Source: an uncultured Gammaproteobacteria bacterium (lineage in GTDB: Bacteria; Patescibacteriota; Patescibacteriia; SBBC01; CAIJZX01). Taken from it: DNA of 64,000 nucleotides. The translations under genes were made by a program, and so were the position numbers. Shown here piece after piece: positions 1 through 64,000 of the stretch; the first letter of the stretch is position 1, and each line of letters opens with the position of its first letter. The stretch lies in the NCBI GenBank assembly GCA_964397195.1, contig CAYNGY010000001.1:269415-333414 (forward strand). The letters are read 5' to 3'. The notes beneath the pieces were generated by a model. The model saw nothing but the letters and a program-made list of their open reading frames with translations. It made no database searches and had not been told where the DNA came from.

Positions 1-34
1 CGACGCGTCAGTGAAGCGACAAGGTACCGAATAA
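1..34 (+). CDS. 3' end of upstream ORF (possibly rplV/L22 C-terminus), partial at window edge
   Basis: Frame 2 is open from the window edge to TAA at 32-34 and directly precedes rpsC, as in canonical operon order; too short to identify. Confidence 0.25.
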   Translation, partial: DASVKRQGTE

Positions 35-38
35 TTCT

Positions 39-692
39 ATGGGTCAGAAGGTTCATCCAAAAAGTTTCCGGCTCGCAGTCACGTCACAGTGGAACTCTCG
101 TTGGTTTACGACGCGTGAATACCCGAAATTCCTCCGCCAGGATGTTGAAATTCGCAAGTTCTTGAAGAAGAAAATTCTTAATGGTGGTGTGGCGGCCGTT
201 GAAATTGAACGCTCATTGCAGAACTTAACCATTACCATCCATACCGCCAAGCCAGGTGTGGTGATCGGGCGCGGTGGCGCGGGCATCGAAGCCTTAAAGA
301 AGGGTGTTCGCCGGCTCCTGATGGGACAGGGCACCTACAACGTCAAGCTAAATGTTCAGGAAGTGAGTAAACCGGACCTGGCCTCGATGGTTATCGTCGG
401 TTCGATTGCCGAGCAGATTGAAAAGCGCTTACCGTTTCGTCGGATCATGAAGCAGACGGTTGAACAGGTAATGCAAGCTGGCGCCAAAGGGGTCAAAGTC
501 ATGCTCGCCGGCCGGTTAAACGGCGCGGAAATCGCTCGCACGGAAATGCTGACTCGCGGAAGTCTCCCGCTCCAGACCCTGCGTGCGGACATCGATTATG
601 GCCGTGGCGAAGCCCAGACGACCTATGGAAAAATTGGTATCAAAGTTTGGATTTATAAGGGCGAGGTCTTCGCGAACCAGCCAACCCACTAA
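39..692 (+). CDS. rpsC: 30S ribosomal protein S3
   Basis: 217-aa ORF with KH-domain and S3 C-terminal signature (MGQKVHP..., GRGGAGIE); position in S10/spc operon. Confidence 0.95.
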
Positions 693-694
693 GT

Positions 695-1111
695 ATGTTG
701 ACTCCACGTAAAGTTAAACATCGCAAATGGCACCGCGGACGAATCCGCGGGAAAGCCACGAGCAAAACGACCGTTGCCTTCGGTAGCTTCGGCCTGCAAG
801 CGCAAGAACCGCGCTGGGTGACCGCGCGACAGATTGAATCTGCTCGGCGCGCCATGACCCGATTCGTGCAACGTGGTGGGAAGATCTGGATTCGTATTTT
901 TCCGGACAAGCCGGTCACCATCAAGGGGAATGAAATCCGGATGGGTGGCGGCAAAGGTGCGGTCGATCACTATGTAACCGTGGTCAAACCGGGAACCATG
1001 CTATTCGAAATGGATGGAGTCAAAGAGAGCGTGGCCCGCGAAGCGATGCGCCTCGCCGCCTACAAGCTCCCGGTCAAAACGAAATTTCTTACTCGCGAGT
1101 CCACTGAATAA
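695..1111 (+). CDS. rplP: 50S ribosomal protein L16
   Basis: 138 aa starting [11 protein letters not shown]..., a typical L16 N-terminus; follows rpsC. Confidence 0.95.
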
Positions 1112-1116
1112 TTTGT

Positions 1117-1323
1117 ATGGATTGGTCTGAACTCCAACACGCGACCCCAAACGAGCTCCAACGGCAACTTGGTGAGCTCCGCGAGCGCCTGCGCGGTTTG
1201 CGCTTCCGCCTCTCTGTCGGTCAGGAAAAAGACGTTCGCGAAGTTCGCGACGTTCGTCGCCACATTGCTCGAATTTTAACTAAGCTTCGTCAGCTCAAAA
1301 CGACAACGGAGAATAAGGTATGA
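1117..1323 (+). CDS. rpmC: 50S ribosomal protein L29
   Basis: 68 aa, coiled basic protein in canonical position after L16. Confidence 0.85.
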   Translation: MDWSELQHATPNELQRQLGELRERLRGLRFRLSVGQEKDVREVRDVRRHIARILTKLRQLKTTTENKV

Positions 1324-1568
1324 CCTCAACGACACCACATCGCCGCCGACTCCAAGGAACGATCGTCTCGACCAAAATGACGAAGACGGTTATCGTCCGC
1401 GTCGACCGAATTAAGACGCACCCGAAGTATGGGAAAAAGTTCACCGCGTCAACCCGGTTTGCCGTTCATGCCGAACAGCCGGATCTGAAGGTGGGCGATA
1501 AGGTTTGGATTGAAGAGACTCGTCCTCTCTCGGCCACCAAGCGATGGCGATTGATTAGCCGCGTATGA
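1320..1568 (+). CDS. rpsQ: 30S ribosomal protein S17
   Basis: 82 aa, [20 protein letters not shown]... S17 OB-fold signature; ATGA-type overlap with rpmC. Confidence 0.92.
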
Positions 1569-1936
1569 TTCAACTCCGCACCATTCTCAAGCCAGCCGAT
1601 AATACCGGCGCCAAGCGCATTGCCGTGTTCCGTGTTTGGGGCGGCTATAAGAAACGCTATGGCCAGCTCGGGGACATCGTCACCGGCTCAGTCAAGGAAG
1701 CTGTGCCACATGGCATGGTCAAGAAAGGCGATGTCGTTCACTGTGTCATCATTCGCCAACGCAAAGAATACCGCCGCGCTGATGGTTCCTATATCCGTTT
1801 TGATGATAATGCCGGTGTCATCGTCGATCCGAAATCGAAAGACCCGAAAGGGACGCGTATTTTCGGCCCGGTGGCTCGTGAGTTAAAGGCCAAAGGTTTT
1901 TCCAAGATCGTGTCATTAGCCTCGGAGGTACTCTAA
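1565..1936 (+). CDS. rplN: 50S ribosomal protein L14
   Basis: 123 aa, [17 protein letters not shown]... canonical L14. Confidence 0.95.
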
Positions 1937-1940
1937 TCGT

Positions 1941-2264
1941 ATGTCCCGCATCAAAGTTAAAGTTAAATCCGGCGACATGGTCCTGGTTCGAACCGGCAAA
2001 GATGCCGGGAAAAAGGGCAAAGTCTTGCAAGTTTTTCCGCGTGAAGGCCGACTCGTCGTCGAAGGCGTCAACTCCATGACCAAGAATATTCGCTCGAAAC
2101 AGCGGGGCCAGGCCGGACAACGCGTTCAATACAATAGCCCGATCCATATCTCGAACGTGATGGTTATCGATCCCAAGTCGAGCGAGCCGACCCGGTTGGG
2201 GACCATGATGGTCGGTGAGCGCCGCGTTCGACGTAGCGTCCGTTCTAAACAACCGCTGGCATAA
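1941..2264 (+). CDS. rplX: 50S ribosomal protein L24
   Basis: 107 aa with KOW motif (GDMVLVRTGKDAGKKGKV). Confidence 0.93.
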   Translation: MSRIKVKVKSGDMVLVRTGKDAGKKGKVLQVFPREGRLVVEGVNSMTKNIRSKQRGQAGQRVQYNSPIHISNVMVIDPKSSEPTRLGTMMVGERRVRRSVRSKQPLA

Positions 2265-2270
2265 GATCCC

Positions 2271-2822
2271 ATGATTTCCCGACTCCACGATCACTACCGC
2301 AAAACCGTTGCTCCGGCCTTAAAAAAGGACCTTGACCTGTCGTCCTCGATGGCGGTTCCGACCGTCTCCCGGATCGTCCTGAACTCTGGATTCGGTCGCT
2401 TCACCAAAGATACGAAGCACCAAGAAACAGTCCTGCGCACGCTCGAGCGCGTGGCCGGTCAGAAAGCAGTTCTGACGAAGGCAAAAAAATCCATTGCCGC
2501 CTTCAAACTCCGTGAAGGTATGGTCATCGGGGCAAAGGTGACGCTTCGTGGGGAGCGCATGTGGGAATTCCTCGATAAGCTCATTAACGTTACCCTGCCT
2601 CGTGTTCGAGATTTCCATGGCATTAACGCCGACGGCATGGGCAAAAGCGGCAACATCACCCTTGGCATTAAAGAGCACATCGTCTTTCCAGAAATCGGGA
2701 GTGATGAAGTCGAGTATCTCCATGGACTCGAAGTAACAATTATTACGACGGCGCGCACTCGAAGTGCCGGCGAAGCCCTGCTCGCAAAGCTCGGTTTCCC
2801 ATTTCAACGTTTGAAGCAATAA
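2271..2822 (+). CDS. rplE: 50S ribosomal protein L5
   Basis: 183 aa, canonical L5 motifs (NVTLPRVRDF, GNITLGIKE). Confidence 0.95.
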   Translation: MISRLHDHYRKTVAPALKKDLDLSSSMAVPTVSRIVLNSGFGRFTKDTKHQETVLRTLERVAGQKAVLTKAKKSIAAFKLREGMVIGAKVTLRGERMWEFLDKLINVTLPRVRDFHGINADGMGKSGNITLGIKEHIVFPEIGSDEVEYLHGLEVTIITTARTRSAGEALLAKLGFPFQRLKQ

Positions 2823-2826
2823 TTCT

Positions 2827-3012
2827 ATGGCCACCTCCGCGCAAATTGCGAAGTCCAACCGACGACCAAAGTATTCGACCCGCCTGGTTCGTCGCTGCTG
2901 GCGCTGTGGACGCAAACGCGGATATATTCGCAAGATGCAACTCTGTCGAATTTGCTTCCGCGAATTAGCCAACAAGGGAGATATCCCGGGGATGGTAAAG
3001 GCATCCTGGTAA
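2827..3012 (+). CDS. rpsN: 30S ribosomal protein S14 type Z (zinc-binding)
   Basis: 61 aa with CxxC...CxxC (CWRCGR...CRIC) typical of S14Z; position between L5 and S8. Confidence 0.92.
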   Translation: MATSAQIAKSNRRPKYSTRLVRRCWRCGRKRGYIRKMQLCRICFRELANKGDIPGMVKASW

Positions 3013-3022
3013 CACGACACGT

Positions 3023-3406
3023 ATGACCGATCCTATCGCTGATTTCATCACTCGCATCCGGAACGCCCAAATGGCTAACCACGCTGATGTCGTGTTGCCG
3101 TACTCGAAATTTAAATACGCGGTGGCCCAACTCCTTGAACGAGAGGGGTGGATTACCGGACTGACCGTGGTTGATGGCGGGAAACACCTGCGGGTGCTCT
3201 TAAAATACCATCTCGGAAAACCGGTCATTAACGAAATCAACCGCATCAGCCGTCCCGGTCGTCGCGTCTACGTCAATCGCACTGATATCCCGCGTGTCAA
3301 GAACGGCTTCGGGACCGCCATTATTTCGACCTCACACGGACTGATGACCAGCGCCGAAGCCCGAAAGGCCAAACTCGGTGGTGAGGTTGTTTGTGAAATC
3401 ATGTAG
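3023..3406 (+). CDS. rpsH: 30S ribosomal protein S8
   Basis: 127 aa, MTDPIADFITRIRNAQMA... canonical S8. Confidence 0.95.
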   Translation: MTDPIADFITRIRNAQMANHADVVLPYSKFKYAVAQLLEREGWITGLTVVDGGKHLRVLLKYHLGKPVINEINRISRPGRRVYVNRTDIPRVKNGFGTAIISTSHGLMTSAEARKAKLGGEVVCEIM

Positions 3407-3409
3407 CCT

Positions 3410-3961
3410 ATGTCACGTATTGGTAAACTCCCTATTCAACTTCCGGCCAATGTGACGCTCACCGTCGCGGACGGGAAGGTCGTGGCCAAAGGCCCGAAAG
3501 GCGAACTGACCTTCGCGCCGCATCGCCATGTAACGGTGACGGTTGCCGATCAACAGGCGGTTATTACGGTCGCCCATCCGGACGAGCAATCCGATCGCGC
3601 GCTCTGGGGGCTCACCCGCGCGTTAGTAGCCAACATGGTTCGTGGCGTCACTGACGGTTTTGCTAAGAAACTTGAGATTAACGGTGTCGGGTATCGCGCG
3701 GTGGTGACCGGTCAGAATGTCCAGCTGTTCCTCGGATTCTCCCACTCGATTGATTTTCCGCTCCCGGCTGGAATCACGGCCACACTTGAGAAAAATGTAC
3801 TGACCATTTCCGGCATTGATAAACAGCTCGTCGGTGAAATTGCCGCCAAAATCCGCGCCCTCAAGAAGCCAGAGCCGTACAAAGGAAAAGGGATCAAGTA
3901 CGATACCGAGGTCATTCGTCGCAAGGCTGGTAAGGTCGTTAAGGCCGCGGGCGCTAAATAA
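3410..3961 (+). CDS. rplF: 50S ribosomal protein L6
   Basis: 183 aa, [12 protein letters not shown]... canonical L6. Confidence 0.95.
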
Positions 3962-3972
3962 GCACGTGCTGT

Positions 3973-4320
3973 ATGAATAACTCACAACAATCACGCCACC
4001 ATCGCCACCGCCGTATTCGCGCCTCGATTATCGGGACCGCTGAACGACCGCGTCTGGTTGTCTTTCGAAGTTTGAAACACATCTCCGCCCAGCTGATTGA
4101 TGACACCGTCGGTCGGACAATTGCCTCGGCCGATGACCGACAGCTCGAAAAAGCGAAAGGGAAGAAGGTTGACCTCGCCAAAGCGGTCGGGACGCTCATT
4201 GCCAAAAAGGCGACGGAGGCCAAAATTACTTCGGTGATATTTGATCGCGGTGGCTATCAGTTCCATGGACGCATTCGCGCACTGGCTGACGGCGCTCGTG
4301 AAGGAGGGTTAACGTTCTAA
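3973..4320 (+). CDS. rplR: 50S ribosomal protein L18
   Basis: 115 aa, basic N-terminus, RLVVFRS... L18 signature. Confidence 0.92.
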
Positions 4321-4321
4321 T

Positions 4322-4846
4322 ATGCATTCTGTTGAACAACGAGGTGGCGGACGACGACGACGATCATCCGCGCAACGCGAACCACGCGAATTCGAGCAAA
4401 AGACGATTGAAATCGCCCGCGTGACTCGCGTTGTGGCTGGTGGAAAACGTATGCGTTTTCGGGCCACGGTCGCCATTGGTGATATGAAGGGCAAAGTTGG
4501 CATTGGCATGGCCAAAGGCGGCGATGTGTCCATCGCCATCCAAAAAGCCGCCACGGCCGCTCGAAAAAAGATGATCGTTGTGCCGATTGTTGATGACACG
4601 ATTCCACACCAGGTGTATATCAAGCGTGGCGCCGCAAAATTATTGGTCAAGCCAGCGCCAAAAGGAAGTGGTGTTATTGCCGGCGGTCCGATTCGTATTA
4701 TCATGGAACTAGCTGGGGTCAAGAACGTCGTCAGTAAGATTCTCGGGTCCTCAAACAAGATTAATAATGTGTATGCGCTGTTCGAAGCGCTGGGTTCACT
4801 CCAGACGCGTGAGCACGCACGACAGCTTCGTGGAGGCTCCCGATGA
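4322..4846 (+). CDS. rpsE: 30S ribosomal protein S5
   Basis: 174 aa, S5 dsRBD and C-terminal motifs (VTRVVAGGKRMRFRA, GSGVIAGG). Confidence 0.95.
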   Translation: MHSVEQRGGGRRRRSSAQREPREFEQKTIEIARVTRVVAGGKRMRFRATVAIGDMKGKVGIGMAKGGDVSIAIQKAATAARKKMIVVPIVDDTIPHQVYIKRGAAKLLVKPAPKGSGVIAGGPIRIIMELAGVKNVVSKILGSSNKINNVYALFEALGSLQTREHARQLRGGSR

Positions 4847-5289
4847 TTACGTTACACACACTCACCCCATCATCCCGGCGCACGAACCCAAAGCGGGTTG
4901 GTCGGGGAAACTCCTCAGGTAAGGGGACTACTGCTGGCCGTGGAACGAAAGGGCAACGCGCCCGTACCGGTGGTCGCAATAAAACCGGTCGTCGCGCCTT
5001 AAAGGCGTTAATCGAACGAACGCCAAAAATCCGGGGGTTCCGCTCAATTCATGAGCCATGGACGGCGGTCCCGCTTGATGCCATCGCTCGCGCCTTTACT
5101 GGCACCGAGGTGATCACACCAGCGAAGTTGGCGGCCAAAGGCTTGATTCGTCGTGCTCGTCCCGGCGTTAAAATTGTCGGTGCGACTACGAGCGGAAAAA
5201 AATTGACCATTAAAGCACAGAAGTTTTCGGCTGGCGCAAAAGCCTCAATCGAAAAAGCTGGCGGTCACGCCATCGAATTAACATCATAA
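4843..5289 (+). CDS. rplO: 50S ribosomal protein L15
   Basis: 148 aa, Gly/Arg-rich N-terminus typical of L15; overlaps the rpsE stop (no L30 gene in between). Confidence 0.93.
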   Translation: MITLHTLTPSSRRTNPKRVGRGNSSGKGTTAGRGTKGQRARTGGRNKTGRRALKALIERTPKIRGFRSIHEPWTAVPLDAIARAFTGTEVITPAKLAAKGLIRRARPGVKIVGATTSGKKLTIKAQKFSAGAKASIEKAGGHAIELTS

Positions 5290-5294
5290 CGCCC

Positions 5295-6572
5295 ATGTGG
5301 GATAAACTCGCCCTCGTCTGGAAAATCCGGGATGTCCGGAATAAGATTCTCGTAATCTTGGGCCTGTTGGTGATCTTCCGGTTGGCGGCGCATGTGCCGA
5401 TCCCGGGCGTTGATGTAGCGGCGCTCAAGAACTACTTCCAATCGAATCAATTATTCGGTTTATTGAATATGTTCTCGGCGGGCGGGTATGATACCTTCTC
5501 GATCGTCATGCTTGGCGTCGGACCGTACATTACCGCCTCGATTATTTTCCAGTTGCTCGGGATGATGATTCCGGCAATTGAAAAAATCCAGAAGGACGGC
5601 GAACGTGGGCAGGCCCGTATTAATCAGTGGACTCGATATTTGACGGTACCACTTGCCGCGGTCAACTCCTTCGGGACGATCGCCCTCATCCGCCGATCCG
5701 CACCGACCATTTTGCCGAACCTGAACACCTTTGAATTCGTTTCAGCGATTCTGACTATTACGGCCGGATCGATCTTCCTGATGTGGCTCGGGGAAATCAT
5801 CACCGAGAAAAAGGTTGGGAACGGGATCTCCCTGATGATTTTTGCTGGTATTGTCGCCGGGCTCCCGTCAAAACTGCAACAGACAGTGACCGTTGCCGAC
5901 TCGTCGAAAACGTTCGATTACCTTATCTTCGGCGCCTTAGCGGTCGTGACGATCATGGCGGTTGTCTATGTGACAGAAGCGGTTCGAAAAATTCCGGTCA
6001 CCTATGCGCGACGCGTCTCCGGCTTAAAAACCTATGGTGGGTCGGAAACATTCCTGCCGATGCGGGTCAACCAAGCCGGCGTGATTCCAATCATCTTCGC
6101 CGTCTCGCTGATCTTAACGCCGTCGTTGGTCGCCCAGTTTTTCTTAAGCTCAAAGATTGTCTGGCTTCAGCACGCCGCCTCAACGGTCAGCCGATTATTC
6201 CAACAGGGGACGGTGACCTATGACGTCGTGTATTTCCTCTTGGTGTTCATCTTCACCTACTTCTATACGGCGGTAGTCTTTCAGCCAACCCAGGTCGCCG
6301 AGAATTTGCAGAAACAGGGCGGCTTTATTCCGGGTATCCGACCGGGTCGACCAACCGCCGAGTACCTGTCGTATGTCACGAATCGCATTATTCTCGCCGG
6401 TGCCGGATTCTTAGGCGTCATTGCCCTGCTCCCAAACCTTGTCCAGCGCTTTAGCGGGATTACGACTCTGATCATCGGCGGTACCTCGCTCCTGATCGTT
6501 GTGAGTGTCGTCATCGAAACGGTAAAGCAAGTTGAAGCCCAACTCATTGTCCGTGACTACGAAGGCTTCTAA
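5295..6572 (+). CDS. secY: preprotein translocase subunit SecY
   Basis: 425 aa, 10-TM protein with SecY signatures (GIRPGRPTAEYL); canonical position after rplO. Confidence 0.95.
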   Translation: MWDKLALVWKIRDVRNKILVILGLLVIFRLAAHVPIPGVDVAALKNYFQSNQLFGLLNMFSAGGYDTFSIVMLGVGPYITASIIFQLLGMMIPAIEKIQKDGERGQARINQWTRYLTVPLAAVNSFGTIALIRRSAPTILPNLNTFEFVSAILTITAGSIFLMWLGEIITEKKVGNGISLMIFAGIVAGLPSKLQQTVTVADSSKTFDYLIFGALAVVTIMAVVYVTEAVRKIPVTYARRVSGLKTYGGSETFLPMRVNQAGVIPIIFAVSLILTPSLVAQFFLSSKIVWLQHAASTVSRLFQQGTVTYDVVYFLLVFIFTYFYTAVVFQPTQVAENLQKQGGFIPGIRPGRPTAEYLSYVTNRIILAGAGFLGVIALLPNLVQRFSGITTLIIGGTSLLIVVSVVIETVKQVEAQLIVRDYEGF

Positions 6573-6618
6573 CCGCCAACGAGCCGTGGGCGCGAAAATC
6601 GTGTATACTGTGGGGGCT

Positions 6619-7296
6619 ATGAACAAACCCCGTATTATTATTCTTGGGCCCCAAGGGTCCGGGAAGGGAACTCAAGCCGGGCTCCTGTCACGACATTTTC
6701 ATATTCCGCATATTTCGGCCGGCGACCTCCTGCGTGATGAAGCACGCCGCGGGACGTTACTCGGAAAAAAAATTTCCAAAATTATCGACGCCGGTCGTTT
6801 GGTACCAAATAGTGTACTGTTTTCCGTCGTCAAAAAGCGGCTGCTGAAACCGGATGCGCGGCGCGGTTGGATTCTTGATGGGTACCCGCGATTCCGGGCC
6901 CAAGCGAAAACGCTATTTCGCTTCGTCAAGCCGTCGCTCGTCATTAGTTTGAAACTCAGTGATGCGCAAGCGATCAAGCGCCTTGGGGGGCGCCGTGTCT
7001 GTCCACGCGGGCATATTTACCATATCGATCATGATCGCCCAAAGCGCCGGGGATTCTGTAACTATGATGGCTTGCCATTAAAAGAACGGGCGGATGATAC
7101 ACCGGCCGCAATTCGAAAACGTTTGACATGGCACCATCAGCAGACCGACCCGCTCATCTTGGACTTCCATCGAAAACGGATGGTGGTCGACATCGATGCC
7201 AAACCAAAGATTCATGACGTTTTTGTTTCGATCATCAACCAGGTAGAACAGAAACCATGGCAATTATTTCCAGCGACCAAGACGTCGCGGCGCTAA
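6619..7296 (+). CDS. adk: adenylate kinase
   Basis: Starts MNKPRIIILGPQGSGKGTQ (P-loop); the longer ORF from 6532 overlaps secY, so the internal ATG at 6619 with a GGGGG SD is preferred. Confidence 0.9.
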   Translation: MNKPRIIILGPQGSGKGTQAGLLSRHFHIPHISAGDLLRDEARRGTLLGKKISKIIDAGRLVPNSVLFSVVKKRLLKPDARRGWILDGYPRFRAQAKTLFRFVKPSLVISLKLSDAQAIKRLGGRRVCPRGHIYHIDHDRPKRRGFCNYDGLPLKERADDTPAAIRKRLTWHHQQTDPLILDFHRKRMVVDIDAKPKIHDVFVSIINQVEQKPWQLFPATKTSRR

Positions 7297-8000
7297 CACA
7301 GAGTGGGAAGATTCTCGCCGATACCCTCCGGGCCGTCCGTGAACTTGTCGTCCCCGGTATCAGCACACGTGAACTCGATCATCATGCGACCACACTCGTC
7401 CGTAAAGCCGGAGGCGAACCAAGCTTCTTGGGTTTCCAGGGCTATCCCGCGAGCCTGTGCGTCTCGGTGAATGATGAGGTGGTCCATGGAATTCCCGGAC
7501 GTCGGACGATCAAGCCCGGCGATGTCGTCAGTCTCGATCTCGGCGTTGCCTACGAAGGTTGGTTGACGGACGCGGCGATCACCATGACGGTCGGCGCGGT
7601 ATCGGCCGATGTTGAAACGTTGCTCTCTGTGACCGAAGCGTCGTTGCGGGCCGCCGTCGCTGCGGCGGTAGTTGGGGGTCGCATTGGTGACATCGGCGCG
7701 GCCGTTGAGGGTGTCGTCCAGCCACACGGGTTCGGGATTGTCGATCAATTGTGTGGCCACGGTGTTGGTCGCGAGGTTCATGAACCGCCACAAATACCTA
7801 ACCGCGGTCGGGTTGGCACCGGTCCACGGATTGTGATCGGATCGGTACTAGCGATTGAACCGATGATTGTCCTGGGTCAACCGGGTGTGTATACCGCCGA
7901 TGACGGTTGGACGGTCTTGACGAATGATCATTCGGTGGCGGCTCATTTTGAGCATACCGTCGTGGTGCTCGAGGATGGTCCGCATATTATGACCCTATGA
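7257..8000 (+). CDS. map: type I methionine aminopeptidase
   Basis: 247 aa, pita-bread fold motifs; follows adk as in canonical operons. Confidence 0.92.
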   Translation: MAIISSDQDVAALTQSGKILADTLRAVRELVVPGISTRELDHHATTLVRKAGGEPSFLGFQGYPASLCVSVNDEVVHGIPGRRTIKPGDVVSLDLGVAYEGWLTDAAITMTVGAVSADVETLLSVTEASLRAAVAAAVVGGRIGDIGAAVEGVVQPHGFGIVDQLCGHGVGREVHEPPQIPNRGRVGTGPRIVIGSVLAIEPMIVLGQPGVYTADDGWTVLTNDHSVAAHFEHTVVVLEDGPHIMTL

Positions 8001-8386
8001 AAGTGCAAGGAACAGTCATCGGATTTGATCTCGGGACGCGCCATATCGGCGTCGCTATTCGTCCGGCTGGGACAGAAATCATCCTGCCGCGGCCAAGTTT
8101 GCATGTTCAAGACGATGCGTCGTCCCAACAGGCGATTTTGCAAGTTATTCAAGCTGAAGAGCCGGTGGCTGTTGTGGTCGGAATGCCGCTGACGATGCGT
8201 GGCGAGGTCGGCCCGCAAGCCGCGAGTGTTGAAACATTTGTCGAGAAACTCCGCCCGTTGGTAGCTTGTGAAATCCATCTGGCTGACGAGCGGTTATCGA
8301 GTCAGCTTCCTGATGATGAGAGTGGCGTTGATGATCACGGACGTGCCGCCCAGTCGATACTTGAAACCTGGCTCTCCGCCCAATGA
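7997..8386 (+). CDS. ruvX: Holliday-junction resolvase-like RuvX/YqgF
   Basis: 129 aa, IGFDLGTRHIGVA... RNase H-like YqgF signature. Confidence 0.85.
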   Translation: MKVQGTVIGFDLGTRHIGVAIRPAGTEIILPRPSLHVQDDASSQQAILQVIQAEEPVAVVVGMPLTMRGEVGPQAASVETFVEKLRPLVACEIHLADERLSSQLPDDESGVDDHGRAAQSILETWLSAQ

Positions 8387-9468
8387 GCTGGTTCCCATTG
8401 GCGATGATTGTGATGGCGGCTGGCGTGAGTGCTGTCGGGACCCGGACCGTCATCCATCTCGCTACGCGGTGGCGCGTGGTGGACGACCCGAGCAGTGATC
8501 CAGACCGAAAGCGACATGGGCGGATTGTCCCGCTCCTCGGTGGCTGGGCAATTATCGGAGCCGTGTTACTTTGTCTGTGGTTTGTTCAAATCTGGCCAGG
8601 CGCGGCCGAATGGCGCCTTTCGCTGCCACAAATCATCGGGATTACGCTGGCCGGTCTGACGATCATGATTGGTGGCGGGGCGGATGATCGCTGGCGCCTC
8701 CGACCAGCACAGCAACTTATCGCACCGGTCGTCGCGATTGCCTGTGTTGTGGCGGCCGGTATTGGGGTAACCGAGATTCGGAATCCGTTCGGTGGGATGA
8801 TTGATTTATCCGGGGCCATCGTGACGATTGGTCCGATAACCGTCACCATTATCGGTGGCATTTTTACGGCCATCTGGTTGTTTGTGACGATGTACGCGAC
8901 GAAACTACTGGACGGCATTGACGGGTTAGTGACCGGCGTTGGACTGATTGGCGCCGTGATCGTCTTTCTCCTGACACTTCGTCCAGAAGTGCATCAACCG
9001 CATATCGGGTTATTGGCGCTGATCGTTGCGGGCGCGACCGCCGGATTCTTGTGCTTCAATTGGCACCCGGCCAAGATATTTCTTGGGGAGAGCGGGTCAT
9101 TATGGATCGGCTTCGTCCTCGGCCTGCTCGCCATTATCGCTGGCGGCAAACTCGCCACGGCGCTCCTCGTCCTGGGTCTGCCTATTTTGGATCTCGTCGC
9201 CGTTATTCTCTACCGGGCGTTCATCCTGCACCAATCGCCATTTCGCACGTCCGATCGCAGTCATCTCCATTTTCGGCTGCTTGATCAAGGCTGGTCAGTG
9301 CGCCGAACCGTATTGTTTCTCTATGCCGTGACCGCCATCTTCGGTTTCTCCACCTTAATTGTCCATGGACTGACGAAGGTGTTCGTCCTTGGGTTTCTGG
9401 TGGTCATGATGGTCAGCGTGGCCACGTATTTCATCCGGCGTACGCGCTCGGCGCACCCGACCGCATGA
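8383..9468 (+). CDS. glycosyltransferase family 4 (MraY/WecA-like polyprenyl-phosphate sugar-1-phosphate transferase)
   Basis: 361-aa polytopic membrane protein with a DGIDGL motif; ATGA overlap with ruvX. Confidence 0.8.
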   Translation: MSWFPLAMIVMAAGVSAVGTRTVIHLATRWRVVDDPSSDPDRKRHGRIVPLLGGWAIIGAVLLCLWFVQIWPGAAEWRLSLPQIIGITLAGLTIMIGGGADDRWRLRPAQQLIAPVVAIACVVAAGIGVTEIRNPFGGMIDLSGAIVTIGPITVTIIGGIFTAIWLFVTMYATKLLDGIDGLVTGVGLIGAVIVFLLTLRPEVHQPHIGLLALIVAGATAGFLCFNWHPAKIFLGESGSLWIGFVLGLLAIIAGGKLATALLVLGLPILDLVAVILYRAFILHQSPFRTSDRSHLHFRLLDQGWSVRRTVLFLYAVTAIFGFSTLIVHGLTKVFVLGFLVVMMVSVATYFIRRTRSAHPTA

Positions 9469-9962
9469 CGAGTCGTGTGGCGCTGATCGGTGGATTGGTA
9501 GTCAGTGTGTGCGTGCTTTGTGCTGTTTGGTACGGCGTCCCCCAAAAAACGTCGCCGGTTACTTCTGGCGACTACCGACGGATGGACGTGAGGATTGCCG
9601 AACATAATTTTCACGTTCGGGTACCACAAACAGCCGCCGCTTCCGCCCGGGGGCTCGGCGGCGTAACCGCGTTAGCGACGGATGAGGGGATGTATTGGGT
9701 GTACGCGTCACCGCAAATGGTGACATTCTGGATGCAGGGGATGCGCATTCCGCTCGACTTTATCTGGATTCGTGACGGACGAGTGATTGGAACGACCGAA
9801 CAGGTCCCGCCACCCGAAAAAGATAACGTTCTACCACTGCCACTCTTCAATCCTCCAGAAAAGATCGAACGCGTGCTTGAAGTAGCGGCCGGAACGGTCG
9901 CACGACTCCACATCCAGACGGGTACCGAAATAATTGAATCTCCGGCCACCGCTGCGCCTTGA
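9465..9962 (+). CDS. DUF192-family protein (membrane-anchored)
   Basis: 165 aa, N-terminal TM then a DUF192-like core (MRIPLDFIWI...). Confidence 0.7.
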   Translation: MTSRVALIGGLVVSVCVLCAVWYGVPQKTSPVTSGDYRRMDVRIAEHNFHVRVPQTAAASARGLGGVTALATDEGMYWVYASPQMVTFWMQGMRIPLDFIWIRDGRVIGTTEQVPPPEKDNVLPLPLFNPPEKIERVLEVAAGTVARLHIQTGTEIIESPATAAP

Positions 9963-10041
9963 CAAAGAGGCGCATTTCTGGTAGGCCTGATGCATTGTAG
10001 TTCCTGGCTGCACCACACCCCAATCCGAAAGGGCCCAGCAC

Positions 10042-10845
10042 ATGGACCAGGGTTTGAGCATCGAAACCAAGGGGCTGATCACGACCATCTGTCACCCTGA
10101 CGGACGCCTCGGCTGTCGTCATGGCGTCGACATCGTCAGCCTCGAGAATCGGCGGACGCGTTACCGCGCCTTTCGTACCGATCTGTACTACCCCGACGAT
10201 GCACTGGGGGTCCATATCCCGCAGGGCTACGTTCGCGACCTCGTCGCACGCGTGCCCCACACGGAGACCGAAGTCGAACAGGTCTGGGAGGAAGACTTCC
10301 GGATCGATCCGAGTACGCTGAGCGCCGGGCCGGAGCCGCAGGCGCCGCACGCGCCCGTCGGGACAACGCCCCGCCGCTTCGTCCGTCAGCACCCGCTGAC
10401 GGAGGTGAACGTCGCTCTGTCGGGCCCCCATGACGCCGGTATCGTCGGCTACCTGACCACCGTCGGCTGGACACTGCCGCGCGAGTGGTGGCAGTTGGCG
10501 AAGCTCGTCCATGGGGAATGGGTTCTGCCGCAGCCGGAGGAGCTGAGGACCGAGCCGATCGAGACCCATGGCCAGATCATCGACTTCCTGCATCCCGACT
10601 CGATCGACGTCGATCGTGACCTGATGAAGTTCATCATGGACGGCACGGACGACCTGAAGCGCCAGACCTTCCCGGGCGAGGGCAAGCGGACGCACACGGT
10701 CAGCGGCCCGCTCGGCTGTCTCGGGCGGCAGGTCCTGAGCAGTTTCGGGAAGGATCTGATGGCCGAGTACCGGAAGCTCTCGCTCGACATCACTGGCCAT
10801 GACCACAAGCTCACCATCCACTTCGGATGGAGCTGGATGCCCTAG
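10042..10845 (+). CDS. hypothetical protein (high-GC segment)
   Basis: 267-aa ORF; a + strand rho-independent terminator follows immediately; the competing minus-strand ORF would start inside that hairpin. Confidence 0.55.
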   Translation: MDQGLSIETKGLITTICHPDGRLGCRHGVDIVSLENRRTRYRAFRTDLYYPDDALGVHIPQGYVRDLVARVPHTETEVEQVWEEDFRIDPSTLSAGPEPQAPHAPVGTTPRRFVRQHPLTEVNVALSGPHDAGIVGYLTTVGWTLPREWWQLAKLVHGEWVLPQPEELRTEPIETHGQIIDFLHPDSIDVDRDLMKFIMDGTDDLKRQTFPGEGKRTHTVSGPLGCLGRQVLSSFGKDLMAEYRKLSLDITGHDHKLTIHFGWSWMP

Positions 10846-10865
10846 GCATCCGAACCGCACCACGC

Positions 10866-10906
10866 GGCCGGGCGCGCACACTGCGCGTCCGGCCGTCCCT
10901 TTTTTT
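10866..10906 (+). terminator. rho-independent terminator
   Basis: GGCCGGGCGCGC-acact-GCGCGTCCGGCC hairpin followed by T7. Confidence 0.8.
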
Positions 10907-10937
10907 ATCCCAAAAAACGTGATACCATGTTCCTACC

Positions 10938-12224
10938 ATGGCTGAAATAAAAAAAAGCCAGACATCGAACTCCAAGAAAACGCTCGTCCAAAATCCGCCA
11001 ACATCGAAGGCGGTTGTTTCGCGCCCAAAAAAAACGAGCGCCTCGTCAACTGTTGTTAGTCCTGCCTGGACCCAGAAAACGGCGCCCGTCATAAAATCGG
11101 CGCCGGCCAAGTCGACGCCATCCGTTCCACTGGCAAATCAAGTGTCAGTTTGGCCGTGGCTGTGGGTGGTCCTGCCGAGCCTTGGAGGATCACTATGGTG
11201 GTGGTGGACGCTAGCGAAAGTCTTGGCACCGCGGCAAGTCGCCTGGACGGCGCCGGAGTTGCTGTGGTATCTCTCGATGGCGCTGGTGGCGATGGCGGTA
11301 ATGGTTGGTCCGGCCATGCTCGGCGGTTTCGTCATTCGCGCTCGACGCTGGATCCCGTTGATCGGATTTCTAGTATCACTCCAAGCCGTCTGGTTCTTCG
11401 CCATCGACTGGGCGACGGTCGTCGCGATCGGATCGTTCACCATCGGCATCTGGCTCGCCAGCGAAGGTGTCCGACGCGAAACCTCGAGTCGTTTACGGCT
11501 TGATATACGGAGCTCATTGGCGCATGTCATGGCCTGGGTCATCCTCAGTCTTTCGATTGCGGTTTCGGTCCTCCACTTTTCAGCGGCCCAACAGTCGCTC
11601 GATCCGGTACAGGACGTGAATCGATTGATTACACGGGTGGTTTCCGTATCGGAGCGCCTCGTGGTGCAGTTTTATCCGGCCTATCAACCCGAAATGACGA
11701 TTGATGAGTTAATTGGTGAGCAAATCCCGACCACCGATGAACTCTTGCACTCGCTGACTTCAAAGACCAACTGGTCCGGCGATGAGCGGCAGCAGATCAT
11801 TGACCGCCTCTCTTCCCTTGGTATCTCAGGGTTACAGGTCCCGCCAGCCGGCGCCAAGATTGACGTCGTCCGAACTGCACTTGATACAGAATTGGCGGCG
11901 GCCCGTGGGGAGATGTTAAAAGAACTACGGAGCGGAGTTAGTCAACAGCTCGGGATTGAGCTTGATGGGTCGGAGACGGTTCATGCGGCCTTAACACGAT
12001 TGGCGGATAGTCGGATTCGGTCCCGTGGTTCGGCGTTTATAAAATTCTTACCGCCAATTCTCTCATTAAGTATTTTTCTGGCGCTCCGGTTATTAAGCCC
12101 GCTGCTCGAGCTGATCGTTGTCGCCGCCGGGTGGCTGTGGTATCGCATCCTCCGGTCGGCCCACATTCTGCAAATTCGCACCGAACCGGCCGTGGCCGAG
12201 CGGCTCCGGTGGGGGAGTCATTAG
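10938..12224 (+). CDS. hypothetical polytopic membrane protein
   Basis: 428 aa with several predicted TM helices and a Ser/Thr/Lys-rich N-terminus. Confidence 0.7.
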   Translation: MAEIKKSQTSNSKKTLVQNPPTSKAVVSRPKKTSASSTVVSPAWTQKTAPVIKSAPAKSTPSVPLANQVSVWPWLWVVLPSLGGSLWWWWTLAKVLAPRQVAWTAPELLWYLSMALVAMAVMVGPAMLGGFVIRARRWIPLIGFLVSLQAVWFFAIDWATVVAIGSFTIGIWLASEGVRRETSSRLRLDIRSSLAHVMAWVILSLSIAVSVLHFSAAQQSLDPVQDVNRLITRVVSVSERLVVQFYPAYQPEMTIDELIGEQIPTTDELLHSLTSKTNWSGDERQQIIDRLSSLGISGLQVPPAGAKIDVVRTALDTELAAARGEMLKELRSGVSQQLGIELDGSETVHAALTRLADSRIRSRGSAFIKFLPPILSLSIFLALRLLSPLLELIVVAAGWLWYRILRSAHILQIRTEPAVAERLRWGSH

Positions 12225-12247
12225 CACTCTTGCCAAGAGAGTGCTAA
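12221..12247. promoter_or_regulatory. CIRCE operator (HrcA binding site) upstream of dnaJ
   Basis: TTAGCACTC-N9-GAGTGCTAA matches the CIRCE consensus exactly; 22 bp upstream of the dnaJ start. Confidence 0.85.
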
Positions 12248-12268
12248 TTCTGCTAGGCTACGTCCATT

Positions 12269-13354
12269 ATGGCGGCTGATTACTACGACCTCCTGGGGGT
12301 CTCGCGCACGGCGAATGCTGACGAAATCAAGAAAGCGTTTCGGGCGAAGGCGCATCAATTCCACCCTGATAAATCCACGGGCGACGCGGAGAAGTTTAAG
12401 CAAATCAACGAAGCCTATCAAGTGCTGAGTGACGCTGAAAAGCGCCAGCAGTACGACCAGTACGGCCAAACCTTTGATCAAGCCCGCCGTCAGGGCGGCG
12501 CCCCGGGCGGCGATCCGTTCGGTGGCTTCGGTGGGTTCCAGGGCGGAAATGTCGACTTCGGCGATCTTGGTGATATGTTCGGCGACATGTTTGGTTTTGG
12601 CGGATCAACGCGAGCAACAAAGCAACATCGCGGTCGCGATATCGCCGTGAGCATGGACGTGCCGTTTCAATATGTCATCGATGGCGGGGAACAGCGGATC
12701 ACCATCAAACGACTCCTCCAGTGTGAACGCTGTCATGGCCAAGGCGCCGAACCGGGCAGTGATCGCGCCACCTGTACCACCTGCCAAGGGAGCGGCCAGG
12801 TTCGTCAGGTCCAGCGGACGATTCTCGGAGCGATGCAGTCAGTTCAGGCCTGTCCCACCTGCGAAGGCGAAGGGACAACGATCAAGACGCGCTGTGACCA
12901 GTGTCGTGGCGAGGGGCGGATCGAAAAAGCTGAGCCACTCTCCGTAAAAATTCCGCCTGGTATTTCCGCCGGCCAGAAAATTCGAATTAACGGCCAAGGT
13001 GAGGCCGGGCGCCGGGGTGCCCCAGCGGGTGACCTCTATATTACCATCATCGTTGCCGAAGATGCCCGATTCGTCCGTGATGGCGACGATTTAACCATGA
13101 CCCGATCCATCCCGCTCTCGACCGCCACCTTGGGGGGCACCATCGACGTCCCGACTGTCGAAAAGGATGTGACCCTCAAAATCCCAAACGGGACGCCAAG
13201 CGGGCGGGAATTCATTATTCGTGGTCAGGGCGTGCCGCATCTCCGCGGACGGGGACGTGGCGATCTACGGGTCAAAGTTGAGGTTGTGATTCCGGCCAAG
13301 CTGAGCGCCAAGGCTAAGAAGCTGTTGAAGGATCTGCAGGCCGAAGGGCTGTAA
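12269..13354 (+). CDS. dnaJ: molecular chaperone DnaJ
   Basis: J-domain with HPD motif (AHQFHPDK), G/F-rich region, four CxxCxGxG zinc-finger repeats. Confidence 0.95.
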   Translation: MAADYYDLLGVSRTANADEIKKAFRAKAHQFHPDKSTGDAEKFKQINEAYQVLSDAEKRQQYDQYGQTFDQARRQGGAPGGDPFGGFGGFQGGNVDFGDLGDMFGDMFGFGGSTRATKQHRGRDIAVSMDVPFQYVIDGGEQRITIKRLLQCERCHGQGAEPGSDRATCTTCQGSGQVRQVQRTILGAMQSVQACPTCEGEGTTIKTRCDQCRGEGRIEKAEPLSVKIPPGISAGQKIRINGQGEAGRRGAPAGDLYITIIVAEDARFVRDGDDLTMTRSIPLSTATLGGTIDVPTVEKDVTLKIPNGTPSGREFIIRGQGVPHLRGRGRGDLRVKVEVVIPAKLSAKAKKLLKDLQAEGL

Positions 13355-13427
13355 TCCGTGTGGATAACTTGCCAAATGGGCTTTTTTGTGCTATACTCAC
13401 ATTTGCTAGAAATCAAATACATAGGAC

Positions 13428-14015
13428 ATGCCAACCGTAGCCTCGCTCGTCAGTAGTCAGACACAGGCAAAATCATTTGTGGCGTCAGTCGATTGGGCCC
13501 ATCCGAGCTGGGACCTGTTTATCATCCTTTTCTTCGTCGTCGCGGCGCTCTTATATGGGCTCTCCCTTGGTCGCGATCGGGTGATAGTTATCCTAATCTC
13601 CGTCTACATGGCCCTGGCGGTCGTCAATTCGGCGCCGGGCATCGGAAACTACCAGGCTGATATTGGTGTTGACCAGTTCTTTGTCTTCCGCGTTTCGGCC
13701 TTCGTGGTCGTGTTTGTCGCTCTCTTTTTCCTGATGTCGCGCTCGGCCTTGTTGGCCACGGTCGCCTCGTCGGACAAGGCAGGGTCGTGGTGGCAAGTGC
13801 TGTTCTTTAGTTTCTTGCATGTTGGGCTCCTGATCTCGATCACGCTGTCTTTCCTGCCACCGTCGGCATCGGCCCACCTCGCACCGCTCACCCAAAAGAT
13901 TTTTGTTCAGGATACTTCGCGATTCCTCTGGATTGTCGCACCAATTTTAGCGATGATCTTGATTAAAGGGGGAGCCGCCAAGACCCGCCGTCGCCGTGAA
14001 GACGACGACGATTAA
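13428..14015 (+). CDS. hypothetical membrane protein
   Basis: 195 aa, about 5 TM helices, acidic C-terminal tail. Confidence 0.65.
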   Translation: MPTVASLVSSQTQAKSFVASVDWAHPSWDLFIILFFVVAALLYGLSLGRDRVIVILISVYMALAVVNSAPGIGNYQADIGVDQFFVFRVSAFVVVFVALFFLMSRSALLATVASSDKAGSWWQVLFFSFLHVGLLISITLSFLPPSASAHLAPLTQKIFVQDTSRFLWIVAPILAMILIKGGAAKTRRRREDDDD

Positions 14016-14691
14016 TTATACGAATTCATTAATTAATGTCAGAACTATGACACACAGAGTGAAACAGGTTGCCGGGTTGGTGCTCGGTGGTTTGATGGTA
14101 GCCGGAGCTGCTGTCGCCGCCACGACCCATCCGTCACTACCTCCTATCGCACCGGTCCGCGAACCAGTGGTGACCGTGCAAACATACACGGGGAAGTTAA
14201 AGTCGGTTAACGATGCGGGCGCATCGATCACCATTACGGTGACTTCGCCGAAAAAGTCAGCCGGCGATAAGGTCATGACCGTGAATGCGGACACGATCTA
14301 TTACCTCCGCAACGGTGTCGTCACGACGCTTGGTAACCTCCAGGCGGGTGATGAAATTAAGGTTTGGTACCTTAAGCACCTCCCGAACGCGGCCTTGAAG
14401 GTCTGGGATCGGAAAGAATGGTCAAGCACGTTGACCCGAACGATTTCCGACATTGCCTACACGCCAGAGCAAGCCGCGGCCACAGGTGTCACCTTCACCC
14501 TGACGAAAGTGCGAGCCTCAACGTTGTATGATGTTGTGGCTGGCCCAGGGACCGTGGTAGAGAAAGTCGTCACCGGCGGCACAGAAGCCAAAACACTCAG
14601 CGACCTAGCGAATGCACAGGTGGTCAAAGTGACCGGGCTTTGGAACGACGCGATGAAGAAGCTGATTGCTTCCAAGATCGTCATCCAATAA
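13996..14691 (+). CDS. hypothetical secreted/membrane-anchored protein
   Basis: 231 aa, N-terminal signal/TM segment. Confidence 0.6.
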   Translation: MKTTTINYTNSLINVRTMTHRVKQVAGLVLGGLMVAGAAVAATTHPSLPPIAPVREPVVTVQTYTGKLKSVNDAGASITITVTSPKKSAGDKVMTVNADTIYYLRNGVVTTLGNLQAGDEIKVWYLKHLPNAALKVWDRKEWSSTLTRTISDIAYTPEQAAATGVTFTLTKVRASTLYDVVAGPGTVVEKVVTGGTEAKTLSDLANAQVVKVTGLWNDAMKKLIASKIVIQ

Positions 14692-14717
14692 AATCAGATT
14701 CGAAACAACACCCTCGC

Positions 14718-15719
14718 TCACGCGGGGGTGTTTGGTATGGCGCGTTCGATGTCGGCGATCAGTGCACGGACATCGTCAACTGTTTCGACGGTCACGGCCT
14801 GACGCCGCAGAGCCGCCGCTCCCGGGAATCCGGTGATGTACTTAGCGAGGTGTTTCCGTAGTTCGAGCAGGCCGCGTCGGCCTTTTGTTTCCTGCGCTAA
14901 TTCCGCATGGAGAATCATTGCTGCCGCCGGGCTGAGCGTAGCTGGTGCCACATGTCCGGTCAGCAGAGATCGGGTTTCTTGAAAAATAGTCGGATGGCCC
15001 CAGGCGCCACGGGCGATGCCAACACCGTCCGCGCCGGTCGCGGTCAGCATGGCGACCGCATCATGGGCTGACGTAATTCCGCCGTTGGCTAGCACGACGC
15101 CCGGGAAAAGGCCTTTGACACGTTTGATGAGGGCATGGTCAACCTCGCCGCCATGACCGGCCTCGGCGGTGCGGCCGTGGACCATGACCGCAGCAATCGG
15201 TAGATCACGAAGTTCGGTCAGAAAATCAACGGCCGTGACGCGTGTCTCATCATCAGGAGCGACCGAGACGCGTTCTTTCCGGATACTGGCGCGAATCTTG
15301 ATGGACACGGGTAATGACGTCGCGCCGAGCGCCGCCTCAACGAGCGTTCGCGCATAGGCCGGGTCGCGCAGGAGCGATACGCCGGACCCGGATCCGACGA
15401 CTTTTCGTGCCGGACAGCCGAAGTTGATATCAAGTCCGTCGAACCCAAGCTGTTCGATCTTCTTCGCGGCGGCGGCGAATGCCTCGGGGTGTTTCCCGAA
15501 AATTTGGGCGACGACCGGATGTTCTTCAGCGCGGTGGTGCAGTTTCGCAATGACACTTGGCGCGCCGTAGGCAACCGCATCAGAAGAGACGAATTCCGTA
15601 TAGACAACATCCGCCCCGCCGCGTTTGCAGACAACACGAAACGCTTCGTCGGTCACCCCTTCCATGGGAGCGAGGGCGAGAATGGGTCGGGTTAGCTCAG
15701 ACCAAAAATTGCTCGGCAT
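14718..15719 (-). CDS. tRNA-dihydrouridine synthase
   Basis: 333 aa, TIM-barrel Dus signature (LAPMEGVTD..., FMN-binding motifs). Confidence 0.88.
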   Translation of the reverse strand: MPSNFWSELTRPILALAPMEGVTDEAFRVVCKRGGADVVYTEFVSSDAVAYGAPSVIAKLHHRAEEHPVVAQIFGKHPEAFAAAAKKIEQLGFDGLDINFGCPARKVVGSGSGVSLLRDPAYARTLVEAALGATSLPVSIKIRASIRKERVSVAPDDETRVTAVDFLTELRDLPIAAVMVHGRTAEAGHGGEVDHALIKRVKGLFPGVVLANGGITSAHDAVAMLTATGADGVGIARGAWGHPTIFQETRSLLTGHVAPATLSPAAAMILHAELAQETKGRRGLLELRKHLAKYITGFPGAAALRRQAVTVETVDDVRALIADIERAIPNTPA

Positions 15720-15742
15720 ACGACCCAGACTCTACAGAGTTT

Positions 15743-17155
15743 TTACTTTTTTCGCAACCGAGGCCCCTCGGGGCCGTCGACGATCACAAATCCCTGGGCC
15801 TCGATTTTGGCGCGGATTTTGTCGGCGGTCGCAAAGTCTTTTTTGGCCCGCGCCGCCATTCGTTGTTCGAGGAGTGCGGCTAACTCCGGTGTGGGTGTAG
15901 CGAATTCGTCACCTAGGTTTTGCATATGGAGTCGGGCTTTATCGGGAGTAAGGTCGAGACCGAGGACGCGGTCGAATTGGGCGATGGTAGCCATTTTCTC
16001 TGCGCTTGGCACAGCTTTATCCGCCAGAAGATTGTGCATGATGCCGATGGCTTGGGGAATGTTGAGATCATCGTTCACGGCCGCGGTGAACGAAGCTAGG
16101 TACGCCTCAGCCGGTTCAGCATTCGATGGTTCTGACTCTTGGGCGACGCGGGTCCATACATTCATGATCGCTGTTGCCGCCGCTTGGAGAGATTCCGCGG
16201 TGTAGGATAGCGACTTTCGGTAATGCGTCAGTAAGCACAAGTATCGGTAGGCGAGCGGATCAACTCCAAGCTCACCGAGGAGCATGGCATTTCCTTCCGA
16301 CTTGCCCATCCGTTTGCCCGGTAAGACGAGGAACTCACCGTGCATCCAAACCTTCACAAAATCATGATATCCGGCGCCCTCGTTTTGGGCGATTTCATTT
16401 TCATGGTGGACCGGGATGTGGTCGATACCGCCGCAGTGGATATCAAGGCCATTCGGGAATTCGCTGATCGACATAGCCGAGCACTCGATGTGCCAGCCGG
16501 GGAACCCAACGCCCCATGGGCTCGGCCATTCCATTTGCCGCTGCTCATCCGGTCGCGAAAATTTCCAGAGCGCAAAATCACTCGGGTTCTTTTTTTCGTC
16601 GTTGACTTCGACGCGGGCACCCGCTCGTTTCTCGGATGTTTTTTGCCCGCTCAGTCGGCCATACGTGGCGTCCTTCGACGTATCAAAATAGATGCCATCA
16701 CTCGTCTGGTAGGTAAAACCACTCGTCTCGAGTTTCTTGATCAGATCAATCTGGAGGGCAATAGTTTCTGTAGCCTTCAAAACTACGGTTGGCGAAACGA
16801 TGTTTAGTCGGGCGAGGTCACCAAAAAAGATCTGGGTGTAGTGTTCCGCAATCTGATATGCATCTTTGTGCTCCCGTTTCGCTGCGGCCTCAATTTTATC
16901 AACGCCCTCATCTTGGTGGTCGTTATGACCGCTCAAGTGGCCAACATCGGTGATATTCATGACGTGCTTTACGGCCAAGCCGTTAAAACGTAAAACGCGG
17001 GTCAGCAGATCCTCAAAAATATACGTTCGTAAGTTCCCGATGTGGGCAGAGCTATAGACGGTCGGACCACAGGTATATAAACCAACCGACGATGGAGCCA
17101 AAGGCGTCAGCAGTTCCTTTTTTCGGGTCAGCGTATTATAGAGAGTGATTGGCAT
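15743..17155 (-). CDS. cysS: cysteinyl-tRNA synthetase
   Basis: 470 aa, class I aaRS HIGH (HIGN) and KMSKS-type motifs, CysRS N-terminus (LYTCGPTVY). Confidence 0.93.
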   Translation of the reverse strand: MPITLYNTLTRKKELLTPLAPSSVGLYTCGPTVYSSAHIGNLRTYIFEDLLTRVLRFNGLAVKHVMNITDVGHLSGHNDHQDEGVDKIEAAAKREHKDAYQIAEHYTQIFFGDLARLNIVSPTVVLKATETIALQIDLIKKLETSGFTYQTSDGIYFDTSKDATYGRLSGQKTSEKRAGARVEVNDEKKNPSDFALWKFSRPDEQRQMEWPSPWGVGFPGWHIECSAMSISEFPNGLDIHCGGIDHIPVHHENEIAQNEGAGYHDFVKVWMHGEFLVLPGKRMGKSEGNAMLLGELGVDPLAYRYLCLLTHYRKSLSYTAESLQAAATAIMNVWTRVAQESEPSNAEPAEAYLASFTAAVNDDLNIPQAIGIMHNLLADKAVPSAEKMATIAQFDRVLGLDLTPDKARLHMQNLGDEFATPTPELAALLEQRMAARAKKDFATADKIRAKIEAQGFVIVDGPEGPRLRKK

Positions 17156-17241
17156 ACGGTACGGACAGTGTAGCGGACAAGAGGGAAAAAGAGAACCCCC
17201 GACGGGGGCCGCCGGGGGTAAACCAAAGGACTATCGTGACC

Positions 17242-17433
17242 CTAGGTGAAGATTTGGAGGGTCGTTAACGTCCAAAGTGCAAGGCCAGCCATGATGGTGG
17301 CACCAAGCGTGGTACCGCCAGCAACTTCGACCATCCAGTGTTCTTTTGCTTTCGCTGGGGCGACCGGTGCGGCCGGTTGTGGGGCCGTTGGTTGAACGGC
17401 CTGGACCGAGGCGGTCGGATTCATATTGTCCAT
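17242..17433 (-). CDS. hypothetical small membrane protein
   Basis: 63 aa, Pro/Ala-rich with a C-terminal TM; a GC-rich hairpin plus T-run follows on the minus strand. Confidence 0.4.
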   Translation of the reverse strand: MDNMNPTASVQAVQPTAPQPAAPVAPAKAKEHWMVEVAGGTTLGATIMAGLALWTLTTLQIFT

Positions 17434-17502
17434 AGTGTGTTTGTGTTTTATTTTTTTCGTATCCGCTCTCCGGAGAAACCCGGATACGGAGCTCAGATAG
17501 AA

Positions 17503-18531
17503 TTAAGCTTCAGTCGATCCGGCCTGAGCGTCCGGTGTCGTTGAAGGTCGACCTTTGTTTTCATGATTATTGAAACACTCGAGATCCGCCGCCCATTCCG
17601 TGAGAACAATCTCGACATCTTTTGCGGTGACTGTGGGCGTTGAATCTTCCTGTTGTTTTTGAATCGCGCGCAGACGGACTTTCGCCGCCGCTTCATCCAT
17701 GGCATCAATCGCTTTGTCCGGAAAGTGGCGGTCGGGGAGAACGGTAGCGGAACGATCGACGGCCTCGCGAATTGCGTCATCTGAAATCGTCACCCCATGA
17801 TGTTTTTCGTATCGTGACTTCAAGCCCTGCAAGATGGCGACGGTTTCCGTCGCGCTCGGCTCTTTGACGAAGACTGGTTGGAACCGTCGCTCGAGGGTTA
17901 CGTCTTTGACGATCTTCTGTTCATACTCACCCTCGGTCGTTGCGCCGATTGCCTGAAGTTCACCGCGCGCGAGCGCCGGTTTCAGAATGTCGGCCGCGTC
18001 AATCGCCCCGGTTGCTTCGCCGGCTTCGGCGAGCGTGTGTAGTTCGTCGATAAACAAAATAATATTTCGTTGTGAGGCTACAACTTCATCGAGGATGGCT
18101 TTCAGTCGTTTTTCAAATTCGCCACGATACTTTGTCCCGGCCACGAGTCCGGAAAGATCGAGCGCAAGAATGCGCTTCCCGCGGAGTGGGGAGGGGACAG
18201 TGCCAGTGGAAATCATATTTGCTAAGCCCTCGACGATCGCCGTTTTTCCGACGCCGGAATGTCCGACGAGTACGGCATTATTTTTTGTGCGTCGGGACAG
18301 GATCTCGATGACACGATCAATTTCATGTTGACGCCCAATCACCGGATCAAGTTTGCCGCTCCGTCCGAGCGCCGTTAGATCTTGCGAATAGAGACCGATG
18401 ATTGAGCCGCGCACGCGATACCGAATATTTTCGCGGAGGAGGACAACGCCGAAGACAAGAAAAATTCCGGCAAAGACAAAGAGCGCGATCCAGCCAGTCG
18501 GAGTTGAAATGAAATCAAGAAAAGCGTTCAT
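17503..18531 (-). CDS. membrane-anchored Clp/Hsp100-like AAA+ ATPase (single nucleotide-binding domain)
   Basis: 342 aa: N-terminal TM, then a ClpA/B D1-like domain ([15 protein letters not shown], Walker [10 protein letters not shown], sensor motifs); no second AAA domain. Confidence 0.8.
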
Positions 18532-18540
18532 GGTCGCGGA

Positions 18541-18684
18541 TTACGATTGGGACGTCGAAAGAATGATCCCGAGCACCGCCAAGCCAAGTGCGCCAACCGC
18601 GGCGAGAATAATAACCCCGACCGATACCTTCTTGGCCACCGACGTTTTTGTGGTGGTCACCGTTTGCTGTCGAGAAGTGTTCAT
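18541..18684 (-). CDS. 47-aa single-TM peptide, translationally coupled
   Basis: MNTSRQQTVTTTKTSVAKKVSVGVIILAAVGALGLAVLGIILSTSQS; its ATG overlaps the upstream stop as ATGA; below the ORF-track size cutoff. Confidence 0.45.
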   Translation of the reverse strand: MNTSRQQTVTTTKTSVAKKVSVGVIILAAVGALGLAVLGIILSTSQS

Positions 18685-19406
18685 GTGCGCAACATCAAGA
18701 CGAGAAAGAAGACGGCCGCACTCGCCATCACGTAGCCGAAGGTCAGGCGTGCGTTGGCGGGGATGACGGTTGTCGAAGTCGGTTCCGAAACATGAGCGGT
18801 CTGAGCATTCTTGACGCGGTGAAGCCCAAGGGCAATTCGTTCGTGTTGATCGGTCGTAAGATGCACATCAAGTTTTTCGAGATGTGTTTCTAGACCTTGA
18901 ATAATGAGTCGGACACGATCGGCCGCGCCTCGAGCCTGTGCAGTGAGCGCTACTTGTTGGGCACAATCTTTGAGCAGTGCTTCACATGAACGAGTGAGCA
19001 ATTCTTCCGCCGTGATGTGGGACTGATCAGCCATGGAATCAGCGAGATGGTGAATCGTTCCGGCCGGTGTTTCGCCGACCACCAACAGAAACTTTGGATG
19101 ATAGATGAGCTGGAGGTCAATCCCGACTACACCGCCGGTCGTGCGCCACGGTATGACCAGCTGGAGGTGGCAATACGAACGGTACACATCGATCGCTGAT
19201 TCACGGGGGATGGCCTCAAGCTTCTCGACATCAAGCGGGTGGATACCAAATTCACCGATCAGTCGCTTGACATCGGTTTCATCGAGATGCGTCGCGCGGA
19301 CGAATAACGCCGCGCTTGTTTGGCTGACATGAATTGACATTTTTCCTTTGGTTTTTTGCTTTTCTGACGTTATTGTAGCACGTTTTTCGACAAAAGTCAA
19401 CTTCAA
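18681..19406 (-). CDS. hypothetical protein with C-terminal TM (CorA-like N-terminal fold possible)
   Basis: 241 aa, single C-terminal TM; first gene of a three-gene minus-strand operon. Confidence 0.55.
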   Translation of the reverse strand: MKLTFVEKRATITSEKQKTKGKMSIHVSQTSAALFVRATHLDETDVKRLIGEFGIHPLDVEKLEAIPRESAIDVYRSYCHLQLVIPWRTTGGVVGIDLQLIYHPKFLLVVGETPAGTIHHLADSMADQSHITAEELLTRSCEALLKDCAQQVALTAQARGAADRVRLIIQGLETHLEKLDVHLTTDQHERIALGLHRVKNAQTAHVSEPTSTTVIPANARLTFGYVMASAAVFFLVLMLRT

Positions 19407-19446
19407 TAAATATGATTCAGGGCGACCGTGCGACGGTCGCCCTGAG
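19401..19446 (-). terminator. rho-independent terminator (minus strand)
   Basis: Perfect 11-bp stem CAGGGCGACCG/CGGTCGCCCTG followed by a T-rich run on the minus strand. Confidence 0.75.
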
Positions 19447-19463
19447 GTGCGTTTCGAGAGCGG

Positions 19464-20141
19464 CTAGTAGTTGCCGCTCGGGAGCGTGTTGACGGTGATG
19501 ACCGCCTCGCTGGACTTCGACCCGGAGTAGGACGTGACCAGCAGGTGAACGGTCTGACCGATGTTCTGGAATGTGAATCGAACACCGTGGACGCGTTCGA
19601 TCATGCCGGGTCGCCCGCGCTCGTCCGGCCGATTCATCGACTCGAGTGCCAGGCAGCGATCGGCGCCGGCGCGAGGTCCGTGTTTGAAGACGGACTCCAG
19701 GTCGTCGGGATCAGCCAAGTAATCGATCTCGACTCCGGTGATCACCGGCCCGCCCTGAGGAACGACCCAGAGCGTGAAGCCCCGAGCGCCGTCGGTCCAG
19801 ACTTGGCCGCCGCCGTAGAGCGTTTCGGCCTTGAGCGGCCGACGCCGGTTGTGAGACAGCGGATCAGGCAGGGCATTCCACCGGACGACGTACCGCGGCT
19901 CGACCATCACGCCCTCGGTGCTACTGCGCTGCGAGGCCGCGCGGCCATCACCGTGGTGGTGACCGGCGTTGCTGGCGTCGAAAACGACTTCGAAAACGCC
20001 GCTTCGCGCATGGACACCGTTGCCGGTGACCGTGACGCTCGGCTTCTCGCGCGGTGCGATCTTGACGCGGGCGTCGGCCATGGTGGTGAAGCCGATGAGC
20101 GCCATCAGGATCAACGCGAACTGCATGAACTTGTTGCGCAT
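19464..20141 (-). CDS. hypothetical secreted protein (high-GC)
   Basis: 225 aa, signal peptide MRNKFMQFALILMALIGFTTMADA, GGAGG SD. Confidence 0.65.
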   Translation of the reverse strand: MRNKFMQFALILMALIGFTTMADARVKIAPREKPSVTVTGNGVHARSGVFEVVFDASNAGHHHGDGRAASQRSSTEGVMVEPRYVVRWNALPDPLSHNRRRPLKAETLYGGGQVWTDGARGFTLWVVPQGGPVITGVEIDYLADPDDLESVFKHGPRAGADRCLALESMNRPDERGRPGMIERVHGVRFTFQNIGQTVHLLVTSYSGSKSSEAVITVNTLPSGNY

Positions 20142-20152
20142 GGCGCTCCTCC

Positions 20153-20542
20153 TTACGGGTAGTTGCTACCACCGATGACGACGCCCCAGTCGTACTGGTA
20201 GCCGTCGGCATTCGTGGGCCCATTCTTGTCGCCATCGATCGTCAGCTTCTTCGGGCCGACGTGGTACGTGGACGGCGCGATGCCGGCCGCCTCGTACGTG
20301 ATCTCGGTGCCGCCGAAGAACTGCTGCGGACTGCCACGGGATTCGCCGCTGGCCCAGTTGTAGTACTTGGTGCCGTTGATGGCGATGTACGCGAGCGGGA
20401 TGTTCTTGCCGTTGTGGAGCAGACCTTTCTGCTCCTTGATCGGTGACAAGATGCCACCGGGGTCGCATTCACGACACCCGATGCTGAGGAAGGCCGCGAC
20501 AAGAATCGCGACCGCCACGAATATCCTGATCGGATTCTTCAT
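20153..20542 (-). CDS. hypothetical lipoprotein (high-GC)
   Basis: Internal start MKNPIRIFVAVAILVAAFLSIGC (lipobox) with GGAGG SD; the longer ORF would overlap the divergent gene. Confidence 0.6.
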   Translation of the reverse strand: MKNPIRIFVAVAILVAAFLSIGCRECDPGGILSPIKEQKGLLHNGKNIPLAYIAINGTKYYNWASGESRGSPQQFFGGTEITYEAAGIAPSTYHVGPKKLTIDGDKNGPTNADGYQYDWGVVIGGSNYP

Positions 20543-20650
20543 AGAACGTGCCTCCATTCCTACGGTGGGAGCTGTTTCGGGACACTCTGTCCTATCATAA
20601 ATAGCGGGATTTGTCAAGACCCCGCGCCCGAAATGTGATATAATCGGTTC

Positions 20651-21121
20651 ATGGCAGAAGGCCAAATACACACACCAGAACGACCGTCATTTGCCCCACC
20701 GGAAGTTGGGCCGGTTGATATTGAATCCAAGGTCGAGCATCCGACTCCGTCCGTAGATACGACGATGGTGCATGAAGTCGTACCCATCACCCCAATCATC
20801 CCAGTCAATGCTCAGCCGATGATGGATGCGGATGGCACGACGTCGGCGCTAACGAAGCGGGTCGAAGACATCATGGTGGCCGGTCTCGCCGAGACGTATG
20901 CCCAACTTGATCCGGCCACGCAAGCCAAGTTCAAGGCTGAAGGTGAACGCACGGCCGGACTGATTTCTGATATGTTGGCCACGGCTAAGATCCACGTCAA
21001 AAAAATCGTCGATCTGCTCGTCGCCTGGTTACGCATTGTGCCGGGCGTCAATAAATACTTTCTTGAACAAGAGGCAAAAATCAAGGCCGACAAACTGTTG
21101 GCGTTAAAAAAGAAGTCATGA
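20651..21121 (+). CDS. hypothetical protein
   Basis: 156 aa; extended -10 (TGTGATATAAT) just upstream; ATGA-coupled to the next gene. Confidence 0.6.
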   Translation: MAEGQIHTPERPSFAPPEVGPVDIESKVEHPTPSVDTTMVHEVVPITPIIPVNAQPMMDADGTTSALTKRVEDIMVAGLAETYAQLDPATQAKFKAEGERTAGLISDMLATAKIHVKKIVDLLVAWLRIVPGVNKYFLEQEAKIKADKLLALKKKS

Positions 21122-23637
21122 ACCCTGATAGCGCCGAGTTTATCGATTTGAATGCGCGTCCGCTGATGATCAGTCCATGGTGGTGGGTCGCGCTCGCGAC
21201 AGTCGTCGCCTTCGTGATCGCTGTGATCGTAATTCGGTACCTGACTCACAAACTGAATCGAATTCCGCGGGCGATGGAATATGTCGTACTGCTCGTTTTA
21301 CTCCCGCGCGAAACGCTGAAACTCGAACAACAGAATAAAGATTGGCGGGATGTCTTAGCCGGGTTTGAAACGCTCTACCTGACCTTGGCCGGTGTTCGAC
21401 TCGAACATGGCGGGTCTTTCGCCAAAGCCTGGCGCCATTTTTGGTTCGGCCGCCACGATCATCTTTCACTCGAGATCGTTTCGACCAAAGGACAAATTCA
21501 ATTCTACCTCGCTGTGCCACGCGCCGTGCGCCAACTGGTTGAACTTCAGATTCAGGCGCAGTACCCGCAAGCGGACATCGAAGAAGCCGAAGACTACAAT
21601 TTGTTCGCCGCGAACTCAACTATCCGCGGAACGATGCTTCGTCTGACGAAGCCCTTCTTTTTTCCGATCCGGACGTATCGGAAGCTCGATAGCGATCCGC
21701 TCAATGCCATTACGAATGTCCTGAGCAAAGTCCAGCCGCAAGAAGGCGCGGCCATCCAGATTCTCATTCGCCCGAAATCTTCGAACTGGAATAGTCGTGG
21801 TCGGCATATTGCCCGCGCCATGCAAGAAGGGAAAACGCTCGGCGAAGCCATGGGCAAGTCCGGCGGTAATGTGTTACTGGCCTCATTAAAAACCGAAAGC
21901 GATCGGTATAAGCAACCGAAGACGCCGTACGTCACGCCGATGGACCAAGAGCTGATACGGACGATGGAGGAAAAAGCGGGGAAGCCCGGTTTTGATGCCA
22001 ACATCCGCATCGTCACAGCTTCACCACTCGCTCCGAATGCTGACGTCCACCTCGAAAATATCGTCAACGCTTTCAGTCAATTTATCGCCCCAGAGTCGGG
22101 CAATCAATTTCGTCGCACCAGCATCGTCAGCTCGAGTCAACTGATTAGCGATTTTATCTTTCGGCATTTCGAGAATGGACGCCGCCTCGTCTTGACGAGC
22201 GAGGAGCTGAATAGTATCTATCACTTCCCGCTCCCGCAGACTGAGACGCCGAATATTCAATGGCTCGCGGCCAAACAAGCCGCGGCGCCGGTCAATTTGC
22301 CGAGTGACGGAATCACGCTTGGTCATAATGTCTTCCGCGGTCACGACGCCGTGATCAAATTAAAACCGAACGATCGCCGTCGCCATGTCTACGTGATTGG
22401 GACGACCGGATCAGGAAAAACGGTACTGATGCAAGAAATGGCCAAACAGGATATTCGCAATGGCGAAGGCGTTTGTATTGTTGATCCGCACGGGAGTTTT
22501 GTCGACGACGTCTTGCCCTGCATTCCGCCGTCGCGCATGCATGACGTCATTCTGTTTGATCCGTCGGATGTCGATCGGCCGATGGGGCTCAATATGCTCG
22601 AGGCTCGCTCACCGGAAGAGCGTGACTTTGCCGTCCAGGAGATGATTGCCATCTTCATGAAACTGTTCCCGCCGGAAATGATCGGGCCGATGTTTGAACA
22701 CAACATGCGGAACGCGATGTTGACGCTGATGGAAGACGACGAACATCCGGGAACGATTGCGGATATCCCGCGCATGTTCACCGATAAAACATTCCAGCAA
22801 TACAAAATTTCGAAAGTGAAAGACCCGGTCGTTCGGGCGTTCTGGGAGAAAGAGATGGCGAAGACGAGCGATTTCCATAAATCCGAAATGCTCGGCTACC
22901 TAATTTCAAAGGTTGGGCGATTTATTGAGAACTCGATGATGCGTAACATCATCGGACAACCAAAATCAGGGTTCAATTTTCGGGCGGTCATGGACGAACG
23001 CAAAATCTTGTTGGTGAATCTCTCGAAAGGAAAAATTGGCGAAGTCAACGCGGCGCTGCTCGGGCTAATCATCGTTTCGAAATTGCAGATGGCTGCCCTT
23101 GGTCGGGCGAACGTCACCGAACTAAATCGGCCGGATTTCTTCCTCTATATTGATGAGTTCCAAAACTTTATTACCGATTCAATTGCGACAATTCTATCGG
23201 AGGCCCGAAAATATAAATTGAATCTGACCATGGCCCATCAATATATGGGGCAACTCGTCCAGGGCACAGACACGCGAGTGCGGGATGCGGTGCTCGGCAA
23301 CGTGGGGACAATGGTCGCCTTCCGAATTGGTGTCGAAGATGCGGAAGTGCTTGATAAACAATTTGCTCCGACTTTTACGGCTTTCGATTTGGTCAACCAG
23401 CAGCGCTTTACCGCGTACGTTCGTCTCCTAATCGATAATACGGCCGCGCCGCCGTTTCATATGCAGACCTACCCATCCACGATTGGCCAGACGACGGTGG
23501 GTGAGGCGATCAAACAATACTCGCGCCTGCGCTACGGGAAAGGCCGCGCCGTGGTCGAGGCCGAAATTCTTGAGCGGACAAAGTTGGGCACCGTCACCGC
23601 GGGCGCGACGCCACTCCCACCAGAACCGTCTCGCTGA
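21118..23637 (+). CDS. VirD4/TraG/TraD-like type IV coupling protein family ATPase (membrane-anchored)
   Basis: 839 aa, N-terminal TM, Walker A GTTGSGKT, Walker B FLYIDEFQNF, overall T4CP-like architecture. Confidence 0.8.
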   Translation: MNPDSAEFIDLNARPLMISPWWWVALATVVAFVIAVIVIRYLTHKLNRIPRAMEYVVLLVLLPRETLKLEQQNKDWRDVLAGFETLYLTLAGVRLEHGGSFAKAWRHFWFGRHDHLSLEIVSTKGQIQFYLAVPRAVRQLVELQIQAQYPQADIEEAEDYNLFAANSTIRGTMLRLTKPFFFPIRTYRKLDSDPLNAITNVLSKVQPQEGAAIQILIRPKSSNWNSRGRHIARAMQEGKTLGEAMGKSGGNVLLASLKTESDRYKQPKTPYVTPMDQELIRTMEEKAGKPGFDANIRIVTASPLAPNADVHLENIVNAFSQFIAPESGNQFRRTSIVSSSQLISDFIFRHFENGRRLVLTSEELNSIYHFPLPQTETPNIQWLAAKQAAAPVNLPSDGITLGHNVFRGHDAVIKLKPNDRRRHVYVIGTTGSGKTVLMQEMAKQDIRNGEGVCIVDPHGSFVDDVLPCIPPSRMHDVILFDPSDVDRPMGLNMLEARSPEERDFAVQEMIAIFMKLFPPEMIGPMFEHNMRNAMLTLMEDDEHPGTIADIPRMFTDKTFQQYKISKVKDPVVRAFWEKEMAKTSDFHKSEMLGYLISKVGRFIENSMMRNIIGQPKSGFNFRAVMDERKILLVNLSKGKIGEVNAALLGLIIVSKLQMAALGRANVTELNRPDFFLYIDEFQNFITDSIATILSEARKYKLNLTMAHQYMGQLVQGTDTRVRDAVLGNVGTMVAFRIGVEDAEVLDKQFAPTFTAFDLVNQQRFTAYVRLLIDNTAAPPFHMQTYPSTIGQTTVGEAIKQYSRLRYGKGRAVVEAEILERTKLGTVTAGATPLPPEPSR

Positions 23638-24197
23638 TGTCGGTCTGGATTGAGGCCGGTTTGGGCCTGGTCATTTTAGCCATTGTTGGCACAGCGGCCT
23701 GGGCCGGCTGGAAAGCGGCGCCATTTTTTCCGACCGCCGGTCGGGACGTCAATCGACTGCTTGATGTTGCCGGCGTGACGGCCGAAGACACAGTGATAGA
23801 TCTCGGTTGCGGTGATGGACGGATGCTCTTTGCGGCCGCCGCTCGCGGTGCAAGGGCCATCGGCTATGAGATCTCACTCGTGCCGTACCTGGTGGCAAAA
23901 GGGCGATGGTTCTTTTCGCCGGTTCGTTCGCGCGTCCAGGTGCGCTTGAAAAGTTTCTGGCTGGCCGATCTTTCCTCGGCCACCGTGCTGGTGGCGTTTC
24001 TGCTCCCGCGGTCTATGTCCGAGGTCGCCCGTCGGCTCGCTCCGGGTTTACGGCCGGGGACGAAAATTGTTTCATATGCCTTTCCTATTGCCGAGTGGGA
24101 GCCGATCCGTCGCGATAAGCCCGATCCGACCCGTCTGCCCATTTGGGTATATGCCACACCCGTGACTGGCGCTTCGGCCGCCCCTAGCGCGCATTGA
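23637..24197 (+). CDS. class I SAM-dependent methyltransferase (membrane-anchored)
   Basis: 186 aa, motif I VIDLGCGDG; start overlaps the upstream stop. Confidence 0.75.
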   Translation: MSVWIEAGLGLVILAIVGTAAWAGWKAAPFFPTAGRDVNRLLDVAGVTAEDTVIDLGCGDGRMLFAAAARGARAIGYEISLVPYLVAKGRWFFSPVRSRVQVRLKSFWLADLSSATVLVAFLLPRSMSEVARRLAPGLRPGTKIVSYAFPIAEWEPIRRDKPDPTRLPIWVYATPVTGASAAPSAH

Positions 24198-24277
24198 CCA
24201 TCGATTTATGGTGTGATATGCTACGGCCACCTGCCCACCGGTGACCGGTTGGGTGCCACAAAACAAATAGCAAATCT

Positions 24278-24907
24278 ATGGACGACCTCACGAACCAGCT
24301 CCCTGATGACACTACATCCACCACTGACGCAGTGGAGCATCCAACGCATGAATCAGTAGACCCGGCTGCCATCAGCCAGGCATTTGAGGCAATCCAACGT
24401 GAGCTCGACAACCTCAAGGCGATGGTCTACGGACTATCGGCGCCATTATCATTGCCGGATCGAGGCCGTCTCGTCACGACACCGACGCCGGTCGATCGCG
24501 AGGGAGCTCGCGTCATTGAAGGGATTTTTGACGGCCAAAATATGACCGCTCCGGACGGGAAGCAATACTCCGTGCCGGCGAACTACGCCTCCAAATCGAA
24601 GCTCGTCGAGGGCGACACGTTAAAACTCACGATTACCCGGGACGGATCATTTATCTACAAGCAGATTGGACCAATCGAGCGACAGCGTGTGATCGGTCGG
24701 TTGGTGCGCGATGATATGACCGGTGAGTTCCGCGTTGACGCCGCCGGGAAACAATACAAGGCACTCCTCGCATCCATTACGTATTTCAAGGGCGAAGCGG
24801 GTGATGAAGTCGTTATTCTCCTCCCGGAGACCGGCGAAGCGCGCTGGGCGGCGGTCGAGAATATCATCAAAAAGACCTATACTGATTCCGGATTGCTCGG
24901 GATTTAG
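24278..24907 (+). CDS. hypothetical protein
   Basis: 209 aa, acidic N-terminus, no recognizable motif. Confidence 0.55.
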   Translation: MDDLTNQLPDDTTSTTDAVEHPTHESVDPAAISQAFEAIQRELDNLKAMVYGLSAPLSLPDRGRLVTTPTPVDREGARVIEGIFDGQNMTAPDGKQYSVPANYASKSKLVEGDTLKLTITRDGSFIYKQIGPIERQRVIGRLVRDDMTGEFRVDAAGKQYKALLASITYFKGEAGDEVVILLPETGEARWAAVENIIKKTYTDSGLLGI

Positions 24908-24961
24908 GCGGCCTTGCTCGGGGAGCGCCAGTAGCGTACACTGGTGACGCACACGCGTCCC

Positions 24962-26614
24962 ATGGCCGAAACACTTTATCGAAAATACCGTCCCCAGTCG
25001 TTTGCCGATGTTGTCGGCCAGCGGCATATTCGCGTTACGCTTGAGCACGCGCTCCAAACGGACCGGGTTGCCCACGCCTACATGTTTACCGGACCCCGCG
25101 GCGTCGGGAAGACCACGACCGCCAGAATCCTGGCCCGGGCCGTGAATTGCGAGAAGCGTGGGCAGAACATTGAGCCATGTAATGCCTGTCCGTCATGTTT
25201 GGCCATCCTCCACAATCAAACCTTGGATCTGATTGAGATCGACGCGGCCTCGCAAACCGGCGTCGATAACGTTCGTGACAATATTATTCAGGGGGCACGA
25301 ATGGCACCGGTCATCTTGAAGCAGAAGATCTTCATTATTGATGAGGTCCACATGTTGTCGCTGGCGGCATTTAATGCTCTGCTGAAGATTCTCGAAGAAC
25401 CGCCGGCTCATGTCATGTTTATCTTGGCCACAACGGAGATTCACCGTGTCCCGGAAACGATTATCTCGCGGACGCAGCGTTTCGATTTCCAACGAGTTGG
25501 CTTCGATGACACCGTCCAACGTATTATCAGCGTCGCCCGACAAGAAAAGCGGTCGCTTGGTCGCGGAGTGGCTGAACGGATCGCCCGCGCCTCTGGCGGA
25601 AGTTTGCGCGATGCGGAAAGTATTCTCGGTCAAGTTCTGGCCTTCCCGGATACAGATGTGACGATCGAGCTTCTGAATATGATCATGCCGCGGAGCGATC
25701 AAACCACCGTTCTGAATATGATCGAGGCTATTTTACCGGGCCGAGCGGCCGAGGCGATTCAGTATTTTCATCAATTCGTGGCCGATGGTGGCGACGTGAC
25801 GACCTGCGTTCAAGACGTGTTAACAATGACCCGGCACCTGCTTCTTTTAGTAACGGATCCGGATGGCATGCTGAGCGCCATGAAGTCGCTCGATCCGACG
25901 ACATTGGAACGCTTACGACATATGGCCAGCAACGCCGACCAAGAACGGTGTCTCCGTATTATTGATACCTTTACCGAAGCGGTGCGTCAGGTGGCCTACG
26001 CCACCATCGAAGAGTTACCGGTCGAAGTGGCGATTGTCCGTGCCAGTGGCATCGATCAATCGGGGTCAGTACCGGCCACCCTGACTGGCGGCGTGGAACA
26101 GGCCGCACCCACACGAACAATCCCACGTCCAGCCACGCCGAAGAAAGCCGACGCTACTCCTTCCGAGCAGACGCAGCCGATCAAGGCGGCGACGAAACGG
26201 ACAGCCGCCGTCACTCTCGAGCAATTCCAGCAGGCGTGGCGCGCGCTGCAACAATCCTCATCACTCCCGCCGGGCTTAGCCCTCTCGGTCAAGCAGGCGA
26301 GTGTCACCGCTATGAATGGAGAACTTATCGAACTAACCGTGCCATTTGCTCTCCACGCGGATCGTTTAAACAGTGCCAAGAATCTGGAACTCATTCGTCA
26401 GTATATCGCGCCCGAATACGCGGACTACACCTTCCGGGCCCTCGTCGATTCTTCACTCGCTCCGGCCGATTTACCACCGCGCGAAGAGCCGACTATGTCA
26501 GCCACATCAACCGCTAAGCCAGTCACGACCACTCCGGCGCTCGTCGTGTCACCAGTTGCGGTCACGACCGGCGATGAGTTATGGGACAACCTCGTCGCCT
26601 CACTTGATTCATAG
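24962..26614 (+). CDS. dnaX: DNA polymerase III subunit gamma/tau
   Basis: AAA+ clamp-loader motifs (GPRGVGKTT, zinc module CNACPSC, DEVHML), Pro/Thr-rich C-terminus; start chosen at MAETLYRKYRP. Confidence 0.9.
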   Translation: MAETLYRKYRPQSFADVVGQRHIRVTLEHALQTDRVAHAYMFTGPRGVGKTTTARILARAVNCEKRGQNIEPCNACPSCLAILHNQTLDLIEIDAASQTGVDNVRDNIIQGARMAPVILKQKIFIIDEVHMLSLAAFNALLKILEEPPAHVMFILATTEIHRVPETIISRTQRFDFQRVGFDDTVQRIISVARQEKRSLGRGVAERIARASGGSLRDAESILGQVLAFPDTDVTIELLNMIMPRSDQTTVLNMIEAILPGRAAEAIQYFHQFVADGGDVTTCVQDVLTMTRHLLLLVTDPDGMLSAMKSLDPTTLERLRHMASNADQERCLRIIDTFTEAVRQVAYATIEELPVEVAIVRASGIDQSGSVPATLTGGVEQAAPTRTIPRPATPKKADATPSEQTQPIKAATKRTAAVTLEQFQQAWRALQQSSSLPPGLALSVKQASVTAMNGELIELTVPFALHADRLNSAKNLELIRQYIAPEYADYTFRALVDSSLAPADLPPREEPTMSATSTAKPVTTTPALVVSPVAVTTGDELWDNLVASLDS

Positions 26615-26659
26615 CTCATTTCGTGCTAAACTACCCTTAGATTGAGCAACTAACGTCTT

Positions 26660-27151
26660 TTGCCTATGCGCAAAATCTTATCAGGACTCGTCCTCGGCGC
26701 CTTTGTTATTGGTGCTGGATACGGGTTAGTCGGTTTTCAAACTCGGCCCGCGGATGCCACGGGTACAGAAAATGAAAACCACAATGGGAACGTGAACACG
26801 AATACGTCGACAGACGCCGGTCGTGTCGCGTGCGTTCTAGCCGCAGTTGGTCCGCGGGAGACGGCTATTCTCGCCTCATGGAACACCTACAGCGCCGCGA
26901 TCAAAGCCGCCTACGAAAAGCGCGCCACCGATCTCACGGCTGCTTGGAGCATCACTGATAAGAAGGCTCGGAAGACCGCCATCAAAAAAGCGTGGACCGA
27001 TTTCAAATCGAGCCGCAAGATGGCACGAAAAACCTTCAACAACGAGCGCTCAAACACCTGGAAGACATTCGAAAAAGCACGCAAGGCCTGCAACGTCCAA
27101 AGTGAAGGCTTTGGGAGCAGCGACGACGGACAACCAACTCACCGCGACTAA
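26660..27151 (+). CDS. hypothetical secreted protein
   Basis: 163 aa, signal peptide, Lys-rich repeats. Confidence 0.6.
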   Translation: MPMRKILSGLVLGAFVIGAGYGLVGFQTRPADATGTENENHNGNVNTNTSTDAGRVACVLAAVGPRETAILASWNTYSAAIKAAYEKRATDLTAAWSITDKKARKTAIKKAWTDFKSSRKMARKTFNNERSNTWKTFEKARKACNVQSEGFGSSDDGQPTHRD

Positions 27152-27172
27152 CCGTCCGTCCGTGCATCGAAT

Positions 27173-27205
27173 CCCGCTCCGCCTCTGGCGGAGCGGTTTC
27201 GTTTC
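27173..27205 (+). terminator. rho-independent terminator
   Basis: CCCGCTCCGCC-tctg-GCGGAGCGG followed by TTTCGTTTCC. Confidence 0.75.
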
Positions 27206-27207
27206 CG

Positions 27208-27236
27208 TTGACGAAAAAAAGAAAATCTCGTATACT
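27208..27236 (+). promoter_or_regulatory. sigma70-type promoter for tRNA-Gln
   Basis: TTGACG, 17-bp spacer, TATACT about 50 nt upstream of the tRNA. Confidence 0.6.
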
Positions 27237-27290
27237 CCGCTCGCTCGTTTCCGACCTTCACGGCGGAACACTCTATACGGGCACGTATCT

Positions 27291-27364
27291 TCCGGGATCG
27301 TCTAATGGTAGGACTCCAGGTTCTGGACCTGGCTATCTTGGTTCGAATCCAGGTCCCGGAGCCA
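27291..27364 (+). tRNA. tRNA-Gln (anticodon CTG), CCA encoded
   Basis: Cloverleaf folded by hand: 7-bp acceptor TCCGGGA/TCCCGGA, D-arm GTCT/GGAC, anticodon loop TTCTGGA, T-arm CTTGG-TTCGAAT-CCAGG, 3' GCCA. Confidence 0.85.
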
Positions 27365-27503
27365 TGGCGAAAGCGGCCGAACAAGCGTCGGCCGTCTTCG
27401 CCATTGATGGCTTGGCCTGGATTCGAAGGGCAGAAGCGATCCCGAGTTAGCCGAGGGGAGCGATCGGCGAGGTGCCGGTGGCACGTCGCCGCTGCCCAGG
27501 ATC

Positions 27504-27524
27504 GAAATCCAGGTCCCGGAGCCA
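27504..27524 (+). repeat. direct repeat of the tRNA-Gln 3' end (T-arm/acceptor/CCA), att-like
   Basis: 18 nt identical (ATCCAGGTCCCGGAGCCA) plus similar flanking bases 160 bp downstream of the tRNA; does not fold into a second tRNA. Confidence 0.7.
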
Positions 27525-27525
27525 A

Positions 27526-27567
27526 GGGTCTGACGCCCACCAACACGGTGAGTCGCAGACCCTTTTT
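27526..27567 (+). terminator. rho-independent terminator
   Basis: GGGTCTG...CAGACCC stem followed by TTTTT. Confidence 0.65.
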
Positions 27568-27655
27568 GGGCTCACGAGGTCTAGGACAACGACGCACCTC
27601 CGGCCAGGAAAGTTCGATTTTCCCGATGGGTGACGGTGATGTATACTTGCTGTAC

Positions 27656-28282
27656 ATGGAATTCACGTTATCAATAAAAACCGTTTTTGCCGGACTCTCC
27701 ATCGGCATTACCGCGGTTGGTGGCTTCTGGCCATATTTTCGTGACATCTTTCGACGCAAGACCACGCCGCATGCCTACACGTGGTTGATTTGGTCCTTGA
27801 CGCAAGGAACGGCGTTGGTGGGTCTCTGGTATGGCGATGGTGGCTGGGCGGTCATACCGATGCTGGCCGGGACGATCCTTGTTTTTCTTACCTTCCTCCT
27901 GTCGCTCCGTTTCGGTTCAAAAAGTATCACGCGGTTTGATACAATCATTCTCATCGCCGCTCTCGGCGCCATCATCGTCTGGTGGCAACTGCATAATCCA
28001 TGGTTATCTGTGTTGATGGTGACCATGATCGACGTCATTGGCTATGTGCCAAGCTTCCGAAAGACCTATCGCGAACCGTGGTCTGAAACCGTGGTCTCGT
28101 GGCTGATCTTCGCGGTCACGAATCTGTTTTCCATCGCTGCCCTCAGTTCATATAATTTCTACACGCTGACCTATTTGGTGGCCATCACCGTCGCCAATGT
28201 CGTGCTGTTGGCCATCAGCATTCTCCGTCGACGGACGATCCCGTATCCAAACTATGATAGAGTTACACCGAAATATAGCTAA
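27656..28282 (+). CDS. hypothetical polytopic membrane protein
   Basis: About 208 aa from the internal ATG; the longer ORF from 27305 would run through the tRNA and is rejected. Confidence 0.6.
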   Translation: MEFTLSIKTVFAGLSIGITAVGGFWPYFRDIFRRKTTPHAYTWLIWSLTQGTALVGLWYGDGGWAVIPMLAGTILVFLTFLLSLRFGSKSITRFDTIILIAALGAIIVWWQLHNPWLSVLMVTMIDVIGYVPSFRKTYREPWSETVVSWLIFAVTNLFSIAALSSYNFYTLTYLVAITVANVVLLAISILRRRTIPYPNYDRVTPKYS

Positions 28283-28286
28283 CAAT

Positions 28287-29291
28287 ATGAACAAACAGAT
28301 TTTAATTGTCGGTATCTTGATCGCCCTCGGGGCCGGGTGCCAATCAGTGCCTACCGCCAACACCAATGTGGCCAACCAGAACCAACCGGTGATCAACAGT
28401 GTGACTCGGGGCGTGTTTGATACCAGCACGACCGCTACGCAAAACGCTAACAGTGCTCTCAATCAGAATCTGGCGGTGACGAACACCGCCGTGACGAATT
28501 CCTCGCTATTCACCAACACGTCAACCAACACGAACACGGCCGTGGCGAGCACGGTCTCCGTGTTGCCGTTGGCCCAACGAGTCAGCGATAAAGCGTCAAC
28601 GCTCAGTAGTCCGGTGAAGGTGAAGACGATCGACGGGAAGGAATACTTCATGGTCGGCCAGCCAAAAGGGCAAAATAGTAAGGCCATCAAGAAGATTATT
28701 TTTTCGCTGCCGGGTCACGGCTCAACCGCCGAACAAGACTACTCCGCTTGGAAGTCGCAGATTGCATCGCACGATTATGCCCTGGCGAGCCTCAACTGGT
28801 GGCATGGCGGCGGCGAAGCACCAACTGATTACTATGCACCGAGCGATGTATTGACGCAGATCGAAGACTACCTGATACAGCAAGGGTATGACGCTGATGA
28901 TATTGTCATTCTCGAAGGATTTTCTCGGGGCAGTGCCAACACCTACGCCGTGAAATCATACGATCGCATGAACGGCGCTTTGATTATTGACGCGGTCATT
29001 TCCGCGTCAGGAAAATATCAGGCCAGTTTCCCACTTGCTCCACAAGCCCTCGCCACGCCGCTATTATTCAAACGGGTGCCGTGGATTCTCGCCTGCGGTG
29101 GGAAAGACCCAAATCCCTCACGTGATGGGTGCGACGGGATGAACGAGACCAAAACATGGCTAACAAGCCAGGGAGCGGACGTCTTAGCCGTCTTGGAAGA
29201 TCCGGACGGAGACCACGGGGCTTTTCACAAGAGTACACGCAAGTTAGCGAGCCAGGCGCTCGATATACTCGACGCCTACTTTCAACAGTAA
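28287..29291 (+). CDS. lipoprotein, alpha/beta-hydrolase-like
   Basis: Start MNKQILIVGILIALGAGCQS (lipobox); GFSRGS resembles a GxSxG nucleophile elbow. Confidence 0.65.
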   Translation: MNKQILIVGILIALGAGCQSVPTANTNVANQNQPVINSVTRGVFDTSTTATQNANSALNQNLAVTNTAVTNSSLFTNTSTNTNTAVASTVSVLPLAQRVSDKASTLSSPVKVKTIDGKEYFMVGQPKGQNSKAIKKIIFSLPGHGSTAEQDYSAWKSQIASHDYALASLNWWHGGGEAPTDYYAPSDVLTQIEDYLIQQGYDADDIVILEGFSRGSANTYAVKSYDRMNGALIIDAVISASGKYQASFPLAPQALATPLLFKRVPWILACGGKDPNPSRDGCDGMNETKTWLTSQGADVLAVLEDPDGDHGAFHKSTRKLASQALDILDAYFQQ

Positions 29292-29309
29292 CATCACATC
29301 ATCAACACC

Positions 29310-31184
29310 TTGTCTATGCGCCACAATCATCCACTCAAAAAAACACACCACCTGACCGTCATCCCCGGGTTAGTGCTGATGGTGATCTTTGGCGCCGCCG
29401 CCGCGGTGTACCTCGGGTTCATTACCGTCCCGGCGCTCTTCTCGCGTGATGAAGTCAGACCCGATCTGAGCGCCATCCAAGTCAGTGCGATTGCCCCGAC
29501 GGCCGACGAGAATGGATTCCCGGCGCTGAGCGCGGCGTTAACGTTGACTCCACTCACTGACCTCGATGTGGCTCAGGCGCAGGGGATGTACACAAATCGC
29601 GAGTGGTCATCAACCGAGGCCACCGCGCTAACCAAAAAGTATACGACGCTCCTCGACACGGCTACGACGGCCGCGGGTGCGACGATGATCATCCAGCCGG
29701 AGTTCTTTACCGCTGAAAGCACGCGCGCCACCTTTGATGGGTTTCTCAACTCCGATCCGAATTTCCCGGCGTCATGGTATACCTTTCCCATGACCATGCG
29801 AGCCGTTGGGCAACTTCTCAGCATTCGTGCCCACCAGCAAGCCTTGAATGGGGATTACCCCGCGGGCCTGGCCTCAGCCGCGACGGTGGCCAAACTTGGG
29901 CAGACCTTAGCCAATGGACGATCGACGCTAATCGGGCAGAGTATCTTTTCGCACATCATGGTGAGCGGTTTTGAAACCTTTCAGGCGGTAGCCGCAACAG
30001 CACCGGCGGATGCGGTGACCAAGGCTTTGCCGTTATTACCAACCGGTGATACAAGCGTCGGCGCGATGGAGAGTCTACGCGTCGAGAGCGGGACCTTCAT
30101 CGATCGGCTCCCACAACACCTGACGATGGATTGGGTCATCGGGTCGATCGGCGGGCTCTCATGGTTCAATACCGGTGTCTGGTCGATTGCCGCCAGTTCC
30201 GGCCAAGATCAGTTCATGTTCCATCCGAACGAGACGAAGCGACTGATGGCGGCGAATACCGCGGAGAATATCCGTGAAGTATCGGCTTCGTGTACGACCG
30301 TCACCCCGGAGTCGGATGAGAAAGACTGGAACCTCATTCGCCGCGGCCTCTTCCAAGCCAATGGTTTTGGTCAGATCAGCGCCGCCGAATATGATCGAAT
30401 GATGCAGGGGGTAGCGAAACATCGCTGTGACATATTCGCAAAAGCGAATATATTGCGAACCGCCGCGGCCGCCCGTGCCTTCGAGATCACGACCGGGGCG
30501 TTGCCGGGGGTGCTGACCGAGTTGGTCCCGGGATATCTGCCGTCGGTGCCGCTCGATCCGTACACTGGCCAAGCACCGAAGTATGATGCCATCAAGCGCC
30601 TGATCTTCACCGCTGGCGTGACCCGGACCGCCGCGGCGGGTGATCCGGACGCTCTGTATTGGTCCGTCGAAACGCCAACGGTGAAAATCCTGAACGGACA
30701 GGAGACCGTCTCGCCGAGCGCCAGTGTGATGACGAACCTCTACTATATCGCTGTGGATGATAATGGTGGTAGCGGAGAAAAGATCGGTTGCGGTGATAGT
30801 GTGGTGGCCGTCAAAAAGCCGATTGCGACCCAAAACCTCTTTCCCAATAAGCAGGTTGAAGTCGCCCTCAAAGCGCTCTTCGCCGATACGGCCGAAACGG
30901 TTGGGGAGTCGGGCTTAAAAAATACGTTAGCGGCGTCGAAACTGACGGTACTGAGTGTCGACATCGTCCAGCGGAATGGCCTCGTCAATAATAATGCCTG
31001 GGACGCTAACACGACGATGCGCGTCAAACTGAGCGGGACCATCTCATCCGGCGGAACCTGCGACGATCCACGAATCAGCGCGCAGATTCTCCAGACCATC
31101 GCGCAATTCACCGGCCAATCCAAAATCGACGTGACGGTCAATGGCCAACCATTAGCCACGATCCTATCGTCGCGTGGTGAATAG
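29310..31184 (+). CDS. hypothetical large membrane-anchored extracellular protein
   Basis: 624 aa, N-terminal TM anchor, no recognizable catalytic motif. Confidence 0.65.
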   Translation: MSMRHNHPLKKTHHLTVIPGLVLMVIFGAAAAVYLGFITVPALFSRDEVRPDLSAIQVSAIAPTADENGFPALSAALTLTPLTDLDVAQAQGMYTNREWSSTEATALTKKYTTLLDTATTAAGATMIIQPEFFTAESTRATFDGFLNSDPNFPASWYTFPMTMRAVGQLLSIRAHQQALNGDYPAGLASAATVAKLGQTLANGRSTLIGQSIFSHIMVSGFETFQAVAATAPADAVTKALPLLPTGDTSVGAMESLRVESGTFIDRLPQHLTMDWVIGSIGGLSWFNTGVWSIAASSGQDQFMFHPNETKRLMAANTAENIREVSASCTTVTPESDEKDWNLIRRGLFQANGFGQISAAEYDRMMQGVAKHRCDIFAKANILRTAAAARAFEITTGALPGVLTELVPGYLPSVPLDPYTGQAPKYDAIKRLIFTAGVTRTAAAGDPDALYWSVETPTVKILNGQETVSPSASVMTNLYYIAVDDNGGSGEKIGCGDSVVAVKKPIATQNLFPNKQVEVALKALFADTAETVGESGLKNTLAASKLTVLSVDIVQRNGLVNNNAWDANTTMRVKLSGTISSGGTCDDPRISAQILQTIAQFTGQSKIDVTVNGQPLATILSSRGE

Positions 31185-31246
31185 CGCGGTTGTCCGCAAC
31201 CCAGGTCCAGTCACTGGCCGTGGGTTTCTGGTATACTCTTGAAATG

Positions 31247-31594
31247 AGCACCAGCGCCCGGACCGTGGAGTACATTACGGAACAGATCAGCACGGCCGGC
31301 GATGTTCGGTATCGAAAAATGTTTGGAGAGTATGCGCTGTACTGTGATGATAAGGTGGTGGCGCTCGTCTGCGATGATCAGCTGTACCTCAAGCCGACCG
31401 CGCCGGGGCGAACATATCTCCAGGAGGTTGATGCGGCGCCCCCGTATCCCGGTGCGAAAATATATTATCGAATTAGCGAGGACCGTTGGGATGATCGCGA
31501 GTGGATGACGACCGTCGTGAAACTGACCGCCGCCGCACTGCCGCTTCCCGCGACCAAGAAGACCCGACGTCCATCGCCCCCCAATACCGCCTAA
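31247..31594 (+). CDS. TfoX/Sxy N-terminal domain protein (competence-associated)
   Basis: MFGEYALYCDDKVVALVCDDQLYLK matches the TfoX_N signature; start could also be 31190. Confidence 0.7.
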   Translation, partial: STSARTVEYITEQISTAGDVRYRKMFGEYALYCDDKVVALVCDDQLYLKPTAPGRTYLQEVDAAPPYPGAKIYYRISEDRWDDREWMTTVVKLTAAALPLPATKKTRRPSPPNTA

Positions 31595-31615
31595 TAGGAA
31601 ACTATCTTTTTTCTA

Positions 31616-32226
31616 TGAAGAAAATCCCAACGATCGAGTTTCGCACGTCGCGCATTTACAACGCCCAGTGGACTCGGCCGCCGGAACTGCAAGAACCGCC
31701 GTCACGGGCCGAATGGCAAGCCCGATCCAAAAAGCTGATGCGTCTTTGGACCCGCCATCAGTCGAAGATTCTTCGGACTATGTCGTCCATAACTGGGCTA
31801 CCGTGGGGCGAATCACACATTATTGTCTATCTCTCGTGGGGGATTCGACCGTTCTCTGACCCACTGACGCTCAATCTACGGAAAGATGTCGATAGTGTCT
31901 TCGACACGTTGACACACGAGCTCATCCATCGCCATATAAGCGGCGGCCAAAATTGGGTGCGGGTGAAGCGGCGATGGAATGCCATGGTGGCAAAGTATCC
32001 CGGTCAACCACCGGTGGCCACCAATCACATCCCAATTCACGCCATCCATGCGGTGTTGTGGCAGAAATTGTTTCCCGCCCGAGTCAAGATAATTCAATCC
32101 GATTTGAAATTGGCGCCATATCGGTGGTCATGGTCGATTGTGAATGAGCGCGGTGCGGCCCAAATCATCGAGGATATTTTTGGCCACGCCCAGCCGCGCA
32201 AAAAGCGCTCGACCCGCCGGGCTTGA
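31616..32226 (+). CDS. hypothetical HExxH-motif protein (putative zinc metallohydrolase)
   Basis: About 203 aa from MKKIPTIEF; THELIHRH motif. Confidence 0.55.
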
Positions 32227-32282
32227 CATCGCGGGAATGATGCGCTATCCTGTCTTCCGGCCTACTGCCAAAGGAGGGCTTT

Positions 32283-32486
32283 GTGTCCGTCTCAGTGATT
32301 GAGCGCGATTGGGTGATTCGGTGTGACACGCCTGACTGTACGGTCCAGCACGCGGTCAGCCTCGTGCAGTTCGACGGGGTATTGCCGACCGGATGGCGCC
32401 ATGATGCTATCCTTGGCCAGCAATTCTGCCCAAACTGTCCCGCGACCGGTGCCACGTGCACCTCGAACCCTGTTACGGCAACGTAA
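32283..32486 (+). CDS. small zinc-ribbon protein
   Basis: 67 aa, GTG start with AAAGGAGGG SD, CDTPDC...CPNC; TTGACA-17-TATCCT promoter upstream. Confidence 0.55.
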   Translation: MSVSVIERDWVIRCDTPDCTVQHAVSLVQFDGVLPTGWRHDAILGQQFCPNCPATGATCTSNPVTAT

Positions 32487-32577
32487 CGGGGTGATTTTTT
32501 ATTTGAAAGTGGAATCGGCCTTGCCAAGTATAGCGTCGGCTGGTATGCTGTGCGTCCGACTTCGTATTATTTGCTGT

Positions 32578-33567
32578 ATGCACACAAAAATTGTCGCCAC
32601 GATTGGCCCAAATTCTTCCTCACTCCCAACGCTCAAAAAATTAGTCGAGGCGGGAATGGATATCGCCCGGATCAATTGTTCCCACGCCACGCCGATAGAA
32701 ATTCGTCAACGCGTTACTCGCATTCGCACCGCGGCCAAGGCCGTGCATCGGCGAGTTGAGGTGATGCTTGATTTACAGGGCCCGCGGCTCCGCGTCAGCA
32801 ATGTTCCATCGACCGGCCGTGTCCTGCGCGATGGCGAAGTGGTCGTATTTGATACAAAACTCGCTCATCATCGCCAAAGTATCCATATCGACGACCCGTA
32901 TCTTCACCAAGACATTAAGGTTGGTCACCCATTATTTTTGGCGAATGGCCTGATGGAGCTGATGGTCACGAAGGTATACGAAACAAGTATCCACGCCCGA
33001 GTTGTCCGGGGCGGATTATTGTTGAATCGGAAAGGCGTGAATGTTCCACAGACGAAACTCACCACGTCGGGATTGACGCCAAAAGACATCCTCGATGTTC
33101 AGCGCGGGCTCGACGCCGGGGTTGATCTGATCGCGCTCTCGTTTGTCCAAAGCGCGAAAGATGTGCAACAACTGCGAGCCCTGACGAAAGGGCGCGTCGG
33201 GATTGTAGCCAAGATCGAAATGGCCGTGGCGCTAGGCCATCTGACGGAAATTATTAAAACCAGTGATATGATCATGGTGGCCCGAGGGGATCTTGGGTGT
33301 GAAGTGCCGCCGGAGGAGGTTCCGTTTTTGCAGAAGAAAATGGTCAAGCTCGCGAACAAGCATCGGCGCCCGGCAATTGTCGCCACGCAGATGATGATTT
33401 CGATGGTCAGTGCCCCTCACCCGACCCGCGCCGAAGTATCCGATGTCGCGAACGCGGTCCTCGACGGGGCGGCGATGGTCATGCTTTCCGATGAAACCGC
33501 GGCCGGACAATACCCGGTCGAAGCGGTGACTACAATGCATCGGATCATCCGTCGCGCCGAAGGGTAA
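32578..33567 (+). CDS. pyk: pyruvate kinase (short form, no C-terminal regulatory domain)
   Basis: MHTKIVATIGP..., MVARGDLG and other PK barrel motifs; about 330 aa. Confidence 0.85.
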   Translation: MHTKIVATIGPNSSSLPTLKKLVEAGMDIARINCSHATPIEIRQRVTRIRTAAKAVHRRVEVMLDLQGPRLRVSNVPSTGRVLRDGEVVVFDTKLAHHRQSIHIDDPYLHQDIKVGHPLFLANGLMELMVTKVYETSIHARVVRGGLLLNRKGVNVPQTKLTTSGLTPKDILDVQRGLDAGVDLIALSFVQSAKDVQQLRALTKGRVGIVAKIEMAVALGHLTEIIKTSDMIMVARGDLGCEVPPEEVPFLQKKMVKLANKHRRPAIVATQMMISMVSAPHPTRAEVSDVANAVLDGAAMVMLSDETAAGQYPVEAVTTMHRIIRRAEG

Positions 33568-33651
33568 TCTATTCAGGCCTGAACCCGCCTTGACTTTGGC
33601 GGGTGCTTTGCTAAGGTCGGGGAGTCCTATCTCTCTCGACCGTCCGGAGGA

Positions 33652-34470
33652 ATGGATATGCGCCCCTTTATATCTTGGTGGCGACTACTGCGCCTCAAGC
33701 ATGGCCTAACCGCTAGTGTGGCGACGTGGGTAGTGGCTACGTTTTGCCGTCCATCAGCCGCCCACACATCGACTATCTGGCTGGCGAGCGTCGCCATCGG
33801 CGTCAGTTGCGTGAGTGCCAGTGTGTTCCACTACGGCGCTGCCAACCGCATATACACGCGGAAGGGTGAGACCACGAGCCTCTCGCGACCGTCGACGCTC
33901 ATCGTGTGTGGAGCCGCTGGATTTCTCCTGTCGCTCATCATCGGCTGGGAACTTGGGTTCGCTGCACGGTGCGTCTTGGCCTACAATGCCTTGGCCGTCG
34001 TCTGTTACGCCCGCTGGTTGTCACGGCACTGGGCGACGAAAAACCTGACCATCGCCCTCGTCCTCATCTCGCCGATCATCATGGGCTACTTGGTCGCCCG
34101 GCAATGGCCGCCGCTTCTCGGCTATCTGCTACCGGCGGTGTTCTGCGGGTATCTGGCGCGCGAAATGGCGAAAGATATCAGCGACATCCGCGCCAACTGT
34201 GGCCTCAGAGTAACGCTACCAATCTGGATTGGTGTACCGGGGACGGCGCGTCTGGCGATTCTGTGTCTGGCTGGCAGTGTGGCGCTCTTGCTCTGCGCCG
34301 CCGACATCTCCGCCGGCCATCGCTGGTCGCAAGTTTGCATGGTGGCGAGCGCCGCGACCCTAGGTTGGACCGCGGTGGCACTAGCGATCGGCCAACCCGT
34401 CAAGGTGGCCGAACAGCGGATTGAATATGGTCATCTCTGGCTGATGACCAGCTTGCTCTTCTTCCGATGA
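33652..34470 (+). CDS. UbiA-family prenyltransferase
   Basis: 272 aa, about 8 TM helices, Asp-rich/UbiA-like topology, GGAGG SD. Confidence 0.65.
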   Translation: MDMRPFISWWRLLRLKHGLTASVATWVVATFCRPSAAHTSTIWLASVAIGVSCVSASVFHYGAANRIYTRKGETTSLSRPSTLIVCGAAGFLLSLIIGWELGFAARCVLAYNALAVVCYARWLSRHWATKNLTIALVLISPIIMGYLVARQWPPLLGYLLPAVFCGYLAREMAKDISDIRANCGLRVTLPIWIGVPGTARLAILCLAGSVALLLCAADISAGHRWSQVCMVASAATLGWTAVALAIGQPVKVAEQRIEYGHLWLMTSLLFFR

Positions 34471-34473
34471 TGC

Positions 34474-34512
34474 ACCGGGGTGTGGTCGTGACACCCCGGA
34501 TATTTTATTGTC
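34474..34512 (+). terminator. rho-independent terminator
   Basis: Perfect 9-bp stem CCGGGGTGT/ACACCCCGG followed by a T-rich run. Confidence 0.75.
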
Positions 34513-34545
34513 TAAATATCCCCTCCGGGGGTATACTACGAACAT

Positions 34546-34707
34546 ATGGCGATCAATGCTGTCTGGCATCGGGCCCATCGGATGCCGAAAAACCCGACGC
34601 CGATTCAGCGGCTTCACTGGCATGAAGCGCATATGAACCAGTGCGCCTGCCGCGCGCTGACCCCAGCCGCGCGAAAGAAACTTGTTGATTTAATCAAAAA
34701 GAAGTAA
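34546..34707 (+). CDS. hypothetical 53-aa protein (His/Cys-containing)
   Basis: MAINAVWHRAHRMPKNPTPIQRLHWHEAHMNQCACRALTPAARKKLVDLIKKK; below the ORF-track cutoff. Confidence 0.3.
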   Translation: MAINAVWHRAHRMPKNPTPIQRLHWHEAHMNQCACRALTPAARKKLVDLIKKK

Positions 34708-34727
34708 TGCAACGCATATGAAAAACA

Positions 34728-34898
34728 ATGGTGCAGTCGGCGGCGGAGTCTACGGAATGGCTTTTATCGGCGCCCTCATTTTCTTTATCCAACAGGCGGA
34801 TACGTTTTGGATGGGCGTGCTCGGTGTCTTGAAAGCGCTGGTCTGGCCGGCCATTCTCGTCTACCAACTGCTCAAACTCCTGAACGGGTAGAGAGGGG
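34728..34898 (+). CDS. hypothetical 56-aa two-TM peptide
   Basis: MKNNGAVGGGVYGMAFIGALIFFIQQADTFWMGVLGVLKALVWPAILVYQLLKLLNG. Confidence 0.3.
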
Positions 34899-34959
34899 AA
34901 GAATGTTGACGATCTAACCGCGGGGCGTATGGTATCCGTAGTGGTTGGCGTATACGGAC

Positions 34960-35277
34960 ATGCGCAGGTATTACGTCTATATTCTCGCCACGTATCGAAA
35001 CGGGACACTGTATATTGGCGTGACGAATAACCTCATTCGTCGGGTTGATGAACACCGACGCGAAATAGGCGAGAGTTTCACGAAGCGATACCATGTGCAT
35101 CGTCTCGTGTACTTTGAGGAAACGAATGATATCCGCGCCGCAATTTGGCGTGAGAAGTGTCTCAAGCGGTGGTATCGGTCTTGGAAAATTAGGCTGATCG
35201 AGGAACACAATCCATCGTGGCACGACCTCTATCCGAGATTGCTTGGGTACGATGGATGCCCGCCGACGCGGGCATGA
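34960..35277 (+). CDS. GIY-YIG nuclease family protein
   Basis: YVYIL...GTLYIGVTNNLIRRVDEH matches the GIY-YIG motif; TTGACG/TATGGT promoter upstream. Confidence 0.8.
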   Translation: MRRYYVYILATYRNGTLYIGVTNNLIRRVDEHRREIGESFTKRYHVHRLVYFEETNDIRAAIWREKCLKRWYRSWKIRLIEEHNPSWHDLYPRLLGYDGCPPTRA

Positions 35278-35406
35278 CGGCTAGTAGGTTATGAGGTACT
35301 ACCTAGTCGTGCGGAGATATTCATCAGTAATAAATGGTCACTCCCGCGTAGACGGGAGTCTACCCCGCCAAACACACAATCCCAGAGTCTGCTATACTCC
35401 CAGCCC

Positions 35407-36972
35407 ATGACCCAAGACACCGCCCTGGCGATCCTCACGACCGGCCGCAACGTCTTCCTGACCGGTGAACCCGGCTCGGGTAAGACGTATTTGGTGAACG
35501 CCTACGTCGAGTATCTTCGCGCCCACCACATCACCGTAGCCATCACCGCCTCAACCGGCATCGCCGCCACGCACATTTCCGGGGTAACCATTCACTCGTG
35601 GAGCGGCGTCGGAATCCGTGACCGCCTATCAAAAACCGATCTCGAGATCATTACGACGACCGACCGTCTCGCCAAGCAAATCTCCGGAACGGATGTCTTG
35701 ATCATCGACGAAATATCTATGCTCGATGCGTCCGTCCTGGAGATGGTTGATGAGGTTTGCAAATCCATTCGCCGCTCGGCTGAACCCTTCGGTGGCTTGC
35801 AGGTAGTTCTGGTCGGAGATTTTTTTCAGTTACCGCCGGTCTCACGTCCGGGTGACGAACCGGCGCGTTTTGCCTTTACCAGTCCGGTTTGGACCGAAGC
35901 GATGTTTGATGTCTGCTATCTGACCGAACAACACCGTCAATCCGACGCCGCCCTGACGAGCGTTCTGGCGGCGATTCGTGGTGGCCAACACTCCGATGAA
36001 GCAATGGCTCATCTCGACTCCCGTCGCGTCACGTATGACGCCGACGATCATGGCGCCACGAAACTCTATAGCCACAACGCTAATGTCGATGAGGTCAACG
36101 CCGAGAAACTCGAAAAACTTCCCGGCGATGTTCATGTCTTCGAGATGTCCCATCACGGCCCGCGTCATAAAATTGAAGCCTTAACCCGCGGCTGTCTGTC
36201 GCCGGAACGCTTGGAACTCAAAAAGGGCGCAGCGGTGATCTGCACCCGAAACAATCCGGAAAAAGGATTCGTCAATGGCACGTTGGCGACCGTGGTGGAT
36301 TTTGCCAAGACGGACGGCTATCCGATTGTCGAGACGCGTGATCGTCGACGCATCACGGTCGAACCAATGGATTGGGCAATTGATGAAGGGGAGAAGGGCG
36401 GCGCCCGGATTACCCAAGTCCCGCTCCGCCTCGCTTGGGCGATCACGGTGCACAAGAGCCAAGGAATGTCGCTCGATGCGGCGGTCATGGATTTGTCCCG
36501 TTCATTCGCGTTTGGGCAGGGTTACGTCGCGCTCTCGCGCGTCCGTTCACTCGATGGACTCTTCTTACTCGGGTGGAACAACCGTGCCTTGCTCGTTGAT
36601 CCGATTATTCAAGATCAAGACCGCGTCATGCGTGAACAGTCAGCCCAAGCTGAGCAGTCATGGGCGGCGCGGACCGCCGACGCCCGACGCGAACAACAAG
36701 AAGACTTCATCCGGCGCGCCGGCGGGGTCATCCATCCGAAAGTCTCGACCCACGTGCCGGGGGAAGTTATTGATGTCCCGCCACACGCCAAGCGACTTGA
36801 GGAGATTCGGAAGACCTATCCGCGCGCCTACACGCCGTGGAGTGATGACGACGATCAAGCCATTGCCGAACTCCATGCGAAAGACCTGCCGATGCGCGAG
36901 CTGGCCAAGCGCCTCGAGCGCCATCCGGGCGGGATTCGTTCGCGTCTCAAAAAACTCGGGTTGGTGCAGTAG
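35407..36972 (+). CDS. PIF1/RecD-like ATP-dependent DNA helicase
   Basis: 521 aa, Walker A GEPGSGKT, Walker B LIIDEISML, SF1B motifs, unusual basic C-terminal extension. Confidence 0.85.
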   Translation: MTQDTALAILTTGRNVFLTGEPGSGKTYLVNAYVEYLRAHHITVAITASTGIAATHISGVTIHSWSGVGIRDRLSKTDLEIITTTDRLAKQISGTDVLIIDEISMLDASVLEMVDEVCKSIRRSAEPFGGLQVVLVGDFFQLPPVSRPGDEPARFAFTSPVWTEAMFDVCYLTEQHRQSDAALTSVLAAIRGGQHSDEAMAHLDSRRVTYDADDHGATKLYSHNANVDEVNAEKLEKLPGDVHVFEMSHHGPRHKIEALTRGCLSPERLELKKGAAVICTRNNPEKGFVNGTLATVVDFAKTDGYPIVETRDRRRITVEPMDWAIDEGEKGGARITQVPLRLAWAITVHKSQGMSLDAAVMDLSRSFAFGQGYVALSRVRSLDGLFLLGWNNRALLVDPIIQDQDRVMREQSAQAEQSWAARTADARREQQEDFIRRAGGVIHPKVSTHVPGEVIDVPPHAKRLEEIRKTYPRAYTPWSDDDDQAIAELHAKDLPMRELAKRLERHPGGIRSRLKKLGLVQ

Positions 36973-37011
36973 GGGAGCACGACTGCGCGTAGATCGTGCT
37001 ACACTATTTGT

Positions 37012-37308
37012 ATGTACCATGTCTACATTCTGCGTTGCGCTGATGGGACGCTTTATACGGGAATGACGACGGATCTGCCGCGTCGCGTCGTGGAGCACAA
37101 CACGTCGTCAAAAGGCGCAAAATATACCAGAGCACGACGCCCGGTGACGATGGTCTACTCGAAACGATACCGCTTCCAACGGACGGCGGCTCGCGCTGAA
37201 GCGGCCATGAAGAAATTAACGCGAGACAAAAAACTAGCGCTCCTTCAGTCGCTTACTGTCGATGAGCGAGCGAAGAGCCTCCGAAAAGCACCGCCACTGA
37301 GCATGTAG
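37012..37308 (+). CDS. GIY-YIG nuclease family protein (second copy)
   Basis: MYHVYILRCADGTLYTGMTTDLPRRVVEH GIY-YIG motif. Confidence 0.8.
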   Translation: MYHVYILRCADGTLYTGMTTDLPRRVVEHNTSSKGAKYTRARRPVTMVYSKRYRFQRTAARAEAAMKKLTRDKKLALLQSLTVDERAKSLRKAPPLSM

Positions 37309-37490
37309 GCAGGTCGCGCCTTGACGAAAAATGCGCTCGCGCACATGACGCAGTGTTTGCGCGTGCTCGGATCGAGTTGGATGTGTCGTGCGACCTCGGT
37401 CTTTTTATAACCAATCGAGGGGTGTGTAATAGCCGGTGATAATAGTCGGCTGATATGATGAAAGATCGATTTTAATGACACATCGCGCCT

Positions 37491-37682
37491 ATGTATATCA
37501 AATTTGACCCGTACGATCGGGCGTACGAACCCGCCCACCCAGCCGAGCCAGCGCAACCTCGTCAGCCGGCGCAGCCACCCGAACCCGCCCGCCCTGCTCA
37601 GCCTCGAGAGCCCTCGCACCCGGCTCAGCCAGCACGTCCCGCCGTTCCGGCTCGCCCGGCCGAACCGGCCCATACGGAGTAA
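37491..37682 (+). CDS. proline-rich low-complexity ORF (doubtful)
   Basis: 63 aa made of PAxP/PxxP repeats from an imperfect tandem DNA repeat; no SD. Confidence 0.2.
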   Translation: MYIKFDPYDRAYEPAHPAEPAQPRQPAQPPEPARPAQPREPSHPAQPARPAVPARPAEPAHTE

Positions 37683-37816
37683 CGAGCGCCGCCCACGGCA
37701 ACATTGACTTCCCATAGTCGTTTCGATAAGCTGTGGGCACGTTCTCGGAACGTGGATATGTCGGATCGTCCGACAGTCCGCTCTTTACATTCCATCCTGT
37801 AGAGGGGAACCCGTCC

Positions 37817-38518
37817 ATGGTGCGTAATGTGTTTTTCACGCTCGCTCTCGTCTGTCTCCCGTCCCTCGCCGCCGCGGCCGAAGTCCCGTACTCCGGCCAG
37901 CTGTCGGAAAACGGCAACCTCGTCACCGGCAACCGTTACGTCGCGCTCAACATCTATGCGACGCCGACCGGCGGTGCTCCGCTGCAGCCAGCTCAGGCCG
38001 AATCACTCGCGGTCGTCGGCGGTGTGTACCACACGGTGCTGTCGGTTCCGAACAACATCTGGTTCGGCGGTGATCGCTGGATCGGCGTCTCGATCAACGG
38101 TGGGCCGGAATTTGTGCCGCGGTTGAAGTACTACGCTCCGCCGCGGACATCGCCGTCGTTGGTGACACGTTTTTCCAACTCCGCTTTTGTCGGGGACCAG
38201 TGGACGAAGATCGACAGCGTTACCGTCAATGCCTCTGTCGACGGGTTTACGATCATCAGCGTCGACGGGTTTGCCACCCAGACGATCAACCCAGCATCCG
38301 CAATGCAATACGCAATTGCCGAAACGACGCCGGCTGAAGCGCTCTCACTGGTCACGTCGATTCCGGTATCGGCGACGACCATGCCGATGAATGCGACGAT
38401 CACGGTAGCGATGACCTCTGGCACCCACAAGGTCTATCTGTGGGGGAAGGTGTTGGCCGTGGGCGGGCAGTATCTTACGGGTGTGAGACACTTCAGCGCT
38501 CTCTACATTCCGAACTAG
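37817..38518 (+). CDS. hypothetical secreted protein (high-GC)
   Basis: Start MVRNVFFTLALVCLPSLAAAA (signal peptide) with GAGGGG SD; TTGACT-17-TAAGCT promoter upstream. Confidence 0.65.
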   Translation: MVRNVFFTLALVCLPSLAAAAEVPYSGQLSENGNLVTGNRYVALNIYATPTGGAPLQPAQAESLAVVGGVYHTVLSVPNNIWFGGDRWIGVSINGGPEFVPRLKYYAPPRTSPSLVTRFSNSAFVGDQWTKIDSVTVNASVDGFTIISVDGFATQTINPASAMQYAIAETTPAEALSLVTSIPVSATTMPMNATITVAMTSGTHKVYLWGKVLAVGGQYLTGVRHFSALYIPN

Positions 38519-38527
38519 GAGGACACG

Positions 38528-39055
38528 ATGCGTACATTGCTCATCGCCGTCCTGCTCATCGGGACGGTCAGTGTCGCCTTCGCCCAGGCCATCCAGCCGA
38601 AGACCCTCATCTCGAGCGGGGGAACGCATTCCGCCGCCGGGAATGTGACCATGACCTCGAACCTCGGCGAACCCATCGCCGGTCACTCGCTCAACGGATC
38701 GACCGAGATCTGGCACGGGTTCTACGCGCCGATCCCGCCGTCCCTCGTCGGCGTCGACAACGAACCGCCGATCACGTTCATGTCCTTCCTCGGACGGGTT
38801 AGTCCGAACCCACTGCGCACGTCGGCCGTCATCGAGTTCGGCAACGCGATCCATCAGCGGGTCGAGCTCACGCTCTATGACGTCACCGGGCGCCGCGTCC
38901 GCCAACTTCGGTCGGGCGACCTCTCCGCCGGCATCTTCCGGATCCCATGGGATCTGCGAACCGACGCCGGGCAGTCCGTTCCGGCGGGCATCTACTTCGT
39001 CCGTCTCGCCACCCGTGATTTCCACGGGACCAGACGAATGGTGGTCATCCGGTAG
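38528..39055 (+). CDS. secreted protein with T9SS-type C-terminal sorting domain (Por CTD-like)
   Basis: Signal peptide; C-terminal about 80 aa (SPNPLRTSAVIEF...VELTLYDVTGRRVRQL...AGIYFVRLAT) matches the T9SS CTD/FlgD-Ig-like pattern; GGAGG SD. Confidence 0.65.
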   Translation: MRTLLIAVLLIGTVSVAFAQAIQPKTLISSGGTHSAAGNVTMTSNLGEPIAGHSLNGSTEIWHGFYAPIPPSLVGVDNEPPITFMSFLGRVSPNPLRTSAVIEFGNAIHQRVELTLYDVTGRRVRQLRSGDLSAGIFRIPWDLRTDAGQSVPAGIYFVRLATRDFHGTRRMVVIR

Positions 39056-39072
39056 TGCATCGCTCCGTTGTA

Positions 39073-39109
39073 CCCCGATCCCTAGCAAGGATCCGGGGTT
39101 TTCTTTTTT
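39073..39109 (+). terminator. rho-independent terminator
   Basis: CCCCGATCC...GGATCCGGGG hairpin followed by TTTTCTTTTTT. Confidence 0.75.
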
Positions 39110-39220
39110 ATCCTAGTTATTTTTGACAGCCGCCCGGGTTCAAGCCAGAGACTAGGGTTTTGAGTTTATCCACAATCAAGGTATACTAGGCAGGTATTTT
39201 AGCTAAGAATAGGGGATAAA

Positions 39221-39249
39221 TTGACATTCGGTTTTTCTTCGGGTAAGAT
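39221..39249 (+). promoter_or_regulatory. sigma70-type promoter of the R-M methyltransferase
   Basis: TTGACA, 17-bp spacer, TAAGAT. Confidence 0.55.
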
Positions 39250-39255
39250 TGAGAC

Positions 39256-40059
39256 ATGGCTACAAAAAAGGTAAAGGAATTTCGGTATTTCGACCAACCC
39301 GATTTTCGGCTGTATAAGGGTGATTGTATTGAAGTTCTCAATGGTCTAAAAGAAAACTATTTTGATATGATCTTCGCCGATCCGCCGTACATGTTATCGA
39401 ACGGTGGGTTTACGGTTCACGCTGGAAAACGCGTCAGCGTAAATAAAGGAAAATGGGATGAAAGCAAGGGGGCAAAAGAAGATTTTGAGTTTCACGAAAA
39501 ATGGATTGCAGCCTGTCGCCGAGTCCTCAAACCCGATGGCACTATTTGGATTAGTGGGACCTATCATTCAATATATGCCTGTGGGTTCGCACTTCAACTG
39601 CAGGGTTTCAAGATCCTTAATGACATCGCTTGGTTTAAGCCCAACGCGAGTCCGAACTTGAGTGGCAGGTATTTTACCGCTAGTCATGAAACTTTGATCT
39701 GGGCGAGGAAGGATCCAAAGGCGAAGCATACCTTCAATTATAAGCTAATGAAAACCGGCGACTGGAACGGTGATTTTCTGAAGAATCCAGGCAAACAAAT
39801 GCGGAGTGTTTGGGCAATCGGGACGCCCAAGGCGGCTGAAAAGACTTTCGGGAAACACCCGACGCAAAAATCTTTAGCATTACTAGAGCGCATTGTTCTG
39901 GCTTCAACCAACAAAGGGGCGAGAATTCTTGATCCATTTTCGGGAAGCTCAACGACTGGGATAGCGGCCGTGAAACATGGTCGGGAGTTTGTTGGGGTTG
40001 ATATTGACCATAAATTTTTATCACTTTCAAAAATGCGTTATCAAGCCGAGAAAGGTTAA
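39256..40059 (+). CDS. type II DNA methyltransferase, beta-class N6-adenine/N4-cytosine (DPPY)
   Basis: 267 aa; motif IV DPPY precedes motif I LDPFSGSSTTG (beta-class order); AT-rich segment. Confidence 0.85.
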   Translation: MATKKVKEFRYFDQPDFRLYKGDCIEVLNGLKENYFDMIFADPPYMLSNGGFTVHAGKRVSVNKGKWDESKGAKEDFEFHEKWIAACRRVLKPDGTIWISGTYHSIYACGFALQLQGFKILNDIAWFKPNASPNLSGRYFTASHETLIWARKDPKAKHTFNYKLMKTGDWNGDFLKNPGKQMRSVWAIGTPKAAEKTFGKHPTQKSLALLERIVLASTNKGARILDPFSGSSTTGIAAVKHGREFVGVDIDHKFLSLSKMRYQAEKG

Positions 40060-40063
40060 TATT

Positions 40064-40546
40064 ATGTCTGCCACGTACGCCGCCGCTCAAGGGTCGGTTC
40101 TCGAACAGCAGGTTCGCAGTGTTCTCGGACAAAAAGGATTTCAACTGGAAAGATACTCGGCCTGGTTGAAGAACCCAATGATCGGGGACGAATTGTTGCT
40201 TACAAATGCGCCATTCACAACCATCTACAAGCATTCCGGACATACGGAGTTCTTGTTAGTATCAAAGAAATATAACATCCATACACGAATCGAATGTAAA
40301 TGGCAGCAATCCGCAGGCTCAGTGGACGAGAAGCTGCCGTATCTTTACCTGAACGCAATTGAACAAATGCCGGAAGAAGATATTATTATTCTTATTGATG
40401 GAAAAGGTTGGAAGCCGGGCGCAATACAATGGCTTAAGGATGCGATCCGTGAGAAAAAATATGTTGTTGGTATTACAAAAACCAAGAACATCCAGGTATT
40501 AGATCTGCAGGGATTCATTGCGTGGGCTAACAAGACATTCCGGTAG
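40064..40546 (+). CDS. putative type II restriction endonuclease (PD-(D/E)XK-like)
   Basis: About 160 aa directly after the MTase on the same strand in the AT-rich island; candidate E-x-K in TRIECKWQQ; no other detectable similarity, as usual for REases. Confidence 0.5.
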   Translation: MSATYAAAQGSVLEQQVRSVLGQKGFQLERYSAWLKNPMIGDELLLTNAPFTTIYKHSGHTEFLLVSKKYNIHTRIECKWQQSAGSVDEKLPYLYLNAIEQMPEEDIIILIDGKGWKPGAIQWLKDAIREKKYVVGITKTKNIQVLDLQGFIAWANKTFR

Positions 40547-40680
40547 CTTGACTTTTTGTTACCGAAAGAGTAAAGCAAGAGTAGATCGTTCGTTACGAGT
40601 GTCACACGCGTAACGACGTTCGGGAAGCGATCTTTCAACCCGGGGACAGTCCATGTCTCCACACCCACGCGAGGGACACG

Positions 40681-40878
40681 ATGATCATCCTCGAAGTCAT
40701 TGGTGCAGTGATCGGGGCGGCGCTGTTTCTGGCGCTGATCTTGGTGGTATTGCTATTGAACTACGGCGGCCGCCAGTGCAATAAGTGCGGCTCGCGAAGC
40801 ATCAAGTGGTGGACGCTCAGCTCGGGCGACTACCGCTGTGTCTGCAAGGACTGCGGACACCGGTGGGACGAGCACTAG
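40681..40878 (+). CDS. small membrane-anchored zinc-ribbon protein
   Basis: 65 aa, N-terminal TM, CNKCG...CVCKDCGH. Confidence 0.5.
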   Translation: MIILEVIGAVIGAALFLALILVVLLLNYGGRQCNKCGSRSIKWWTLSSGDYRCVCKDCGHRWDEH

Positions 40879-41010
40879 GTACCCTGCACCACGTGTGGGG
40901 TTTTACATTTGCGCTAAAAACAAAAGATGATCAGCAGTGAGCCCGCGACAGGAGAACAGTGTTTTCGGCGGGCGCTTTTGTCATGCACAATAGACACACC
41001 CGGCGACGAC

Positions 41011-41982
41011 ATGGTAGGATACCGCCTCATGCGAAAGACACATGGGATAATGCTCGGATCGATTCTCGGCCTCGTGGCGATTGGGGTCGTGATTGGGGTT
41101 GTCGTTGAACAGCGGAAGAACGCGGCCGTCACGGATGACCTGAGATATGTAAACGAGATAAACCTCAGTAATGAATTTGCCGCGGATGCAGAAGGTATAA
41201 ATGATTTGCTCATCTCGGACGACGTCAACAACACGGTGAACGCCGCCGAAAATAGCAATGTGAACAGTGCGGTTGTGAATTCTGCTACGGTCAATACCAA
41301 CGTTCGCGTCAACACCAATACGACGGCCAAGCCAAAGAACACCAACGTCGCGACCAATAAGAATACGAACACCGCCGCTAACAAAAACACCAACGTCGCG
41401 GTGAATCACAATACGAATACGACCACGAACACGTCGACTAATACGAGCGCGAATACGAACAGCACCAATACAAATACATCGCTGCCCCCGGCTCCGGGTG
41501 AAATTCGCTTTTCCGCCTATACGACCGGGTACGGCTGGCCAGACAATACGCCGCCGGGCGGAGCGGTCTCGAATCCGGTCATCCATTCGAGCGCCGGCGG
41601 AACGGGAACATACAGCGACCCGATTACCCTCGCTGTGGGGCATAGTATTATCAGCGGACAGGATTACCTCGACTACCCGGCCGGCACGAAGTTTTACATC
41701 CCCGCGCTGCGGCGATACTTTATCGTCGAAGACACCTGCGGCGACGGGAACGCGCCGCAAAATGGGCCGTGCCACACCAGCGATGATCCGAACCATCCGC
41801 AGCTTGACCTTTGGGTCGGGGGACAAGGAGCGGCGTCCGCGGCGGTGTTTAGCTGCGAGTCAGCTATTACCGAGGTCCACCTCGTCATTCAACATCCGGC
41901 GTCGACCTATCGCGTTGTCAGTGGGCCGATCTATTCGGGGACCTGCTCGGCGCTCTACGGCGATACGGTGCTAGCCCAATAA
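41011..41982 (+). CDS. membrane-anchored protein with Asn/Thr-rich linker and C-terminal 3D/RlpA-like (DPBB) domain
   Basis: TM, then an NTN-repeat low-complexity region, then C-terminal GTKFYIP...VEDTCGDG... resembling 3D-domain motifs; start ambiguous (41011 or 41029). Confidence 0.5.
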   Translation: MVGYRLMRKTHGIMLGSILGLVAIGVVIGVVVEQRKNAAVTDDLRYVNEINLSNEFAADAEGINDLLISDDVNNTVNAAENSNVNSAVVNSATVNTNVRVNTNTTAKPKNTNVATNKNTNTAANKNTNVAVNHNTNTTTNTSTNTSANTNSTNTNTSLPPAPGEIRFSAYTTGYGWPDNTPPGGAVSNPVIHSSAGGTGTYSDPITLAVGHSIISGQDYLDYPAGTKFYIPALRRYFIVEDTCGDGNAPQNGPCHTSDDPNHPQLDLWVGGQGAASAAVFSCESAITEVHLVIQHPASTYRVVSGPIYSGTCSALYGDTVLAQ

Positions 41983-42033
41983 CACATCCCGCTCGATGGC
42001 GTGACGTCGGTCCGGAGGCGAGTTTTTGTATCC

Positions 42034-44409
42034 CTAGACGTCGAGCGGATTCGGAACCGACGTTTGCGGAACGGCCTCGCTGAGGAGCTGGAGATGGAAG
42101 GCATGCGCGTCGCCGCGTTTGCGAACTTTGTTCCAGAGCGGAGTGGCACCCTCAATGGCTTTGATCACGCTGCGCCAGACAACCAAGGCGATCACAATCC
42201 GGTAGAAGATACGTTGGAGTGGGAGGAGGACAATCAGCCAGCGTTTCCCGCGCTCCGGATATAAGGCGAGACCGGCGTAGAGCAGGTCAATCGCGGTAAA
42301 AATCAGGTAGACAATGAAAGCCGATTGACCGGAACCGGTGATGATCGCGAGGATGAGCAGGAAGTCCATCAGTGGGACGAGGAGCGAGATCAAAACGGTA
42401 AAGATCAAGGTATTCGGGAGGACAACCCAGCCCAGTGCCGGTCGCTCAAAGCTCAAAAAGTGGCGTTTGTATTTCCACAGGCACTGGACCGTGCCGAAAA
42501 TCCATCGCGAGCGTTGCTTAATAAAATCCTTCAGGTGGAACGGCGTTTCGCTGTAGGCATAGGCTTGCGACTCATAGACGATGCGATGGCCGGCGGCGAG
42601 GAGCGCCAAGGTCAGGTCCTGGTCTTCGACGAGTGTATCGAGACTGAAACCCCCGGCGGCTAGGACGAATGAACGGCGCCAGGCCCCAACCGGTCCGGGC
42701 ACGACGCCGATAGCGTTTATTTCATTAAAGGCGCGCTTGTCCATGTTCTGCGTGATGATGTACTCGGCCGACTGGAAGACGTTGAGAATATTTCGCGACC
42801 GCGTAGCGCAGACGCGACCAGCCACGGCCGCTACGGACGGATCATGAAAATGACGAACGAGGCGGGCGATGGTGTACCGATCAAAAATAGTGTCGCCATC
42901 CATGAAGACGATCACCTCGGTCTTGGCTAAATGTAAACTATGGTTTAATGCACGGGCCTTGCCGCCGTTTTTCAGGTTGACGAGGCGAACACGTCGGTCA
43001 TGGCGGTCCTTGATGATTCCTCGGACAATCTCGGCGGTCTTGTCTTTCGAGCCGTCGTTGACGACCAAGATCTTGAGGTGTTCGTAGGTACTATTGAGGA
43101 CGCTGGTAATCGTCGCGCCGATATTATCTTCCTCGTTGTAGGCGGGAATGACGACGGTGACCGGCTTGGTCCAGGCCGACGGCCGAGCGTACCCATTGAC
43201 GGCAGCCACGCCGCGGAAGAGCAGGGTCATGATCAACCGTACGAGTACTAACAAGATGACGATCCGGGTGATCCAAATAACCGTCGTGGCAATCGCCGGC
43301 GCGAGGCTAATGTAGACGCGTGACGCATCAGAGAAGAGGAAGACCGTATTCGTTTGGTGGGAAGGGAGCGGTTGGTACATGGTGGCCGTAATCGCATCGG
43401 CGATTGACATCCGAGTGGTCCGGTCGACCACGCGTTTGGTATCCGGGAGATTGTGTGTGACCTGCCAGTCGACGACGGCGGCTTGCGTCGATGCGCCGTA
43501 GGTCCCGCCACGGTCAACAATCGAATAGCCGCTCATAATCATGAATTGCTGCAGGGCGGTGACGGAGCCGTCAGTTTTCGCATCGGTCGCGCCGGGTACG
43601 AGATCTTGGGTGATCGCCATTTTTTTGGCCGCATCGAGGCCGAGGAGGTCTGAAGCGGTGGTGAACCGATACCCACGGGCGCGAAGCTCGTGGATTATGT
43701 CGGTCAGCGCGGCGATCGTATAGCGTTCGCTGCTCCCATCGTGCAAGAGAATGATATGCCCGCCACCCTTCATCTTTTCCAGCAAGGCGTCAACATTCTG
43801 TTTCGGAGAGGTCGCGACCCAATCTTTCGGGTCGACGTCTGCGCCGACAACCACGTACCCATTTTGCAGGGCCCAGTACAATTGCGGTTGCGATCCCGTC
43901 GGGGCGGTGGTAGGGTCGCTGCCAATATCGAGGAGATATGGGGGCCGGTAGAGCCGGATCGGTTGGCGGGTAATCGTTTCAATGATCGTATCGGTCAGGT
44001 TGAGCTCGAGTCGTAACCGCCAGTTTGAAGACTGGGCTGTTTGGGAGTGCGTGAAGCTGTGATTGCCGATTTCAAAGCCGTTCTCGGCCGCTTTTTTAAC
44101 AAGGGCCGGGTAACGCAGCGCCCGCGAGCCAATAAAAAAGAAGGTGGCCGGAACCTGCTCTCGTTTTAGCACGTCCATGATCGCTTCGGTGCGACCGGGC
44201 GAAGGGCCGTCATCAAAAGTCAGCGCCACGACCTTCGCGGCGCCGACATTATTGTAGTAATAGTTAATATTGACCTGCGCTGGTGGTCGATTGCTCGTCA
44301 GGAGGCCATAACTGAAATCGGCGACGAGAAAGATACTCAGGGCCAAAACAACGCCAACGATTCCACGAAAGATGAACTTACGAAAACGTCGCTGATTATG
44401 GAAAATCAT
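42034..44409 (-). CDS. bifunctional polysaccharide deacetylase (NodB/PgaB-like) / family-2 glycosyltransferase (PgaC/IcaA-like synthase)
   Basis: N-terminal TM, NodB motifs (TFDDGP, HSFTHS), a PG-binding-like segment, then a GT2 domain (VIPAYNEE, DGDT, QRSRW-type QxxRW) with C-terminal TMs. Confidence 0.8.
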   Translation of the reverse strand: MIFHNQRRFRKFIFRGIVGVVLALSIFLVADFSYGLLTSNRPPAQVNINYYYNNVGAAKVVALTFDDGPSPGRTEAIMDVLKREQVPATFFFIGSRALRYPALVKKAAENGFEIGNHSFTHSQTAQSSNWRLRLELNLTDTIIETITRQPIRLYRPPYLLDIGSDPTTAPTGSQPQLYWALQNGYVVVGADVDPKDWVATSPKQNVDALLEKMKGGGHIILLHDGSSERYTIAALTDIIHELRARGYRFTTASDLLGLDAAKKMAITQDLVPGATDAKTDGSVTALQQFMIMSGYSIVDRGGTYGASTQAAVVDWQVTHNLPDTKRVVDRTTRMSIADAITATMYQPLPSHQTNTVFLFSDASRVYISLAPAIATTVIWITRIVILLVLVRLIMTLLFRGVAAVNGYARPSAWTKPVTVVIPAYNEEDNIGATITSVLNSTYEHLKILVVNDGSKDKTAEIVRGIIKDRHDRRVRLVNLKNGGKARALNHSLHLAKTEVIVFMDGDTIFDRYTIARLVRHFHDPSVAAVAGRVCATRSRNILNVFQSAEYIITQNMDKRAFNEINAIGVVPGPVGAWRRSFVLAAGGFSLDTLVEDQDLTLALLAAGHRIVYESQAYAYSETPFHLKDFIKQRSRWIFGTVQCLWKYKRHFLSFERPALGWVVLPNTLIFTVLISLLVPLMDFLLILAIITGSGQSAFIVYLIFTAIDLLYAGLALYPERGKRWLIVLLPLQRIFYRIVIALVVWRSVIKAIEGATPLWNKVRKRGDAHAFHLQLLSEAVPQTSVPNPLDV

Positions 44410-44776
44410 GGGGGAAAATCTTTGGCGGTGACAAGGACTCGACTGTGCGGGCCGCAATTTTCCCTGTATTTAGCTCCGGTGTCAAGTTCGTTTGGATGGT
44501 CAAGTTGGGGACAAGTTTTTTGGCCACAACCAAAAGGGCAAATGGAACAATTCATCCCCAACTTATTTGTTGACAGGGGAGCCGGCCATATGGTTAGCTA
44601 ATATCCGCGCAATTCGTAAAGACCGAAAAGAAAACGATCCTTTCCCATTGTCTGGACCTCAACGGAACGTCATGCGTTTAGGAGGATCTATGAGAACCGT
44701 CCCATTTCGGCGGTCCTTTTTTCGGTATTTTCACTCGTCGTATATTATCTGGTCATAAAAAAATAATTCCATCATT

Positions 44777-47700
44777 ATGCAGAGCAAGTTCTCAATCGGC
44801 TGGAGAGTGCCGAACCGAAAAACCACCCGCCAGCGTTCGTGGCGCACCCTAAATGCGATCGTGGCGGTCTCGGTATTGGTCAACGTCTGTGGCTTTGGCC
44901 TGTTTGGGGCACCACAAGCGGCCGCGGCGCTTGATTCGGGTGCGATTGCGCCGAACCAGACACTGGTGTCGAATGCGGTCACCAGCCCAGATAATGCGTG
45001 GGTTTCCGACAATAATCGTGCCATATTTGGTGCCAGCACCGACACGGCAGATTATGGCTTCGCGAATATCGGCGTGCCGGTTGGCGCCACGATCACTGGT
45101 ATTCAGGTGACGTTGGAAGGGTTGCATTCATCGGGGTTTAACGCGCGTACCCTTACGACAGCACTTTGGAATACGTCGGGGAGCACACCGGACGCGTACA
45201 CGACGGTAAAAACAGCCTCGTCGATGTCGACGAGCTCAAACGACAACGTCAGCACGTTGGGTGGCGCGTCTGATCTGTGGGGCAAAACATGGACCGATGC
45301 TGACTTTGCCAGTGGTACCTTCAAATTGCGGATTGGTGTCAGCGGCTCCAACGGCAGCGCCCAACTCGATCAAGTACTGATCAAAGTGTATTTTACACCG
45401 GCCTGTGCATTAGCTACCCAGGGCAACCAGGTGAGTAACGGCGATTTTGAGATCGCCAGCGGCGATCCAACACTGCCGATGGACTGGGTGCCCGGCTACT
45501 TCGACCCCCTCAATATTACGCCAACCTTTACCTATCCGGTGGCCGGTAACCCTGGCAAGGCGGCGAACGTTCAAGTTTCTGCCTACACGGCGGCTTCTGG
45601 TGAAGAGGCGAAGTGGCTCTTTACCCCGGTCACGACCTGCCCGGGCAAAACGTTTGATATTTCCATCGGCTACACCTCAAACGTTCTGACGAGCGTCTGG
45701 GTGGCGTACCAAATGTCGAATGGAACGACGCCGAATCCAGAATGGGTCGCTGATGCGCCGGCCAGTGCGGCGTGGTCCACCGTGACAGGTCAAATAACCA
45801 TTCCGGCCGGAGTCGCGAGCTTTCAGGTCTTCCAGTCGCTGGCCGCCGTCGGTTCGCTAACGATTGATGCCGTCTCGGTCAAACCGCTCGTGCCGTTCCC
45901 CGAAGGGATGGTGACGCTCAATTTCGATGATACCTTCGCGAGCCAATATACCGTCGCCCCGCCAATCCTCAGCGCCGCGAACCTGAAGGCCAGCTTCTTC
46001 GCGATCACCGATTCGTCCGTTGGTATCGGATCGGACAGCAACTATATGACCTGGGCGAATGTGGCGGCACTGAATGCAGCTGGCCATGAAATCGGTGCTC
46101 ACACTCGGACGCACCCCGACTTAAGTCTCCTGACACCAGAACAGGCGCAGATTGAAATTGCTGGCTCGAAGACGGATTTAGTAAATCACGGTCTGACGCC
46201 AACCACCTTTGTGTATCCGTATGGCGTCTATAACGCCGCCATCATCCAGATGGTCAAAGATGCTGGATTCACGAGCGCCCGAAGCGTGGTTCGTGGTTTC
46301 AACTACCGAACATCGAATAAGTACGCCCTCCTTGATCAGCAAATCATCAACACGACCACGGTCGCCGAAGTTCAAGGTTGGATTGATCAAGCCAAAGCCA
46401 ATAAAACGTGGCTGATTCTTGAGCTCCATGAGCAGACCTCGACACCGGGTCCTGACACTGGCGTGTACTACAACACACCGACGCGATTGCAGGAAATCGT
46501 CACCGCGATTAAGAATAGCGGCATCAAGGTGGTGACGCAATCCGAGGGGACGACCTTAATCAATCCGGTGATCACGGTGGCGCCGTACGTGTTGACGCCA
46601 ACGAATCAAGATATCACCGTGACCGCCACGACAGATTCGGGCACGCTCAACGCGACGTCGCACCTATTTACTGCTAATGGATCGTTTGATTTTATCGCGA
46701 CGGATGAGAACGGGAATTCGACGACAAAAACGGTCACCATTACCAATATCGATAAGGTTGCGCCGGTGGTGACTATTGCGCCGTACACATTGACGCCGAC
46801 CAATCAAGACATCACCGTCGCGGCCAGCACAAACGAGGGGACGCTGAATACCACCTCACATGTCTTTACGGTCAATAGCGCTTTCGACTTCATCGCGACC
46901 GATGCAGCCGGGAATGTGACCACCCAGGCCGTGACCGTGACGAACATTGATAAAACAGCGCCGATTATTACGCTCGATCCTTACAATACGGCGCTGACGA
47001 ATAGCGATATTACCGTCACGGCGCATACGAATGAAGGAACGCTCAATGTGGCCTCGCACACGTTCACGCTGAACGGCTCGTTTGATTTCGTGGCGACTGA
47101 TGCAGCCGGGAATGTGACCACCCAGACCGTGACGATCAATAATATCGATCGCATCGCGCCCGCTGGCACCATCTCGTACAACACCACGGCGCCGACCAAT
47201 GGCCACGTCGTGGCCACCCTGCTCCCAAACAAGTCCGTGACCGTGACGAATAACGGTGGCTTGTTCACCCATGTGTTCACCACGAACGGGAGCTTTACGT
47301 TCACCTTCGTCGATGAGGCAAATAATACCGGATCGGCGATGGCGATTGTCTCAAACATTGATACGACCGCCCCGGTCATCACATTGACGCCATACAATAC
47401 CGCCCCGACAAATACTGATATCACGGTCTTTGCCACGACAAACGAGGGCTCACTCAACGCGACGGCACATACGTTTAGTGCGAACGGCGCCTTCACCTTC
47501 GTGGCGACGGATGCGGCCGGTAATAGCACGTCTCAGGCGGTGACGATCAGCAATCTGAACAAGGTCAAGCCGGTGATCACCCTGATCGGGTCAGCTACCA
47601 TCACTCTGACAAAAGGCGCGGCCTATAGCGATGCTGGCGCGACGGCGACTGATGATGTCGATGGCGATATCTCGATCAAGATGACGGCTGAGAACTCGGT

Positions 47701-48394
47701 GAACACGGCGGTTGTCGGGACCTATGCTGTCCGCTACACCGTGACCGATTCCGCCGGCAACGTAGCCGATCCAGTCACTCGGACGGTGAACGTGGAGGCT
47801 GCCCCGCAAGTGCTAGGCGCCACAACCTTCCACCCGATCATCAAAACGATCAAGCCGGTTAAAGGTGTGTACTCGTACAAGCTGAACGGGAAGACGATCA
47901 AGATTCAGCCGTTCGGTTCAGACTATAAAGGTGTGGTGTGGGGACGGAGCATCGACTTCGGAACGAGTGGCAAGATTTATGTCTTCCTGAATGCCGGTGC
48001 CTATAAGAAAGGCCAGATCAAGGTGTACCAAGCCAACGGGAAGCTCTTAAAGAGCTACAGTCCGTACGGTGGGTTTGCCCTGAGTGGCCTGAACGCTTCC
48101 ATCGTTTCGGAATCAAACGATCAAGTCTATCTCGTGGTGGGGACGCTCCGCGCCGGGACGACCGTCAAGACCTATCAGGTTACCGCCAAGAAGCTCACGG
48201 CGTTGAATGGACTCGTGACGACGACCAAATCCGGAAATGTCCAAGTGAGTTTCCAAAAGCTGTATAAAGGCCAGTATGGTCTGGTGACGATGAAGCTCGG
48301 CGATCGCAAGACATTGAAAGTCTGGAAACTGAATTTCACGACCAAAAAGTTTGTCGAAGATAAGAAAATCAGCAAAACGAAGCTGAAAATCTAA
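44777..48394 (+). CDS. large (1205 aa) secreted surface protein with NodB-like deacetylase domain and tandem Ig-like repeats
   Basis: Signal peptide; NodB-like block (VTLNFDDTF...HTRTHPDL); five about 75-aa repeats; C-terminal DUF5011/HYR-like Ig domain. Confidence 0.8.
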   Translation: MQSKFSIGWRVPNRKTTRQRSWRTLNAIVAVSVLVNVCGFGLFGAPQAAAALDSGAIAPNQTLVSNAVTSPDNAWVSDNNRAIFGASTDTADYGFANIGVPVGATITGIQVTLEGLHSSGFNARTLTTALWNTSGSTPDAYTTVKTASSMSTSSNDNVSTLGGASDLWGKTWTDADFASGTFKLRIGVSGSNGSAQLDQVLIKVYFTPACALATQGNQVSNGDFEIASGDPTLPMDWVPGYFDPLNITPTFTYPVAGNPGKAANVQVSAYTAASGEEAKWLFTPVTTCPGKTFDISIGYTSNVLTSVWVAYQMSNGTTPNPEWVADAPASAAWSTVTGQITIPAGVASFQVFQSLAAVGSLTIDAVSVKPLVPFPEGMVTLNFDDTFASQYTVAPPILSAANLKASFFAITDSSVGIGSDSNYMTWANVAALNAAGHEIGAHTRTHPDLSLLTPEQAQIEIAGSKTDLVNHGLTPTTFVYPYGVYNAAIIQMVKDAGFTSARSVVRGFNYRTSNKYALLDQQIINTTTVAEVQGWIDQAKANKTWLILELHEQTSTPGPDTGVYYNTPTRLQEIVTAIKNSGIKVVTQSEGTTLINPVITVAPYVLTPTNQDITVTATTDSGTLNATSHLFTANGSFDFIATDENGNSTTKTVTITNIDKVAPVVTIAPYTLTPTNQDITVAASTNEGTLNTTSHVFTVNSAFDFIATDAAGNVTTQAVTVTNIDKTAPIITLDPYNTALTNSDITVTAHTNEGTLNVASHTFTLNGSFDFVATDAAGNVTTQTVTINNIDRIAPAGTISYNTTAPTNGHVVATLLPNKSVTVTNNGGLFTHVFTTNGSFTFTFVDEANNTGSAMAIVSNIDTTAPVITLTPYNTAPTNTDITVFATTNEGSLNATAHTFSANGAFTFVATDAAGNSTSQAVTISNLNKVKPVITLIGSATITLTKGAAYSDAGATATDDVDGDISIKMTAENSVNTAVVGTYAVRYTVTDSAGNVADPVTRTVNVEAAPQVLGATTFHPIIKTIKPVKGVYSYKLNGKTIKIQPFGSDYKGVVWGRSIDFGTSGKIYVFLNAGAYKKGQIKVYQANGKLLKSYSPYGGFALSGLNASIVSESNDQVYLVVGTLRAGTTVKTYQVTAKKLTALNGLVTTTKSGNVQVSFQKLYKGQYGLVTMKLGDRKTLKVWKLNFTTKKFVEDKKISKTKLKI
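46560..47580 (+). repeat. about 225-bp tandem repeats (5 copies) inside the surface-protein gene
   Basis: Repeating peptide unit PVVTIAPYTLTPTNQDITV.A.T.EGTLN.TSH.FT.N..FDF.ATDAAGN.TTQ.VT.TNIDK.AP read directly in the sequence. Confidence 0.85.
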
Positions 48395-48447
48395 AACTTT
48401 TGGTGCGAGAAGCCTCGTCGATTGGACGGGGCTTTTCGTTTCGCGCT

Positions 48448-49215
48448 ATGCTATGGTCAATGACTCTTGACGTCCGCCGGTCACATCCGCGCCGCAACAT
48501 GAAACGGCATCTTCCGACCGATACATTTCGCTACGATATTCATGTCCCGTCGAAATCGGTCGCGCGGATTCAACGAGCGATCTGGGCCGGGATTACCCAG
48601 GTGCGTGAGCAGACGGGCCTCACGACCGGCGTCCGGGTGAAGGTCTATATGATGACCGGGATCAATAAAAATCCGCTGCAGACGAATACACCGCTCGCCT
48701 GTTATGGATTTACGACGACGAATGGGATTTCATTCGGATTGGCGCCGAACTATCTTCGTTCCTGGCGGTTCCGACAGGGATTGGTGAGCTCGAGCATCCA
48801 CGAGTATACGCACTATCTGCGGTATAAACACCAGGTCGTCCAAGGCTCGCGGACAGTCCTAGCGGGGATGATCGAAGAAGGCATTGCTATCTATCTGGAA
48901 ACCGTGTTGAATTCGGCGCCGCTCTATATTGACCTCCGGATGCAAACGGAAAAAAACATGCTGATATATTGGGAGAAGCTTGAAGGTGTGCTTGGTCAGA
49001 TGGGTTCAAAAACACCGGCGGTCTTAAAAAACGAAACGTACCGGACGATTTATTACCGACTCGGTTTCGGGATTGTGGCCCAGTATATGAATGATCACCC
49101 GCGGCTAACACTCCGACACGTGGTGACGATGCCGCGACGCGCCCTCATCGCCTATGCGCGCCGTGGATATAGGGAACCGCAAACGACCGACGGTCGGAAG
49201 AGGACGGCGAGGTGA
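48448..49215 (+). CDS. hypothetical protein
   Basis: ORF after a hairpin following the surface-protein gene; start ambiguous (48448, 48460 or 48499). Confidence 0.5.
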   Translation: MLWSMTLDVRRSHPRRNMKRHLPTDTFRYDIHVPSKSVARIQRAIWAGITQVREQTGLTTGVRVKVYMMTGINKNPLQTNTPLACYGFTTTNGISFGLAPNYLRSWRFRQGLVSSSIHEYTHYLRYKHQVVQGSRTVLAGMIEEGIAIYLETVLNSAPLYIDLRMQTEKNMLIYWEKLEGVLGQMGSKTPAVLKNETYRTIYYRLGFGIVAQYMNDHPRLTLRHVVTMPRRALIAYARRGYREPQTTDGRKRTAR

Positions 49216-49778
49216 GTGGAGATCAAGCGACATCGTCGTCAAGGATCCATTTCGTGGTGCGTACGAGTCCACGTGCAAAGCGGCTGCGTCTGGCGGTCCA
49301 CCCAGACGGTTCGGTCGTCGTGACCATACCGCAGCGCGTGGCCGTGTATCACGCCGAAGCATTTGTGCGTAACATGGCGCATTGGATTCGGGCGAGACAG
49401 GCATACTGGCGAGCACATCCGCAACCGAGGCCGCGATTCACCGCCGCCGATTACAAAAAATACAAGGAAGAGGCGCGATGGCGGCTGACGGAGATGGTGG
49501 TACGCTACGCTCAGGTATACGGATTTTCCTACCGCGCGATTACGATTCGGAATCAACGCACCTGCTGGGGGAGTTGCAGTCGGAAAAAGACGCTCAGTTT
49601 TAACTACAAACTCATATTTCTTCCGGCACGGGTGCAGGAGTACGTTGTCGTTCACGAGCTCTGTCATTTGCGAGAGATGAATCACTCGCCAAAGTTCTGG
49701 ACGCTGGTCAGCCAGATCATTCCGGATTATACTGAGCGACGCCGGGAGCTCCGACGGCTCGGCGTTCAATACCGCTAA
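49212..49778 (+). CDS. YgjP/DUF45-family metal-dependent hydrolase (WLM/SprT-like)
   Basis: 188 aa, HExxH motif VVHELCHLREMNH, DUF45-like N-terminus. Confidence 0.75.
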   Translation: MSGDQATSSSRIHFVVRTSPRAKRLRLAVHPDGSVVVTIPQRVAVYHAEAFVRNMAHWIRARQAYWRAHPQPRPRFTAADYKKYKEEARWRLTEMVVRYAQVYGFSYRAITIRNQRTCWGSCSRKKTLSFNYKLIFLPARVQEYVVVHELCHLREMNHSPKFWTLVSQIIPDYTERRRELRRLGVQYR

Positions 49779-49779
49779 T

Positions 49780-50199
49780 ATGGCCTTCACGATCCCGTCT
49801 TCAATTCCACTCCGGATCATCTACGTCCTTCTTGGCGTTTTGACGCTGTTTCAGCTGGCCCTGATTTTCGGTGCGCCGTGGGGGCATGCCGCCTGGGGCG
49901 GAGCGCATCGCGTTTTGCCGACGCTCTATCGGCTCGGCAGTGTCAGTTCAATTTTGCTCTACCTCTTTTTCGTCTGGGTGTTTCGTCAGCGCGAACAACA
50001 TCCGCAACGGAAAAGCACCAAGACATTGGCCTGGATCATTTTCGGGTATTCGGTAATCGGCGTGGTCATGAATAGTATTTCGTCGAGCCGCTTAGAAAAT
50101 TTCATCTGGGCACCCGTCTCGGCGATCCTTGCCGTCTGCATGTACCTGATCGCCCGACCGCCGCGGAATATCTACGGTCCATATTCGTATTTTCCATAA
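49780..50199 (+). CDS. hypothetical 4-TM membrane protein (paralog of the C-terminal domain of the 54521 gene)
   Basis: 139 aa; shared motif LFQLALIxGxPWGxAxWGG...VLPT..RxGSxxSIL with 54521..55510. Confidence 0.6.
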   Translation: MAFTIPSSIPLRIIYVLLGVLTLFQLALIFGAPWGHAAWGGAHRVLPTLYRLGSVSSILLYLFFVWVFRQREQHPQRKSTKTLAWIIFGYSVIGVVMNSISSSRLENFIWAPVSAILAVCMYLIARPPRNIYGPYSYFP

Positions 50200-50246
50200 T
50201 CCAGAGTCTCGGAGTATACTGGTGGTAATAAACCATCGCCTCAGTC

Positions 50247-51113
50247 ATGGACCCACAATCCAGCATGAAAAGAATACACCTCCTCGGAGCCGCCTTGGCC
50301 GTTTTCCTGGTGATCGCCGCCGGGTGTGGCACGAAGACGTCCTCCACGAATCAAACGATGGGGACGCCGACGAATAAGGCGACAGACGTGATTAAGCCGG
50401 ACGTCAACCTGAATGGTCAGGGCAATGACGTCGAAAAGAAAGTTGTCTTGCCGAGTACCACGGCCAAATATATCACGGCCGTGCCGCTTGACCTGACGCA
50501 AATCGAACGTATCTCGAAGTATCGCAGTTGTGCCGGACATGATCGCTCAGGATATTCGTTCGCTGGTGTCTTCGAATCCGACCGCTCGATGAAACACTAC
50601 GTCTACCCGGTCAAGAAATTTCAGGGCACCACAAACGCGGTTAAACTGTTCGCGCCGTTTGACGGAACCGTCGCGACGATCAATCCGGAAAAGGATAACG
50701 TTGGGGGACGGCCGAAAGGTGGTCACGGTATTGGATTCTCAACACCGGTTGACCCGAACGTCATCTTCCAGTTCGGCCACATCTATTTCGTCAAGGATTT
50801 TGTCGTCGGCGACTCCGTCAAAGCGGGAGAGCTTGTTGGGTATGCCGCGCTCGGCAACGTCGGCAATGACTTCGATCTTGATCTCCTTGGTACCCGTCTC
50901 CCGACGAGCGGGGCCGAAGTGCTCGGTTCCATTTTTGAACACCTGTCCCCGGCAGTGGAGGCCGCTTTCGCCAAGGTTGGCATCACGCCGGATACCACGT
51001 CCTGGAGTGCTGAGTATCGCGATGCGCATCCGTGCTATTACAACCAACCAGCCAAGCAAGATCCAACCCTGACCGGCCGAAACAACGTCGACTGGGTAGT
51101 CCTAAAAAAATAA
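50247..51113 (+). CDS. hypothetical lipoprotein
   Basis: Signal peptide/lipobox MKRIHLLGAALAVFLVIAAGCG (alternative start 50265); TAATG overlap with the next gene. Confidence 0.65.
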   Translation: MDPQSSMKRIHLLGAALAVFLVIAAGCGTKTSSTNQTMGTPTNKATDVIKPDVNLNGQGNDVEKKVVLPSTTAKYITAVPLDLTQIERISKYRSCAGHDRSGYSFAGVFESDRSMKHYVYPVKKFQGTTNAVKLFAPFDGTVATINPEKDNVGGRPKGGHGIGFSTPVDPNVIFQFGHIYFVKDFVVGDSVKAGELVGYAALGNVGNDFDLDLLGTRLPTSGAEVLGSIFEHLSPAVEAAFAKVGITPDTTSWSAEYRDAHPCYYNQPAKQDPTLTGRNNVDWVVLKK

Positions 51114-51778
51114 TGGTGACCCGACGCGCCTTCTCTCTATTTATTCTCGGCTTTTTCGCGCTCTGGACGCTCGCGTGGCTGAAACACCAGCTCCTGGTGG
51201 TCGGCTGGCACTGGTGGTCGGCGGATAATCACCCGGTCGAACTGATCTACTGGGCGATCATGAAATGTGTCATCTGGGTGGTCTATCCGGCGCTCTGGTG
51301 GTGGAAACGGGTACCGAACATTCGCGATTTCATCGGCCTAGCACCCTCATCCATTAAGTCAGGATATCAGTGGGGCAGTCTGACGACGCTGATTTGGGTC
51401 GGCGCCGCTCTGGCGGCCATGCCGCTGCTCGGGCAATCATTCGGTTGGCCGGACCACTGGGCTTCGTACGTCTATGCAGCAACGCTGACCCCAATCATGG
51501 AAGAAATACTCTTTCGTGGGTTTATCATCTCCGGGTTCCTGGCGCTTAAGATCGACGGCAAGATTGCGAACCTGATGACGACAATTCTATTTCTATTGAT
51601 TCACGGCGTTGGCTGGGCCTTCCAAGGAGTTTTCCTGCAGCATATCACCTCGACTGCGGTGGTCAGCATTGCGCTCCTGAGCATCCTCGCCGGGTTCATT
51701 CGCATTCACAGCGGCTCGCTTCGCGCCTCGATGCTCCTACATATCGGTAACAATGGCCTGGCCGGACTAATACCGTAG
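51113..51778 (+). CDS. CPBP-family intramembrane metalloprotease (CAAX protease-like)
   Basis: Polytopic protein with the EEILFRG motif and downstream conserved His residues. Confidence 0.75.
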   Translation: MVTRRAFSLFILGFFALWTLAWLKHQLLVVGWHWWSADNHPVELIYWAIMKCVIWVVYPALWWWKRVPNIRDFIGLAPSSIKSGYQWGSLTTLIWVGAALAAMPLLGQSFGWPDHWASYVYAATLTPIMEEILFRGFIISGFLALKIDGKIANLMTTILFLLIHGVGWAFQGVFLQHITSTAVVSIALLSILAGFIRIHSGSLRASMLLHIGNNGLAGLIP

Positions 51779-51996
51779 GGTCGGCGTGACTTGACATGGT
51801 TGGGCGACCGGGTTTACACTTTCAAACTCTTTAACAATTCGTTCGAAACCATCCATTCCTGGTTCCCTTATCGAGTAGGGGCAGTAGCGCGTAGGTCAGA
51901 CCGATCGTCTGGACTGTGCGCTGTGGCCCTCGGCTATAGCATCAGCGCACCGACACGACGTCGGTGCCACGGTCTACAACCAGGAGGAGGTTCCAG

Positions 51997-52602
51997 ATGT
52001 CTGGTCCGTCCGTTGCCCAGGAGACCCCCGGAGACATTGTCTTGGCGTTGTTGCAGGTCGACCCGAACCTCGGGTGCTGTGAGGTCGCCATGCGTCATGC
52101 GCGCGAGGACCTGACCATCCGCCACACCTTGGCCAGTCGGCTGCTGCGGCCGGAGATTCGTCGTCACCGCGTGACGGTCGACTATCGCCCGGAGGCCGTT
52201 CGTCGGATCAAGGAAGCGCTTCGGCCGCTCATCGCCAAGGCGACGCACTCGGGTCTGACCGAGGAGAGTTTTCGCGTGACGCGCACCGGTCGGGCCGACG
52301 TTTTCGTCGACGAAGTCTTCATCGGTCGCCCGCTCAGGACCGGCCAGAAGCTGGCCTTCATCCGCGCGCTCAAGCGGCGTCCGCTGTGTGTCATCGAATC
52401 GGTCACCACCTTCGACGAGGTTCTCTGCGGCGTCCCGTACCCGATCATGGCGCTCTGTAGTCCCACATTCGAAACGATCGGTTCCTTCGAAGCCATGCCG
52501 GCGTTGCTGCAGACGCCGGTCGAGCGGATCCCGAGCGCCTGTCGCCCGGAGACGCTCTGGAGTCAGGAGTATCGTATCCTCATGGCCGCCGACGCTGCCT
52601 AG
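51997..52602 (+). CDS. hypothetical protein (high-GC)
   Basis: 201 aa; strong SD CCAGGAGGAGG; + strand terminator downstream; the competing minus ORF would start inside a terminator hairpin. Confidence 0.55.
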   Translation: MSGPSVAQETPGDIVLALLQVDPNLGCCEVAMRHAREDLTIRHTLASRLLRPEIRRHRVTVDYRPEAVRRIKEALRPLIAKATHSGLTEESFRVTRTGRADVFVDEVFIGRPLRTGQKLAFIRALKRRPLCVIESVTTFDEVLCGVPYPIMALCSPTFETIGSFEAMPALLQTPVERIPSACRPETLWSQEYRILMAADAA

Positions 52603-52633
52603 CGTCACCCGTTCTTCTCGCCCTGTTCTCTGT

Positions 52634-52666
52634 GGGGAGCCCTCGCCGGGGCTCCTCCGTTTTTGT
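52634..52666 (+). terminator. rho-independent terminator
   Basis: GGGGAGCCC-tcgcc-GGGGCTCC followed by TTTTT. Confidence 0.75.
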
Positions 52667-52668
52667 AT

Positions 52669-52704
52669 AAAAAATTCGCGGTGGCCCGTGAGAGCCACCG
52701 CTGA
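52669..52704 (-). terminator. rho-independent terminator (minus strand), repeat copy 1
   Basis: GCGGTGGC-ccgtgaga-GCCACCGC hairpin followed by a T6 run on the minus strand; 36-nt identical copy at 53278. Confidence 0.75.
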
Positions 52705-52717
52705 AGGTGCGGGCGCA

Positions 52718-53164
52718 TCAGAGTCCGATGCCCTGATGAACCATGAGTTGGAAGGTCGTATTCTGGCCGAGTCGATGCACGCTGACCTTCAGGTACCAGT
52801 AGTCGTCGCTCTGCCACGACCACTTCCGATTGGGGTTGCTGATGCCCGTCATCCGCAGGGTGATCGGCACTCCATGGGTCAGCTGGCGACTGCTCGCCGC
52901 GAAGTCCACGTACTCGCCGCCCGTACCGGTGTTGGTGTGCTGGAAGTACGCCTGCCAGCCATCGAGGACGAGATCTTCGGCCGGCGAGATCAGGGTGATG
53001 ACGAGCGAGGTGTCGTGGAAGGCGGCCGTATAGGTGACGGTCGGCGCGTTCGGGTTGTCCGGGGGGGTCGGCGGCGCGGTCGGTCCGCTCTTTCCTTTCG
53101 AGCAGCCAGTGACGATACCGACCAAGATGATCAAGAGAGCGGATCGCGTTAAGAAACGGAGCAT
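52718..53164 (-). CDS. hypothetical lipoprotein (high-GC)
   Basis: Internal ATG with AAAGGAG SD gives MLRFLTRSALLIILVGIVTGCS (lipobox); the ORF extends to a GTG at 53203. Confidence 0.6.
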   Translation of the reverse strand: MLRFLTRSALLIILVGIVTGCSKGKSGPTAPPTPPDNPNAPTVTYTAAFHDTSLVITLISPAEDLVLDGWQAYFQHTNTGTGGEYVDFAASSRQLTHGVPITLRMTGISNPNRKWSWQSDDYWYLKVSVHRLGQNTTFQLMVHQGIGL

Positions 53165-53275
53165 TTGCCTACTCCTTTGGCGGGCGTAAGCGACCAATTT
53201 CACTTACATCGCTACCCTGTCATAAGCCATGGATCGTGTCAACCGTCGGACGAGGTGGACGAGTGTGCATCGGCG

Positions 53276-53313
53276 TAAAAAAATTCGCGGTGGCCCGTGA
53301 GAGCCACCGCTGA
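53276..53313 (-). terminator. rho-independent terminator (minus strand), repeat copy 2
   Basis: Same hairpin and poly-T as 52669..52704. Confidence 0.75.
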
Positions 53314-53339
53314 TGGTGCGAGGTGTGCGCTGCCTAGCG

Positions 53340-53843
53340 CTAGTTGATGAACAGGCCGAGCGAGGCGAAGCTGGTTGATGCCAGCTGATGCTCGCGGAGG
53401 ATGCCCCGACACTGTTCCGCCAGGGCGTCGGCCGACAGGACGTGCATCAGGTCGCAGTTCCAGGCGCGGGGTAGCAGCCGTCGATCGGACGGCGTAGTCA
53501 GGTGCAACCCCAAGCCGAACCGATAGGTCGGAAAGTTCCGTCGCGCGTCGAGGAACCGGCCAATGGCATCCATCGGGATCTCGCTGACGCCGGCGGCGAA
53601 GACGAAGTCCGTCATCGTCGGGGCGAAGACGATCGCCAGGACCTGACAGTTGTTGTTGGCCATCTCGAACGAGACCATGGCGTGCTCACTCGACGCTTGG
53701 TAGGCGACGAGGTTGCTGTTCACCTCGGCCAACTGTGCCGGCGGGTAGTTCAGGCTGATGACCGGCATGGTGGCCACGCCATCGGTAGTTACACCGATGC
53801 TGATCGAGTGGGCCCGGAAAACGCGGGCGAGTTCATGACTCAA
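53340..53843 (-). CDS. hypothetical cytoplasmic protein
   Basis: 167-aa ORF ending just upstream of repeat terminator copy 2. Confidence 0.5.
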   Translation of the reverse strand: MSHELARVFRAHSISIGVTTDGVATMPVISLNYPPAQLAEVNSNLVAYQASSEHAMVSFEMANNNCQVLAIVFAPTMTDFVFAAGVSEIPMDAIGRFLDARRNFPTYRFGLGLHLTTPSDRRLLPRAWNCDLMHVLSADALAEQCRGILREHQLASTSFASLGLFIN

Positions 53844-53959
53844 AGGACACTCCTTCCGTGAAGGTGGCGGCGAGAAACGTGACTCACTGCGGGGGACACG
53901 CTACCAAAAAAATCCAGGTTTGTCAACCCCAGCCGGTTAGGAAGTGGTGGCGGGTGAAT

Positions 53960-54457
53960 TTACGGGGTGACCCCGACAGTCAATGTTTGTGTGTCGACTC
54001 GCTGGACGCGCCAACACCCGTCAACCTTTTTTGTCGTCCATGTCAGACGGGTAAACGTCTGGCCATTGACGGCGCGTTCGCCAATGTCACTCCACGGATG
54101 GTTCTGATCAAGTCCGGTCAATTCAAGATTCTGCGATCGATAGGTCGACATCGCCTGTTCAAGCGACTGACGATCCGCCGCGGAAATATCCCGTGTGTAA
54201 TATCGCCGGACCGTGGCGCTATCATGGCTGGTCATGGCCGCTAAGAACCCACCGAGGTAATCCCGCGGGTCGTCGTAGCTGTATTGAATCGTTTTTGGCT
54301 TTGGACAGGTCGCGCTCGGGTACTGCTGCCAGATAAACCATCCACCGATCACGACGACGATAACGGTCAGCGAAGCAGCATACCAAACTAGGGCCCGAGA
54401 CCGATGTGGGACGGGGCGTGGGCTGTTGAATGCGTTGTTCGGGGTGGAATCAGTCAT
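53960..54457 (-). CDS. hypothetical membrane-anchored protein
   Basis: 165 aa, N-terminal TM then a SnoaL/NTF2-like sized domain. Confidence 0.5.
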   Translation of the reverse strand: MTDSTPNNAFNSPRPVPHRSRALVWYAASLTVIVVVIGGWFIWQQYPSATCPKPKTIQYSYDDPRDYLGGFLAAMTSHDSATVRRYYTRDISAADRQSLEQAMSTYRSQNLELTGLDQNHPWSDIGERAVNGQTFTRLTWTTKKVDGCWRVQRVDTQTLTVGVTP

Positions 54458-54520
54458 ATTCGAAATCTACCATATTCTATATGGCGCGACAAACCGTAGA
54501 ATCCGCGGTAGACTATCGTC

Positions 54521-55510
54521 ATGACTGTCTCCACCCTCCATCAACTCGCCACCGATATCGTCTCGCGAGCCAAAGTCCTCAAAGACAATCACACCGATCA
54601 AAGCGGCGCGCCCGTGAATTACGCCTGTATTTTTTCGCAGAGCGACACTGAATATCATGAACTCTTGGTTGCGGCGCAGGCGATAGGTACCGTCATCAAA
54701 GACACGCCCACCGGGCCGCTATTTCAGATCGCACCCCTCGCCACGAGTGCGGGGAAACTCCGGCTCCTAAAAATCCGCAAACCCGACGCAACTCGCCCCG
54801 AACGCGGTGATGCTGATTTTACCGTTGATGACTACCCGGGCTTCAAAGCCAGATGTCTGTCCAAACCGGGATTCAGTCTGATAGAACGTCCGGGGATGGA
54901 AATGATTGAATTGGTTGAGTCGGGGACGAACGTGCGCGCCTACTTTTCCTATCCGCCACTCGACCAAGAGCTTGGGCTGACGAGCGATCAGGTTATTCCC
55001 GAGATCGTGCCGAGTGCGAAACCGTCTCCCGGGCCTGCTATGCTCGCCCGCGTGTTTCGATATTGGCCGCTCAGCTCATTTCACACCAACCCGATCTATC
55101 GACTGCCGATGCTGGTCATCATGAAACTTCTCGGGCTGCTGGCACTCTTCCAGTTGGCGCTGATCTGTGGACTGCCGTGGGGGCGTGCCGTCTGGGGCGG
55201 GCAGGATGACGTTTTACCAACCTCATTACGAATTGGCAGTGCCATTTCGATCCTCATCTACATCCTGATGTTCAGCGTCGCCCTCGATCGCACCAGCGAA
55301 AACTCGCGCCGTGTTTATCGTCGCCGGACAGCGGTTCTGACCTGGGCGATCACCGTCTACCTCTATCTGGGTGTCGTCATCAACCTCATCTCGCCAAGTC
55401 TGTGGGAGAAATATTTGATGGCGCCGATCGCTTTCGTCCTCGCCCTAAGCTTCACTCGCTTGGTCCGTCGGCCGAAGATGACGGAGGCCATGGTCCACGC
55501 CAATTCGTAA
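54521..55510 (+). CDS. hypothetical two-domain protein: soluble N-domain plus 4-TM domain paralogous to 49780..50199
   Basis: 329 aa; C-terminal 140 aa align with the 49780 protein. Confidence 0.6.
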   Translation: MTVSTLHQLATDIVSRAKVLKDNHTDQSGAPVNYACIFSQSDTEYHELLVAAQAIGTVIKDTPTGPLFQIAPLATSAGKLRLLKIRKPDATRPERGDADFTVDDYPGFKARCLSKPGFSLIERPGMEMIELVESGTNVRAYFSYPPLDQELGLTSDQVIPEIVPSAKPSPGPAMLARVFRYWPLSSFHTNPIYRLPMLVIMKLLGLLALFQLALICGLPWGRAVWGGQDDVLPTSLRIGSAISILIYILMFSVALDRTSENSRRVYRRRTAVLTWAITVYLYLGVVINLISPSLWEKYLMAPIAFVLALSFTRLVRRPKMTEAMVHANS

Positions 55511-55540
55511 ACAAAAAACCCCGACGGTCGCGGTGGGCGA

Positions 55541-56698
55541 CTATCGGGGGAGAAGGGCGCGAAGGGCGGCGGCGTTGGGTGGTTCTTGGCGTTCGCCAAG
55601 GGTGATCAGGATGCCGTGTCGGTAGTAGGGCATCGACGGAACGTTCAGGCGGCAGTGCTGATGGATGACACACTGGAGACAGCTGCGGGCGAAGGCGCGG
55701 TGGCGTCGTGCATCCCAGGCCATCCGCAATGGGCCATGTCCGTTGACCGACGGTGTGGCCGTGAAGAGCGGCAAATCGTTGACGTCGGGCTGGACCCAGA
55801 TGATCTTACGTTCGATCTTCGTATTGCGGGCGCGGTACCGACCGTACTGAGTGAACCAGTTGCCCGGATTGTGCGGACACATATCGCGGGCAAAGAGCCA
55901 GATCGCGTTCGCGAACTCGATCGGATCGGTCTCGGTCAGGCGGGTGTACCGCACCATCAACCGGCGCAGAACCCGCATGATCTCCGGCGTGTAAAACGTG
56001 CGGTGCCGTTTCCGCTCGATATACATCTCGTGGCCGAGATGACCATCCGTCCAGCGAATGATCTTCGTGGCGACCGCGATGCGCAGCCAGTGGATGTCGA
56101 TCGGCGGCGGAAAATGGTACCGCCTCAACAGGCCGGCGTCCATGTAGAAATAGACGAGCATCGACACCATCTTGTAGCCGAACCCGAGGAAGCCGAGTTC
56201 GACGCCATGGACCCGGCGCGTCAGCAAAAGACGACAGGCGCCGTGATAGGTGTTGAGCTGGTCGATAAATCGCTGCATATCACCGCCGGTGAAGGCGAGT
56301 AAGCGACGCGAGTTTTCGATCCAGTGCTCGGCTACCTGAGCGCTGTTGAATCCGAGCTTGTAGGACTCGAGCAGGGCAGTCAAGGTCGCGACCTCGAGTT
56401 CCGACGCGGCGTAACTCGGGTTGAAGACCTCCGGATGATCGCGGTGCAGATCGGTCAGGGCCACCATCGCGGTCGTCGAGTTGATGCCGCCCTTCATCTG
56501 GCTACAGGCGTAGAACAGGAGCAGGGCGAGCTCAGTCGGACGGGCCGTAATGTCGGGCGGCATATTTTCGGCCACGTGTGGCACGACGAGGTCGGGGCGC
56601 GAGAAGGGATACTGCTGACGGCGGGCGGCGTCGAGGACCAGGCCAAACACCGCCCGGGCGCGACGCATACTCGTCAGGTACGGATGGGTGGTGGCCAT
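55541..56698 (-). CDS. hypothetical protein (high-GC) with C-terminal Cys cluster
   Basis: 385 aa from ATG at 56698 (ORF extends to GTG 56710); minus-strand terminator hairpin overlaps its stop. Confidence 0.5.
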   Translation of the reverse strand: MATTHPYLTSMRRARAVFGLVLDAARRQQYPFSRPDLVVPHVAENMPPDITARPTELALLLFYACSQMKGGINSTTAMVALTDLHRDHPEVFNPSYAASELEVATLTALLESYKLGFNSAQVAEHWIENSRRLLAFTGGDMQRFIDQLNTYHGACRLLLTRRVHGVELGFLGFGYKMVSMLVYFYMDAGLLRRYHFPPPIDIHWLRIAVATKIIRWTDGHLGHEMYIERKRHRTFYTPEIMRVLRRLMVRYTRLTETDPIEFANAIWLFARDMCPHNPGNWFTQYGRYRARNTKIERKIIWVQPDVNDLPLFTATPSVNGHGPLRMAWDARRHRAFARSCLQCVIHQHCRLNVPSMPYYRHGILITLGERQEPPNAAALRALLPR

Positions 56699-56881
56699 GG
56701 TCGGCCTCACTGGGTGGGAAGGACAGTGAATCAGGACGATCCCAATTCGCCCGCAGTATGGGCGTTTTCCGGGGGTGCGTCAAGCGCCTTCCGGGCGAAT
56801 AGTAGGCCTAGCCACGATTGACAAATCGTCGATTCCGTGTAAGGATGGGGCGGTCTCTGACGGTGATTCGAGATATGACCC

Positions 56882-57292
56882 ATGCACACCGGAGGTGCTC
56901 TTTTGGTACTGTTCGTCGAACGCTACATCAATCGCGGGGCGCTGGCGCCCGAGACCATCACGGTCGTAGAGTTGACCGGGGACGGTCTGCGGGCCATCGT
57001 CGCGACGGCAATGTCGCACCACGGGGTCAACGTCGACCCGACGATGATCAACCTCAACACGTTCTACTTGGACACGGTGCCGCCTCGTAGTAATCGGGAG
57101 GAGCATGTCGACTACATGAGCCACGACATCGTCATCGTCGTCCGTGACGATGCCCCTCGCTGGGTCGGCATGGGCTGTCATTCGACCGCGGAACAGATCG
57201 CTGTCAAATATGGCGGAATCTTGCCGCCGGCGCTCAAGGTTGGCGTTGCGATCCAGCTCTGCACCATGGTGGATGTCACGGTCACGACGTAG
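56882..57292 (+). CDS. hypothetical protein
   Basis: 136 aa, high GC3 coding pattern, followed 26 bp later by the next gene. Confidence 0.45.
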   Translation: MHTGGALLVLFVERYINRGALAPETITVVELTGDGLRAIVATAMSHHGVNVDPTMINLNTFYLDTVPPRSNREEHVDYMSHDIVIVVRDDAPRWVGMGCHSTAEQIAVKYGGILPPALKVGVAIQLCTMVDVTVTT

Positions 57293-57318
57293 AAGGTCCA
57301 CAATTCCGCGGAGGCCCA

Positions 57319-57693
57319 ATGCCGAAGATTCTGCTGTACCGCAAGCCGACGTTCATCACGGATGACATGGTCGGCGCGCTGACGCTGATACTTCGCGAGG
57401 AAGCGGCGCCGCTGCTCTCGAGTCCGAGCGCTGGTGAGATGATCACGCCCATGCAGATCGAAGTCTGGGTGCACGATGGGCACCCGCTCGACGACAACAC
57501 CTGTGATCTGTCGATCGAGGTCCAGGCCGGCGATGTGTCTGGGCGGGGCAAGACCGGGCCGAAGATCATCAAGACGCTGGCCGAAGCGGTCGGCCACATC
57601 GTGCCCCACCTGGTCGGCAACCCCCTGCGGTCGATCGACACCTGGATCGAGCTCGACCTCGGCCAGAAGTACGGCCGGAAGATCTGGCCCTGA
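57319..57693 (+). CDS. hypothetical protein
   Basis: 124 aa, GGAGG SD, terminator downstream. Confidence 0.55.
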   Translation: MPKILLYRKPTFITDDMVGALTLILREEAAPLLSSPSAGEMITPMQIEVWVHDGHPLDDNTCDLSIEVQAGDVSGRGKTGPKIIKTLAEAVGHIVPHLVGNPLRSIDTWIELDLGQKYGRKIWP

Positions 57694-57709
57694 ACGCACC
57701 ATCCCGAAG

Positions 57710-57766
57710 CCCGTCGCGAGGAGATTCTGAGCTTGTCTCAGACCCTCGCGACGGGCGATTTTGCTT
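57710..57766 (+). terminator. rho-independent terminator
   Basis: CCCGTCGCGAGG...CCTCGCGACGGG long stem followed by CGATTTTGCTTT. Confidence 0.75.
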
Positions 57767-57775
57767 TGAACGTGG

Positions 57776-57804
57776 AATTGACAACGGCCGTTTCACGGGA
57801 TACA
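57776..57804 (+). promoter_or_regulatory. sigma70-type promoter
   Basis: TTGACA, 17-bp spacer, TACAGT. Confidence 0.55.
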
Positions 57805-57856
57805 GTGTGGCCGGATTTGTTCGCACCCTCAAGTATCCAAAAACGAGGAGGCACCC

Positions 57857-58438
57857 GTGTTCCATGCGCTGCAGTGGCTTGGAGGGGGCTGCTACCTCCT
57901 CAATAAGATCTTTCTCGCCTGGACCGAGGACGCCGCGCAACGTGGTCATGATCGGTGGGCGAACATATGGCGAATTACCGCCTGGGTGGTCTATCTGATC
58001 GGCCTCCCGCCGTGGGTCATCATCTTCGTCCATCGGCAAGATTGGATCGCCGCTTCCGTGGAAGCCGGCGGGGCCCCGGCCATGGTCCTGGGACTAGTCA
58101 TCGCCATCAATGGCTCAACCGCGAAGTCACCGGTGTGGCTCGACCGACTGGCGTTCCTCTGCATCCCCATCGGCATCGGGTATAGTCTCTACGATTTCGG
58201 TGGCCTACGAACATTCAGTCAGGTTCTCGAGCTCGGTCTCGCACTCGGGTTCCTCACCGGAACGTACCAACTCGCGAAACAAGATCCACGAGGATACCTC
58301 TGGTACGTCCTGATGCATATCAGCTGCGGGTGGCTGATGGCGAACCAGGGTTTCTACTGGCTCGCTGCTCAGCAAGCCGTCTCGCTCCTCTTCATCATCC
58401 GGGCCTATGTGACAGCTATCCGGCGTCCGTCGGTCTGA
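57857..58438 (+). CDS. hypothetical polytopic membrane protein
   Basis: 193 aa, GTG start with GAGGAGG SD, about 6 TM helices. Confidence 0.6.
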   Translation: MFHALQWLGGGCYLLNKIFLAWTEDAAQRGHDRWANIWRITAWVVYLIGLPPWVIIFVHRQDWIAASVEAGGAPAMVLGLVIAINGSTAKSPVWLDRLAFLCIPIGIGYSLYDFGGLRTFSQVLELGLALGFLTGTYQLAKQDPRGYLWYVLMHISCGWLMANQGFYWLAAQQAVSLLFIIRAYVTAIRRPSV

Positions 58439-58444
58439 TGGCGC

Positions 58445-58480
58445 CCCGCTTCGTTCACTCGAAGCGGGCGATTTTGTTTT
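58445..58480 (+). terminator. rho-independent terminator
   Basis: CCCGCTTCG-ttcact-CGAAGCGGG followed by CGATTTTGTTTT. Confidence 0.8.
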
Positions 58481-58632
58481 CGGCGAGCCGATTCTCCACG
58501 CGGTTCTCGGCCTGGCCCGAACCTTGGTCGAACAATAATGAATATATACCCCAGAGATCGATCTTGACGTCAGTCTATTTGACGGCTAATGTGGCCGCAC
58601 GCACCTCTCCATCCTGTACCGGAGGACACACC

Positions 58633-59151
58633 ATGATTCGGACGTGTATCGTTCATCAGTTTTCGCCGCAGCTTGACGTACTGCTCACGGCGTATGCACA
58701 TGTCTTTACCCGGGCATTTCCGGGCCATCCCTTCGAGGACTCGCTTGCCCAGGCGCGTCACGAGATCGCTCGCGGCGATCGCTTCATCTTCGCTCTCGAC
58801 GAGGATGGAAACGTTCTCGGGTTCGTCACGTGGGAGCGGCATGGCTCGCCGTCAAATCGCCTCGCCGAACTCGAACACATCGGTGTCGACCTCACGAATC
58901 CTGCCGCTCGCGGCATCGGTCGTGATCTGATCGCCGCCCTCGAAGCGGATGTCCACGAGATCTACCGACTACATCGCTTCCCGGGCGCGCGAAAGATCTT
59001 CCTCCTGACGCACGCTGAGAACAACCGCGCGCAGAACCTCTACCGCAAGTGTGGCTTCGTCCACACGGCGACGCTCCCGGAGTTCTGGCATCCGCGCAGT
59101 GACCATCGCAGCGGGGACGAGTACTACTTCGAGAAGTCCTACCCGGACTAG
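58633..59151 (+). CDS. GNAT-family N-acetyltransferase
   Basis: 172 aa from ATG with GGAGG SD; acetyl-CoA binding-like motif (GIGRDLI) and a GNAT-typical C-terminus. Confidence 0.7.
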   Translation: MIRTCIVHQFSPQLDVLLTAYAHVFTRAFPGHPFEDSLAQARHEIARGDRFIFALDEDGNVLGFVTWERHGSPSNRLAELEHIGVDLTNPAARGIGRDLIAALEADVHEIYRLHRFPGARKIFLLTHAENNRAQNLYRKCGFVHTATLPEFWHPRSDHRSGDEYYFEKSYPD

Positions 59152-59190
59152 CCTGGCACATCGCGCTCCGCCTTCGCGGATAATCCGCGG

Positions 59191-59231
59191 CCCGTCATCT
59201 CCCTCGTGAGATGGCGGGTGATTTTTTTGTT
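59191..59231 (+). terminator. rho-independent terminator
   Basis: CCCGTCATCTC...GAGATGGCGGG followed by TGATTTTTTTGTT. Confidence 0.8.
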
Positions 59232-59322
59232 CGGTCGGTTCCCCACGCGGTTCTCGGCCTGGCTGGAACGATAAAGGGTGATATATCCTTCGACCCGGGT
59301 GGAGAGGGGGAATACCATACGC

Positions 59323-59352
59323 TTGACAGCTCCTTGAGTACTCAAGTATTAT
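59323..59352 (+). promoter_or_regulatory. promoter with embedded 12-bp palindromic operator (TTGAGTACTCAA) for the MarR gene
   Basis: TTGACA, 18-bp spacer, TATTAT; perfect palindrome at 59334-59345 in the spacer; -10 ends 8 nt before the ATG (near-leaderless). Confidence 0.6.
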
Positions 59353-59360
59353 ACAACTAT

Positions 59361-59795
59361 ATGACCCACCTCAGCCCATCAATCAATTTCTTTATCCAGC
59401 TCGCCAAGACGCAAAACCGATTGACGAATCGCTTTGACCGCGCCCTCGGCGGCCTGAGCCTAACCGAGCTCCTCGTGCTCCTGAGTCTCGAGCAGGCCCC
59501 GGATCATCGACTCCGCCGTGTCGAACTAGCTGCCCAAATTGGTGTCAGTGCCTCGGGCGTGACCCGGATTCTCTTGCCCATGGCCAAGGTCCATCTCGTC
59601 AAAGACGGTACGGTGGCCGATGACGCTCGGGTGCGAACGGTCATGGCGACGGCCGCCGGTCGCGATAAACTGCATGACGAATTGAAGCGTCTCCAATTCC
59701 TTGTTGATGAATTACTGCCGGATGGCACCCGCAAAGACCTCGGCGCGACGACGGAATTCCTTGAGGCCCTCGGCGGGCGGGCGATGATGCGGTAG
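59361..59795 (+). CDS. MarR-family transcriptional regulator
   Basis: 144 aa, winged-HTH pattern (LSLTELLVLLSLEQAPDHRLRRVELAAQIGVSASGVTRIL). Confidence 0.75.
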   Translation: MTHLSPSINFFIQLAKTQNRLTNRFDRALGGLSLTELLVLLSLEQAPDHRLRRVELAAQIGVSASGVTRILLPMAKVHLVKDGTVADDARVRTVMATAAGRDKLHDELKRLQFLVDELLPDGTRKDLGATTEFLEALGGRAMMR

Positions 59796-59867
59796 GTTGT
59801 CGCGCGAGTAGTGCGAGCCGGGTGGCGCGGGATTTGACATCCTGTTCGCGCGCTTTAGACTTCGACT

Positions 59868-60149
59868 ATGACATCTTGGTGGCGGCGGACAACATCTATG
59901 CCGAATGACGTGACTCGGGTGGAATTCGATCTGGCGATGCGCCGTATTGATGAGCGTTTTGATACGATGGAAAGACGTGTCGACTCCCTCGACACTGTCT
60001 TCGTCACCAAGGATGAGTTCAACACGAAGTTGGATGAGGTGATGGTTATCTTGCGTCGCCTCGATCAGGAACGCATCTTCACTCTCGTCTGGATCCGCCG
60101 GATTGATGCCGATGTGGCGCTGTTGAAAGAGCGGGTTGCGCGCCGCTAA
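59868..60149 (+). CDS. hypothetical coiled-coil protein
   Basis: 93-aa ORF with an Arg/Glu-rich heptad-like pattern. Confidence 0.4.
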   Translation: MTSWWRRTTSMPNDVTRVEFDLAMRRIDERFDTMERRVDSLDTVFVTKDEFNTKLDEVMVILRRLDQERIFTLVWIRRIDADVALLKERVARR

Positions 60150-60247
60150 CGCCCGAGGGGTGGGAGATGTATCAACAGGTCGGGTGATTGCTCGCGCCGC
60201 GTGGTTTTGCTACCCTCACCACAACCTATTTATTACACCTAGATCAT

Positions 60248-60673
60248 ATGATTGATTTCTCAATTTCGTGGATGCCGTTCCTGACGGTGGCGGTCGCTAA
60301 TTTCTTCCTGAGCTGGGTATATTATTCCCCGGTCTCCCCATTCTTCCGAATGTGGCAACGCGGACTCGGAATGGATCCGAATAATCGGACGATGACCGAC
60401 GACCAAAAGAAAGCTATGCCGCGCTTGATGATGGGCGCAGTAGTCGGGACGCTCCTGCTGTCGTACGGGATGCAGGTGCTCGTTCGCAGTCTCGACCTGA
60501 CGACGTTTTCTGAGGGGATGCTGATTGGCTTCGTCGCCTGGTTCACCTTTGCGGTGACCCACAGCTTGAACACCCAGTTTGAGGGCCGCAAGCCGGTCAT
60601 CCTGGTCATCAATGATCTTTGGTTCTTGATCACCTATCTCGGATTCGGCGGTCTGCTCGCCGTTTGGCGCTAG
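60248..60673 (+). CDS. DUF1761-like small membrane protein
   Basis: 141 aa, 4 TM helices, resembles the DUF1761 family. Confidence 0.55.
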   Translation: MIDFSISWMPFLTVAVANFFLSWVYYSPVSPFFRMWQRGLGMDPNNRTMTDDQKKAMPRLMMGAVVGTLLLSYGMQVLVRSLDLTTFSEGMLIGFVAWFTFAVTHSLNTQFEGRKPVILVINDLWFLITYLGFGGLLAVWR

Positions 60674-60692
60674 GTACACATACCGCCAAACA

Positions 60693-60718
60693 AAAAAACC
60701 GCCGCGGGGCGGTTTTTT
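60693..60718. terminator. bidirectional rho-independent terminator (copy 1 of an identical 26-mer)
   Basis: AAAAAACCGCCGCGGGGCGGTTTTTT; identical copy at 63201. Confidence 0.8.
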
Positions 60719-60725
60719 CTTCAGG

Positions 60726-61265
60726 TTATTTGTAAATTTTATCAAGCGTTGCTTCGTGTGGTTTGCCGATCGATTGGATCGTGTACCGTGGAAAAAGTGT
60801 CCGGAGTTTGCTGCGACGGAAAAGCTGATCAACCGTACCTTCACGTTCTTCATATGATAAACGTGACAGTGATCGGTAGAGAATAAGGTGGAGGAGTTCA
60901 TGCGCAATCGTTTCTACCACCCGTGGTACCGGATCGGTTTTTATAATGCGGAGAAACAAGCGGTTCGGGCGACGAAACTGGCCCTCTGGTCCAAATATTG
61001 AAACGTGGCTGATGTATACTGGTCGGACGTCTGCAGTCGAAAATCGTCGTACAATGGAAAAATAGGCACGCTCTTTTTTGCGCCATGCACGCTCTACCGT
61101 ACGAATGTCAATCGGGGACGGCGTGCCTAGAGTGAATAATGCAGACTTTGGGAGAGGAAGATTCACGGGCATGCGTTGACGACGAAACCACGTCCGGAGT
61201 TCTTCGAGGTCGCGCTGATGCGCGCGCTCGCGACGGATATCGTGGGAAAATGTGACGGTAGGCAT
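60726..61265 (-). CDS. hypothetical HExxH-motif protein (putative metallopeptidase)
   Basis: 179 aa, IAHELLHL motif; lies immediately downstream of the rSAM gene. Confidence 0.55.
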   Translation of the reverse strand: MPTVTFSHDIRRERAHQRDLEELRTWFRRQRMPVNLPLPKSALFTLGTPSPIDIRTVERAWRKKERAYFSIVRRFSTADVRPVYISHVSIFGPEGQFRRPNRLFLRIIKTDPVPRVVETIAHELLHLILYRSLSRLSYEEREGTVDQLFRRSKLRTLFPRYTIQSIGKPHEATLDKIYK

Positions 61266-61290
61266 AAGGACAGTATACCGCCAGTTGCGT

Positions 61291-61331
61291 ACAAAGAAAA
61301 CAAAGGATCCGGGTCGGCCTCCACCGACCCG
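61291..61331 (-). terminator. rho-independent terminator (minus strand)
   Basis: Perfect 9-bp stem CCGGGTCGG/CCGACCCGG with a T-rich tract on the minus strand. Confidence 0.7.
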
Positions 61332-61347
61332 GATTTAAGGTGTTGCG

Positions 61348-62718
61348 TTACTTGAGCAACCCGCAGGCATGCATCGTGACGATGAGTTCTCGGGCTTCCT
61401 GCTCCGCCGTGACGTTTCGGGCGAACGCGTCACGGATCTGGGCGACGACGTCGCCGATCGTTCGGGTGCCGTCGAGTAGCTGGAGCGTCTTGGCGCCGAG
61501 GGACGAGAAGGCGAGAATGCCGAAGCCCTTGAAGTAGCCAATCGGGCCGTTGATGTCGGACCGGATTCGGTACTGGCGGGTCACCGACAGCCGCGTATCG
61601 TCTGAGATGATCGCCCTCACGCCCATTTCCTTGGGCGTGCGGAGGTGTTGCCACCATTCGCGGGCTCGATACTGCATCATCCCACCGAGTCGACGCGACA
61701 TCGTCCAGACGTTTTCTTCTTCGGGCGTCGGGATGAACTCGTCCGGTGCGTAGAGATGTGCGCCCGGTCGTGAGGCAGAACATCCAGCCCCACAGAAGTG
61801 TGGGCACACGCGGCACTGCCATGGCAGGTGTTCCAGAGTGCGCATGGCCGCCAGTCGTTCCGTCCAGATCGTGGTCAGCGGAGTCGTCAGGATGTTGCCG
61901 AGCGTTCCGTTGAGGATGGAACAGGACTTGACGTCGCCGGTGAAGGAGATGTGGCCGAACCCGGTACCTTGCCAGCAGCCGGTGACCAGATCCCAATCCG
62001 CGACTGGGATCGTGCAGAGAGGGAAGGCGTCACCCATGACGGCGTTGATTCCGGTCTCGGCTTTGACTCGCCGCATCTCCGTGAAGAGCCAGCGGTAGTC
62101 CTTGAGGGACAACCGATCTTCGTGCCAGGTGGCGACCGCCTCGCCGGATGGACAGAGCCTCCCGACGCCGATTTCGTCAACCGGCACGTTGTCCCGACGG
62201 AGATCCCTCGCCATGGCACTGAGCGTCCGGTAGTTGGCTTGGGTTGGGGTGAACAGTAGGTTTATGGCGATGCCCGCGTCATGGCAATACCGGAGCCCAC
62301 GAATCGTACGTTGGTACGCTCCCGGGACGCCGACCATTGCATCGTGCACCGGCTCGGGTCCATGTAGCGACATTGCGCCGCTGGTGATTCCAGAGGCAGC
62401 GAGCGTCTTCGCCATCTCCCCCGTAATCCTGGTCCCGTTTGAGACGAAACCCATGAAGAAGTCGAGCTGTGCGGCGTACGCGACGAGCTCGCGCCAGCCG
62501 TTGAGTGTCGTGAATTCTCCGCCGAACCACCGAATCTCGAAGACCTCGGCATCAGCGAGAGCATCGATCACTCTGCGCACGCGCTCGACAGGCGGATTCA
62601 CATGGCGATGCGTCGCCGAGTTACTGAAACACGGGCCACACTTCAAATTACAGACGAGTGTCGCCTCGAGGTTCACCGAAATCGGCGATTTGAGCGCGGT
62701 GAGGACGTGGGGGTCCAC
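61348..62718 (-). CDS. radical SAM/SPASM-domain peptide-modifying enzyme with C-terminal PqqD-like (RRE) domain
   Basis: CNLKCGPC (CxxxCxxC), SPASM cysteine clusters (CWQGTGFGH...C, CRVCPHFCGAGC), C-terminal about 90 aa with a PqqD-like pattern (LLDGTRTIGDVVAQI...); GTG start at 62718 preceded by AAGGAGA. Confidence 0.8.
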   Translation of the reverse strand: MDPHVLTALKSPISVNLEATLVCNLKCGPCFSNSATHRHVNPPVERVRRVIDALADAEVFEIRWFGGEFTTLNGWRELVAYAAQLDFFMGFVSNGTRITGEMAKTLAASGITSGAMSLHGPEPVHDAMVGVPGAYQRTIRGLRYCHDAGIAINLLFTPTQANYRTLSAMARDLRRDNVPVDEIGVGRLCPSGEAVATWHEDRLSLKDYRWLFTEMRRVKAETGINAVMGDAFPLCTIPVADWDLVTGCWQGTGFGHISFTGDVKSCSILNGTLGNILTTPLTTIWTERLAAMRTLEHLPWQCRVCPHFCGAGCSASRPGAHLYAPDEFIPTPEEENVWTMSRRLGGMMQYRAREWWQHLRTPKEMGVRAIISDDTRLSVTRQYRIRSDINGPIGYFKGFGILAFSSLGAKTLQLLDGTRTIGDVVAQIRDAFARNVTAEQEARELIVTMHACGLLK

Positions 62719-62779
62719 GGCACTCTCCTTGTCGTTAGGTTGGGCGCGCTGGCGATGAAGCCAGCGCGCCCAACGGTGA

Positions 62780-62956
62780 TCACTTGCAGCAGCGGCAGGT
62801 GCACTCGCCGGCGCAGCGCATCGTGGCTTCACGGCGTGCATGCTGAGCGAGCGACCCGCGATTGCTCTGGACGACCGAGAACATGCCGACGGACGGGTTC
62901 GGGCTACCCCGACTCATCCCGACGAGCGTCATCAGGCCACGAAGAACGCGAGTCAT
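62780..62956 (-). CDS. 58-aa Cys-rich peptide, candidate RiPP precursor
   Basis: MTRVLRGLMTLVGMSRGSPNPSVGMFSVVQSNRGSLAQHARREATMRCAGECTCRCCK; SD GAGAGGAGGAAGGC 7 nt upstream; 59 nt upstream of the rSAM gene on the same strand. Confidence 0.55.
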   Translation of the reverse strand: MTRVLRGLMTLVGMSRGSPNPSVGMFSVVQSNRGSLAQHARREATMRCAGECTCRCCK

Positions 62957-63001
62957 GCCTTCCTCCTCTCTTGTCCCGAAACCGAAGGTAGAAAACGAGC
63001 A

Positions 63002-63089
63002 ATGTCGTATTCACGACATTGAGTTAGGCAAAATGCCCTCGCTTCGTCTTCGACGTCGAGAACTTGTAAAGGTTCTAGGCTGAGCCTAG
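63002..63089 (-). promoter_or_regulatory. upstream region of the peptide gene with two perfect palindromes
   Basis: ATGTCGT-attc-ACGACAT (63002-63019) and CTAGGCT-g-AGCCTAG (63075-63089); TTGACA on the minus strand at 63105-63110. Confidence 0.4.
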
Positions 63090-63200
63090 CAGAAAATTGA
63101 GATTTGTCAACCGCTAGATCTGCCGTCTGAATTACAGAGCGCCTTACCAAGGCCTTGCTTTTCAACTTGAACGGAAACACCGTGCGAAAACAGTTGTCAC

Positions 63201-63226
63201 AAAAAACCGCCGCGGGGCGGTTTTTT
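63201..63226. terminator. bidirectional rho-independent terminator (copy 2 of the identical 26-mer)
   Basis: Identical to 60693..60718. Confidence 0.8.
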
Positions 63227-63238
63227 GGTCTGATGGCG

Positions 63239-63634
63239 TTAGCCGCGCATTTCCTGCATCAGGCTAGCGCGGTTGCCTTCGGTGTCGGTAAACGAGACGT
63301 ACATGCCGACCCCCGGAATGGCGACCGGTTCGCCGAGGATTTTTCCGCCGGCGTCGGTGATGCGGTGCATCGCCGCTTGGATATCATCGACCGCAATCAC
63401 CACTGAAGGAATCGGGGACGAAGCGGCTTCTTTCAAGAAAAACCCGCCGTTGATATTGCCCGGTGTTTTGACCATTCGGTTTTCGTCGGTCTCAGTCGTA
63501 CCGGCGGTGATGTACCCGCCCATCTCCGGGCCGGTGGCATTCATCGTCCACCCGAAGGCCTGTTGATAGAAGGCGGAGACGCGATCGGCGTTCTCGTAGG
63601 GCATTTCGAAATGGACGACGGGGTTTGGGTTCAT
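63239..63634 (-). CDS. VOC-family (glyoxalase/bleomycin-resistance/dioxygenase) protein
   Basis: 131 aa, betaalphabetabetabeta-module pattern typical of the VOC superfamily. Confidence 0.7.
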   Translation of the reverse strand: MNPNPVVHFEMPYENADRVSAFYQQAFGWTMNATGPEMGGYITAGTTETDENRMVKTPGNINGGFFLKEAASSPIPSVVIAVDDIQAAMHRITDAGGKILGEPVAIPGVGMYVSFTDTEGNRASLMQEMRG

Positions 63635-63749
63635 AGGGGTGATAAAGAGTGAATATTTCTGGCTCTAGTGTAGCAAGGGTGGGTTCGGTCGTGAAGTCGG
63701 TCGGCCGTTGCTTCATTCGAGTCGGACCGCATGATATACTGGGGTCACT

Positions 63750-64000
63750 ATGGCTGAACGTCGACGACCGCGCGCCCGCGAGCGCCAACCTGAACCGGAA
63801 CGGAGCGCGATGGACGTGATGCGCGATTTCCATCGTTCGACCATCGGAAAACTGGTCGAATTTGCGTCGGCCGCGACCGCCGCTGGAGCCATCGGGTATG
63901 GTGGGATGGAGTACGCCCGCGGTCAGCAAGCCCATGCCGAAGCCTGGAAACAGTTCTCGCACGGCGATCACCGCACCGAACAGATTAGCCATGAAACGCT
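63750..64000 (+). CDS. hypothetical protein, 3'-partial (runs off window)
   Basis: ORF starting MAERRRPRAREPQPE... remains open to the window end. Confidence 0.3.
   Translation, partial: MAERRRPRARERQPEPERSAMDVMRDFHRSTIGKLVEFASAATAAGAIGYGGMEYARGQQAHAEAWKQFSHGDHRTEQISHET

Follow-up and report, generated by a model that had tools for sequence, protein, structure and literature searches.

Organization of the dnaJ locus

The dnaJ gene described here lies in a 64-kb window – the whole stretch of 64,000 nucleotides that was analysed, within a 477-kb contig – that has a G+C content of 56%. It stands between two genes for membrane proteins, all three on the forward strand, and is preceded by an inverted repeat of the CIRCE type. 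The features referred to below are as follows.

10938-12224, + strand: upstream multi-pass membrane-protein gene, 428 aa, strongly hydrophobic product; TAG stop codon (12222-12224) inside the CIRCE left arm
12221-12247, strand not applicable: CIRCE operator, 18/18 consensus bases, unique in the window, kept in nine relatives
12221-12229: CIRCE left arm, TTAGCACTC
12230-12238: CIRCE spacer, TTGCCAAGA
12239-12247: CIRCE right arm, GAGTGCTAA
12230-12235, + strand: putative -35 element TTGCCA, occupying CIRCE spacer positions 1-6; TTG invariant in the alignment of relatives (A1)
12251-12259, + strand: putative extended -10 element TGcTAGGCT (TG at 12251-12252, hexamer at 12254-12259)
12265-12268 (~12266), + strand: predicted transcription start zone, placed from the position of the -10; 0-4 nt leader
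12269-13354, + strand: dnaJ, type I, 361 aa, with J domain, G/F region, zinc finger, and C-terminal domain
13428-14015, + strand: downstream membrane-protein gene, 195 aa, syntenic with dnaJ even in outgroups

The dnaJ product matches the families PF00226, PF00684, PF01556, and TIGR02349, the last of these in a profile search at 408 bits, above its cutoff of 377. It has a J domain, a G/F-rich linker, four CXXCXGXG zinc-finger repeats, and a C-terminal substrate-binding domain, and so belongs to the type I DnaJ proteins. The start codon at 12269 is unambiguous: the open reading frame offers no earlier start, and residue 4 is already the first of the J domain. An identical DnaJ is also encoded on a 12.5-kb Logan contig of SRR12487045. 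Searches with Patescibacteria HrcA, GrpE, DnaK, and Hsp20 queries (tblastn) gave no match across the 64-kb window, and dnaJ is therefore an orphan there. The first-pass annotation had reported an orphan dnaJ directly downstream of CIRCE with no adjacent grpE or dnaK; this description holds, and the absence of both genes extends to the whole 64 kb.

The upstream open reading frame has no Pfam or NCBIfam family match, and its product is homologous to that of the gene preceding CIRCE and dnaJ in L169 (27% identity, E=2e-29). The product of the downstream membrane-protein gene is 42% identical to that of the gene after dnaJ in L003. A promoter scan calls a site for this gene at 13369-13397 (TTGCCA-17-TATACT with a TG), and no terminator was found between dnaJ and the gene.

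Several other genes in the window were considered as chaperone or chaperone-related genes. Downstream open reading frames of 624, 556, 364, and 325 aa were rejected as dnaK, groEL, or hrcA, the frame at 24944-26614, for example, being dnaX. Three AAA-like frames at 17503-20141 were likewise rejected as a broken clpB, since all relatives have an intact 342-aa AAA+ gene with intact neighbours. This gene (17503-18531, - strand) codes for a stand-alone, single-module AAA+ protein (AAA + AAA_lid_9, Clp/Hsp100-like), has no CIRCE upstream, adjoins a CorA-like gene (18681-19406), and occupies the same position in L083, L085, and L168-L173. The 839-aa frame at 21118-23637 (+ strand) occupies the position of a VirD4/TraG-like coupling ATPase gene in relatives (DUF8128, T4SS-DNA_transf, TrwB_AAD_bind; e.g. 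L083:18005-20527), with clade-wide synteny, and by position and size only it may be a candidate for such an ATPase. The single RNA gene in the window is a tRNA-Gln(CTG) at 27291-27364 (+ strand). Because the open reading frames at 27148-27765 (- strand) and 27305-28282 (+ strand) both overlap this tRNA gene, at least their listed starts are probably wrong.

The CIRCE element and its conservation

The element at 12221-12247 has the sequence TTAGCACTCTTGCCAAGAGAGTGCTAA, that is, TTAGCACTC-ttgccaaga-GAGTGCTAA, and agrees at 18/18 bases with the CIRCE consensus, TTAGCACTC-N9-GAGTGCTAA (PMC8762339). It had been annotated from the sequence as a textbook CIRCE with 9/9 bases in both arms that overlaps the stop codon of the upstream gene, and both observations are borne out, the TAG at 12222-12224 lying within the left arm. 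The close placement before dnaJ also stands, but the distance given then, 22 bp, is off by one at most: 21 nt (12248-12268) separate CIRCE from the ATG. With up to three mismatches allowed, this is the sole match to the CIRCE pattern in the window, and it has no mismatch. The chance expectation at that threshold is 0.02, and by our own arithmetic an exact 18-base match would be expected about 1e-6 times (64000 x 4^-18). Looser core patterns recovered no second CIRCE, nor did a scan for the relaxed motif of chlamydiae, TAGCA-N15-TGCTA(A), give any window site beyond 12221-12247.

Immediately after the right arm the sequence reads TTCTGCTAGG. No T-run follows CIRCE, and no terminator-like site was found in 11900-12400. 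CIRCE was considered as an intrinsic terminator of the upstream gene, for which a G+C-rich hairpin followed by a T-run would be expected, and was rejected for lack of the T-run.

Nine independent relatives with DnaJ proteins 56-82% identical to that of the window have a CIRCE with 0-1 mismatch, which stops 20-23 nt short of the dnaJ ATG. The DnaJ identities are 82% for L082, 73% for L083/84, 67% for L086/87, 64% for L085, 62% for L168 and for L173, 59% for L169, and 56% for L170. The closest named relative with the same locus structure is Candidatus Kerfeldbacteria bacterium GCA_016193315.1 (L169), and the source clade, judged by these comparisons, belongs to Patescibacteria and appears Kerfeldbacteria-like. 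Gene order is conserved as well, running from the membrane protein through CIRCE, dnaJ, the 195-aa membrane protein, (DUF5666), Dus, and CysS to the small AAA+ gene; the membrane proteins upstream of dnaJ in the relatives are homologous. In L168-L170, CIRCE lies in an intergenic region of 117-180 bp, away from the upstream gene, and the element thus belongs with dnaJ rather than with the upstream stop codon. The stop-codon overlap appears to be a peculiarity of the sub-branch to which the window belongs.

An alignment of the 90 nt before the coding sequence (A1) separates a small number of fixed positions from a variable background. Both arms are invariant except at one G/C position, as are the first three spacer bases (TTG), a T following the right arm, a TG, the T-A...T of the following hexamer, and ATGGC at the start of the gene. 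All remaining non-coding columns vary, and no conserved promoter-like motif was found upstream of CIRCE. The element thus joins an inverted-repeat match to a place 5′ of a class I chaperone gene and to conservation at orthologous loci, and on these comparative grounds CIRCE at 12221-12247 can be regarded as functional and not as a product of chance. Control of dnaJ by CIRCE, as proposed in the first-pass annotation, is strongly supported, because the distance to the ATG is fixed in the nine relatives while the surrounding non-coding bases vary. We consider it very probable that 12221-12247 is a functional HrcA operator controlling dnaJ, and it is reasonable to suppose that the source organism has an HrcA regulon.

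The surroundings of the conserved unit differ among the genomes. In the operons of outgroups, dnaK and dnaJ have a DUF3467 gene between them (e.g. L053:9017-9337); in most clade members this gene is found just upstream of the membrane-protein/CIRCE/dnaJ unit (L085:8430-8714, L168:1237-1521, L169:8408-8692, L170:8435-8752, and L173:8086-8376). L083/L084, which have window-like synteny, have no DUF3467 gene at that place. In both the window and L083/L084, a ribosomal-protein/SecY/Adk/Map/RuvX cluster abuts the region upstream of CIRCE-dnaJ, a juxtaposition that would indicate rearrangement.

A putative promoter within CIRCE

The conserved bases outside the arms resemble the two halves of a sigma-70-type promoter with an extended -10. 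For such a promoter driving a leaderless mRNA one would look for hexamers 16-18 nt apart, a TG, a -10 that ends some 6-12 nt ahead of the start codon, and the absence of a Shine-Dalgarno motif. In the relatives, the putative -35 takes the forms TTGCCA, TTGCAT, TTGACC, and TTGCCT. In the window the candidate -10 hexamer follows the -35 after 18 nt and precedes the ATG by 9 nt; the TG lies 3 nt and the hexamer 6 nt after the CIRCE right arm, and the right arm makes up the greater part of the stretch between the -35 and the -10. The conserved form of the extended -10 is TGnTAnnnT, in which the TG and T-A...T are invariant and the inner bases vary in all relatives, giving the hexamers TAGGCT, TAGACT, TACCGT, TACGAT, TAGTCT, TATCCT, and TAGAGT among the window and its relatives. 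Across the clade the -35/-10 spacing is 17-18 nt and the -10 ends 8-12 nt before the ATG. No Shine-Dalgarno motif precedes dnaJ, and positions 12260-12268 show no conservation.

One could also read TGnTAnnnT as part of an enlarged operator instead of a -10, and L173 bears on this choice. There the -35 is shifted by 2 nt within the spacer, CCTTGACCA, and the -10 moves along with it so that the 17-nt spacing is kept; a functional -35/-10 pair should behave in this way, an extended operator should not. A similar arrangement is seen at CIRCE elements before hrcA in outgroups, namely TTGACA-17-TATTAT in L053, TTGACA-18-TACCAT in L103, and TTGACA-18-TAATAT in L156, and the hexamer TTGCCA itself is the -35 of the scan-called promoter at 13369-13397, 1.1 kb downstream. 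The main weakness of the promoter assignment is that the -10, TAGGCT, matches the consensus at 3/6 positions. A generic promoter scan called nothing in 11900-12400, and it misses the dnaJ site because of this 3/6 match. On balance we favour a dnaJ promoter embedded in CIRCE that would give a leaderless or near-leaderless mRNA, two features that do not figure in the first-pass annotation.

Alternative readings of the element

Alternatively, dnaJ might be read from a promoter further upstream, within the last part of the coding sequence for the membrane protein, or share a transcript with its upstream neighbour; CIRCE would then lie in the 5′ leader, HrcA bound downstream of the start site would act as a roadblock, and the hairpin would in addition lower the stability or translation of the mRNA. 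A CIRCE downstream of the transcription start site is the classical layout in Bacillus subtilis, where the element is reportedly so placed. Consistent with this layout, no terminator intervenes between the co-oriented upstream gene and CIRCE in the window, L082, L083, L086, and L173, where the gene reaches directly into the element, and the region, folded as RNA, would form a stable hairpin (MFE -34.7 kcal/mol, z=-2.3). However, the alignment shows no conserved promoter-like motif upstream of CIRCE, and the element in L168-L170 is preceded by unrelated intergenic sequence rich in G+C. A leader containing CIRCE would also leave the invariant TTG/TGnTAnnnT pair, its 17-18 nt spacing, and the co-shift in L173 unexplained, and initiation of translation would be hard to explain with 21 nt lacking a Shine-Dalgarno motif after a strong hairpin. 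We therefore view a Bacillus-type leader at dnaJ as rather unlikely. With the promoter embedded in CIRCE, by contrast, the element would be absent from the transcript and the RNA hairpin would be irrelevant.

The palindrome might also act independently of HrcA, either bound by another protein in a genome that lacks hrcA or as a 3′-end stabiliser or terminator of the upstream mRNA. No hrcA was found in the 64-kb window, and the different palindrome before dnaK and dnaJ in L172, described below, suggests that operators in this group can be swapped. Nonetheless, retention of an 18/18 HrcA-operator consensus across nine genomes is hard to explain otherwise, HrcA is encoded next to CIRCE in nearby lineages, and we know of no CIRCE-binding protein other than HrcA. 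The terminator version is further opposed by the lack of a T-run, and by the position of the element in L168-L170, more than 100 bp from the upstream gene with its distance to dnaJ kept. We consider an HrcA-independent role very improbable as a whole, and a genome without hrcA in which another protein reads CIRCE is much less likely than HrcA control. A chance inverted repeat without function, which would fit the presence of a sole copy in the window, is refuted by the 0.02 matches expected at up to three mismatches and by the conservation of position and sequence in nine relatives, and its probability is negligible.

Probable origin of the CIRCE-dnaJ arrangement

Patescibacteria outside the clade carry a CIRCE-hrcA-grpE-(hsp20)-dnaK...dnaJ operon. 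In L156 (51%), L053, L003, and L103, CIRCE stands directly before hrcA and 3.5-5.3 kb upstream of dnaJ, and many non-Patescibacteria show this layout too; the usual CIRCE-dnaJ distance is taken from a scan of genome contigs with DnaJ, which covers relatives at <=47% identity. The outgroup hrcA open reading frames score 72-74 bits against PF01628. An HrcA search with the L156 protein returned Falkowbacteria-type sequences for all of the top 120 matches, and with the DnaK C-terminal fragment from L085 as query, a protein search returned short fragments only.

Canonical HrcA has about 340 aa. The Patescibacteria proteins are short, at 228-239 aa (L053:4511-5224, L003:5419-6138, and L156:2708-3394), and match only profile positions ~80-215 of PF01628 in addition to an N-terminal winged-helix region. 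By these matches, Patescibacteria HrcA appears to be a trimmed form of the repressor.

In L085, dnaK is still 9.3 kb upstream of dnaJ, and in L171 and L172 (DnaJ 54-55%) the two genes are 8-10 kb apart; neither L171 nor L172 has a CIRCE before dnaJ. L172 instead has an element of about 60 nt with a near-palindromic core, AATGACCAATTGGGCATT, at L172:41-102 and L172:9918-9977. These are its sole copies in 21 kb, one preceding dnaK and the other dnaJ, and they align with a score of 53 against a shuffle maximum of 26; the element was not found in L171. This palindrome may be a different shared operator that has replaced CIRCE.

L103, with a CIRCE spacer one base different from that of the window, was considered as a clade member and rejected on account of its compact hrcA-grpE-dnaK-x-dnaJ operon; its DnaK is 62% identical to that of L172 (the clade sister), among the lowest values of the loci compared.

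Because outgroups keep CIRCE before hrcA, and L171 and L172 are without CIRCE at dnaJ, the dnaJ-proximal CIRCE is best read as a derived trait of one clade, gained after dnaJ left the operon. The CIRCE-dnaJ cassette probably arose when dnaJ separated from hrcA-grpE-dnaK, by copying of the operon's CIRCE-promoter unit.

Putative leaderless-type starts in the window and in other Patescibacteria

Promoter-like patterns of the kind seen before dnaJ are found elsewhere in the window. Shine-Dalgarno motifs are rare before its genes, and TAnnnT is enriched at -17..-12 before start codons window-wide (13 observed vs 2.2 expected, P=5e-7). Promoters of leaderless type are seen at 39256 (TTGACA-17-TAAGAT-6-ATG), 35407 (TGcTATACT-8-ATG), and 20651 (TATAAT-6-ATG). 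Many window genes have a -10-like hexamer just 6-9 nt before the ATG, as at the starts 53960/54521 and 10938. Together these patterns suggest widespread leaderless mRNAs in the source Patescibacteria genome; a literature search returned nothing specific on leaderless mRNAs in CPR.

A second embedded design occurs in other Patescibacteria, where a -10-like TATAAT, TATAAA, or TATAT lies within the CIRCE spacer (L003:5399-5425, L004:5241-5267, L108:812-838, L110:6697-6723, and L133:8707-8733). The ATG follows the CIRCE right arm after 1-2 nt in L004 and L110, and is further downstream in L003, L108, and L133. Such a design would imply short or absent leaders.

Discussion

We propose that in the Kerfeldbacteria-like clade the HrcA operator and the core promoter of dnaJ form one unit of about 40 bp. 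Transcription would start 0-4 nt before the ATG, so that the mRNA would be leaderless or nearly so and would lack CIRCE. In the absence of stress, an HrcA dimer seated on both arms would deny RNA polymerase access to the -35/spacer region. Under stress, the chaperones on which HrcA activity depends would be titrated by unfolded proteins, and with HrcA released from the operator dnaJ would be transcribed. This full explanation, combining an HrcA operator, an embedded promoter, and (near-)leaderless dnaJ, appears to us probable from the sequence comparisons. The wider proposal, in which CIRCE is a self-contained, portable operator-promoter cassette of about 40 bp that was copied from the hrcA operon to an orphaned dnaJ and has a leaderless output, with another palindrome taking the same role in L172, we regard as evenly balanced.

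These observations extend the HrcA/CIRCE heat-shock circuit to an uncultured, reduced-genome, Kerfeldbacteria-like clade of Patescibacteria, and a literature search found no paper linking CIRCE/HrcA with Patescibacteria. They indicate that a co-chaperone gene that has gone from the operon can stay co-regulated through its own copy of the operator. The element at 12221-12247 is, as we read it, an ordinary regulatory element, compactly packaged, and what is known of CIRCE/HrcA itself is unchanged by the dnaJ finding; what is new is the host lineage and the compact packaging, with the -35 in the spacer and the predicted leaderless output. An operator, a promoter, and a leaderless start within about 50 bp make a compact and testable model of gene control in a host group for which almost no regulatory biology is known, and one that could help in annotating promoters and start sites in CPR genomes.

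Among bacterial heat-shock repressor circuits, CIRCE/HrcA is the most widespread (PMC8762339), and several described systems can be set beside the window. The B. subtilis-type circuit, with hrcA-grpE-dnaK-dnaJ and groESL, has an identical operator consensus before a class I chaperone gene and, presumably, the same repression by HrcA that is relieved when unfolded proteins titrate the chaperones. It differs in that dnaJ in the window is alone, far from hrcA, grpE, and dnaK, and in that the promoter here is apparently inside the operator, with CIRCE not in the transcript and an mRNA that looks leaderless.

The lactococcal dnaJ has a conventional leader with a ribosome-binding site. The likeness between Lactococcus lactis MG1363 and the window is a separate CIRCE copy before a dnaJ unlinked from hrcA-grpE-dnaK, although the two belong to different phyla, Bacillota and Patescibacteria. 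In MG1363 this unlinked dnaJ with its own CIRCE is co-expressed with other HrcA targets (PMC3547956).

The hrcA operons of L053, L103, and L156 share with the window the perfect arms and the putative promoter design, in which a -35-like hexamer (TTGACA in these operons) begins the spacer and a -10-like hexamer follows after 17-18 nt, and in L103 the spacer, TTGACAAGA, is one base different from the window's TTGCCAAGA. In these operons, however, the cassette precedes hrcA and dnaJ is last in the operon region, whereas in the window it stands directly before dnaJ. In chlamydiae, whose reduced genome lacks a heat-shock sigma factor, the CIRCE sites bound by HrcA lie 'within or near' sigma-66 promoters (PMC8762339). 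The chlamydial system resembles that proposed for the window in having an HrcA operator within or near the promoter, and differs in its targets, which are hrcA-grpE-dnaK and groESL and not a solitary dnaJ.

Follow-up and report, generated by a model that had tools for sequence, protein, structure and literature searches.

A membrane-anchored, D1-only Clp/Hsp100 ATPase of Patescibacteria and its predicted single-pass membrane protein neighbors

The window, as the whole stretch of 64,000 nucleotides analyzed here is called, harbors on its minus strand a gene for a 342-aa protein (17503..18531) that is an AAA+ ATPase of the Clp/Hsp100 D1 (ClpABC-N) type with an N-terminal transmembrane (TM) anchor. 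The protein is a genuine short form and not a truncated ClpB or ClpC, and it belongs to a family that is widespread in Patescibacteria and whose sampled members constitute one clade. A preceding sequence-only reading had proposed a non-classical, membrane-anchored Clp/Hsp100 protein with one N-terminal TM helix and one D1-like domain, and the analyses reported here agree with it on each of these points. Literature searches for ClpB or transmembrane proteins in Patescibacteria, membrane-anchored single-AAA Hsp100 proteins, GMN-less CorA in combination with AAA proteins, and bacterial Msp1-like proteins retrieved no paper on this ATPase family, and no curated family was found for it. In public records these proteins carry the misleading label "ATP-dependent Clp protease ATP-binding subunit ClpC".

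The anchor is a hydrophobic TM helix covering residues 14-32 (nt 18436-18492), followed by RENIRYRVR; together with a linker of about 15 residues it makes up residues 1-46. Residues 47-325 form a complete D1 module with large and small subdomains, which is 55-58% identical to D1 of ClpC and ClpB, and residues 47-290 can be aligned with residues 158-401 of ClpB and 166-406 of ClpC (E 5.3e-90 for ClpC). Encoded on the minus strand are Walker A GHSGVGKT (nt 18241-18264), pore loop 1 GTKYRGEFE (nt 18112-18138), Walker B IILFIDE (nt 18043-18063), sensor 1 ATT (nt 17935-17943), the arginine fingers RR (nt 17884-17889), and PDKAID (nt 17704-17721). The last helix of the small subdomain spans residues 303-323 and is followed by a disordered tail (residues 324-342). 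In alignments of 34 and 48 sequences, both Walker motifs, the tyrosine of pore loop 1, sensor 1, both arginine fingers, and PDKAID were invariant. Pfam matches were obtained to AAA (E 8.7e-13) and AAA_lid_9 (E 4.8e-24), and the NCBIfam models of ClpB, ClpA, and TssH were matched only in their D1 parts, with 334-374 bits against cutoffs of 885-1232. The AF2 model (pLDDT 83.5) resembles D1 of ClpC, ClpB, and ClpA (E 6e-29, rmsd 2-3 Å over about 270 residues). Residues A168, D181, and T212 are diagnostic; 132 canonical D1 domains have V, N, and A instead.

Compared to class I Clp/Hsp100 proteins (ClpC, ClpB, ClpA), Walker A and B, KYRGEFE, sensor 1, RR, and AAA_lid_9 are identical or near-identical, but these proteins possess Clp_N and two AAA modules, whereas the ATPase has the TM helix instead of Clp_N (PF02861 is unmatched in Pfam) and D1 only. 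No second AAA module (D2) is present, the protein stopping after the small domain of D1, and no peptidase domain was detected in Pfam or NCBIfam. ClpB and Hsp104 carry an M-domain within the small domain of D1, which is absent here: the alignment with ClpB breaks off at residue 401, the start of the coiled coil, and resumes at the last helix of the small domain, leaving only about 12 residues between the helix at 272-291 and the final one. Unfoldases that cooperate with ClpP (ClpA, ClpC, ClpE, ClpX) carry an IGF/IGL-type loop in their last AAA module, which the ATPase does not. Its sole IGL (residues 44-46) precedes D1 and is not conserved, relatives reading LGL, LDL, LQM, or LEL, and it is therefore not a ClpP-docking loop. 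With D2, the home of this loop, missing, the earlier statement that no such loop is present was confirmed. ClpP itself, searched with an E. coli sequence, was found neither in the window nor around the ATPase genes of 27 family loci, which were examined as stretches of about 20 kb or less.

A short Clp protein could also be an artefact, either a ClpB or ClpC truncated by an error in sequencing or assembly, or one half of a Clp protein whose D2 ring is encoded separately. Nothing specific speaks for this explanation beyond the close relationship of the D1 domains and the existence of other partial architectures, as in P0228, and it is highly improbable. Over 230 database clusters, drawn from Kerfeld-, Buchanan-, and Parcubacteria, hold homologues of 300-365 aa with the same architecture, and their length and stop position recur in independent assemblies. 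In a rough neighbor-joining tree of 160 D1 domains, based on a simple distance, the 28 sampled short forms fell into one clade. Omega was about 0.07-0.2; dN/dS values are quoted here for the closest locus pairs only, synonymous sites being saturated in most pairs (pS > 0.7). Furthermore, an N-terminal TM helix takes the place of Clp_N, the region immediately 3' of the ATPase gene is occupied by a conserved gene for 63 aa and by cysS, and the regions following D1 in five full-length Clp proteins had no match in the window or in the 27 family loci. Truncation, which the sequence-only reading had named as a possible objection, was thus looked for and not borne out. The window contains no other Clp gene; an ORF of 807 aa (42034..44457), considered as a full-length Clp protein, turned out to be a glycosyltransferase-2/polysaccharide-deacetylase fusion. 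One homologue, in L081 (L numbers denote family loci), is 86% identical and has about 100 extra residues, but it is located on a contig of 1.6 kb, its extension is unlike anything in the family, and it was set aside as a probable chimeric assembly. P0228 is a protein of 437 aa with Clp_N, AAA, and lid domains.

On the minus strand, the ATPase gene is preceded by ORFs at 18681..19406 (241 aa from a TTG) and 18541..18684 (47 aa). Upstream of them, a promoter-like site is located at 19372..19400 (minus strand), with the -35 sequence TTGACT (19400), a 17-nt spacer containing TG, and the -10 sequence TACAAT ending at 19372. With 10 of 12 matches and the TG of an extended -10 region it is a putative promoter by consensus match only. 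It is preceded by a terminator-like hairpin of the upstream gene (19445-19417, 13-bp stem). At the other end, a hairpin resembling an intrinsic terminator (17195..17219, minus strand; 11-bp stem with nine GC pairs, then TCTCTTTTT) ends the unit before cysS (17155..15743). Between 19372 and 17219 no further terminator-like site with a strong stem was detected, only a weak 6-bp site within the first gene. The transcription unit probably comprises four genes between one promoter-like site and one terminator-like hairpin. Three genes had been proposed before; the coupled ORFs and the ATGA were confirmed, but the count has to be raised, since a conserved ORF for 63 aa (17242..17433, minus strand) precedes the only terminator-like hairpin. 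Searches with Rfam between 17000 and 19700 yielded nothing above chance, neither an M-box or other leader nor a Mg2+ riboswitch.

The TTG at 19406 lies within the promoter-like -35 box, so the ATG at 19340 is the probable start of gene 1, giving a protein of 219 aa (18681..19340), as in the public gene call (P0121). Gene 2 (18541..18684), as already noted in the sequence-only reading, is linked to it by an ATGA, in which its ATG (18684-18682) overlaps the TGA of gene 1 (18683-18681). From the end of gene 2 to the start of the ATPase gene there are 9 nt, and from the ATPase stop to gene 4, the 63-aa gene, 69 nt. The overlap and gaps of 4-10 nt suggest translational coupling. By prediction, all four products are single-pass membrane proteins, and the positive-inside rule places their soluble parts on the cytoplasmic side.

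The product of gene 1 was previously described as a membrane protein of 241 aa. The membrane location is retained; its start is not, and the protein is more exactly a reduced member of the CorA superfamily. It has the cytoplasmic N-terminal fold of CorA; its helices are shortened, and only one TM helix, at the C-terminus (residues 197-218, nt 18687-18752), is present, one residue after which the protein stops. Although its Pfam match to CorA (E 3e-5, 23.9 bits) is below the gathering cutoff of 27 bits, all of 12 homologues match this family with E<0.01. The AF2 model (pLDDT 90.2), when compared to the PDB by Foldseek, had CorA or ZntB as all of its best 50 matches (E 2e-9, probability 1.0), and the best 10 PDB matches of a profile of the short clade were CorA (E 0.009-0.14). 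A word-indexed homologue search with the 219-aa protein returned only the protein itself; exhaustive phmmer searches revealed 24 representative clusters, nearly all of 218-243 aa. A candidate relative of 1052 aa (P0128, 12 stretches) was rejected as a low-complexity tandem repeat.

With CorA and ZntB (MIT superfamily) the gene 1 protein shares the N-terminal cytoplasmic fold, the HPLDxE motif, and a C-terminal helix equivalent to TM1. CorA/MIT proteins, however, have GMN at the end of TM1 and two C-terminal TM helices; here GMN is missing and only one TM helix is present. The GMN motif was missing in all 12 aligned ATPase-linked CorA-like homologues. At its position full-length forms read LGIGAPGTP, FAARLPNTP and similar, that is (A/L)P(G/N)TP, and the short forms end there. 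Syntenic distant relatives are full-length two-TM members of the CorA family (Pfam E 1e-53), compared to which the clade of the window is shorter by TM2 and by about 90 residues from the helical stalk. Loss of GMN followed by loss of one TM helix makes the protein a clear case of a repurposed channel scaffold. It is unlikely, judged by these features, to be a Mg2+ channel.

A CorA-like gene is found directly upstream of the ATPase gene in 15 of 24 evaluable loci, often at a distance of 4-40 nt or with a small ORF in between, and this association covers full-length two-TM as well as reduced one-TM forms. As the commonest immediate neighbor, present in both forms, it might indicate that the ATPase serves the CorA-derived protein specifically, as its motor or regulator (gating, oligomer disassembly, or turnover), in a system that would control ion flux, with the small peptides as modulators. 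In enterobacteria, the small peptides MgtR and MgtS modulate Mg2+ transporters together with FtsH. But GMN, which defines functional CorA channels, is replaced in the 12 aligned partners, the protein of the window has a single TM helix, many members of the ATPase family have no CorA neighbor, and no Mg2+ riboswitch was detected in the region. This explanation is rather unlikely. Some defense systems use GMN-less CorA-like proteins as membrane effectors, and an anti-phage or abortive-infection module, in which a CorA-like effector would be controlled by an AAA+ ATPase as in CorA-associated type III CRISPR systems, was considered as well. One CorA protein (L006) gave a marginal match to CorA in PADLOC (E 0.006). 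For the window, PADLOC reported only generic AAA matches for the ATPase and none for the other proteins, and a role in defense was therefore rejected as scarcely credible. The locus lies among housekeeping genes whose arrangement is conserved throughout a class of genomes, rather than in a variable island, and CRISPR, nuclease, or sensor genes are not found alongside.

The 47-aa peptide specified by gene 2 consists of a Thr/Lys-rich N-tail, predicted to be cytoplasmic, a TM helix at residues 20-42 (nt 18559-18627), and about five residues outside. The sequence-only reading considered this ORF unannotated, which does not apply to the NCBI and Logan gene sets, where the exact sequence is already called a gene. 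Its conservation in syntenic loci was checked: members of the family adjoin the ATPase gene in at least ten divergent loci (profile matches in L081, L082, L002, L003, L005, L007, L087, L088, and L092), and independent copies at other ATPase loci were detected with profile E values of 1.5e-7 and 4.8e-7. The small ORF is absent from L001, L083, L006, L086, L093, and L090. Omega was about 0.38-0.40 at dS of about 0.8-0.9 for the closest pairs; with dS saturated in most pairs, selection on the small peptides is only loosely measured. That the ORF represents a severed TM2 of CorA was dismissed, because L007 and L005 carry a two-TM CorA plus the small ORF.

In family loci, the 47-aa peptide resembles the N-terminal tail-plus-TM anchor of larger surface proteins, the ectodomains of which are Ig-like Big_7 (L085), weakly CARDB-like (L155, L095), or a Reprolysin-like metallopeptidase (L004). 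In L095 and L155 the anchor-bearing proteins are encoded directly after the ATPase. From this it might be suspected that the ATPase assists, as a chaperone, the biogenesis or anchoring of surface proteins with this module, holding or pulling the tail during insertion or passing force to the ectodomain, with no removal of the protein. However, the larger proteins are matched weakly (E 8e-4 to 1.7), the 64-kb window contains no further copy of the motif, and no Clp D1 ring is known to us to work as an insertase, so that such a chaperone appears improbable.

The 63-aa peptide of gene 4 has an N-tail rich in Pro, Ala, Thr, and Gln, the motif EHWMVEVAGG, and a C-terminal TM helix (nt 17257-17331). 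Its gene is already called in NCBI, and members of the family are located directly downstream of the ATPase gene in eight loci; phmmer matches at this position were obtained in L082, L001, L002, L083, L005, L003, and L087 (E 1.7e-12 to 5e-6). Omega was 0.17 for the pair L082-L002.

A larger block of more than 10 kb, with a T4CP-like ATPase gene, g156, the four genes, cysS, dus, and g195, is syntenic across genomes, so that gene neighborhood alone is weak evidence of functional linkage. The ATPase could therefore be the sole functional novelty, and the CorA-like, 47-aa, and 63-aa genes could be neighbors by descent in a slowly rearranging block. This is consistent with the presence in the block of plainly unrelated genes (cysS, dus, and the T4CP-like ATPase) and with lineages that have the ATPase without the CorA-like or small-ORF neighbors (L004, L008, L013, L094, L095), which also indicate that the partners are accessory rather than obligatory subunits. 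On the other hand, the ATGA overlap and the short gaps point to translational coupling, the four genes have in the window their own promoter-like site and terminator separate from cysS, and all four products are predicted to be single-pass membrane proteins. Moreover, the CorA-like protein is maintained without the channel signature, as judged from its 24 representative clusters and an omega of 0.12 between L002 and L082. Neighborhood by descent alone is considered unlikely.

The reading favored here, to which we would give slightly less than an even chance, is that of a membrane-tethered Clp D1 motor that most likely acts on membrane proteins, with the three other single-pass proteins as accessories. 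Like other Clp D1 rings, the ATPase is assumed to form a hexamer that would thread polypeptides through an axial pore. The anchor precedes D1, and it is on this N-terminal side that ClpA, ClpB, and ClpC admit substrate; the anchor would thus hold the pore entry face a few nanometres from the inner leaflet, a geometry as in FtsH and Msp1/ATAD1. There, the ATPase would most likely grip cytoplasmic tails of membrane proteins and pull, which may result in extraction, unfolding, or remodeling with no proteolysis in cis. The CorA-derived protein, whose cytoplasmic funnel domain is carried by one TM helix, and the 47-aa and 63-aa peptides, each with a disordered cytoplasmic N-tail beside one TM helix, may serve as adaptors, regulators, or model substrates that many lineages have and others do not. 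Since the 47-aa peptide may reproduce, as a protein of its own, the tail-plus-TM anchor of surface proteins, such proteins are a plausible clientele. Tight gene coupling suggests that the four products could form a complex. Besides the wider synteny and the loci without these neighbors, further observations count against this reading: pore loop 1 is the ordinary KYRG of Clp proteins, and in ClpB and Hsp104 most of the oligomerization is provided by the second ring, which speaks against a D1-only hexamer. The sequence-only reading had suggested a membrane-associated unfoldase or disaggregase rather than a classical ClpB or ClpA. A non-classical, membrane-anchored protein is what was found, but the absence of the M-domain, which couples ClpB to DnaK, makes a disaggregase of the ClpB kind unlikely.

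Among membrane-tethered AAA rings at the inner leaflet, to which the ATPase is predicted to belong, FtsH is genetically and functionally tied to small hydrophobic peptides and cation transporters (MgtR and MgtS with MgtA and MgtC). FtsH has two TM helices, a periplasmic domain, an M41 zinc peptidase, and an AAA domain of its own type, whereas the ATPase has one TM helix, neither of these domains, and a D1 of the Clp type. FtsH is described as a membrane-anchored AAA+ protease, and how substrates reach its central pore is still under debate (PMC7949044). With Msp1/ATAD1 the ATPase has in common that one AAA ring is anchored by an N-terminal TM helix and that a protease is absent, and presumably also the geometry. 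Msp1 is an AAA protein whose central pore serves to extract mislocalised tail-anchored proteins from the membrane (PMC7018516). By analogy, a functional similarity may be inferred. The two differ in descent, Msp1 being a meiotic-clade AAA protein and the best homologues of the ATPase all being Clp D1, and in pore loop 1, which is double-aromatic in Msp1 (W187, Y188), a feature linked to membrane-protein extraction (PMC7018516), and KYRG in the ATPase. The operon's own 63-aa product is a predicted tail-anchored protein, as are the substrates of Msp1.

In a bolder version, Patescibacteria would have built a bacterial counterpart of the eukaryotic extractase Msp1/ATAD1 from a single D1 ring, which would recognize a lineage-specific tail-plus-TM signal on surface proteins, with the 47-aa copy, the tail-anchored peptide, and the channel-dead CorA scaffold as adaptors or regulators. 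We regard this as conceivable, if somewhat unlikely. Hsp100/Clp proteins are commonly taught as two classes, two-ring proteins (D1 and D2) and single-ring proteins of the D2 type (ClpX, HslU). If the Msp1-like reading were true, a third, previously undescribed class of Hsp100 proteins, D1-only and membrane-anchored, would have to be added. A conserved stand-alone D1 ring with intact catalytic residues suggests that D1 suffices as a motor, and the anchor would bring such a Clp-type motor to the bilayer, where FtsH otherwise fills this role in bacteria. The family has been kept in hundreds of lineages of the genome-reduced, largely uncultivated Patescibacteria, which live attached to hosts, and this retention suggests that its function is central to proteostasis of the envelope or membrane or to the turnover of surface proteins. 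The ATPase is small and suited to biochemistry and cryo-EM.

The ATPase gene (17503..18531, minus strand) specifies a protein of 342 aa. As the sequence-only reading had proposed, it begins with a transmembrane (TM) helix: residues 14-32 are hydrophobic and followed directly by RENIRYRVR. Since the first 13 residues carry no positive charge, the positive-inside rule predicts an outside N-terminus and a cytoplasmic remainder. The single D1-like nucleotide-binding domain was recovered by sequence and structure searches. Pfam detected AAA and AAA_lid_9, and in NCBIfam residues 47-290 aligned to ClpB 158-401; ClpA, TssH, ClpG and ClpK models matched with equivalent D1 segments. With D1 as the sole module, all NCBIfam Clp scores fell far short of their family cutoffs. 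The PDB sequence search returned ClpC 166-406 (E 5.3e-90) and ClpB 162-411 (E 1.3e-89). An AF2 model (pLDDT 83.5) consists of a long helix (11-41), the large and small D1 subdomains, a last helix (303-323) and a disordered tail, and was matched by Foldseek to D1 of ClpC, ClpB and ClpA (E 6e-29, rmsd 2-3 Å over ~270 residues). The last helix presumably equals the last D1-small helix of ClpA/B, and about 12 residues close the M-domain insertion point. In alignments of 34 and 48 members Walker A (G-x-S-G-V-G-K-T), the pore loop GTKYRGEFE, Walker B ILFxDE, sensor 1 T199, R215-R216 and PDKAID are invariant; three or four residues alone (A168, D181, T212) set the family apart from canonical D1. An IGL at residues 44-46 was rejected as ClpP loop. 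It sits before D1 and varies in relatives; the ATPase has no ClpP-docking loop, as first suspected.

Such a protein could be a split or truncated Clp. The homologue records are named either "hypothetical" or "ATP-dependent Clp protease ATP-binding subunit (ClpC)". Two database searches gave at least 120 matches each, and among the matches listed nearly all homologues have 300-365 aa and 57-78% identity to the query; named sources are Candidatus Kerfeldbacteria, Candidatus Buchananbacteria, the Parcubacteria group and the Patescibacteria group. A rough NJ tree built on 160 D1 domains groups all 28 short forms into a single clade, with a stem of 0.059 versus a median internal branch of 0.017, and omega of the ATPase is ~0.07-0.2. 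Neither E. coli ClpP nor the regions beyond D1 of five full-length Clp proteins matched any six-frame ORF of the window or of 27 family loci. Based on the same-length homologues, the single clade and the lack of post-D1 matches in the window and these loci, a split or truncated Clp was rejected. Neither NCBIfam nor Pfam contains a curated family capturing the anchored D1-only architecture, and nothing on it was found in literature searches. Judged from sequence, the ATPase represents an Hsp100 family that is D1-only, anchored in the membrane and typical of Patescibacteria. Two single-pass peptides and a CorA derivative that is channel-dead often accompany it. Specialists on Clp/AAA+ proteins would find the family surprising, and it is amenable to experiments.

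Some single records deviate. Database protein P0228 (437 aa) combines Clp_N, AAA and AAA_lid_9 without D2 and apparently without TM anchor; it may be a further D1-only architecture or an evolutionary intermediate, and may be truncated, coming from a 6.5-kb contig. In the following, L numbers denote loci of related genomes with an ATPase homologue. The closest homologue (86% identical; L081:1315-1632) runs past the usual stop for ~100 further, unrelated residues where its 1.6-kb metagenome contig ends, probably a chimeric assembly. Three MAGs titled "uncultured Gammaproteobacteria bacterium" (L001, L002, L008) have a Patescibacteria-type locus with synteny as in Kerfeldbacteria MAGs, and these labels look wrong.

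Upstream of the ATPase gene on the minus strand, a 47-aa ORF (18541..18684) ends 9 nt ahead of the ATPase start, and its ATG (18684-18682) overlaps the TGA (18683-18681) of gene 1 in the ATGA junction described before. Gene 1 can be read as 241 aa from a TTG (18681..19406), the size originally assigned. However, a promoter-like site matching the consensus (-35 TTGACT at 19400, -10 TACAAT ending at 19372, TG extension) follows the terminator-like hairpin of the preceding gene (19445-19417, 13-bp stem), and the TTG lies within its -35 box. The ATG at 19340, preceded by AAAGGAAAA, is therefore the likely start, giving 219 aa in agreement with the public gene call P0121. The three ORFs of the proposed three-gene operon are thus in place, but a fourth, of 63 aa (17433..17242, minus strand), follows the ATPase gene after a 69-nt spacer and precedes the only strong terminator-like hairpin (17219-17195), with cysS next. 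From promoter-like to terminator-like site, the predicted transcription unit most likely comprises four genes. Within the spacer (17434-17502, minus strand) lies an inverted repeat, CCGTATCCG ... CGGATACG, with an A-run instead of a T-run behind it; it was not scored as terminator in the terminator scan and may form a hairpin for RNA processing or stability.

The N-terminal half of the gene 1 protein matched Pfam CorA (E 3e-5, 23.9 bits) under the 27-bit cutoff. An AF2 model built on the phmmer alignment (pLDDT 90.2) had only CorA or ZntB among its best 50 PDB matches (E 2e-9, probability 1.0). More distant syntenic genes (L006, L007, L085, L086, L087, L090, L093) specify CorA-family proteins of full length, with two TM helices and Pfam E-values down to 1e-53, all with (A/L)P(G/N)TP-type sequences in place of GMN. 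In the clade of the window, L001, L002, L003, L081, L082 and L083, the gene 1 products have 219-243 aa and a single TM helix at the C-terminus, and exhaustive phmmer searches gave 24 representative clusters, nearly all of 218-243 aa, matching end to end. Gene 1 thus specifies a reduced CorA-fold protein, missing both GMN and the second TM helix that define the channels.

The 47-aa peptide starts with a Thr/Lys-rich N-tail, continues as a TM helix and leaves ~5 residues outside. Its ORF, described as unannotated, is a called gene in public sets, as is the 63-aa ORF. Conservation at syntenic loci was confirmed: it is present in at least 10 of ~24 evaluable loci (window, L081, L082, L002, L003, L005, L007, L087, L088, L092), recurrently between CorA-like gene and ATPase, and missing from L001, L083, L006, L086, L093 and L090. 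A profile built from eight copies detected the non-seed copies of L081 (E 1.5e-7) and L087 (4.8e-7) and no second copy in the 64-kb window. Omega is ~0.4 for the two least-saturated pairs. In some loci, among them L085 (147 aa, with a Big_7 Ig domain), L087 and L088, the peptide continues into an extracytoplasmic extension. Larger proteins of family loci, too, matched a second-round profile with their N-termini: a 571-aa Reprolysin-like peptidase (L004:3-1715, minus strand; E 8e-4), a 407-aa protein with weak CARDB matches (L155:5195-6418), L095:928-2100 and 5197-7812, L090:7576-8652 (minus strand) and the Big_7 protein (L085:3553-3996). The domains identified on them are of extracytoplasmic type. 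Consensus of the module is roughly x-T-x-T-K-T-x(3-6)-K-V-S-V-G, with the TM helix next. From these matches the 47-aa peptide looks like a free-standing copy of the tail-plus-TM signal-anchor of surface proteins in these lineages, and the module may be a signal-anchor or sorting motif specific to the lineage. A chaperone for surface-protein biogenesis is accordingly one rival reading of the ATPase. In the 63-aa peptide, a disordered N-tail and an EHWxVExxGG motif precede a C-terminal TM helix; its ORF lies directly 3' of the ATPase gene in eight loci (E 1.7e-12 to 5e-6; omega 0.17 for the pair L082-L002).

The ATPase could also regulate the CorA-like protein, or the neighbours could be unrelated to its function. 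For linkage counts that 15 of 24 evaluable loci have the CorA-like gene directly ahead of the ATPase gene, and that the junctions are tight. Against it count the Buchananbacteria-type loci (L008, L013, L094, L095), which have no partner gene, and a wider syntenic block (T4CP-like, g156, operon, cysS, dus, g195) also found in L004 without CorA. We conclude from these arrangements that the ATPase is the conserved core and the other three genes are lineage-variable accessories. A defence module was a further explanation considered for the operon.

Intact pore loop and catalytic residues imply that the ATPase would thread substrate as an oligomeric ring, in the manner of a Clp D1 ring. The N-terminal anchor and a ~15-residue linker would keep the entry face of D1 at the inner leaflet, a membrane-facing geometry shared with Msp1 (PMC7018516) and FtsH (PMC7949044). 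In spite of this similar layout, the ATPase differs from Msp1 in clade and pore loop and from FtsH in having no peptidase. Nor does it belong to class I Clp/Hsp100, for want of D2 and Clp_N, to ClpB, whose M-domain is missing, or to the ClpP partners, whose loop it lacks. Without protease domain, ClpP loop or M-domain, ClpAP/ClpCP-type proteolysis and DnaK-coupled ClpB-type disaggregation appear unlikely; of the unfoldase/disaggregase first suggested in place of a classical ClpB/ClpA, only the unfoldase is retained. The domain itself is a conventional Clp D1, and for its function we infer, as the most economical reading, a membrane-protein unfoldase or extractase, to which the operon partners would provide a membrane scaffold and tails in the cytoplasm. 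One counter-point is pore loop 1, an ordinary KYRG and not the double-aromatic type tied to membrane extraction (PMC7018516); another is that hexamers of a D1-only protein are an assumption.

Several other genes of the region were recorded. Directly upstream of the operon, a 225-aa small secreted protein or lipoprotein is encoded (19464-20141, minus strand). Such proteins, with signal peptide and often a Cys lipobox, are always upstream also in L001-L004, L006, L086, L090, L092 and L093; their sequences are not conserved between loci, and phmmer found no homologue of the 225-aa protein. Divergently from the operon side, a 156-aa ORF (20651-21121, plus strand) precedes a gene for an 839-aa protein (21118-23637, plus strand) that combines an N-terminal TM region with coupling-protein domains of the TrwB/TraG/VirD4 type. 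Both keep their relative position in 9-10 family loci, which argues for a lineage-wide syntenic block and not a mobile element. In the same block, ~4 kb from the operon, a DnaJ gene (12269-13354, plus strand) has DnaJ, DnaJ_C and a CXXCXGXG zinc finger (precomputed Pfam); the window showed neither DnaK nor ClpB. Polysaccharide deacetylase, a PG-binding domain and glycosyltransferase family 2 are fused in an 807-aa protein (42034-44457, minus strand); it and the adjoining 1205-aa protein with polysaccharide deacetylase and bacterial surface Ig-like domain (44777-48394, plus strand) look like an exopolysaccharide synthesis/modification pair.

Follow-up and report, generated by a model that had tools for sequence, protein, structure and literature searches.

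What does a VirD4-type coupling protein (T4CP) do in a genome where nothing around it belongs to a conjugation system? The question is raised by a gene for an 839-aa ATPase in a 64-kb stretch of DNA (hereafter the window) from a Patescibacteria (CPR), Kerfeldbacteria-like genome. Patescibacteria depend on their hosts for a supply of nucleotides, lipids and amino acids. In the single species in which this was examined their T4SS is essential, and its gene cluster has no coupling protein. A recent survey (Quinonero-Coronel et al. 2025, PMC12102498) found that 2,918 of 3,035 Patescibacteria genomes have T4CP homologues, 5,713 in all and about two per genome; only 148 of these homologues lie near virB4, and relaxases occur in only 103 of the genomes. 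The gene family has already been reported, and our discovery is modest since orphan T4CPs in the phylum are published. The window gene is almost certainly one of them: like those orphans it matches a VirD4-family HMM, is chromosomal and lies away from virB4 with no relaxase. In its accessible part, the published account does not include the DUF8128 N-domain, the constant small partner and the hyper-conserved all-alpha domain described below, nor the cysS...dnaX synteny or a specific non-CPR sister group, and on exaptation it goes no further than leaving it possible (PMC12102498). Here we define a near-universal orphan coupling-protein subfamily by its domain anatomy, its sole constant partner and its conjugative sister group. 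With roughly even confidence, we regard the ATPase as a domesticated T4CP of monoderm/archaeal lineage, of the DUF8128 subfamily, that serves a T4SS encoded elsewhere.

Domain anatomy of the ATPase

The features of the gene are as follows.

21118..23637, + strand: the 839-aa DUF8128-T4CP ATPase, a membrane-anchored homologue of VirD4/TrwB-family coupling proteins
21175..21255, + strand: predicted single N-terminal transmembrane (TM) helix, residues 20-46 (structure model)
21280..22227, + strand: DUF8128 (PF26449) alpha/beta N-domain, residues ~55-370 (PF26449 on homologues; model)
22312..23487, + strand: RecA-like NTPase domain of the VirB4/VirD4/HerA clade, residues ~399-790 (motifs, fold matches)
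22399-22422, + strand: Walker A, GTTGSGKT, residues 428-435
22612..22953, + strand: seven-helix all-alpha insert, residues 499-612 (model; position of the TrwB all-alpha domain)
23152-23157, + strand: Walker B, ...YIDEF, D679-E680

A sequence-only reading of the window had called the protein a VirD4/TraG-like ATPase and proposed a domain search, which bears this out: T4SS-DNA_transf (PF02534; 30.6 bits, cutoff 20.1), TraG-D_C (PF12696; 25.1 bits, cutoff 22) and TrwB_AAD_bind (PF10412; 38 bits, cutoff 20.5) all exceed their Pfam gathering thresholds, with matches in residues ~400-750. The Walker A and B NTPase motifs are intact, as in a T4CP, and G428, G431, G433, K434, D679 and E680 are invariant across 35 homologues. 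In the monomer model the insert is placed between Walker A and Walker B and consists of helices 499-516, 525-539, 547-555, 557-565, 570-582, 585-604 and 606-612; the PF10412 alignment covers the same region. The protein is thus a VirD4/TraG-like ATPase with a TrwB-type all-alpha insert.

The amino-terminal half departs from this pattern. Canonical T4CPs typically have two TM helices and no DUF8128, whereas the model of the window protein shows one long helix followed by the ~320-aa DUF8128 region, mostly with pLDDT >85 and with a disordered loop at 248-268. A basic stretch, RYLTHKLNR, directly follows the helix and suggests, by the positive-inside rule, that the remainder of the protein is cytoplasmic. 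PF26449 is precomputed on P0001, a database protein of 100% identity, as well as on all 120 homologues among the matches listed; the domain is present in 2,251 cluster representatives at E<=1e-3, always N-terminal, and it has no match among PDB sequences.

Equivalog models for TraD, VirD4 and CD1115 in NCBIfam did not recognise the protein (best 48.9 bits against a cutoff of 366, TIGR03743; the others far under their cutoffs). An identity as VirB4 was rejected: TIGR00929 gives 18.9 bits where its cutoff is 643 and matches only the P-loop, the DUF8128 profile aligns with the VirB4-type N-region at an hhalign probability of 2%, and the structural resemblance to VirB4/TrwK is not specific. Identification as an FtsK/SpoIIIE DNA translocase fared no better, as neither a PF01580 match above threshold nor an FtsK-like fold was found.

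Conservation and chromosomal setting

A homologue search matched at least 596 species representatives, and identity stays at 50-80% among Kerfeld-, Falkow-, Uhr-, Magasanik-, Doudna- and Komeilibacteria and others. Conservation is unevenly distributed: it is lowest in the TM region (majority fraction 0.33), reaches 0.72-0.79 in the catalytic core and peaks at 0.89 in the all-alpha insert, where 59 of 114 columns are invariant. The all-alpha domain of canonical T4CPs is usually variable; here it is, by contrast, the most conserved region of the family.

The gene keeps its place in the order DnaJ-Dus-CysS-AAA-CorA...DnaX across many CPR lineages, and GC content is unremarkable and composition uniform. 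That no other conjugation genes are in view, as the sequence-only reading had it, holds well beyond the locus itself. T4SS, relaxase, pilin and com genes were not detected in the window, and in 166 related CPR loci no T4SS, relaxase, pilus or com gene was found up to about 8 kb from the ATPase. That homologues from different orders share 50-80% identity argues for vertical inheritance under strong constraint. In Patescibacteria the ATPase gene is probably a vertically inherited, strongly constrained chromosomal gene, and it stands outside any conjugation cluster.

A constant small partner upstream

20636..20644, + strand: extended -10 promoter-like element, TGATATAAT
20651..21121, + strand: small partner protein, 156 aa, ORF directly upstream of the ATPase

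The 156-aa protein has no Pfam, NCBIfam, PADLOC or PDB match. Judged from its sequence, the N-terminal ~65 residues are Pro/Glu/Val-rich and apparently disordered, and the C-terminal ~90 residues are apparently helical and end in the conserved motif IVPGVNKYFLEQEAKIKADKLLAL. Homologues at 40-45% identity lie directly upstream of the ATPase on the same strand in 63 of 77 related loci by tblastn, and abut it in 59 of the 77 by HMM; in Wolfebacteria-like loci a different small protein takes this position (73 of 80). The upstream small protein is the sole constant partner of the ATPase.

Both gene junctions of the ATPase, as read from the letters, are overlaps: ATGA (4 nt) with the upstream gene, at GTCATGAAC, and TGATG (1 nt) with the downstream methyltransferase gene, at CGCTGATGTCG. 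Translational coupling on both sides, as first proposed, is plausible on account of these overlaps. The promoter-like element TGATATAAT ends 6 nt before the ATG at 20651 with no Shine-Dalgarno between, so that a transcript starting there may be leaderless; it is not listed in a consensus promoter scan because it has no -35 hexamer at standard spacing.

The downstream genes form a separate block

23637..24197, + strand: class I SAM methyltransferase (MTase), 186 aa, membrane-anchored, aKMT-related (homology)
24278..24907, + strand: g209, 209 aa, with two tandem OB-fold (S1/cold-shock-like) barrels after a helix at residues 29-51
24944..26614, + strand: dnaX, DNA polymerase III gamma/tau subunit (identified through homologous neighbours)
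31190-31594: TfoX_N protein, 134-aa ORF (E 4.3e-21)

The sequence-only reading had joined the 156-aa gene, the ATPase and the MTase into one operon and linked it to the TfoX N-domain protein as candidate DNA-uptake machinery. All three ORFs lie at the positions that it gave and are real genes with thousands of homologues; the operon does not hold as a functional unit. The MTase is membrane-anchored as described: a hydrophobic helix stands at its N-terminus, and its core is that of a class I SAM-MTase. It is related to archaeal aKMT protein-lysine methyltransferases, with PDB matches to 5fa8, 5bxy and 5jwj (E 1e-19 to 1e-18) and clear homology to the aKMT structures 5fa8 and 5jwj; NF041081 of NCBIfam matches at E 2.8e-18 (66.4 bits, cutoff 200), and the (D/N)PP(Y/F) motif is absent from its sequence. 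Of 60 related loci, only 16 have the gene. In 5 of these it is separated from the ATPase by inserted genes, and in 15 it lies 15-275 nt from g209, with dnaX after g209.

The g209 protein is predicted to bind single-stranded nucleic acid. In the ABY1-like lineage its gene directly precedes dnaX, and in 51-53 of 60-62 loci it is found downstream of the ATPase. The gene is more closely associated with dnaX and the MTase than with the ATPase, and Wolfebacteria-like genomes do not have it at the ATPase locus. The dnaX gene, whose homologues among the neighbours carry DNA_pol3_delta2, AAA and DNA_pol3_gamma3 domains, is the downstream anchor of the conserved synteny, found on that side of the ATPase in 53-54 of 60-62 loci. 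MTase, g209 and dnaX are accordingly a neighbouring, separately conserved block that is only locally compacted against the ATPase in the present genome, and the MTase, as a member of this block, is a facultative neighbour of the ATPase.

A TfoX N-domain protein is indeed present; the position 31247 first cited for it is an ATG at codon 20 of the ORF. It lies 7 kb from the ATPase, past dnaX, a terminator-like hairpin and a tRNA gene, and in none of 83 related loci is a TfoX_N homologue found closer than 8 kb to the ATPase. The 134-aa ORF has TfoX_N without a C-terminal TfoX domain. A competence system controlled by TfoX/Sxy was rejected on these grounds and because the window has no com or pilus genes; the TfoX_N protein is unrelated to the ATPase. 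Three misleading associations of the ATPase are thereby removed: TfoX, the methyltransferase and, as set out below, a MADS-like defence.

Conjugative relatives outside the CPR

A tblastn search of plasmids returned 38 records that span at least 80% of the 839-aa protein at 24-29% identity, and the nearest non-CPR relatives, in both domains, are coupling proteins in conjugation clusters. T4CPs containing DUF8128 are found in actinobacterial and Firmicutes conjugation clusters. An example is WP_331738717.1 from a plasmid of Embleya sp. NBC_00896 (812 against 839 aa; blastp E 5e-76, 28.7% identity over residues 105-786), which likewise consists of a TM region, DUF8128 and a T4CP ATPase. Its gene belongs to a full monoderm T4SS cluster, where it is flanked by the genes of a Replic_Relax protein and a VirB4/TraC-type ATPase; the cluster also encodes PrgI, a TrbL-like protein and an NlpC/P60+SLT hydrolase. 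The CPR gene has no such neighbours and has the small helical partner upstream instead. The separate VirB4-type ATPase alongside the DUF8128 protein in this cluster again sets the two families apart.

In haloarchaea a DUF8128 ORF and an ATPase are located in pilin-containing clusters. On a megaplasmid of Halorussus limi both modules are homologous to those of the window protein and stand in the same order, though as two overlapping ORFs: a free-standing 376-aa DUF8128 ORF and a 'TraM recognition domain' ATPase of about 1,000 aa (WP_248653158.1 / WP_248653266.1; N-domain E 1e-21, ATPase E 6e-36). The cluster includes a pilin and a second large TraM-recognition ATPase. The well-known T4CPs are more distant: with TrwB (R388), VirD4, Cagbeta and DotL, the P-loop region alone shows detectable similarity in sequence (E 3.8e-4), and the P-loop of TrwB aligns with that of the window ATPase.

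A T4CP is expected to be encoded with a T4SS and/or relaxase, which is the case for the non-CPR relatives and not for the CPR gene; no homologue of the Embleya or Halorussus conjugation genes was found in 167 CPR sequences totalling 2.36 Mb. The sequence-only reading had set against its own proposal a clustering with conjugative plasmid T4CPs and the presence of relaxase or T4SS genes nearby: on the first point, the nearest relatives outside CPR are conjugative coupling proteins on plasmids; on the second, no such genes lie nearby in CPR, so that its condition holds by half. The conjugative relatives of the ATPase fit the MPF-FATA ancestry published for the Patescibacteria T4SS (PMC12102498).

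A proposed domesticated coupling ATPase

The reading that we favour begins with a coupling protein of Gram-positive/archaeal conjugation systems that would have carried DUF8128 between anchor and motor. By analogy with TrwB and VirD4, its descendant probably forms a membrane-anchored hexameric ring. The all-alpha domain may bind one conserved ligand, given that its 59 invariant columns of 114 are the highest share in the protein, and the small upstream protein could be an adaptor or regulator, much as CagZ is on Cagbeta. The motor would then feed or energise a Patescibacteria T4SS that is encoded elsewhere and has no coupling protein itself. The essential T4SS cluster of S. epibionticum has no recognisable coupling protein (PMC10633639), and the DUF8128-T4CP is a concrete, testable candidate for this missing component.

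Some observations count against such a T4SS motor. T4SS genes are absent from the ATPase locus, and the virB4 loci of ABY1 are found in other places, close to comF, recG and radA (PMC12102498). In S. epibionticum a T4CP homologue, of the DUF8128 type or another, is non-essential by Tn-seq, whereas the T4SS genes are essential (PMC12102498). T4CP homologues occur in more genomes than VirB4 (2,918 against 2,417; PMC12102498), so that their role could be T4SS-independent, a comparison that is confounded by MAG incompleteness.

Alternative roles

Import of nucleic acid is the strongest of the alternatives and in our view unlikely: the ATPase would draw host or environmental DNA or RNA into the cell, through a T4SS/pilus or alone, and g209 would receive the single strand. 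VirB4/HerA-clade ATPases of the archaeal Ced systems can drive DNA import, and CedB, the membrane-associated ATPase of the crenarchaeal system, belongs to the same broad clade as the window ATPase; its similarity (E 1.6e-3), like that of CedD (5.5e-7), is a weak P-loop match far under cutoffs, and no CedA-like channel protein lies near the ATPase. The hyper-conserved all-alpha domain is what a generic ligand such as nucleic acid would lead one to expect, and the tandem OB-fold g209 is close by in most ABY1-like loci, although g209 tracks dnaX and the MTase more than the ATPase and is missing at the Wolfebacteria-like ATPase locus. Uptake of host RNA is described for a cultivated Patescibacterium, and T4SS pili are the suspected route (bioRxiv 10.64898/2026.06.21.733656); ABY1 virB4 loci co-localise with comF, recG and radA (PMC12102498). 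Against import stand the absence of channel, pilus and com genes from the window and the related loci, the 0 of 83 loci with linked TfoX_N, and the place of the nearest characterisable relatives in export (conjugation) clusters. Competence as demonstrated in Saccharibacteria, in the one Patescibacterium studied by genetics, needs type IV pili and ComEC (PMC12857230, citing Wang 2023). Coupling-protein homologues of episymbionts had been said to have been proposed as DNA importers; we found no paper that proposes this for Patescibacteria T4CP homologues, and a DNA-uptake role for the ATPase is unsupported. We give still less credence to the fuller version, in which the DUF8128-T4CP and its small partner would together be the missing cytoplasmic motor and pull host RNA or DNA inward, via a T4SS/pilus or independently, with the all-alpha domain binding nucleic acid and the ABY1 g209 receiving the strand. 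If true, transport would run opposite to that by the conjugative coupling protein from which the ATPase descends.

A function in chromosome replication or segregation is very improbable; here the membrane-anchored ring ATPase, together with g209 and DnaX, would act like FtsK/SpoIIIE or anchor the replisome. It draws on the ATPase-(MTase)-g209-dnaX order on one strand in most ABY1-like loci, the predicted ssDNA/RNA binding of g209 and the conservation of the ATPase at the level of housekeeping genes.

Very improbable, too, is an active coupling protein that exports DNA for an integrated element (an ICE or plasmid remnant). The Pfam T4CP domains and the closest non-CPR relatives, in conjugation clusters beside a Replic_Relax protein, would agree with it, but the window and the 166 related loci have no relaxase, VirB4, VirB6, integrase or oriT-type context, relaxases are rare in the phylum (103 of 3,035 genomes; PMC12102498), composition is uniform, the position between cysS and dnaX is constant across many CPR lineages, and the identity across orders points to strongly constrained vertical descent.

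Hardly credible is a MADS-like methylation-associated defence against phage DNA, for which a PADLOC scan offers a mad8-like match of the ATPase (4e-20) and a mad2-like match of the adjacent MTase (7.6e-12) and none for the other two scanned genes: the hallmark mad6 and mad7 are absent, though the published model requires all of mad6-8 (bioRxiv 10.1101/2023.03.30.534895), the MTase, which stays with g209-dnaX rather than the ATPase, has no N6-adenine DNA MTase motif and is closer to the protein-lysine aKMTs (E 1.6e-19), the single-copy ATPase gene, with its fixed housekeeping synteny and 50-80% identity, is unlike a defence island, and the window has a conventional R-M pair at another place (39256-40546).

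Gene organisation around the ATPase

The 839-aa ATPase (DUF8128-T4CP; T4CP, type IV coupling protein of the VirD4/TrwB type) lies among the following features, and the ORF listing agrees exactly, in coordinates, with the first three ORFs as the sequence-only reading had drawn them:

20651-21121, +: ORF of the small protein, 156 aa
21118-23637, +: ORF of the ATPase, 839 aa
23637-24197, +: ORF of a SAM methyltransferase (MTase), 186 aa
24278-24907, +: ORF of g209, 209 aa, on the same strand downstream of the MTase
24944-26614, +: ORF of dnaX, downstream of g209
after dnaX, +: ORF of 163 aa
27174-27196: strong terminator-like hairpin, preceding tRNA-Gln

Read from the sequence, the small-protein and ATPase genes meet in an ATGA junction and the ATPase and MTase genes in TGATG, and a sequence scan places a promoter-like site in the 80-nt gap before g209. 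Upstream, an extended -10-like element, TGATATAAT (window 20636-20651), stops 6 nt short of the ATG of the 156-aa gene, and no Shine-Dalgarno sequence could be read between this element and the first ATG; the arrangement suggests that the first gene of the unit may be expressed from a leaderless mRNA.

The window genes were compared with 83 related loci of the ABY1-like lineage. In 59-63 of the 77 loci with enough flank, the gene of the small protein immediately precedes that of the ATPase on the same strand, and in the remaining 14 a different, acidic ORF of ~130 aa abuts the ATPase gene. Downstream of the ATPase, g209 was found in 51-53 and dnaX in 53-54 of 60-62 loci, and the MTase in only 16-17. 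Where present, the MTase lies 15-275 nt from g209 (15 of 16 loci), and in 5 of the 16 (e.g. L002, L167 and L168) it is separated from the ATPase by 2.7-4.8 kb of other genes; one locus, L166, carries the MTase-g209-dnaX block without an ATPase gene within 6 kb upstream. In the 80 Wolfebacteria-like loci (L086-L165), g209, dnaX and the MTase are not found near the ATPase, and in 73 the gene just before that of the ATPase, on the same strand, encodes a different protein of ~135 aa (e.g. L091, 1679-2086). Like the 156-aa protein, it appears to combine a low-complexity N-terminal half with a helical-looking C-terminal part; it contains the motif PPFILDAYHDALTDKLHEEL, a similar form of which occurs in the Torokbacteria locus L081, and may be either a diverged homologue of the 156-aa protein or an unrelated substitute. 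Precomputed annotations record no Pfam domain on homologues of the 156-aa protein.

From the neighbour counts across both sets of loci we therefore conclude that the functional unit consists of the small protein and the ATPase; the MTase, g209 and dnaX form a neighbouring block that is locally packed against it in this genome. The coupled operon proposed earlier stands as far as its ATGA and TGATG junctions are concerned, but its MTase is only an optional neighbour. The idea that g209 partners the ATPase specifically is weakened, this gene being tied to dnaX and the MTase and absent from the Wolfebacteria-like ATPase loci. The TfoX_N gene at 31247, which had been linked to the ATPase as part of a candidate DNA-uptake machinery, is real (E 4.3e-21) but occurs in none of the 83 related loci, and the link falls.

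Architecture of the ATPase

Residues ~400-750 match three Pfam T4CP families (TrwB_AAD_bind, T4SS-DNA_transf and TraG-D_C), in every case with a score over the gathering threshold, in keeping with the original description as a VirD4/TraG-like ATPase; scores against the NCBIfam equivalogs for TraD and VirD4 fall far under their cutoffs. Precomputed annotation places PF26449 (DUF8128) at the N-terminus of the identical database protein and of all listed homologues. An AlphaFold model built on 35 homologues (mean pLDDT 81) places a single TM helix at residues 20-46 and an alpha/beta domain at ~55-370, followed by a RecA-like NTPase (~399-790) into which seven helices (499-612) are inserted. Neither Walker A (GTTGSGKT) nor Walker B (D679-E680) varies. 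Conservation peaks in the all-alpha insert, with 59 of 114 columns invariant and a majority fraction of 0.89, against 0.72-0.79 in the catalytic core and 0.57 in DUF8128. The top Foldseek matches of the model are full-length TrwK/VirB4 (~930 columns aligned), followed by TrwB. Because the DUF8128 profile shows no sequence-level relationship to a VirB4-type N-region and no sequence match to any PDB chain, the VirB4-like layout of the model is taken as an unconfirmed hint.

Distribution and ancestry

The ATPase belongs to a very large family, with more than 2,218 close relatives scored; the best 120 show 53-100% identity over nearly full length, and at least 596 GTDB species representatives carry two exact signature peptides of the family. 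The best named homologues among the database matches are from Candidatus Kerfeldbacteria, Uhrbacteria and the 'Patescibacteria group'. The DUF8128 region alone matches 2,251 representatives of clusters formed at 50% identity, in which it is always N-terminal, complete proteins measuring ~800-860 aa; one distant representative, from Candidatus Wolfebacteria, is 28% identical over the N-region. Many GenBank TPA_asm MAG records with the gene specific to Patescibacteria (CPR) in CPR-type synteny are titled 'uncultured Gammaproteobacteria bacterium' (L004, L006, L015, L021 and others), and further such titles read 'Methanosarcinales archaeon', 'Binatia' and 'Acidobacteriaceae'; such titles seem to be placeholders or the result of mis-binning rather than occurrences outside CPR.

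A tblastn search against plasmids returned 38 records from outside CPR (Streptomyces/Embleya, Priestia and many haloarchaea) with at least 80% coverage of the protein at 24-29% identity, and the DUF8128 part alone is present on 35 records. The Embleya homologue (E 5e-76 over residues 105-786) lies inside a typical monoderm conjugation cluster, which encodes a TrbL-like protein, PrgI, a VirB4/TraC-type ATPase, the DUF8128-T4CP, a Replic_Relax protein (E 2.7e-36) and an NlpC/P60+SLT hydrolase. In Halorussus, an ORF of 376 aa that overlaps the start of the ATPase gene encodes DUF8128 on its own, in a cluster that also holds a pilin and a second large ATPase. Because these relatives sit in such clusters, the ancestor of the CPR gene was a particular T4CP subtype belonging to conjugation systems of monoderms and archaea, in agreement with the MPF-FATA ancestry of Patescibacteria T4SS given in a published survey (PMC12102498).

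A Rosetta-stone search by Pfam scan found no fused extra domains in 12 DUF8128 proteins of 1,045-2,006 aa. The five long tails inspected are of low complexity, four being Pro/Ala-rich (P0348, P0346, P0324 and P0311) and that of P0325 Ser/Gln/Pro-rich, and a 'PPIGAPPV' motif recurs in P0348, P0346 and P0324. The long Pro-rich tails may serve as linear-motif docking tails and are loosely comparable with the C-terminal tail of TraD, which binds TraM.

The methyltransferase and g209

The MTase is a TM-anchored class I enzyme clearly homologous to archaeal protein-lysine methyltransferases (aKMT; PDB 5fa8 and 5jwj, E ~1e-19); its match to NF041081 (2.8e-18) is under the cutoff, and the (D/N)PP(Y/F) motif is absent from its sequence. 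The g209 family is very large (>7,891 members) and without Pfam annotation. It comprises tandem OB-fold (S1/cold-shock-like) proteins with a nearly invariant core of ~120 aa, encoded immediately upstream of dnaX with gaps down to 2-31 nt and often preceded by a TM-anchored aKMT-like methyltransferase. A possible role for g209 is that of a replisome-associated factor, specific to CPR, that binds ssDNA/RNA; it might also be a substrate of the MTase.

Possible functions of the ATPase unit

The window is chromosomal DNA of a Patescibacterium, with a ribosomal-protein/SecY block, DnaJ, Dus, CysS, an AAA+ protein, DnaX, pyruvate kinase and similar genes, and an even GC content of ~0.54-0.60. Domain and homology scans, a pilin-motif scan and tblastn with conjugation genes revealed no T4SS, relaxase, type IV pilin or com genes in these 64 kb, over which the early remark that no other conjugation genes are visible holds; pilin motifs and conjugation-gene homologues were likewise absent from the related loci.

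The survey of Quinonero-Coronel et al. (PMC12102498) counts 5,713 VirD4-type T4CP homologues in 2,918 of 3,035 Patescibacteria genomes, only 148 of them near virB4, and relaxases in only 103 genomes; it further describes ABY1 virB4 loci near comF, recG and radA, reports the T4CP homologue of Southlakia epibionticum to be non-essential in Tn-seq, and states that T4CP exaptation 'cannot be ruled out'. The essential T4SS cluster of S. epibionticum has also been described as having no recognisable coupling and relaxase proteins (Wang et al., PMC10633639). The ATPase is a further member of this published class of orphan T4CP homologues, to which we add the DUF8128 subtype, the constant small partner, the conjugative sister group and the hyper-conserved all-alpha domain; a literature search for the name DUF8128 returned no papers.

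We see about an even chance that the ATPase is a domesticated coupling protein, presumably hexameric, that would most probably serve a T4SS encoded elsewhere in the genome; the small helical protein would be its adaptor or regulator, and the invariant all-alpha domain would bind one conserved ligand. Any substrate and direction of transport are putative.

A nucleic-acid import motor strikes us as unlikely. A cultivated Patescibacterium does take up host RNA, with T4SS pili suspected as the route (2026 preprint 10.64898/2026.06.21.733656); competence in S. epibionticum needs T4P and ComEC, according to a review (PMC12857230). The sequence-only reading was sound in its observations of ORFs and domains and is partly supported in its interpretation. 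The weight of the finding as a discovery is moderate to low, and would be higher only if import were proven.

A replication or segregation factor and an active conjugative element are both very improbable.

A defence role in a methylation-associated defence system (MADS) was rejected because of the genes present, the kind of MTase and the way the ATPase is conserved, and we give it hardly any credence: the PADLOC hits are mad8 for the ATPase (4e-20) and mad2 for the MTase (7.6e-12), but MADS requires mad6-8 and an N6-adenine DNA methyltransferase (bioRxiv 10.1101/2023.03.30.534895), mad6 and mad7 are missing, the MTase is an optional neighbour of aKMT type, and the ATPase gene belongs to the fixed and highly conserved core. 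The matches are read as shared ancestry within the VirD4/DptH/HerA clade, not as defence function.

Other genes of the window

17503-18531, -: 342-aa protein, N-terminal TM helix and a single Clp/Hsp100-type AAA+ module (AAA + AAA_lid_9)
35407-36972, +: PIF1-family helicase (E 1.8e-38)
39256-40546, +: conventional type II restriction-modification pair, N6_N4 DNA methylase (E 2.8e-55) overlapping a PD-(D/E)XK nuclease gene (PDDEXK_11, E 1.3e-49)
42034-48394: divergently oriented large envelope genes
61348-62841, -: radical SAM/SPASM-domain enzyme, 497 aa

The 342-aa AAA+ protein is truncated relative to ClpB/ClpC, and its synteny is kept in other CPR genomes (L001 and L002). PIF1-family helicases are uncommon in bacteria, and the surroundings of this one are otherwise housekeeping. 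One envelope protein, of 807 aa, fuses a polysaccharide deacetylase to a family-2 glycosyltransferase; the other, of 1,205 aa, carries both a polysaccharide deacetylase domain and a bacterial surface Ig-like domain. The pair suggests a locus for exopolysaccharide synthesis and modification. The radical SAM/SPASM enzyme is possibly of the peptide-maturase type.

Follow-up and report, generated by a model that had tools for sequence, protein, structure and literature searches.

An apparently orphan T9SS-type sorting domain is kept in a CPR lineage within a candidate horizontally acquired surface-protein cassette

An apparently orphan T9SS-type sorting domain is kept in a CPR lineage, where it forms the C-terminus of the second protein of a two-gene cassette. 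The cassette extends from about position 37739 to about position 39110 of the window, by which we mean the whole 64,000-nucleotide stretch that was analysed, itself a part of a 477-kb contig. The explanation that we regard as the best overall, and to which we give moderate confidence, is a horizontally acquired, GC-rich surface-protein cassette in a Kerfeldbacteria-like CPR bacterium; for the part of this explanation that concerns transfer and mosaic exchange, our confidence is distinctly higher.

The cassette consists of two ORFs read in the same direction and spaced by 9 nt. ORF A (37817-38518, + strand) encodes a putative secreted protein of 233 aa with a signal peptide, a tail-fibre-type N-terminal module and a TNF/C1q-like head. 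Its start was placed at the ATG at 37817 and not at the GTG at 37733, because this start agrees with the aligned homologues and is the one annotated in an independent assembly. ORF B (38528-39055, + strand) encodes a second putative secreted protein, of 175 aa, whose family comprises 14 clusters. An AGGAGG ribosome-binding site for B, read off the sequence (38517-38522, + strand), overlaps the stop codon of A and is followed after 5 nt by the ATG of B at 38528, and an intrinsic-terminator-like hairpin with a U-tract (39072-39110, + strand; -20.4 kcal/mol, z -2.4 versus shuffles) makes up the 3' edge of the cassette. Since the AGGAGG site overlaps the stop codon of A and the hairpin and U-tract come after B, the two genes apparently form one transcription unit, and the two-gene secreted-protein operon proposed in the initial annotation was thus recovered with all of these elements in place. 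At the 5' side, a conserved upstream stretch constitutes the leader (37739-37816, + strand), with blastn homology to the related locus L005 from 37739 onward, while DNA homology with the L002/L003 locus extends as far as 39108. A consensus scan of 37739-37816 detected no sigma-70 promoter upstream of A.

In both N-termini, a short run of basic residues leads into a hydrophobic core, and a cleavage site of the A-x-A type follows (…SLAAAA before E in A, and …VAFA before Q in B). By inspection, the signal peptide of A is MVRNVFFTLALVCLPSLAAAA, cleaved before E, and coincides with an N-terminal helix in the AF2 model; that of B is MRTLLIAVLLIGTVSVAFA, cleaved before Q, with an AF2 helix at residues 2-14. 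The signal peptides that had been noted on both proteins thus appear to be of the Sec type, and A and B are probably exported by Sec, as judged from these N-terminal sequences.

We then compared the C-terminal domain (CTD) of B (38798-39052, + strand; residues 91-175) with known domain families. The curated NCBIfam model TIGR04183 matched B with 34.3 bits (cutoff 23) over aa 91-173, corresponding to model positions 1-71 of 72, and it also matched all 14 of the 14 B family members. The second HMM check, with Pfam PF18962 (Por_Secre_tail), was negative, with 23.9 bits against a GA of 27, although a precomputed PF18962 match is present in some of the B homologues. In the AF2 model calculated with the family alignment, residues 87-173 formed a seven-strand Ig-like sandwich (block-mean pLDDT mostly 83-93), and the structural matches of this model were the CTDs of PorU, PorZ, mirolase, RgpB and RemA, together with FlgD and Vpr. 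Furthermore, a profile of the B family aligned the whole CTD to the C-terminal 94 residues of PorU (E 3e-5). On the strength of the TIGR04183, family-wide, AF2 and PorU-profile matches, the initial description of the C-terminal ~80 residues as an Ig-like T9SS-type CTD was correct, and the assignment of a putative T9SS type-A-like sorting domain is supported by the curated NCBIfam model.

As in the T9SS type A CTDs, for example those of RgpB, PorU and PorZ from P. gingivalis and of mirolase from T. forsythia, the domain in B comprises ~85 residues and lies at the extreme C-terminus, ending 2 residues ahead of the stop codon, with a Sec signal peptide at the other end of the protein. The B family alignment also displays the PNP, GxYF and basic last-strand motifs, and the sequence identity of the B CTD to those of PorU, PorZ and mirolase is 20-22%. 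Unlike the T9SS CTD proteins, however, B has a "cargo" of only ~70 residues, without an enzyme or adhesin domain. This Gly/Ser-rich conserved segment and linker (38585-38797, + strand; residues 20-90) has no recognised fold, gave no family match in Pfam or NCBIfam, and was predicted by AF2 with pLDDT below 50; the family alignment revealed a conserved motif, LISSGGxHSAAGxVTMSSNLG...WHGFYAP, in the N-terminal segment.

The top Pfam match of B was PF13860 FlgD_ig (35.1 bits, GA 27; aa 110-161), and the B family profile also detected Salmonella FlgD (E 1e-8); this match covers only the core strands at residues 110-164, whereas that to PorU spans the whole CTD. The FlgD equivalog NF005176 gave 32.2 bits against a cutoff of 230, matching the Ig core at aa 109-163 alone. 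We thus rejected B as a FlgD hook cap, because it has no FlgD N-terminal domain and the equivalog models score ~32 bits against cutoffs of at least 230; no flagellar genes are encoded nearby. The C-terminal Ig-like domain of Bacillus Vpr (PDB 8jmw) matched B in fold, with 12-16% identity, and gave no sequence-level match with the B CTD profile. The Ig-like CTD fold is not exclusive to T9SS; monoderm proteins, Bacillus Vpr among them, also have it.

ORF A had no match in Pfam, NCBIfam or PHROG, and ORF B had none in PHROG. The AF2 model of A (mean pLDDT 81) resolved two domains, a beta-sandwich N-terminal module (37880-38140, + strand; residues 22-108) and a jelly-roll head of the TNF/C1q-like type (38156-38515, + strand; residues 114-233), which is the variable part. 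In profile searches, 18,035 representative proteins shared the N-terminal module (profile positions ~5-110) at E<=1e-3, many of them long, and 919 representatives did so over the same positions at E<=1e-10, while an exhaustive profile search yielded only 25 full-length-type relatives at E<=1e-30. The module opens thousands of "tail fibre domain" proteins that end in Peptidase_S74 (endosialidase chaperone). Among ten long matches that were scanned, three ended in Peptidase_S74, one ended in Phage_depo_C and six had no Pfam match; a shorter match, P0185, carried TLDc at its end. Based on these matches of the N-module profile, A appears to be a minimal bacterial "tail-fibre-like" surface protein, with a conserved base and an exchangeable head. 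Unlike the Peptidase_S74 tail-fibre proteins, A has its head directly after the module, with no long fibre and no S74 chaperone.

In the predicted structure, the head of A superposes on TNF/C1q domains as a ten-strand jelly-roll fold. Its fold relatives include the Photorhabdus TNF-like lectin, the Chlamydia Pgp3 C-domain, Bacillus BclA/ExsFA, the Bdellovibrio Bd2734 fibre tip and phage tail-fibre tips; the identities to these heads are 9-16%, with no sequence-family membership, and, unlike the proteins that bear them, A has no collagen or coiled-coil stalk. By analogy with these fold relatives, A may be a trimer. A phage origin of the pair was rejected, as neither A nor B matched PHROG and a tblastn search of 50,697 phage records with A was negative.

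The window starts with a ribosomal protein operon, from which the host was judged. SecY has several thousand relatives, the best 120 of which show 60-73% identity, and those named among these 120 are all "Candidatus Kerfeldbacteria bacterium", "Patescibacteria group bacterium" or "bacterium"; the closest, at 72-73% identity, are Candidatus Kerfeldbacteria and "Patescibacteria group" sequences. The contigs of these best SecY relatives reach 0.8-1.3 Mb. Ribosomal protein uS3 is at a roughly equal distance from every phylum with a ribosome structure in the PDB. The SecY relatives and the equidistance of uS3 together support the CPR-like host named in the initial annotation, Kerfeldbacteria being part of the Parcubacteria/Patescibacteria group; by these marker proteins, the host is a GC-rich (56%) relative of the named Kerfeldbacteria. 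The word Gammaproteobacteria in the GenBank title (GCA_964349465.1) was discarded as a clue to the host, because the distance of uS3 to E. coli is no smaller than that to other phyla. The GCA_964349465.1 locus has ORFs of 55-77% identity in common with the other CPR-context loci.

The A+B pair has a GC content of 0.623 (A 0.603, B 0.650). The ribosomal region stands at 0.541, and the window as a whole averages 0.563 (sd 0.030). The pair is therefore richer than the ribosomal region, as had been stated, but by ~8 points (6 for A and 11 for B) and not by the ~10 points that were initially given. It ranks in the top 1.9% of equal-sized segments by GC, and five other spots in the window are equally rich. 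The GC3 values are 0.76 for A and 0.85 for B, against ~0.62 elsewhere. Expression-linked codon bias was considered as the cause of the high GC3 and is unlikely, since the GC3 of the ribosomal protein genes is not elevated, at just 0.51-0.63. A second island, of low GC, lies next to the cassette in the window.

The cassette was also found in at least five related loci from other samples (L003/L002, L005-L008, L009, L020 and L023), two of which, L020 and L023, have a three-gene form with a second, diverged copy of A. Irrespective of the flanks, which have 46-56% GC, the cassette stays at 58-66% in all of the related loci, with sharp edges. The non-cassette ORFs of these loci are 55-77% identical among each other and 42-70% identical to those of the window, the PIF1 helicase of the window being 65-70% identical to its counterparts, and the CPR loci show partial synteny with PIF1 and GIY-YIG as neighbours. 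In addition, run SRR12487045 was assembled independently by Logan, and a 10.5-kb contig of that assembly encodes the exact B protein. Upstream of the cassette, this contig carries a partial ORF and a 156-aa minus-strand ORF, and downstream it carries a methyltransferase, a PD-(D/E)XK nuclease, a 351-aa protein and a glycosyltransferase, the same as in the window.

A chimeric assembly, which the initial annotation had offered as an alternative to horizontal acquisition, would make the segment a misjoined piece or a contaminant wrongly attached to a CPR contig, and a compositional outlier with sharp edges, adjoined by a second, low-GC island, is what such an error might look like. However, the independent assembly repeats both junctions, and in five further genomes, recovered from different samples, the cassette is embedded among related genes that are not part of it, so that we consider an artefact of this kind extremely unlikely.

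To trace the origin of the pair, we compared its more distant relatives. Four B homologues with 36-48% identity to the B of the window (P0011 to P0014) lie on short contigs with a uniform GC content of 69-72%. On the contig L016 (71% GC), homologues of A (234 aa) and B (179 aa) overlap by 4 nt and have the same composition as their surroundings. Four further proteins with the same CTD, including an FG-GAP protein and an Ig-domain protein, are encoded within 14.6 kb of L016, with scores of 31-76 bits for a model built from the B family only. In another locus, L022, B comes after a different secreted protein, for which the fibrinogen/COLFI-like similarity is weak and sub-threshold. The nearest metagenomic CTDs are on contigs with a median GC of 66%; the matches of the metagenome scan were almost all CTD-only, and a search of species representatives with a narrower alignment gave a single full-length relative. 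In a neighbour-joining tree of mature B, calculated without support values and rooted on the most divergent sequence, all of the CPR-context copies formed one clade, with the high-GC copies outside. We interpret the L016-type context as the native, donor-type setting of the cassette, and this context and the B tree show the pattern expected if the pair were native to high-GC, tail-rich bacteria and then transferred into the CPR clade. Horizontal acquisition, which had been suggested initially (e.g. from Bacteroidota, Gemmatimonadota or relatives), is thus well supported, with high-GC, CTD-rich bacteria as the source, by these sequence comparisons, namely the GC island in all hosts, the CTD-rich relatives of high GC and the single clade of CPR copies.

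The comparisons within the CPR clade pointed to further exchange. PIF1, the single marker by which host divergence was gauged, is saturated at synonymous sites (pS 0.73-0.78). Between the window and L020, gene A has 0.70 identical codons observed against 0.45 expected (z 6.5), whereas PIF1 has no such excess (z 0.4). The relationships of the genes are also incongruent: the B of the window is closest to P0002 (L023) and L003, and its A is closest to L020. The same applies to the two halves of A, because the A of the window shares 86% identity with P0159 (L020) in the head and 43% in the N-module, but 78-79% in the N-module and 26-29% in the head with P0162 and P0164. The codon excess in A and these incongruent relationships indicate that the cassette is a mosaic, exchanged and recombined among CPR genomes, and such exchange helps to explain why it does not have the composition of its hosts. 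Between the window and L009, the residual codon signals of the cassette and PIF1 are alike, and this similarity leaves room for some vertical descent within part of the CPR clade.

Taken as the whole history, vertical descent would make A and B an old CPR gene pair, with its GC content kept by gene-specific (amino-acid or codon) selection and with the high-GC bacteria as the recipients. The partial synteny of the CPR loci around PIF1 and GIY-YIG and the similar residual synonymous signals of the window-L009 cassette and PIF1 fit this direction. However, the L016 pair matches the composition of its host, and its CTD is common to four neighbouring proteins, as if native; the cassette is always a compositional island in CPR, the ribosomal GC3 argues against expression-linked codon bias, the relationships of A and B and of the two halves of A are incongruent, and the high-GC sequences fall outside the CPR clade. 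We therefore regard purely vertical inheritance as improbable, and retain horizontal acquisition followed by mosaic exchange.

All copies of the cassette genes are intact ORFs, with pN/pS values of 0.3-0.6, compared with less than 0.1 for PIF1, and the selection on the cassette is purifying but fairly relaxed. Within B, conservation is highest in the CTD, with a pN of 0.25 against 0.34 in the N-terminal segment; 16 of the 22 family-invariant residues fall in the CTD, and it is full length in every copy, despite the divergence of B to 48-65% identity. These values bear on the view that the transfer left the CTD behind as an inert remnant and that only A, or the N-terminal segment of B, matters in the CPR host. 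The fairly relaxed selection (pN/pS ~0.5) and the fact that no cognate machinery was seen would agree with a leftover, but the lowest pN in B, the concentration of invariant residues and the full-length retention throughout the family all run against it, and we judge it to have little chance of being right.

Neither a scan of ~27 window proteins nor the Pfam annotations precomputed for the related loci revealed a T9SS family; these cover ~64 kb of window and ~85 kb of related loci (~150 kb), which is a part of the genome. An HMM derived from the family CTDs found such domains in Bacteroidota loci and on L016, whereas in the window and the CPR loci it found B alone, and other CTD proteins or paralogues in the window were thereby dismissed. 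Each CPR locus accordingly has a single tail-bearing ORF, whereas L016 has one in about every 3 kb. T9SS has been described for the FCB superphylum (PMC11205867), and Patescibacteria have been proposed to be without an outer membrane (PMC12102498). By its SecY, the present host belongs to Kerfeldbacteria-like Patescibacteria and not to FCB, and an outer membrane is not expected for it according to the latter work (PMC12102498). Our literature search found no paper connecting T9SS with Patescibacteria or CPR, in line with the initial statement that T9SS is not known in such bacteria. Unlike the known T9SS CTD proteins, B thus resides in a CPR host with no T9SS part detected in ~150 kb and, by current views, no outer membrane.

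The B CTD is no proof of a T9SS in this CPR bacterium. One might nevertheless propose that B is a working T9SS substrate, with genes for the T9SS, or for an equivalent export and sorting machinery that recognises the CTD, lying beyond the window, as the CTD scores above the curated TIGR04183 cutoff, aligns end to end with the PorU CTD and is the most conserved part of B in the CPR copies. We consider this very improbable; with no T9SS component seen and one tail protein in 64 kb, the tail has most likely been reused without T9SS.

For the reuse of the tail without T9SS, we propose a functional model of A and B that is tentative and, in our own estimate, has a lower chance of being right than of being wrong. 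Both proteins would leave the cell via Sec. A would assemble, probably as a trimer, into a lectin or adhesin head of the TNF/C1q-like type, borne on a short base of the tail-fibre type. B would be the partner of A, a role suggested by the adjacency or overlap of the two genes in seven contexts, including the donor-type contig. The conserved, intrinsically unstructured N-terminal segment of B would bind A, and may fold on binding. The Ig-like CTD of B would then work independently of T9SS as a module at the surface, tethering the Sec-exported complex or acting as its spacer. In the donor, the same CTD would direct the T9SS export of the complex and anchor it on the surface, while in an episymbiotic CPR cell the pair could plausibly attach the cell to a host cell or to glycans.

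A different use of the CTD would have it dock on the T9SS machinery of an FCB-type host, or be recognised by a single-membrane CTD-sorting route of the CPR bacterium that has so far escaped recognition. In the docking version, the CPR episymbiont would display or release the A-B complex, and the CTD would bind a PorV/PorU-type shuttle of the host or its anionic-LPS attachment, so that the lectin head would be fixed on the host surface. We rate this as a distant prospect, and prefer the T9SS-independent surface module.

For CPR bacteria, which live attached to other microbes, few attachment proteins are known. The cassette would represent a small, mobile and fast-evolving secreted pair with a lectin-like head, obtained from outside CPR. 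It calls for caution when secretion systems are inferred from signal domains in metagenome-assembled genomes, since purifying selection can maintain a domain labelled "T9SS sorting domain" in a lineage for which T9SS and an outer membrane are both believed to be absent, and it offers a lead to a T9SS-independent role of the Ig-like domain. Furthermore, small CTD proteins recur in combination with lectin-like neighbours that have no CTD themselves, which may indicate that the donors use an adaptor or piggy-back arrangement.

In two of the related loci from other samples, L020 and L023, both in a CPR context, the cassette comprises three genes, including an additional, diverged copy of A, the gene for the secreted protein with the TNF/C1q-like head. 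This copy lies between A and B (the gene for the protein with the T9SS-type C-terminal domain) in L020, at 10736-11509, and upstream of A in L023, at 4178-4963. The additional A proteins, of 257-261 aa, scored 116-140 bits against the profile of A, covering approximately its positions 1-210.

Several small GIY-YIG nuclease genes are found around the cassette: two in this part of the window, at 34950-35230 and 37012-37308, and one or two in each of the related loci L003, L005 and L009. Both in the window and in L005, a GIY-YIG gene is located directly 5′ of A. Just 5′ of the cassette, we also noted a 63-aa candidate ORF on the plus strand (37491-37682) that encodes PAxP-type repeats (PAHPAEPAQPRQPAQPPEPARPAQP…), within which lies a tandem repeat at 37527-37631 (27-nt unit, 3.9 copies, 66% matches). 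For this region, a gene caller placed an ORF of 156 aa on the other strand. No family match was found for the candidate ORF, and no DNA homology was found between its region and the related loci.

A second gene pair rich in GC at third codon positions (GC3), located on the minus strand at 19464-20141 and 20153-20671 with GC3 values of 0.83 and 0.75, respectively, encodes predicted secreted or membrane proteins. No Pfam family matched the pair at E ≤ 0.001, and its sole PHROG match was marginal; it may represent another acquired cassette. Within a GC-rich stretch with a GC3 of 0.75, the minus-strand gene at 61348-62841 encodes a radical SAM protein that also contains SPASM and PqqD-like domains, an architecture of the peptide-maturase type.

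With regard to the lineage, the genes for ribosomal proteins S5 (4322-4846) and L15 (4843-5289), as identified by reading the sequence, overlap, and no L30 gene separates them. Lack of L30 is frequently named as a characteristic of CPR bacteria. The locus in the related assembly GCA_964349465.1 (contig CAYGGC010000001.1, the source of L003 and L010), titled "uncultured Gammaproteobacteria bacterium" in its record, has non-cassette ORFs at 55-77% identity, and gene order, in common with the other Kerfeldbacteria-like loci. The "Gammaproteobacteria" label of this assembly is probably wrong.

The window also encodes an 839-aa protein with VirD4/TraG-type coupling-protein domains (21118-23637; TrwB_AAD_bind, T4SS-DNA_transf and TraG-D_C), consistent with the monoderm-type T4SS reported to be common in Patescibacteria (PMC12102498). 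A few kb 3′ of the cassette, two large envelope-polysaccharide proteins are encoded within 42034-48394: an 807-aa fusion on the minus strand, which combines a polysaccharide deacetylase, a sub-threshold peptidoglycan-binding match and a family-2 glycosyltransferase, and a protein of 1205 aa that contains, besides a polysaccharide deacetylase domain, one of the bacterial surface Ig-like type.

Finally, the high-GC cassette is directly followed on its 3′ side by a low-GC island (39256-40546; 45-48% GC, about 10 points under the window), which encodes a CcrM-like N6/N4 DNA methyltransferase (39256-40059) and a PDDEXK_11 nuclease (approximately 40064-40546), together a probable type II restriction-modification pair. 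Different restriction-modification genes occupy the position after B in the relatives: L009 has type I genes there, and L003 has a methylase. This position looks like a variable defence slot.
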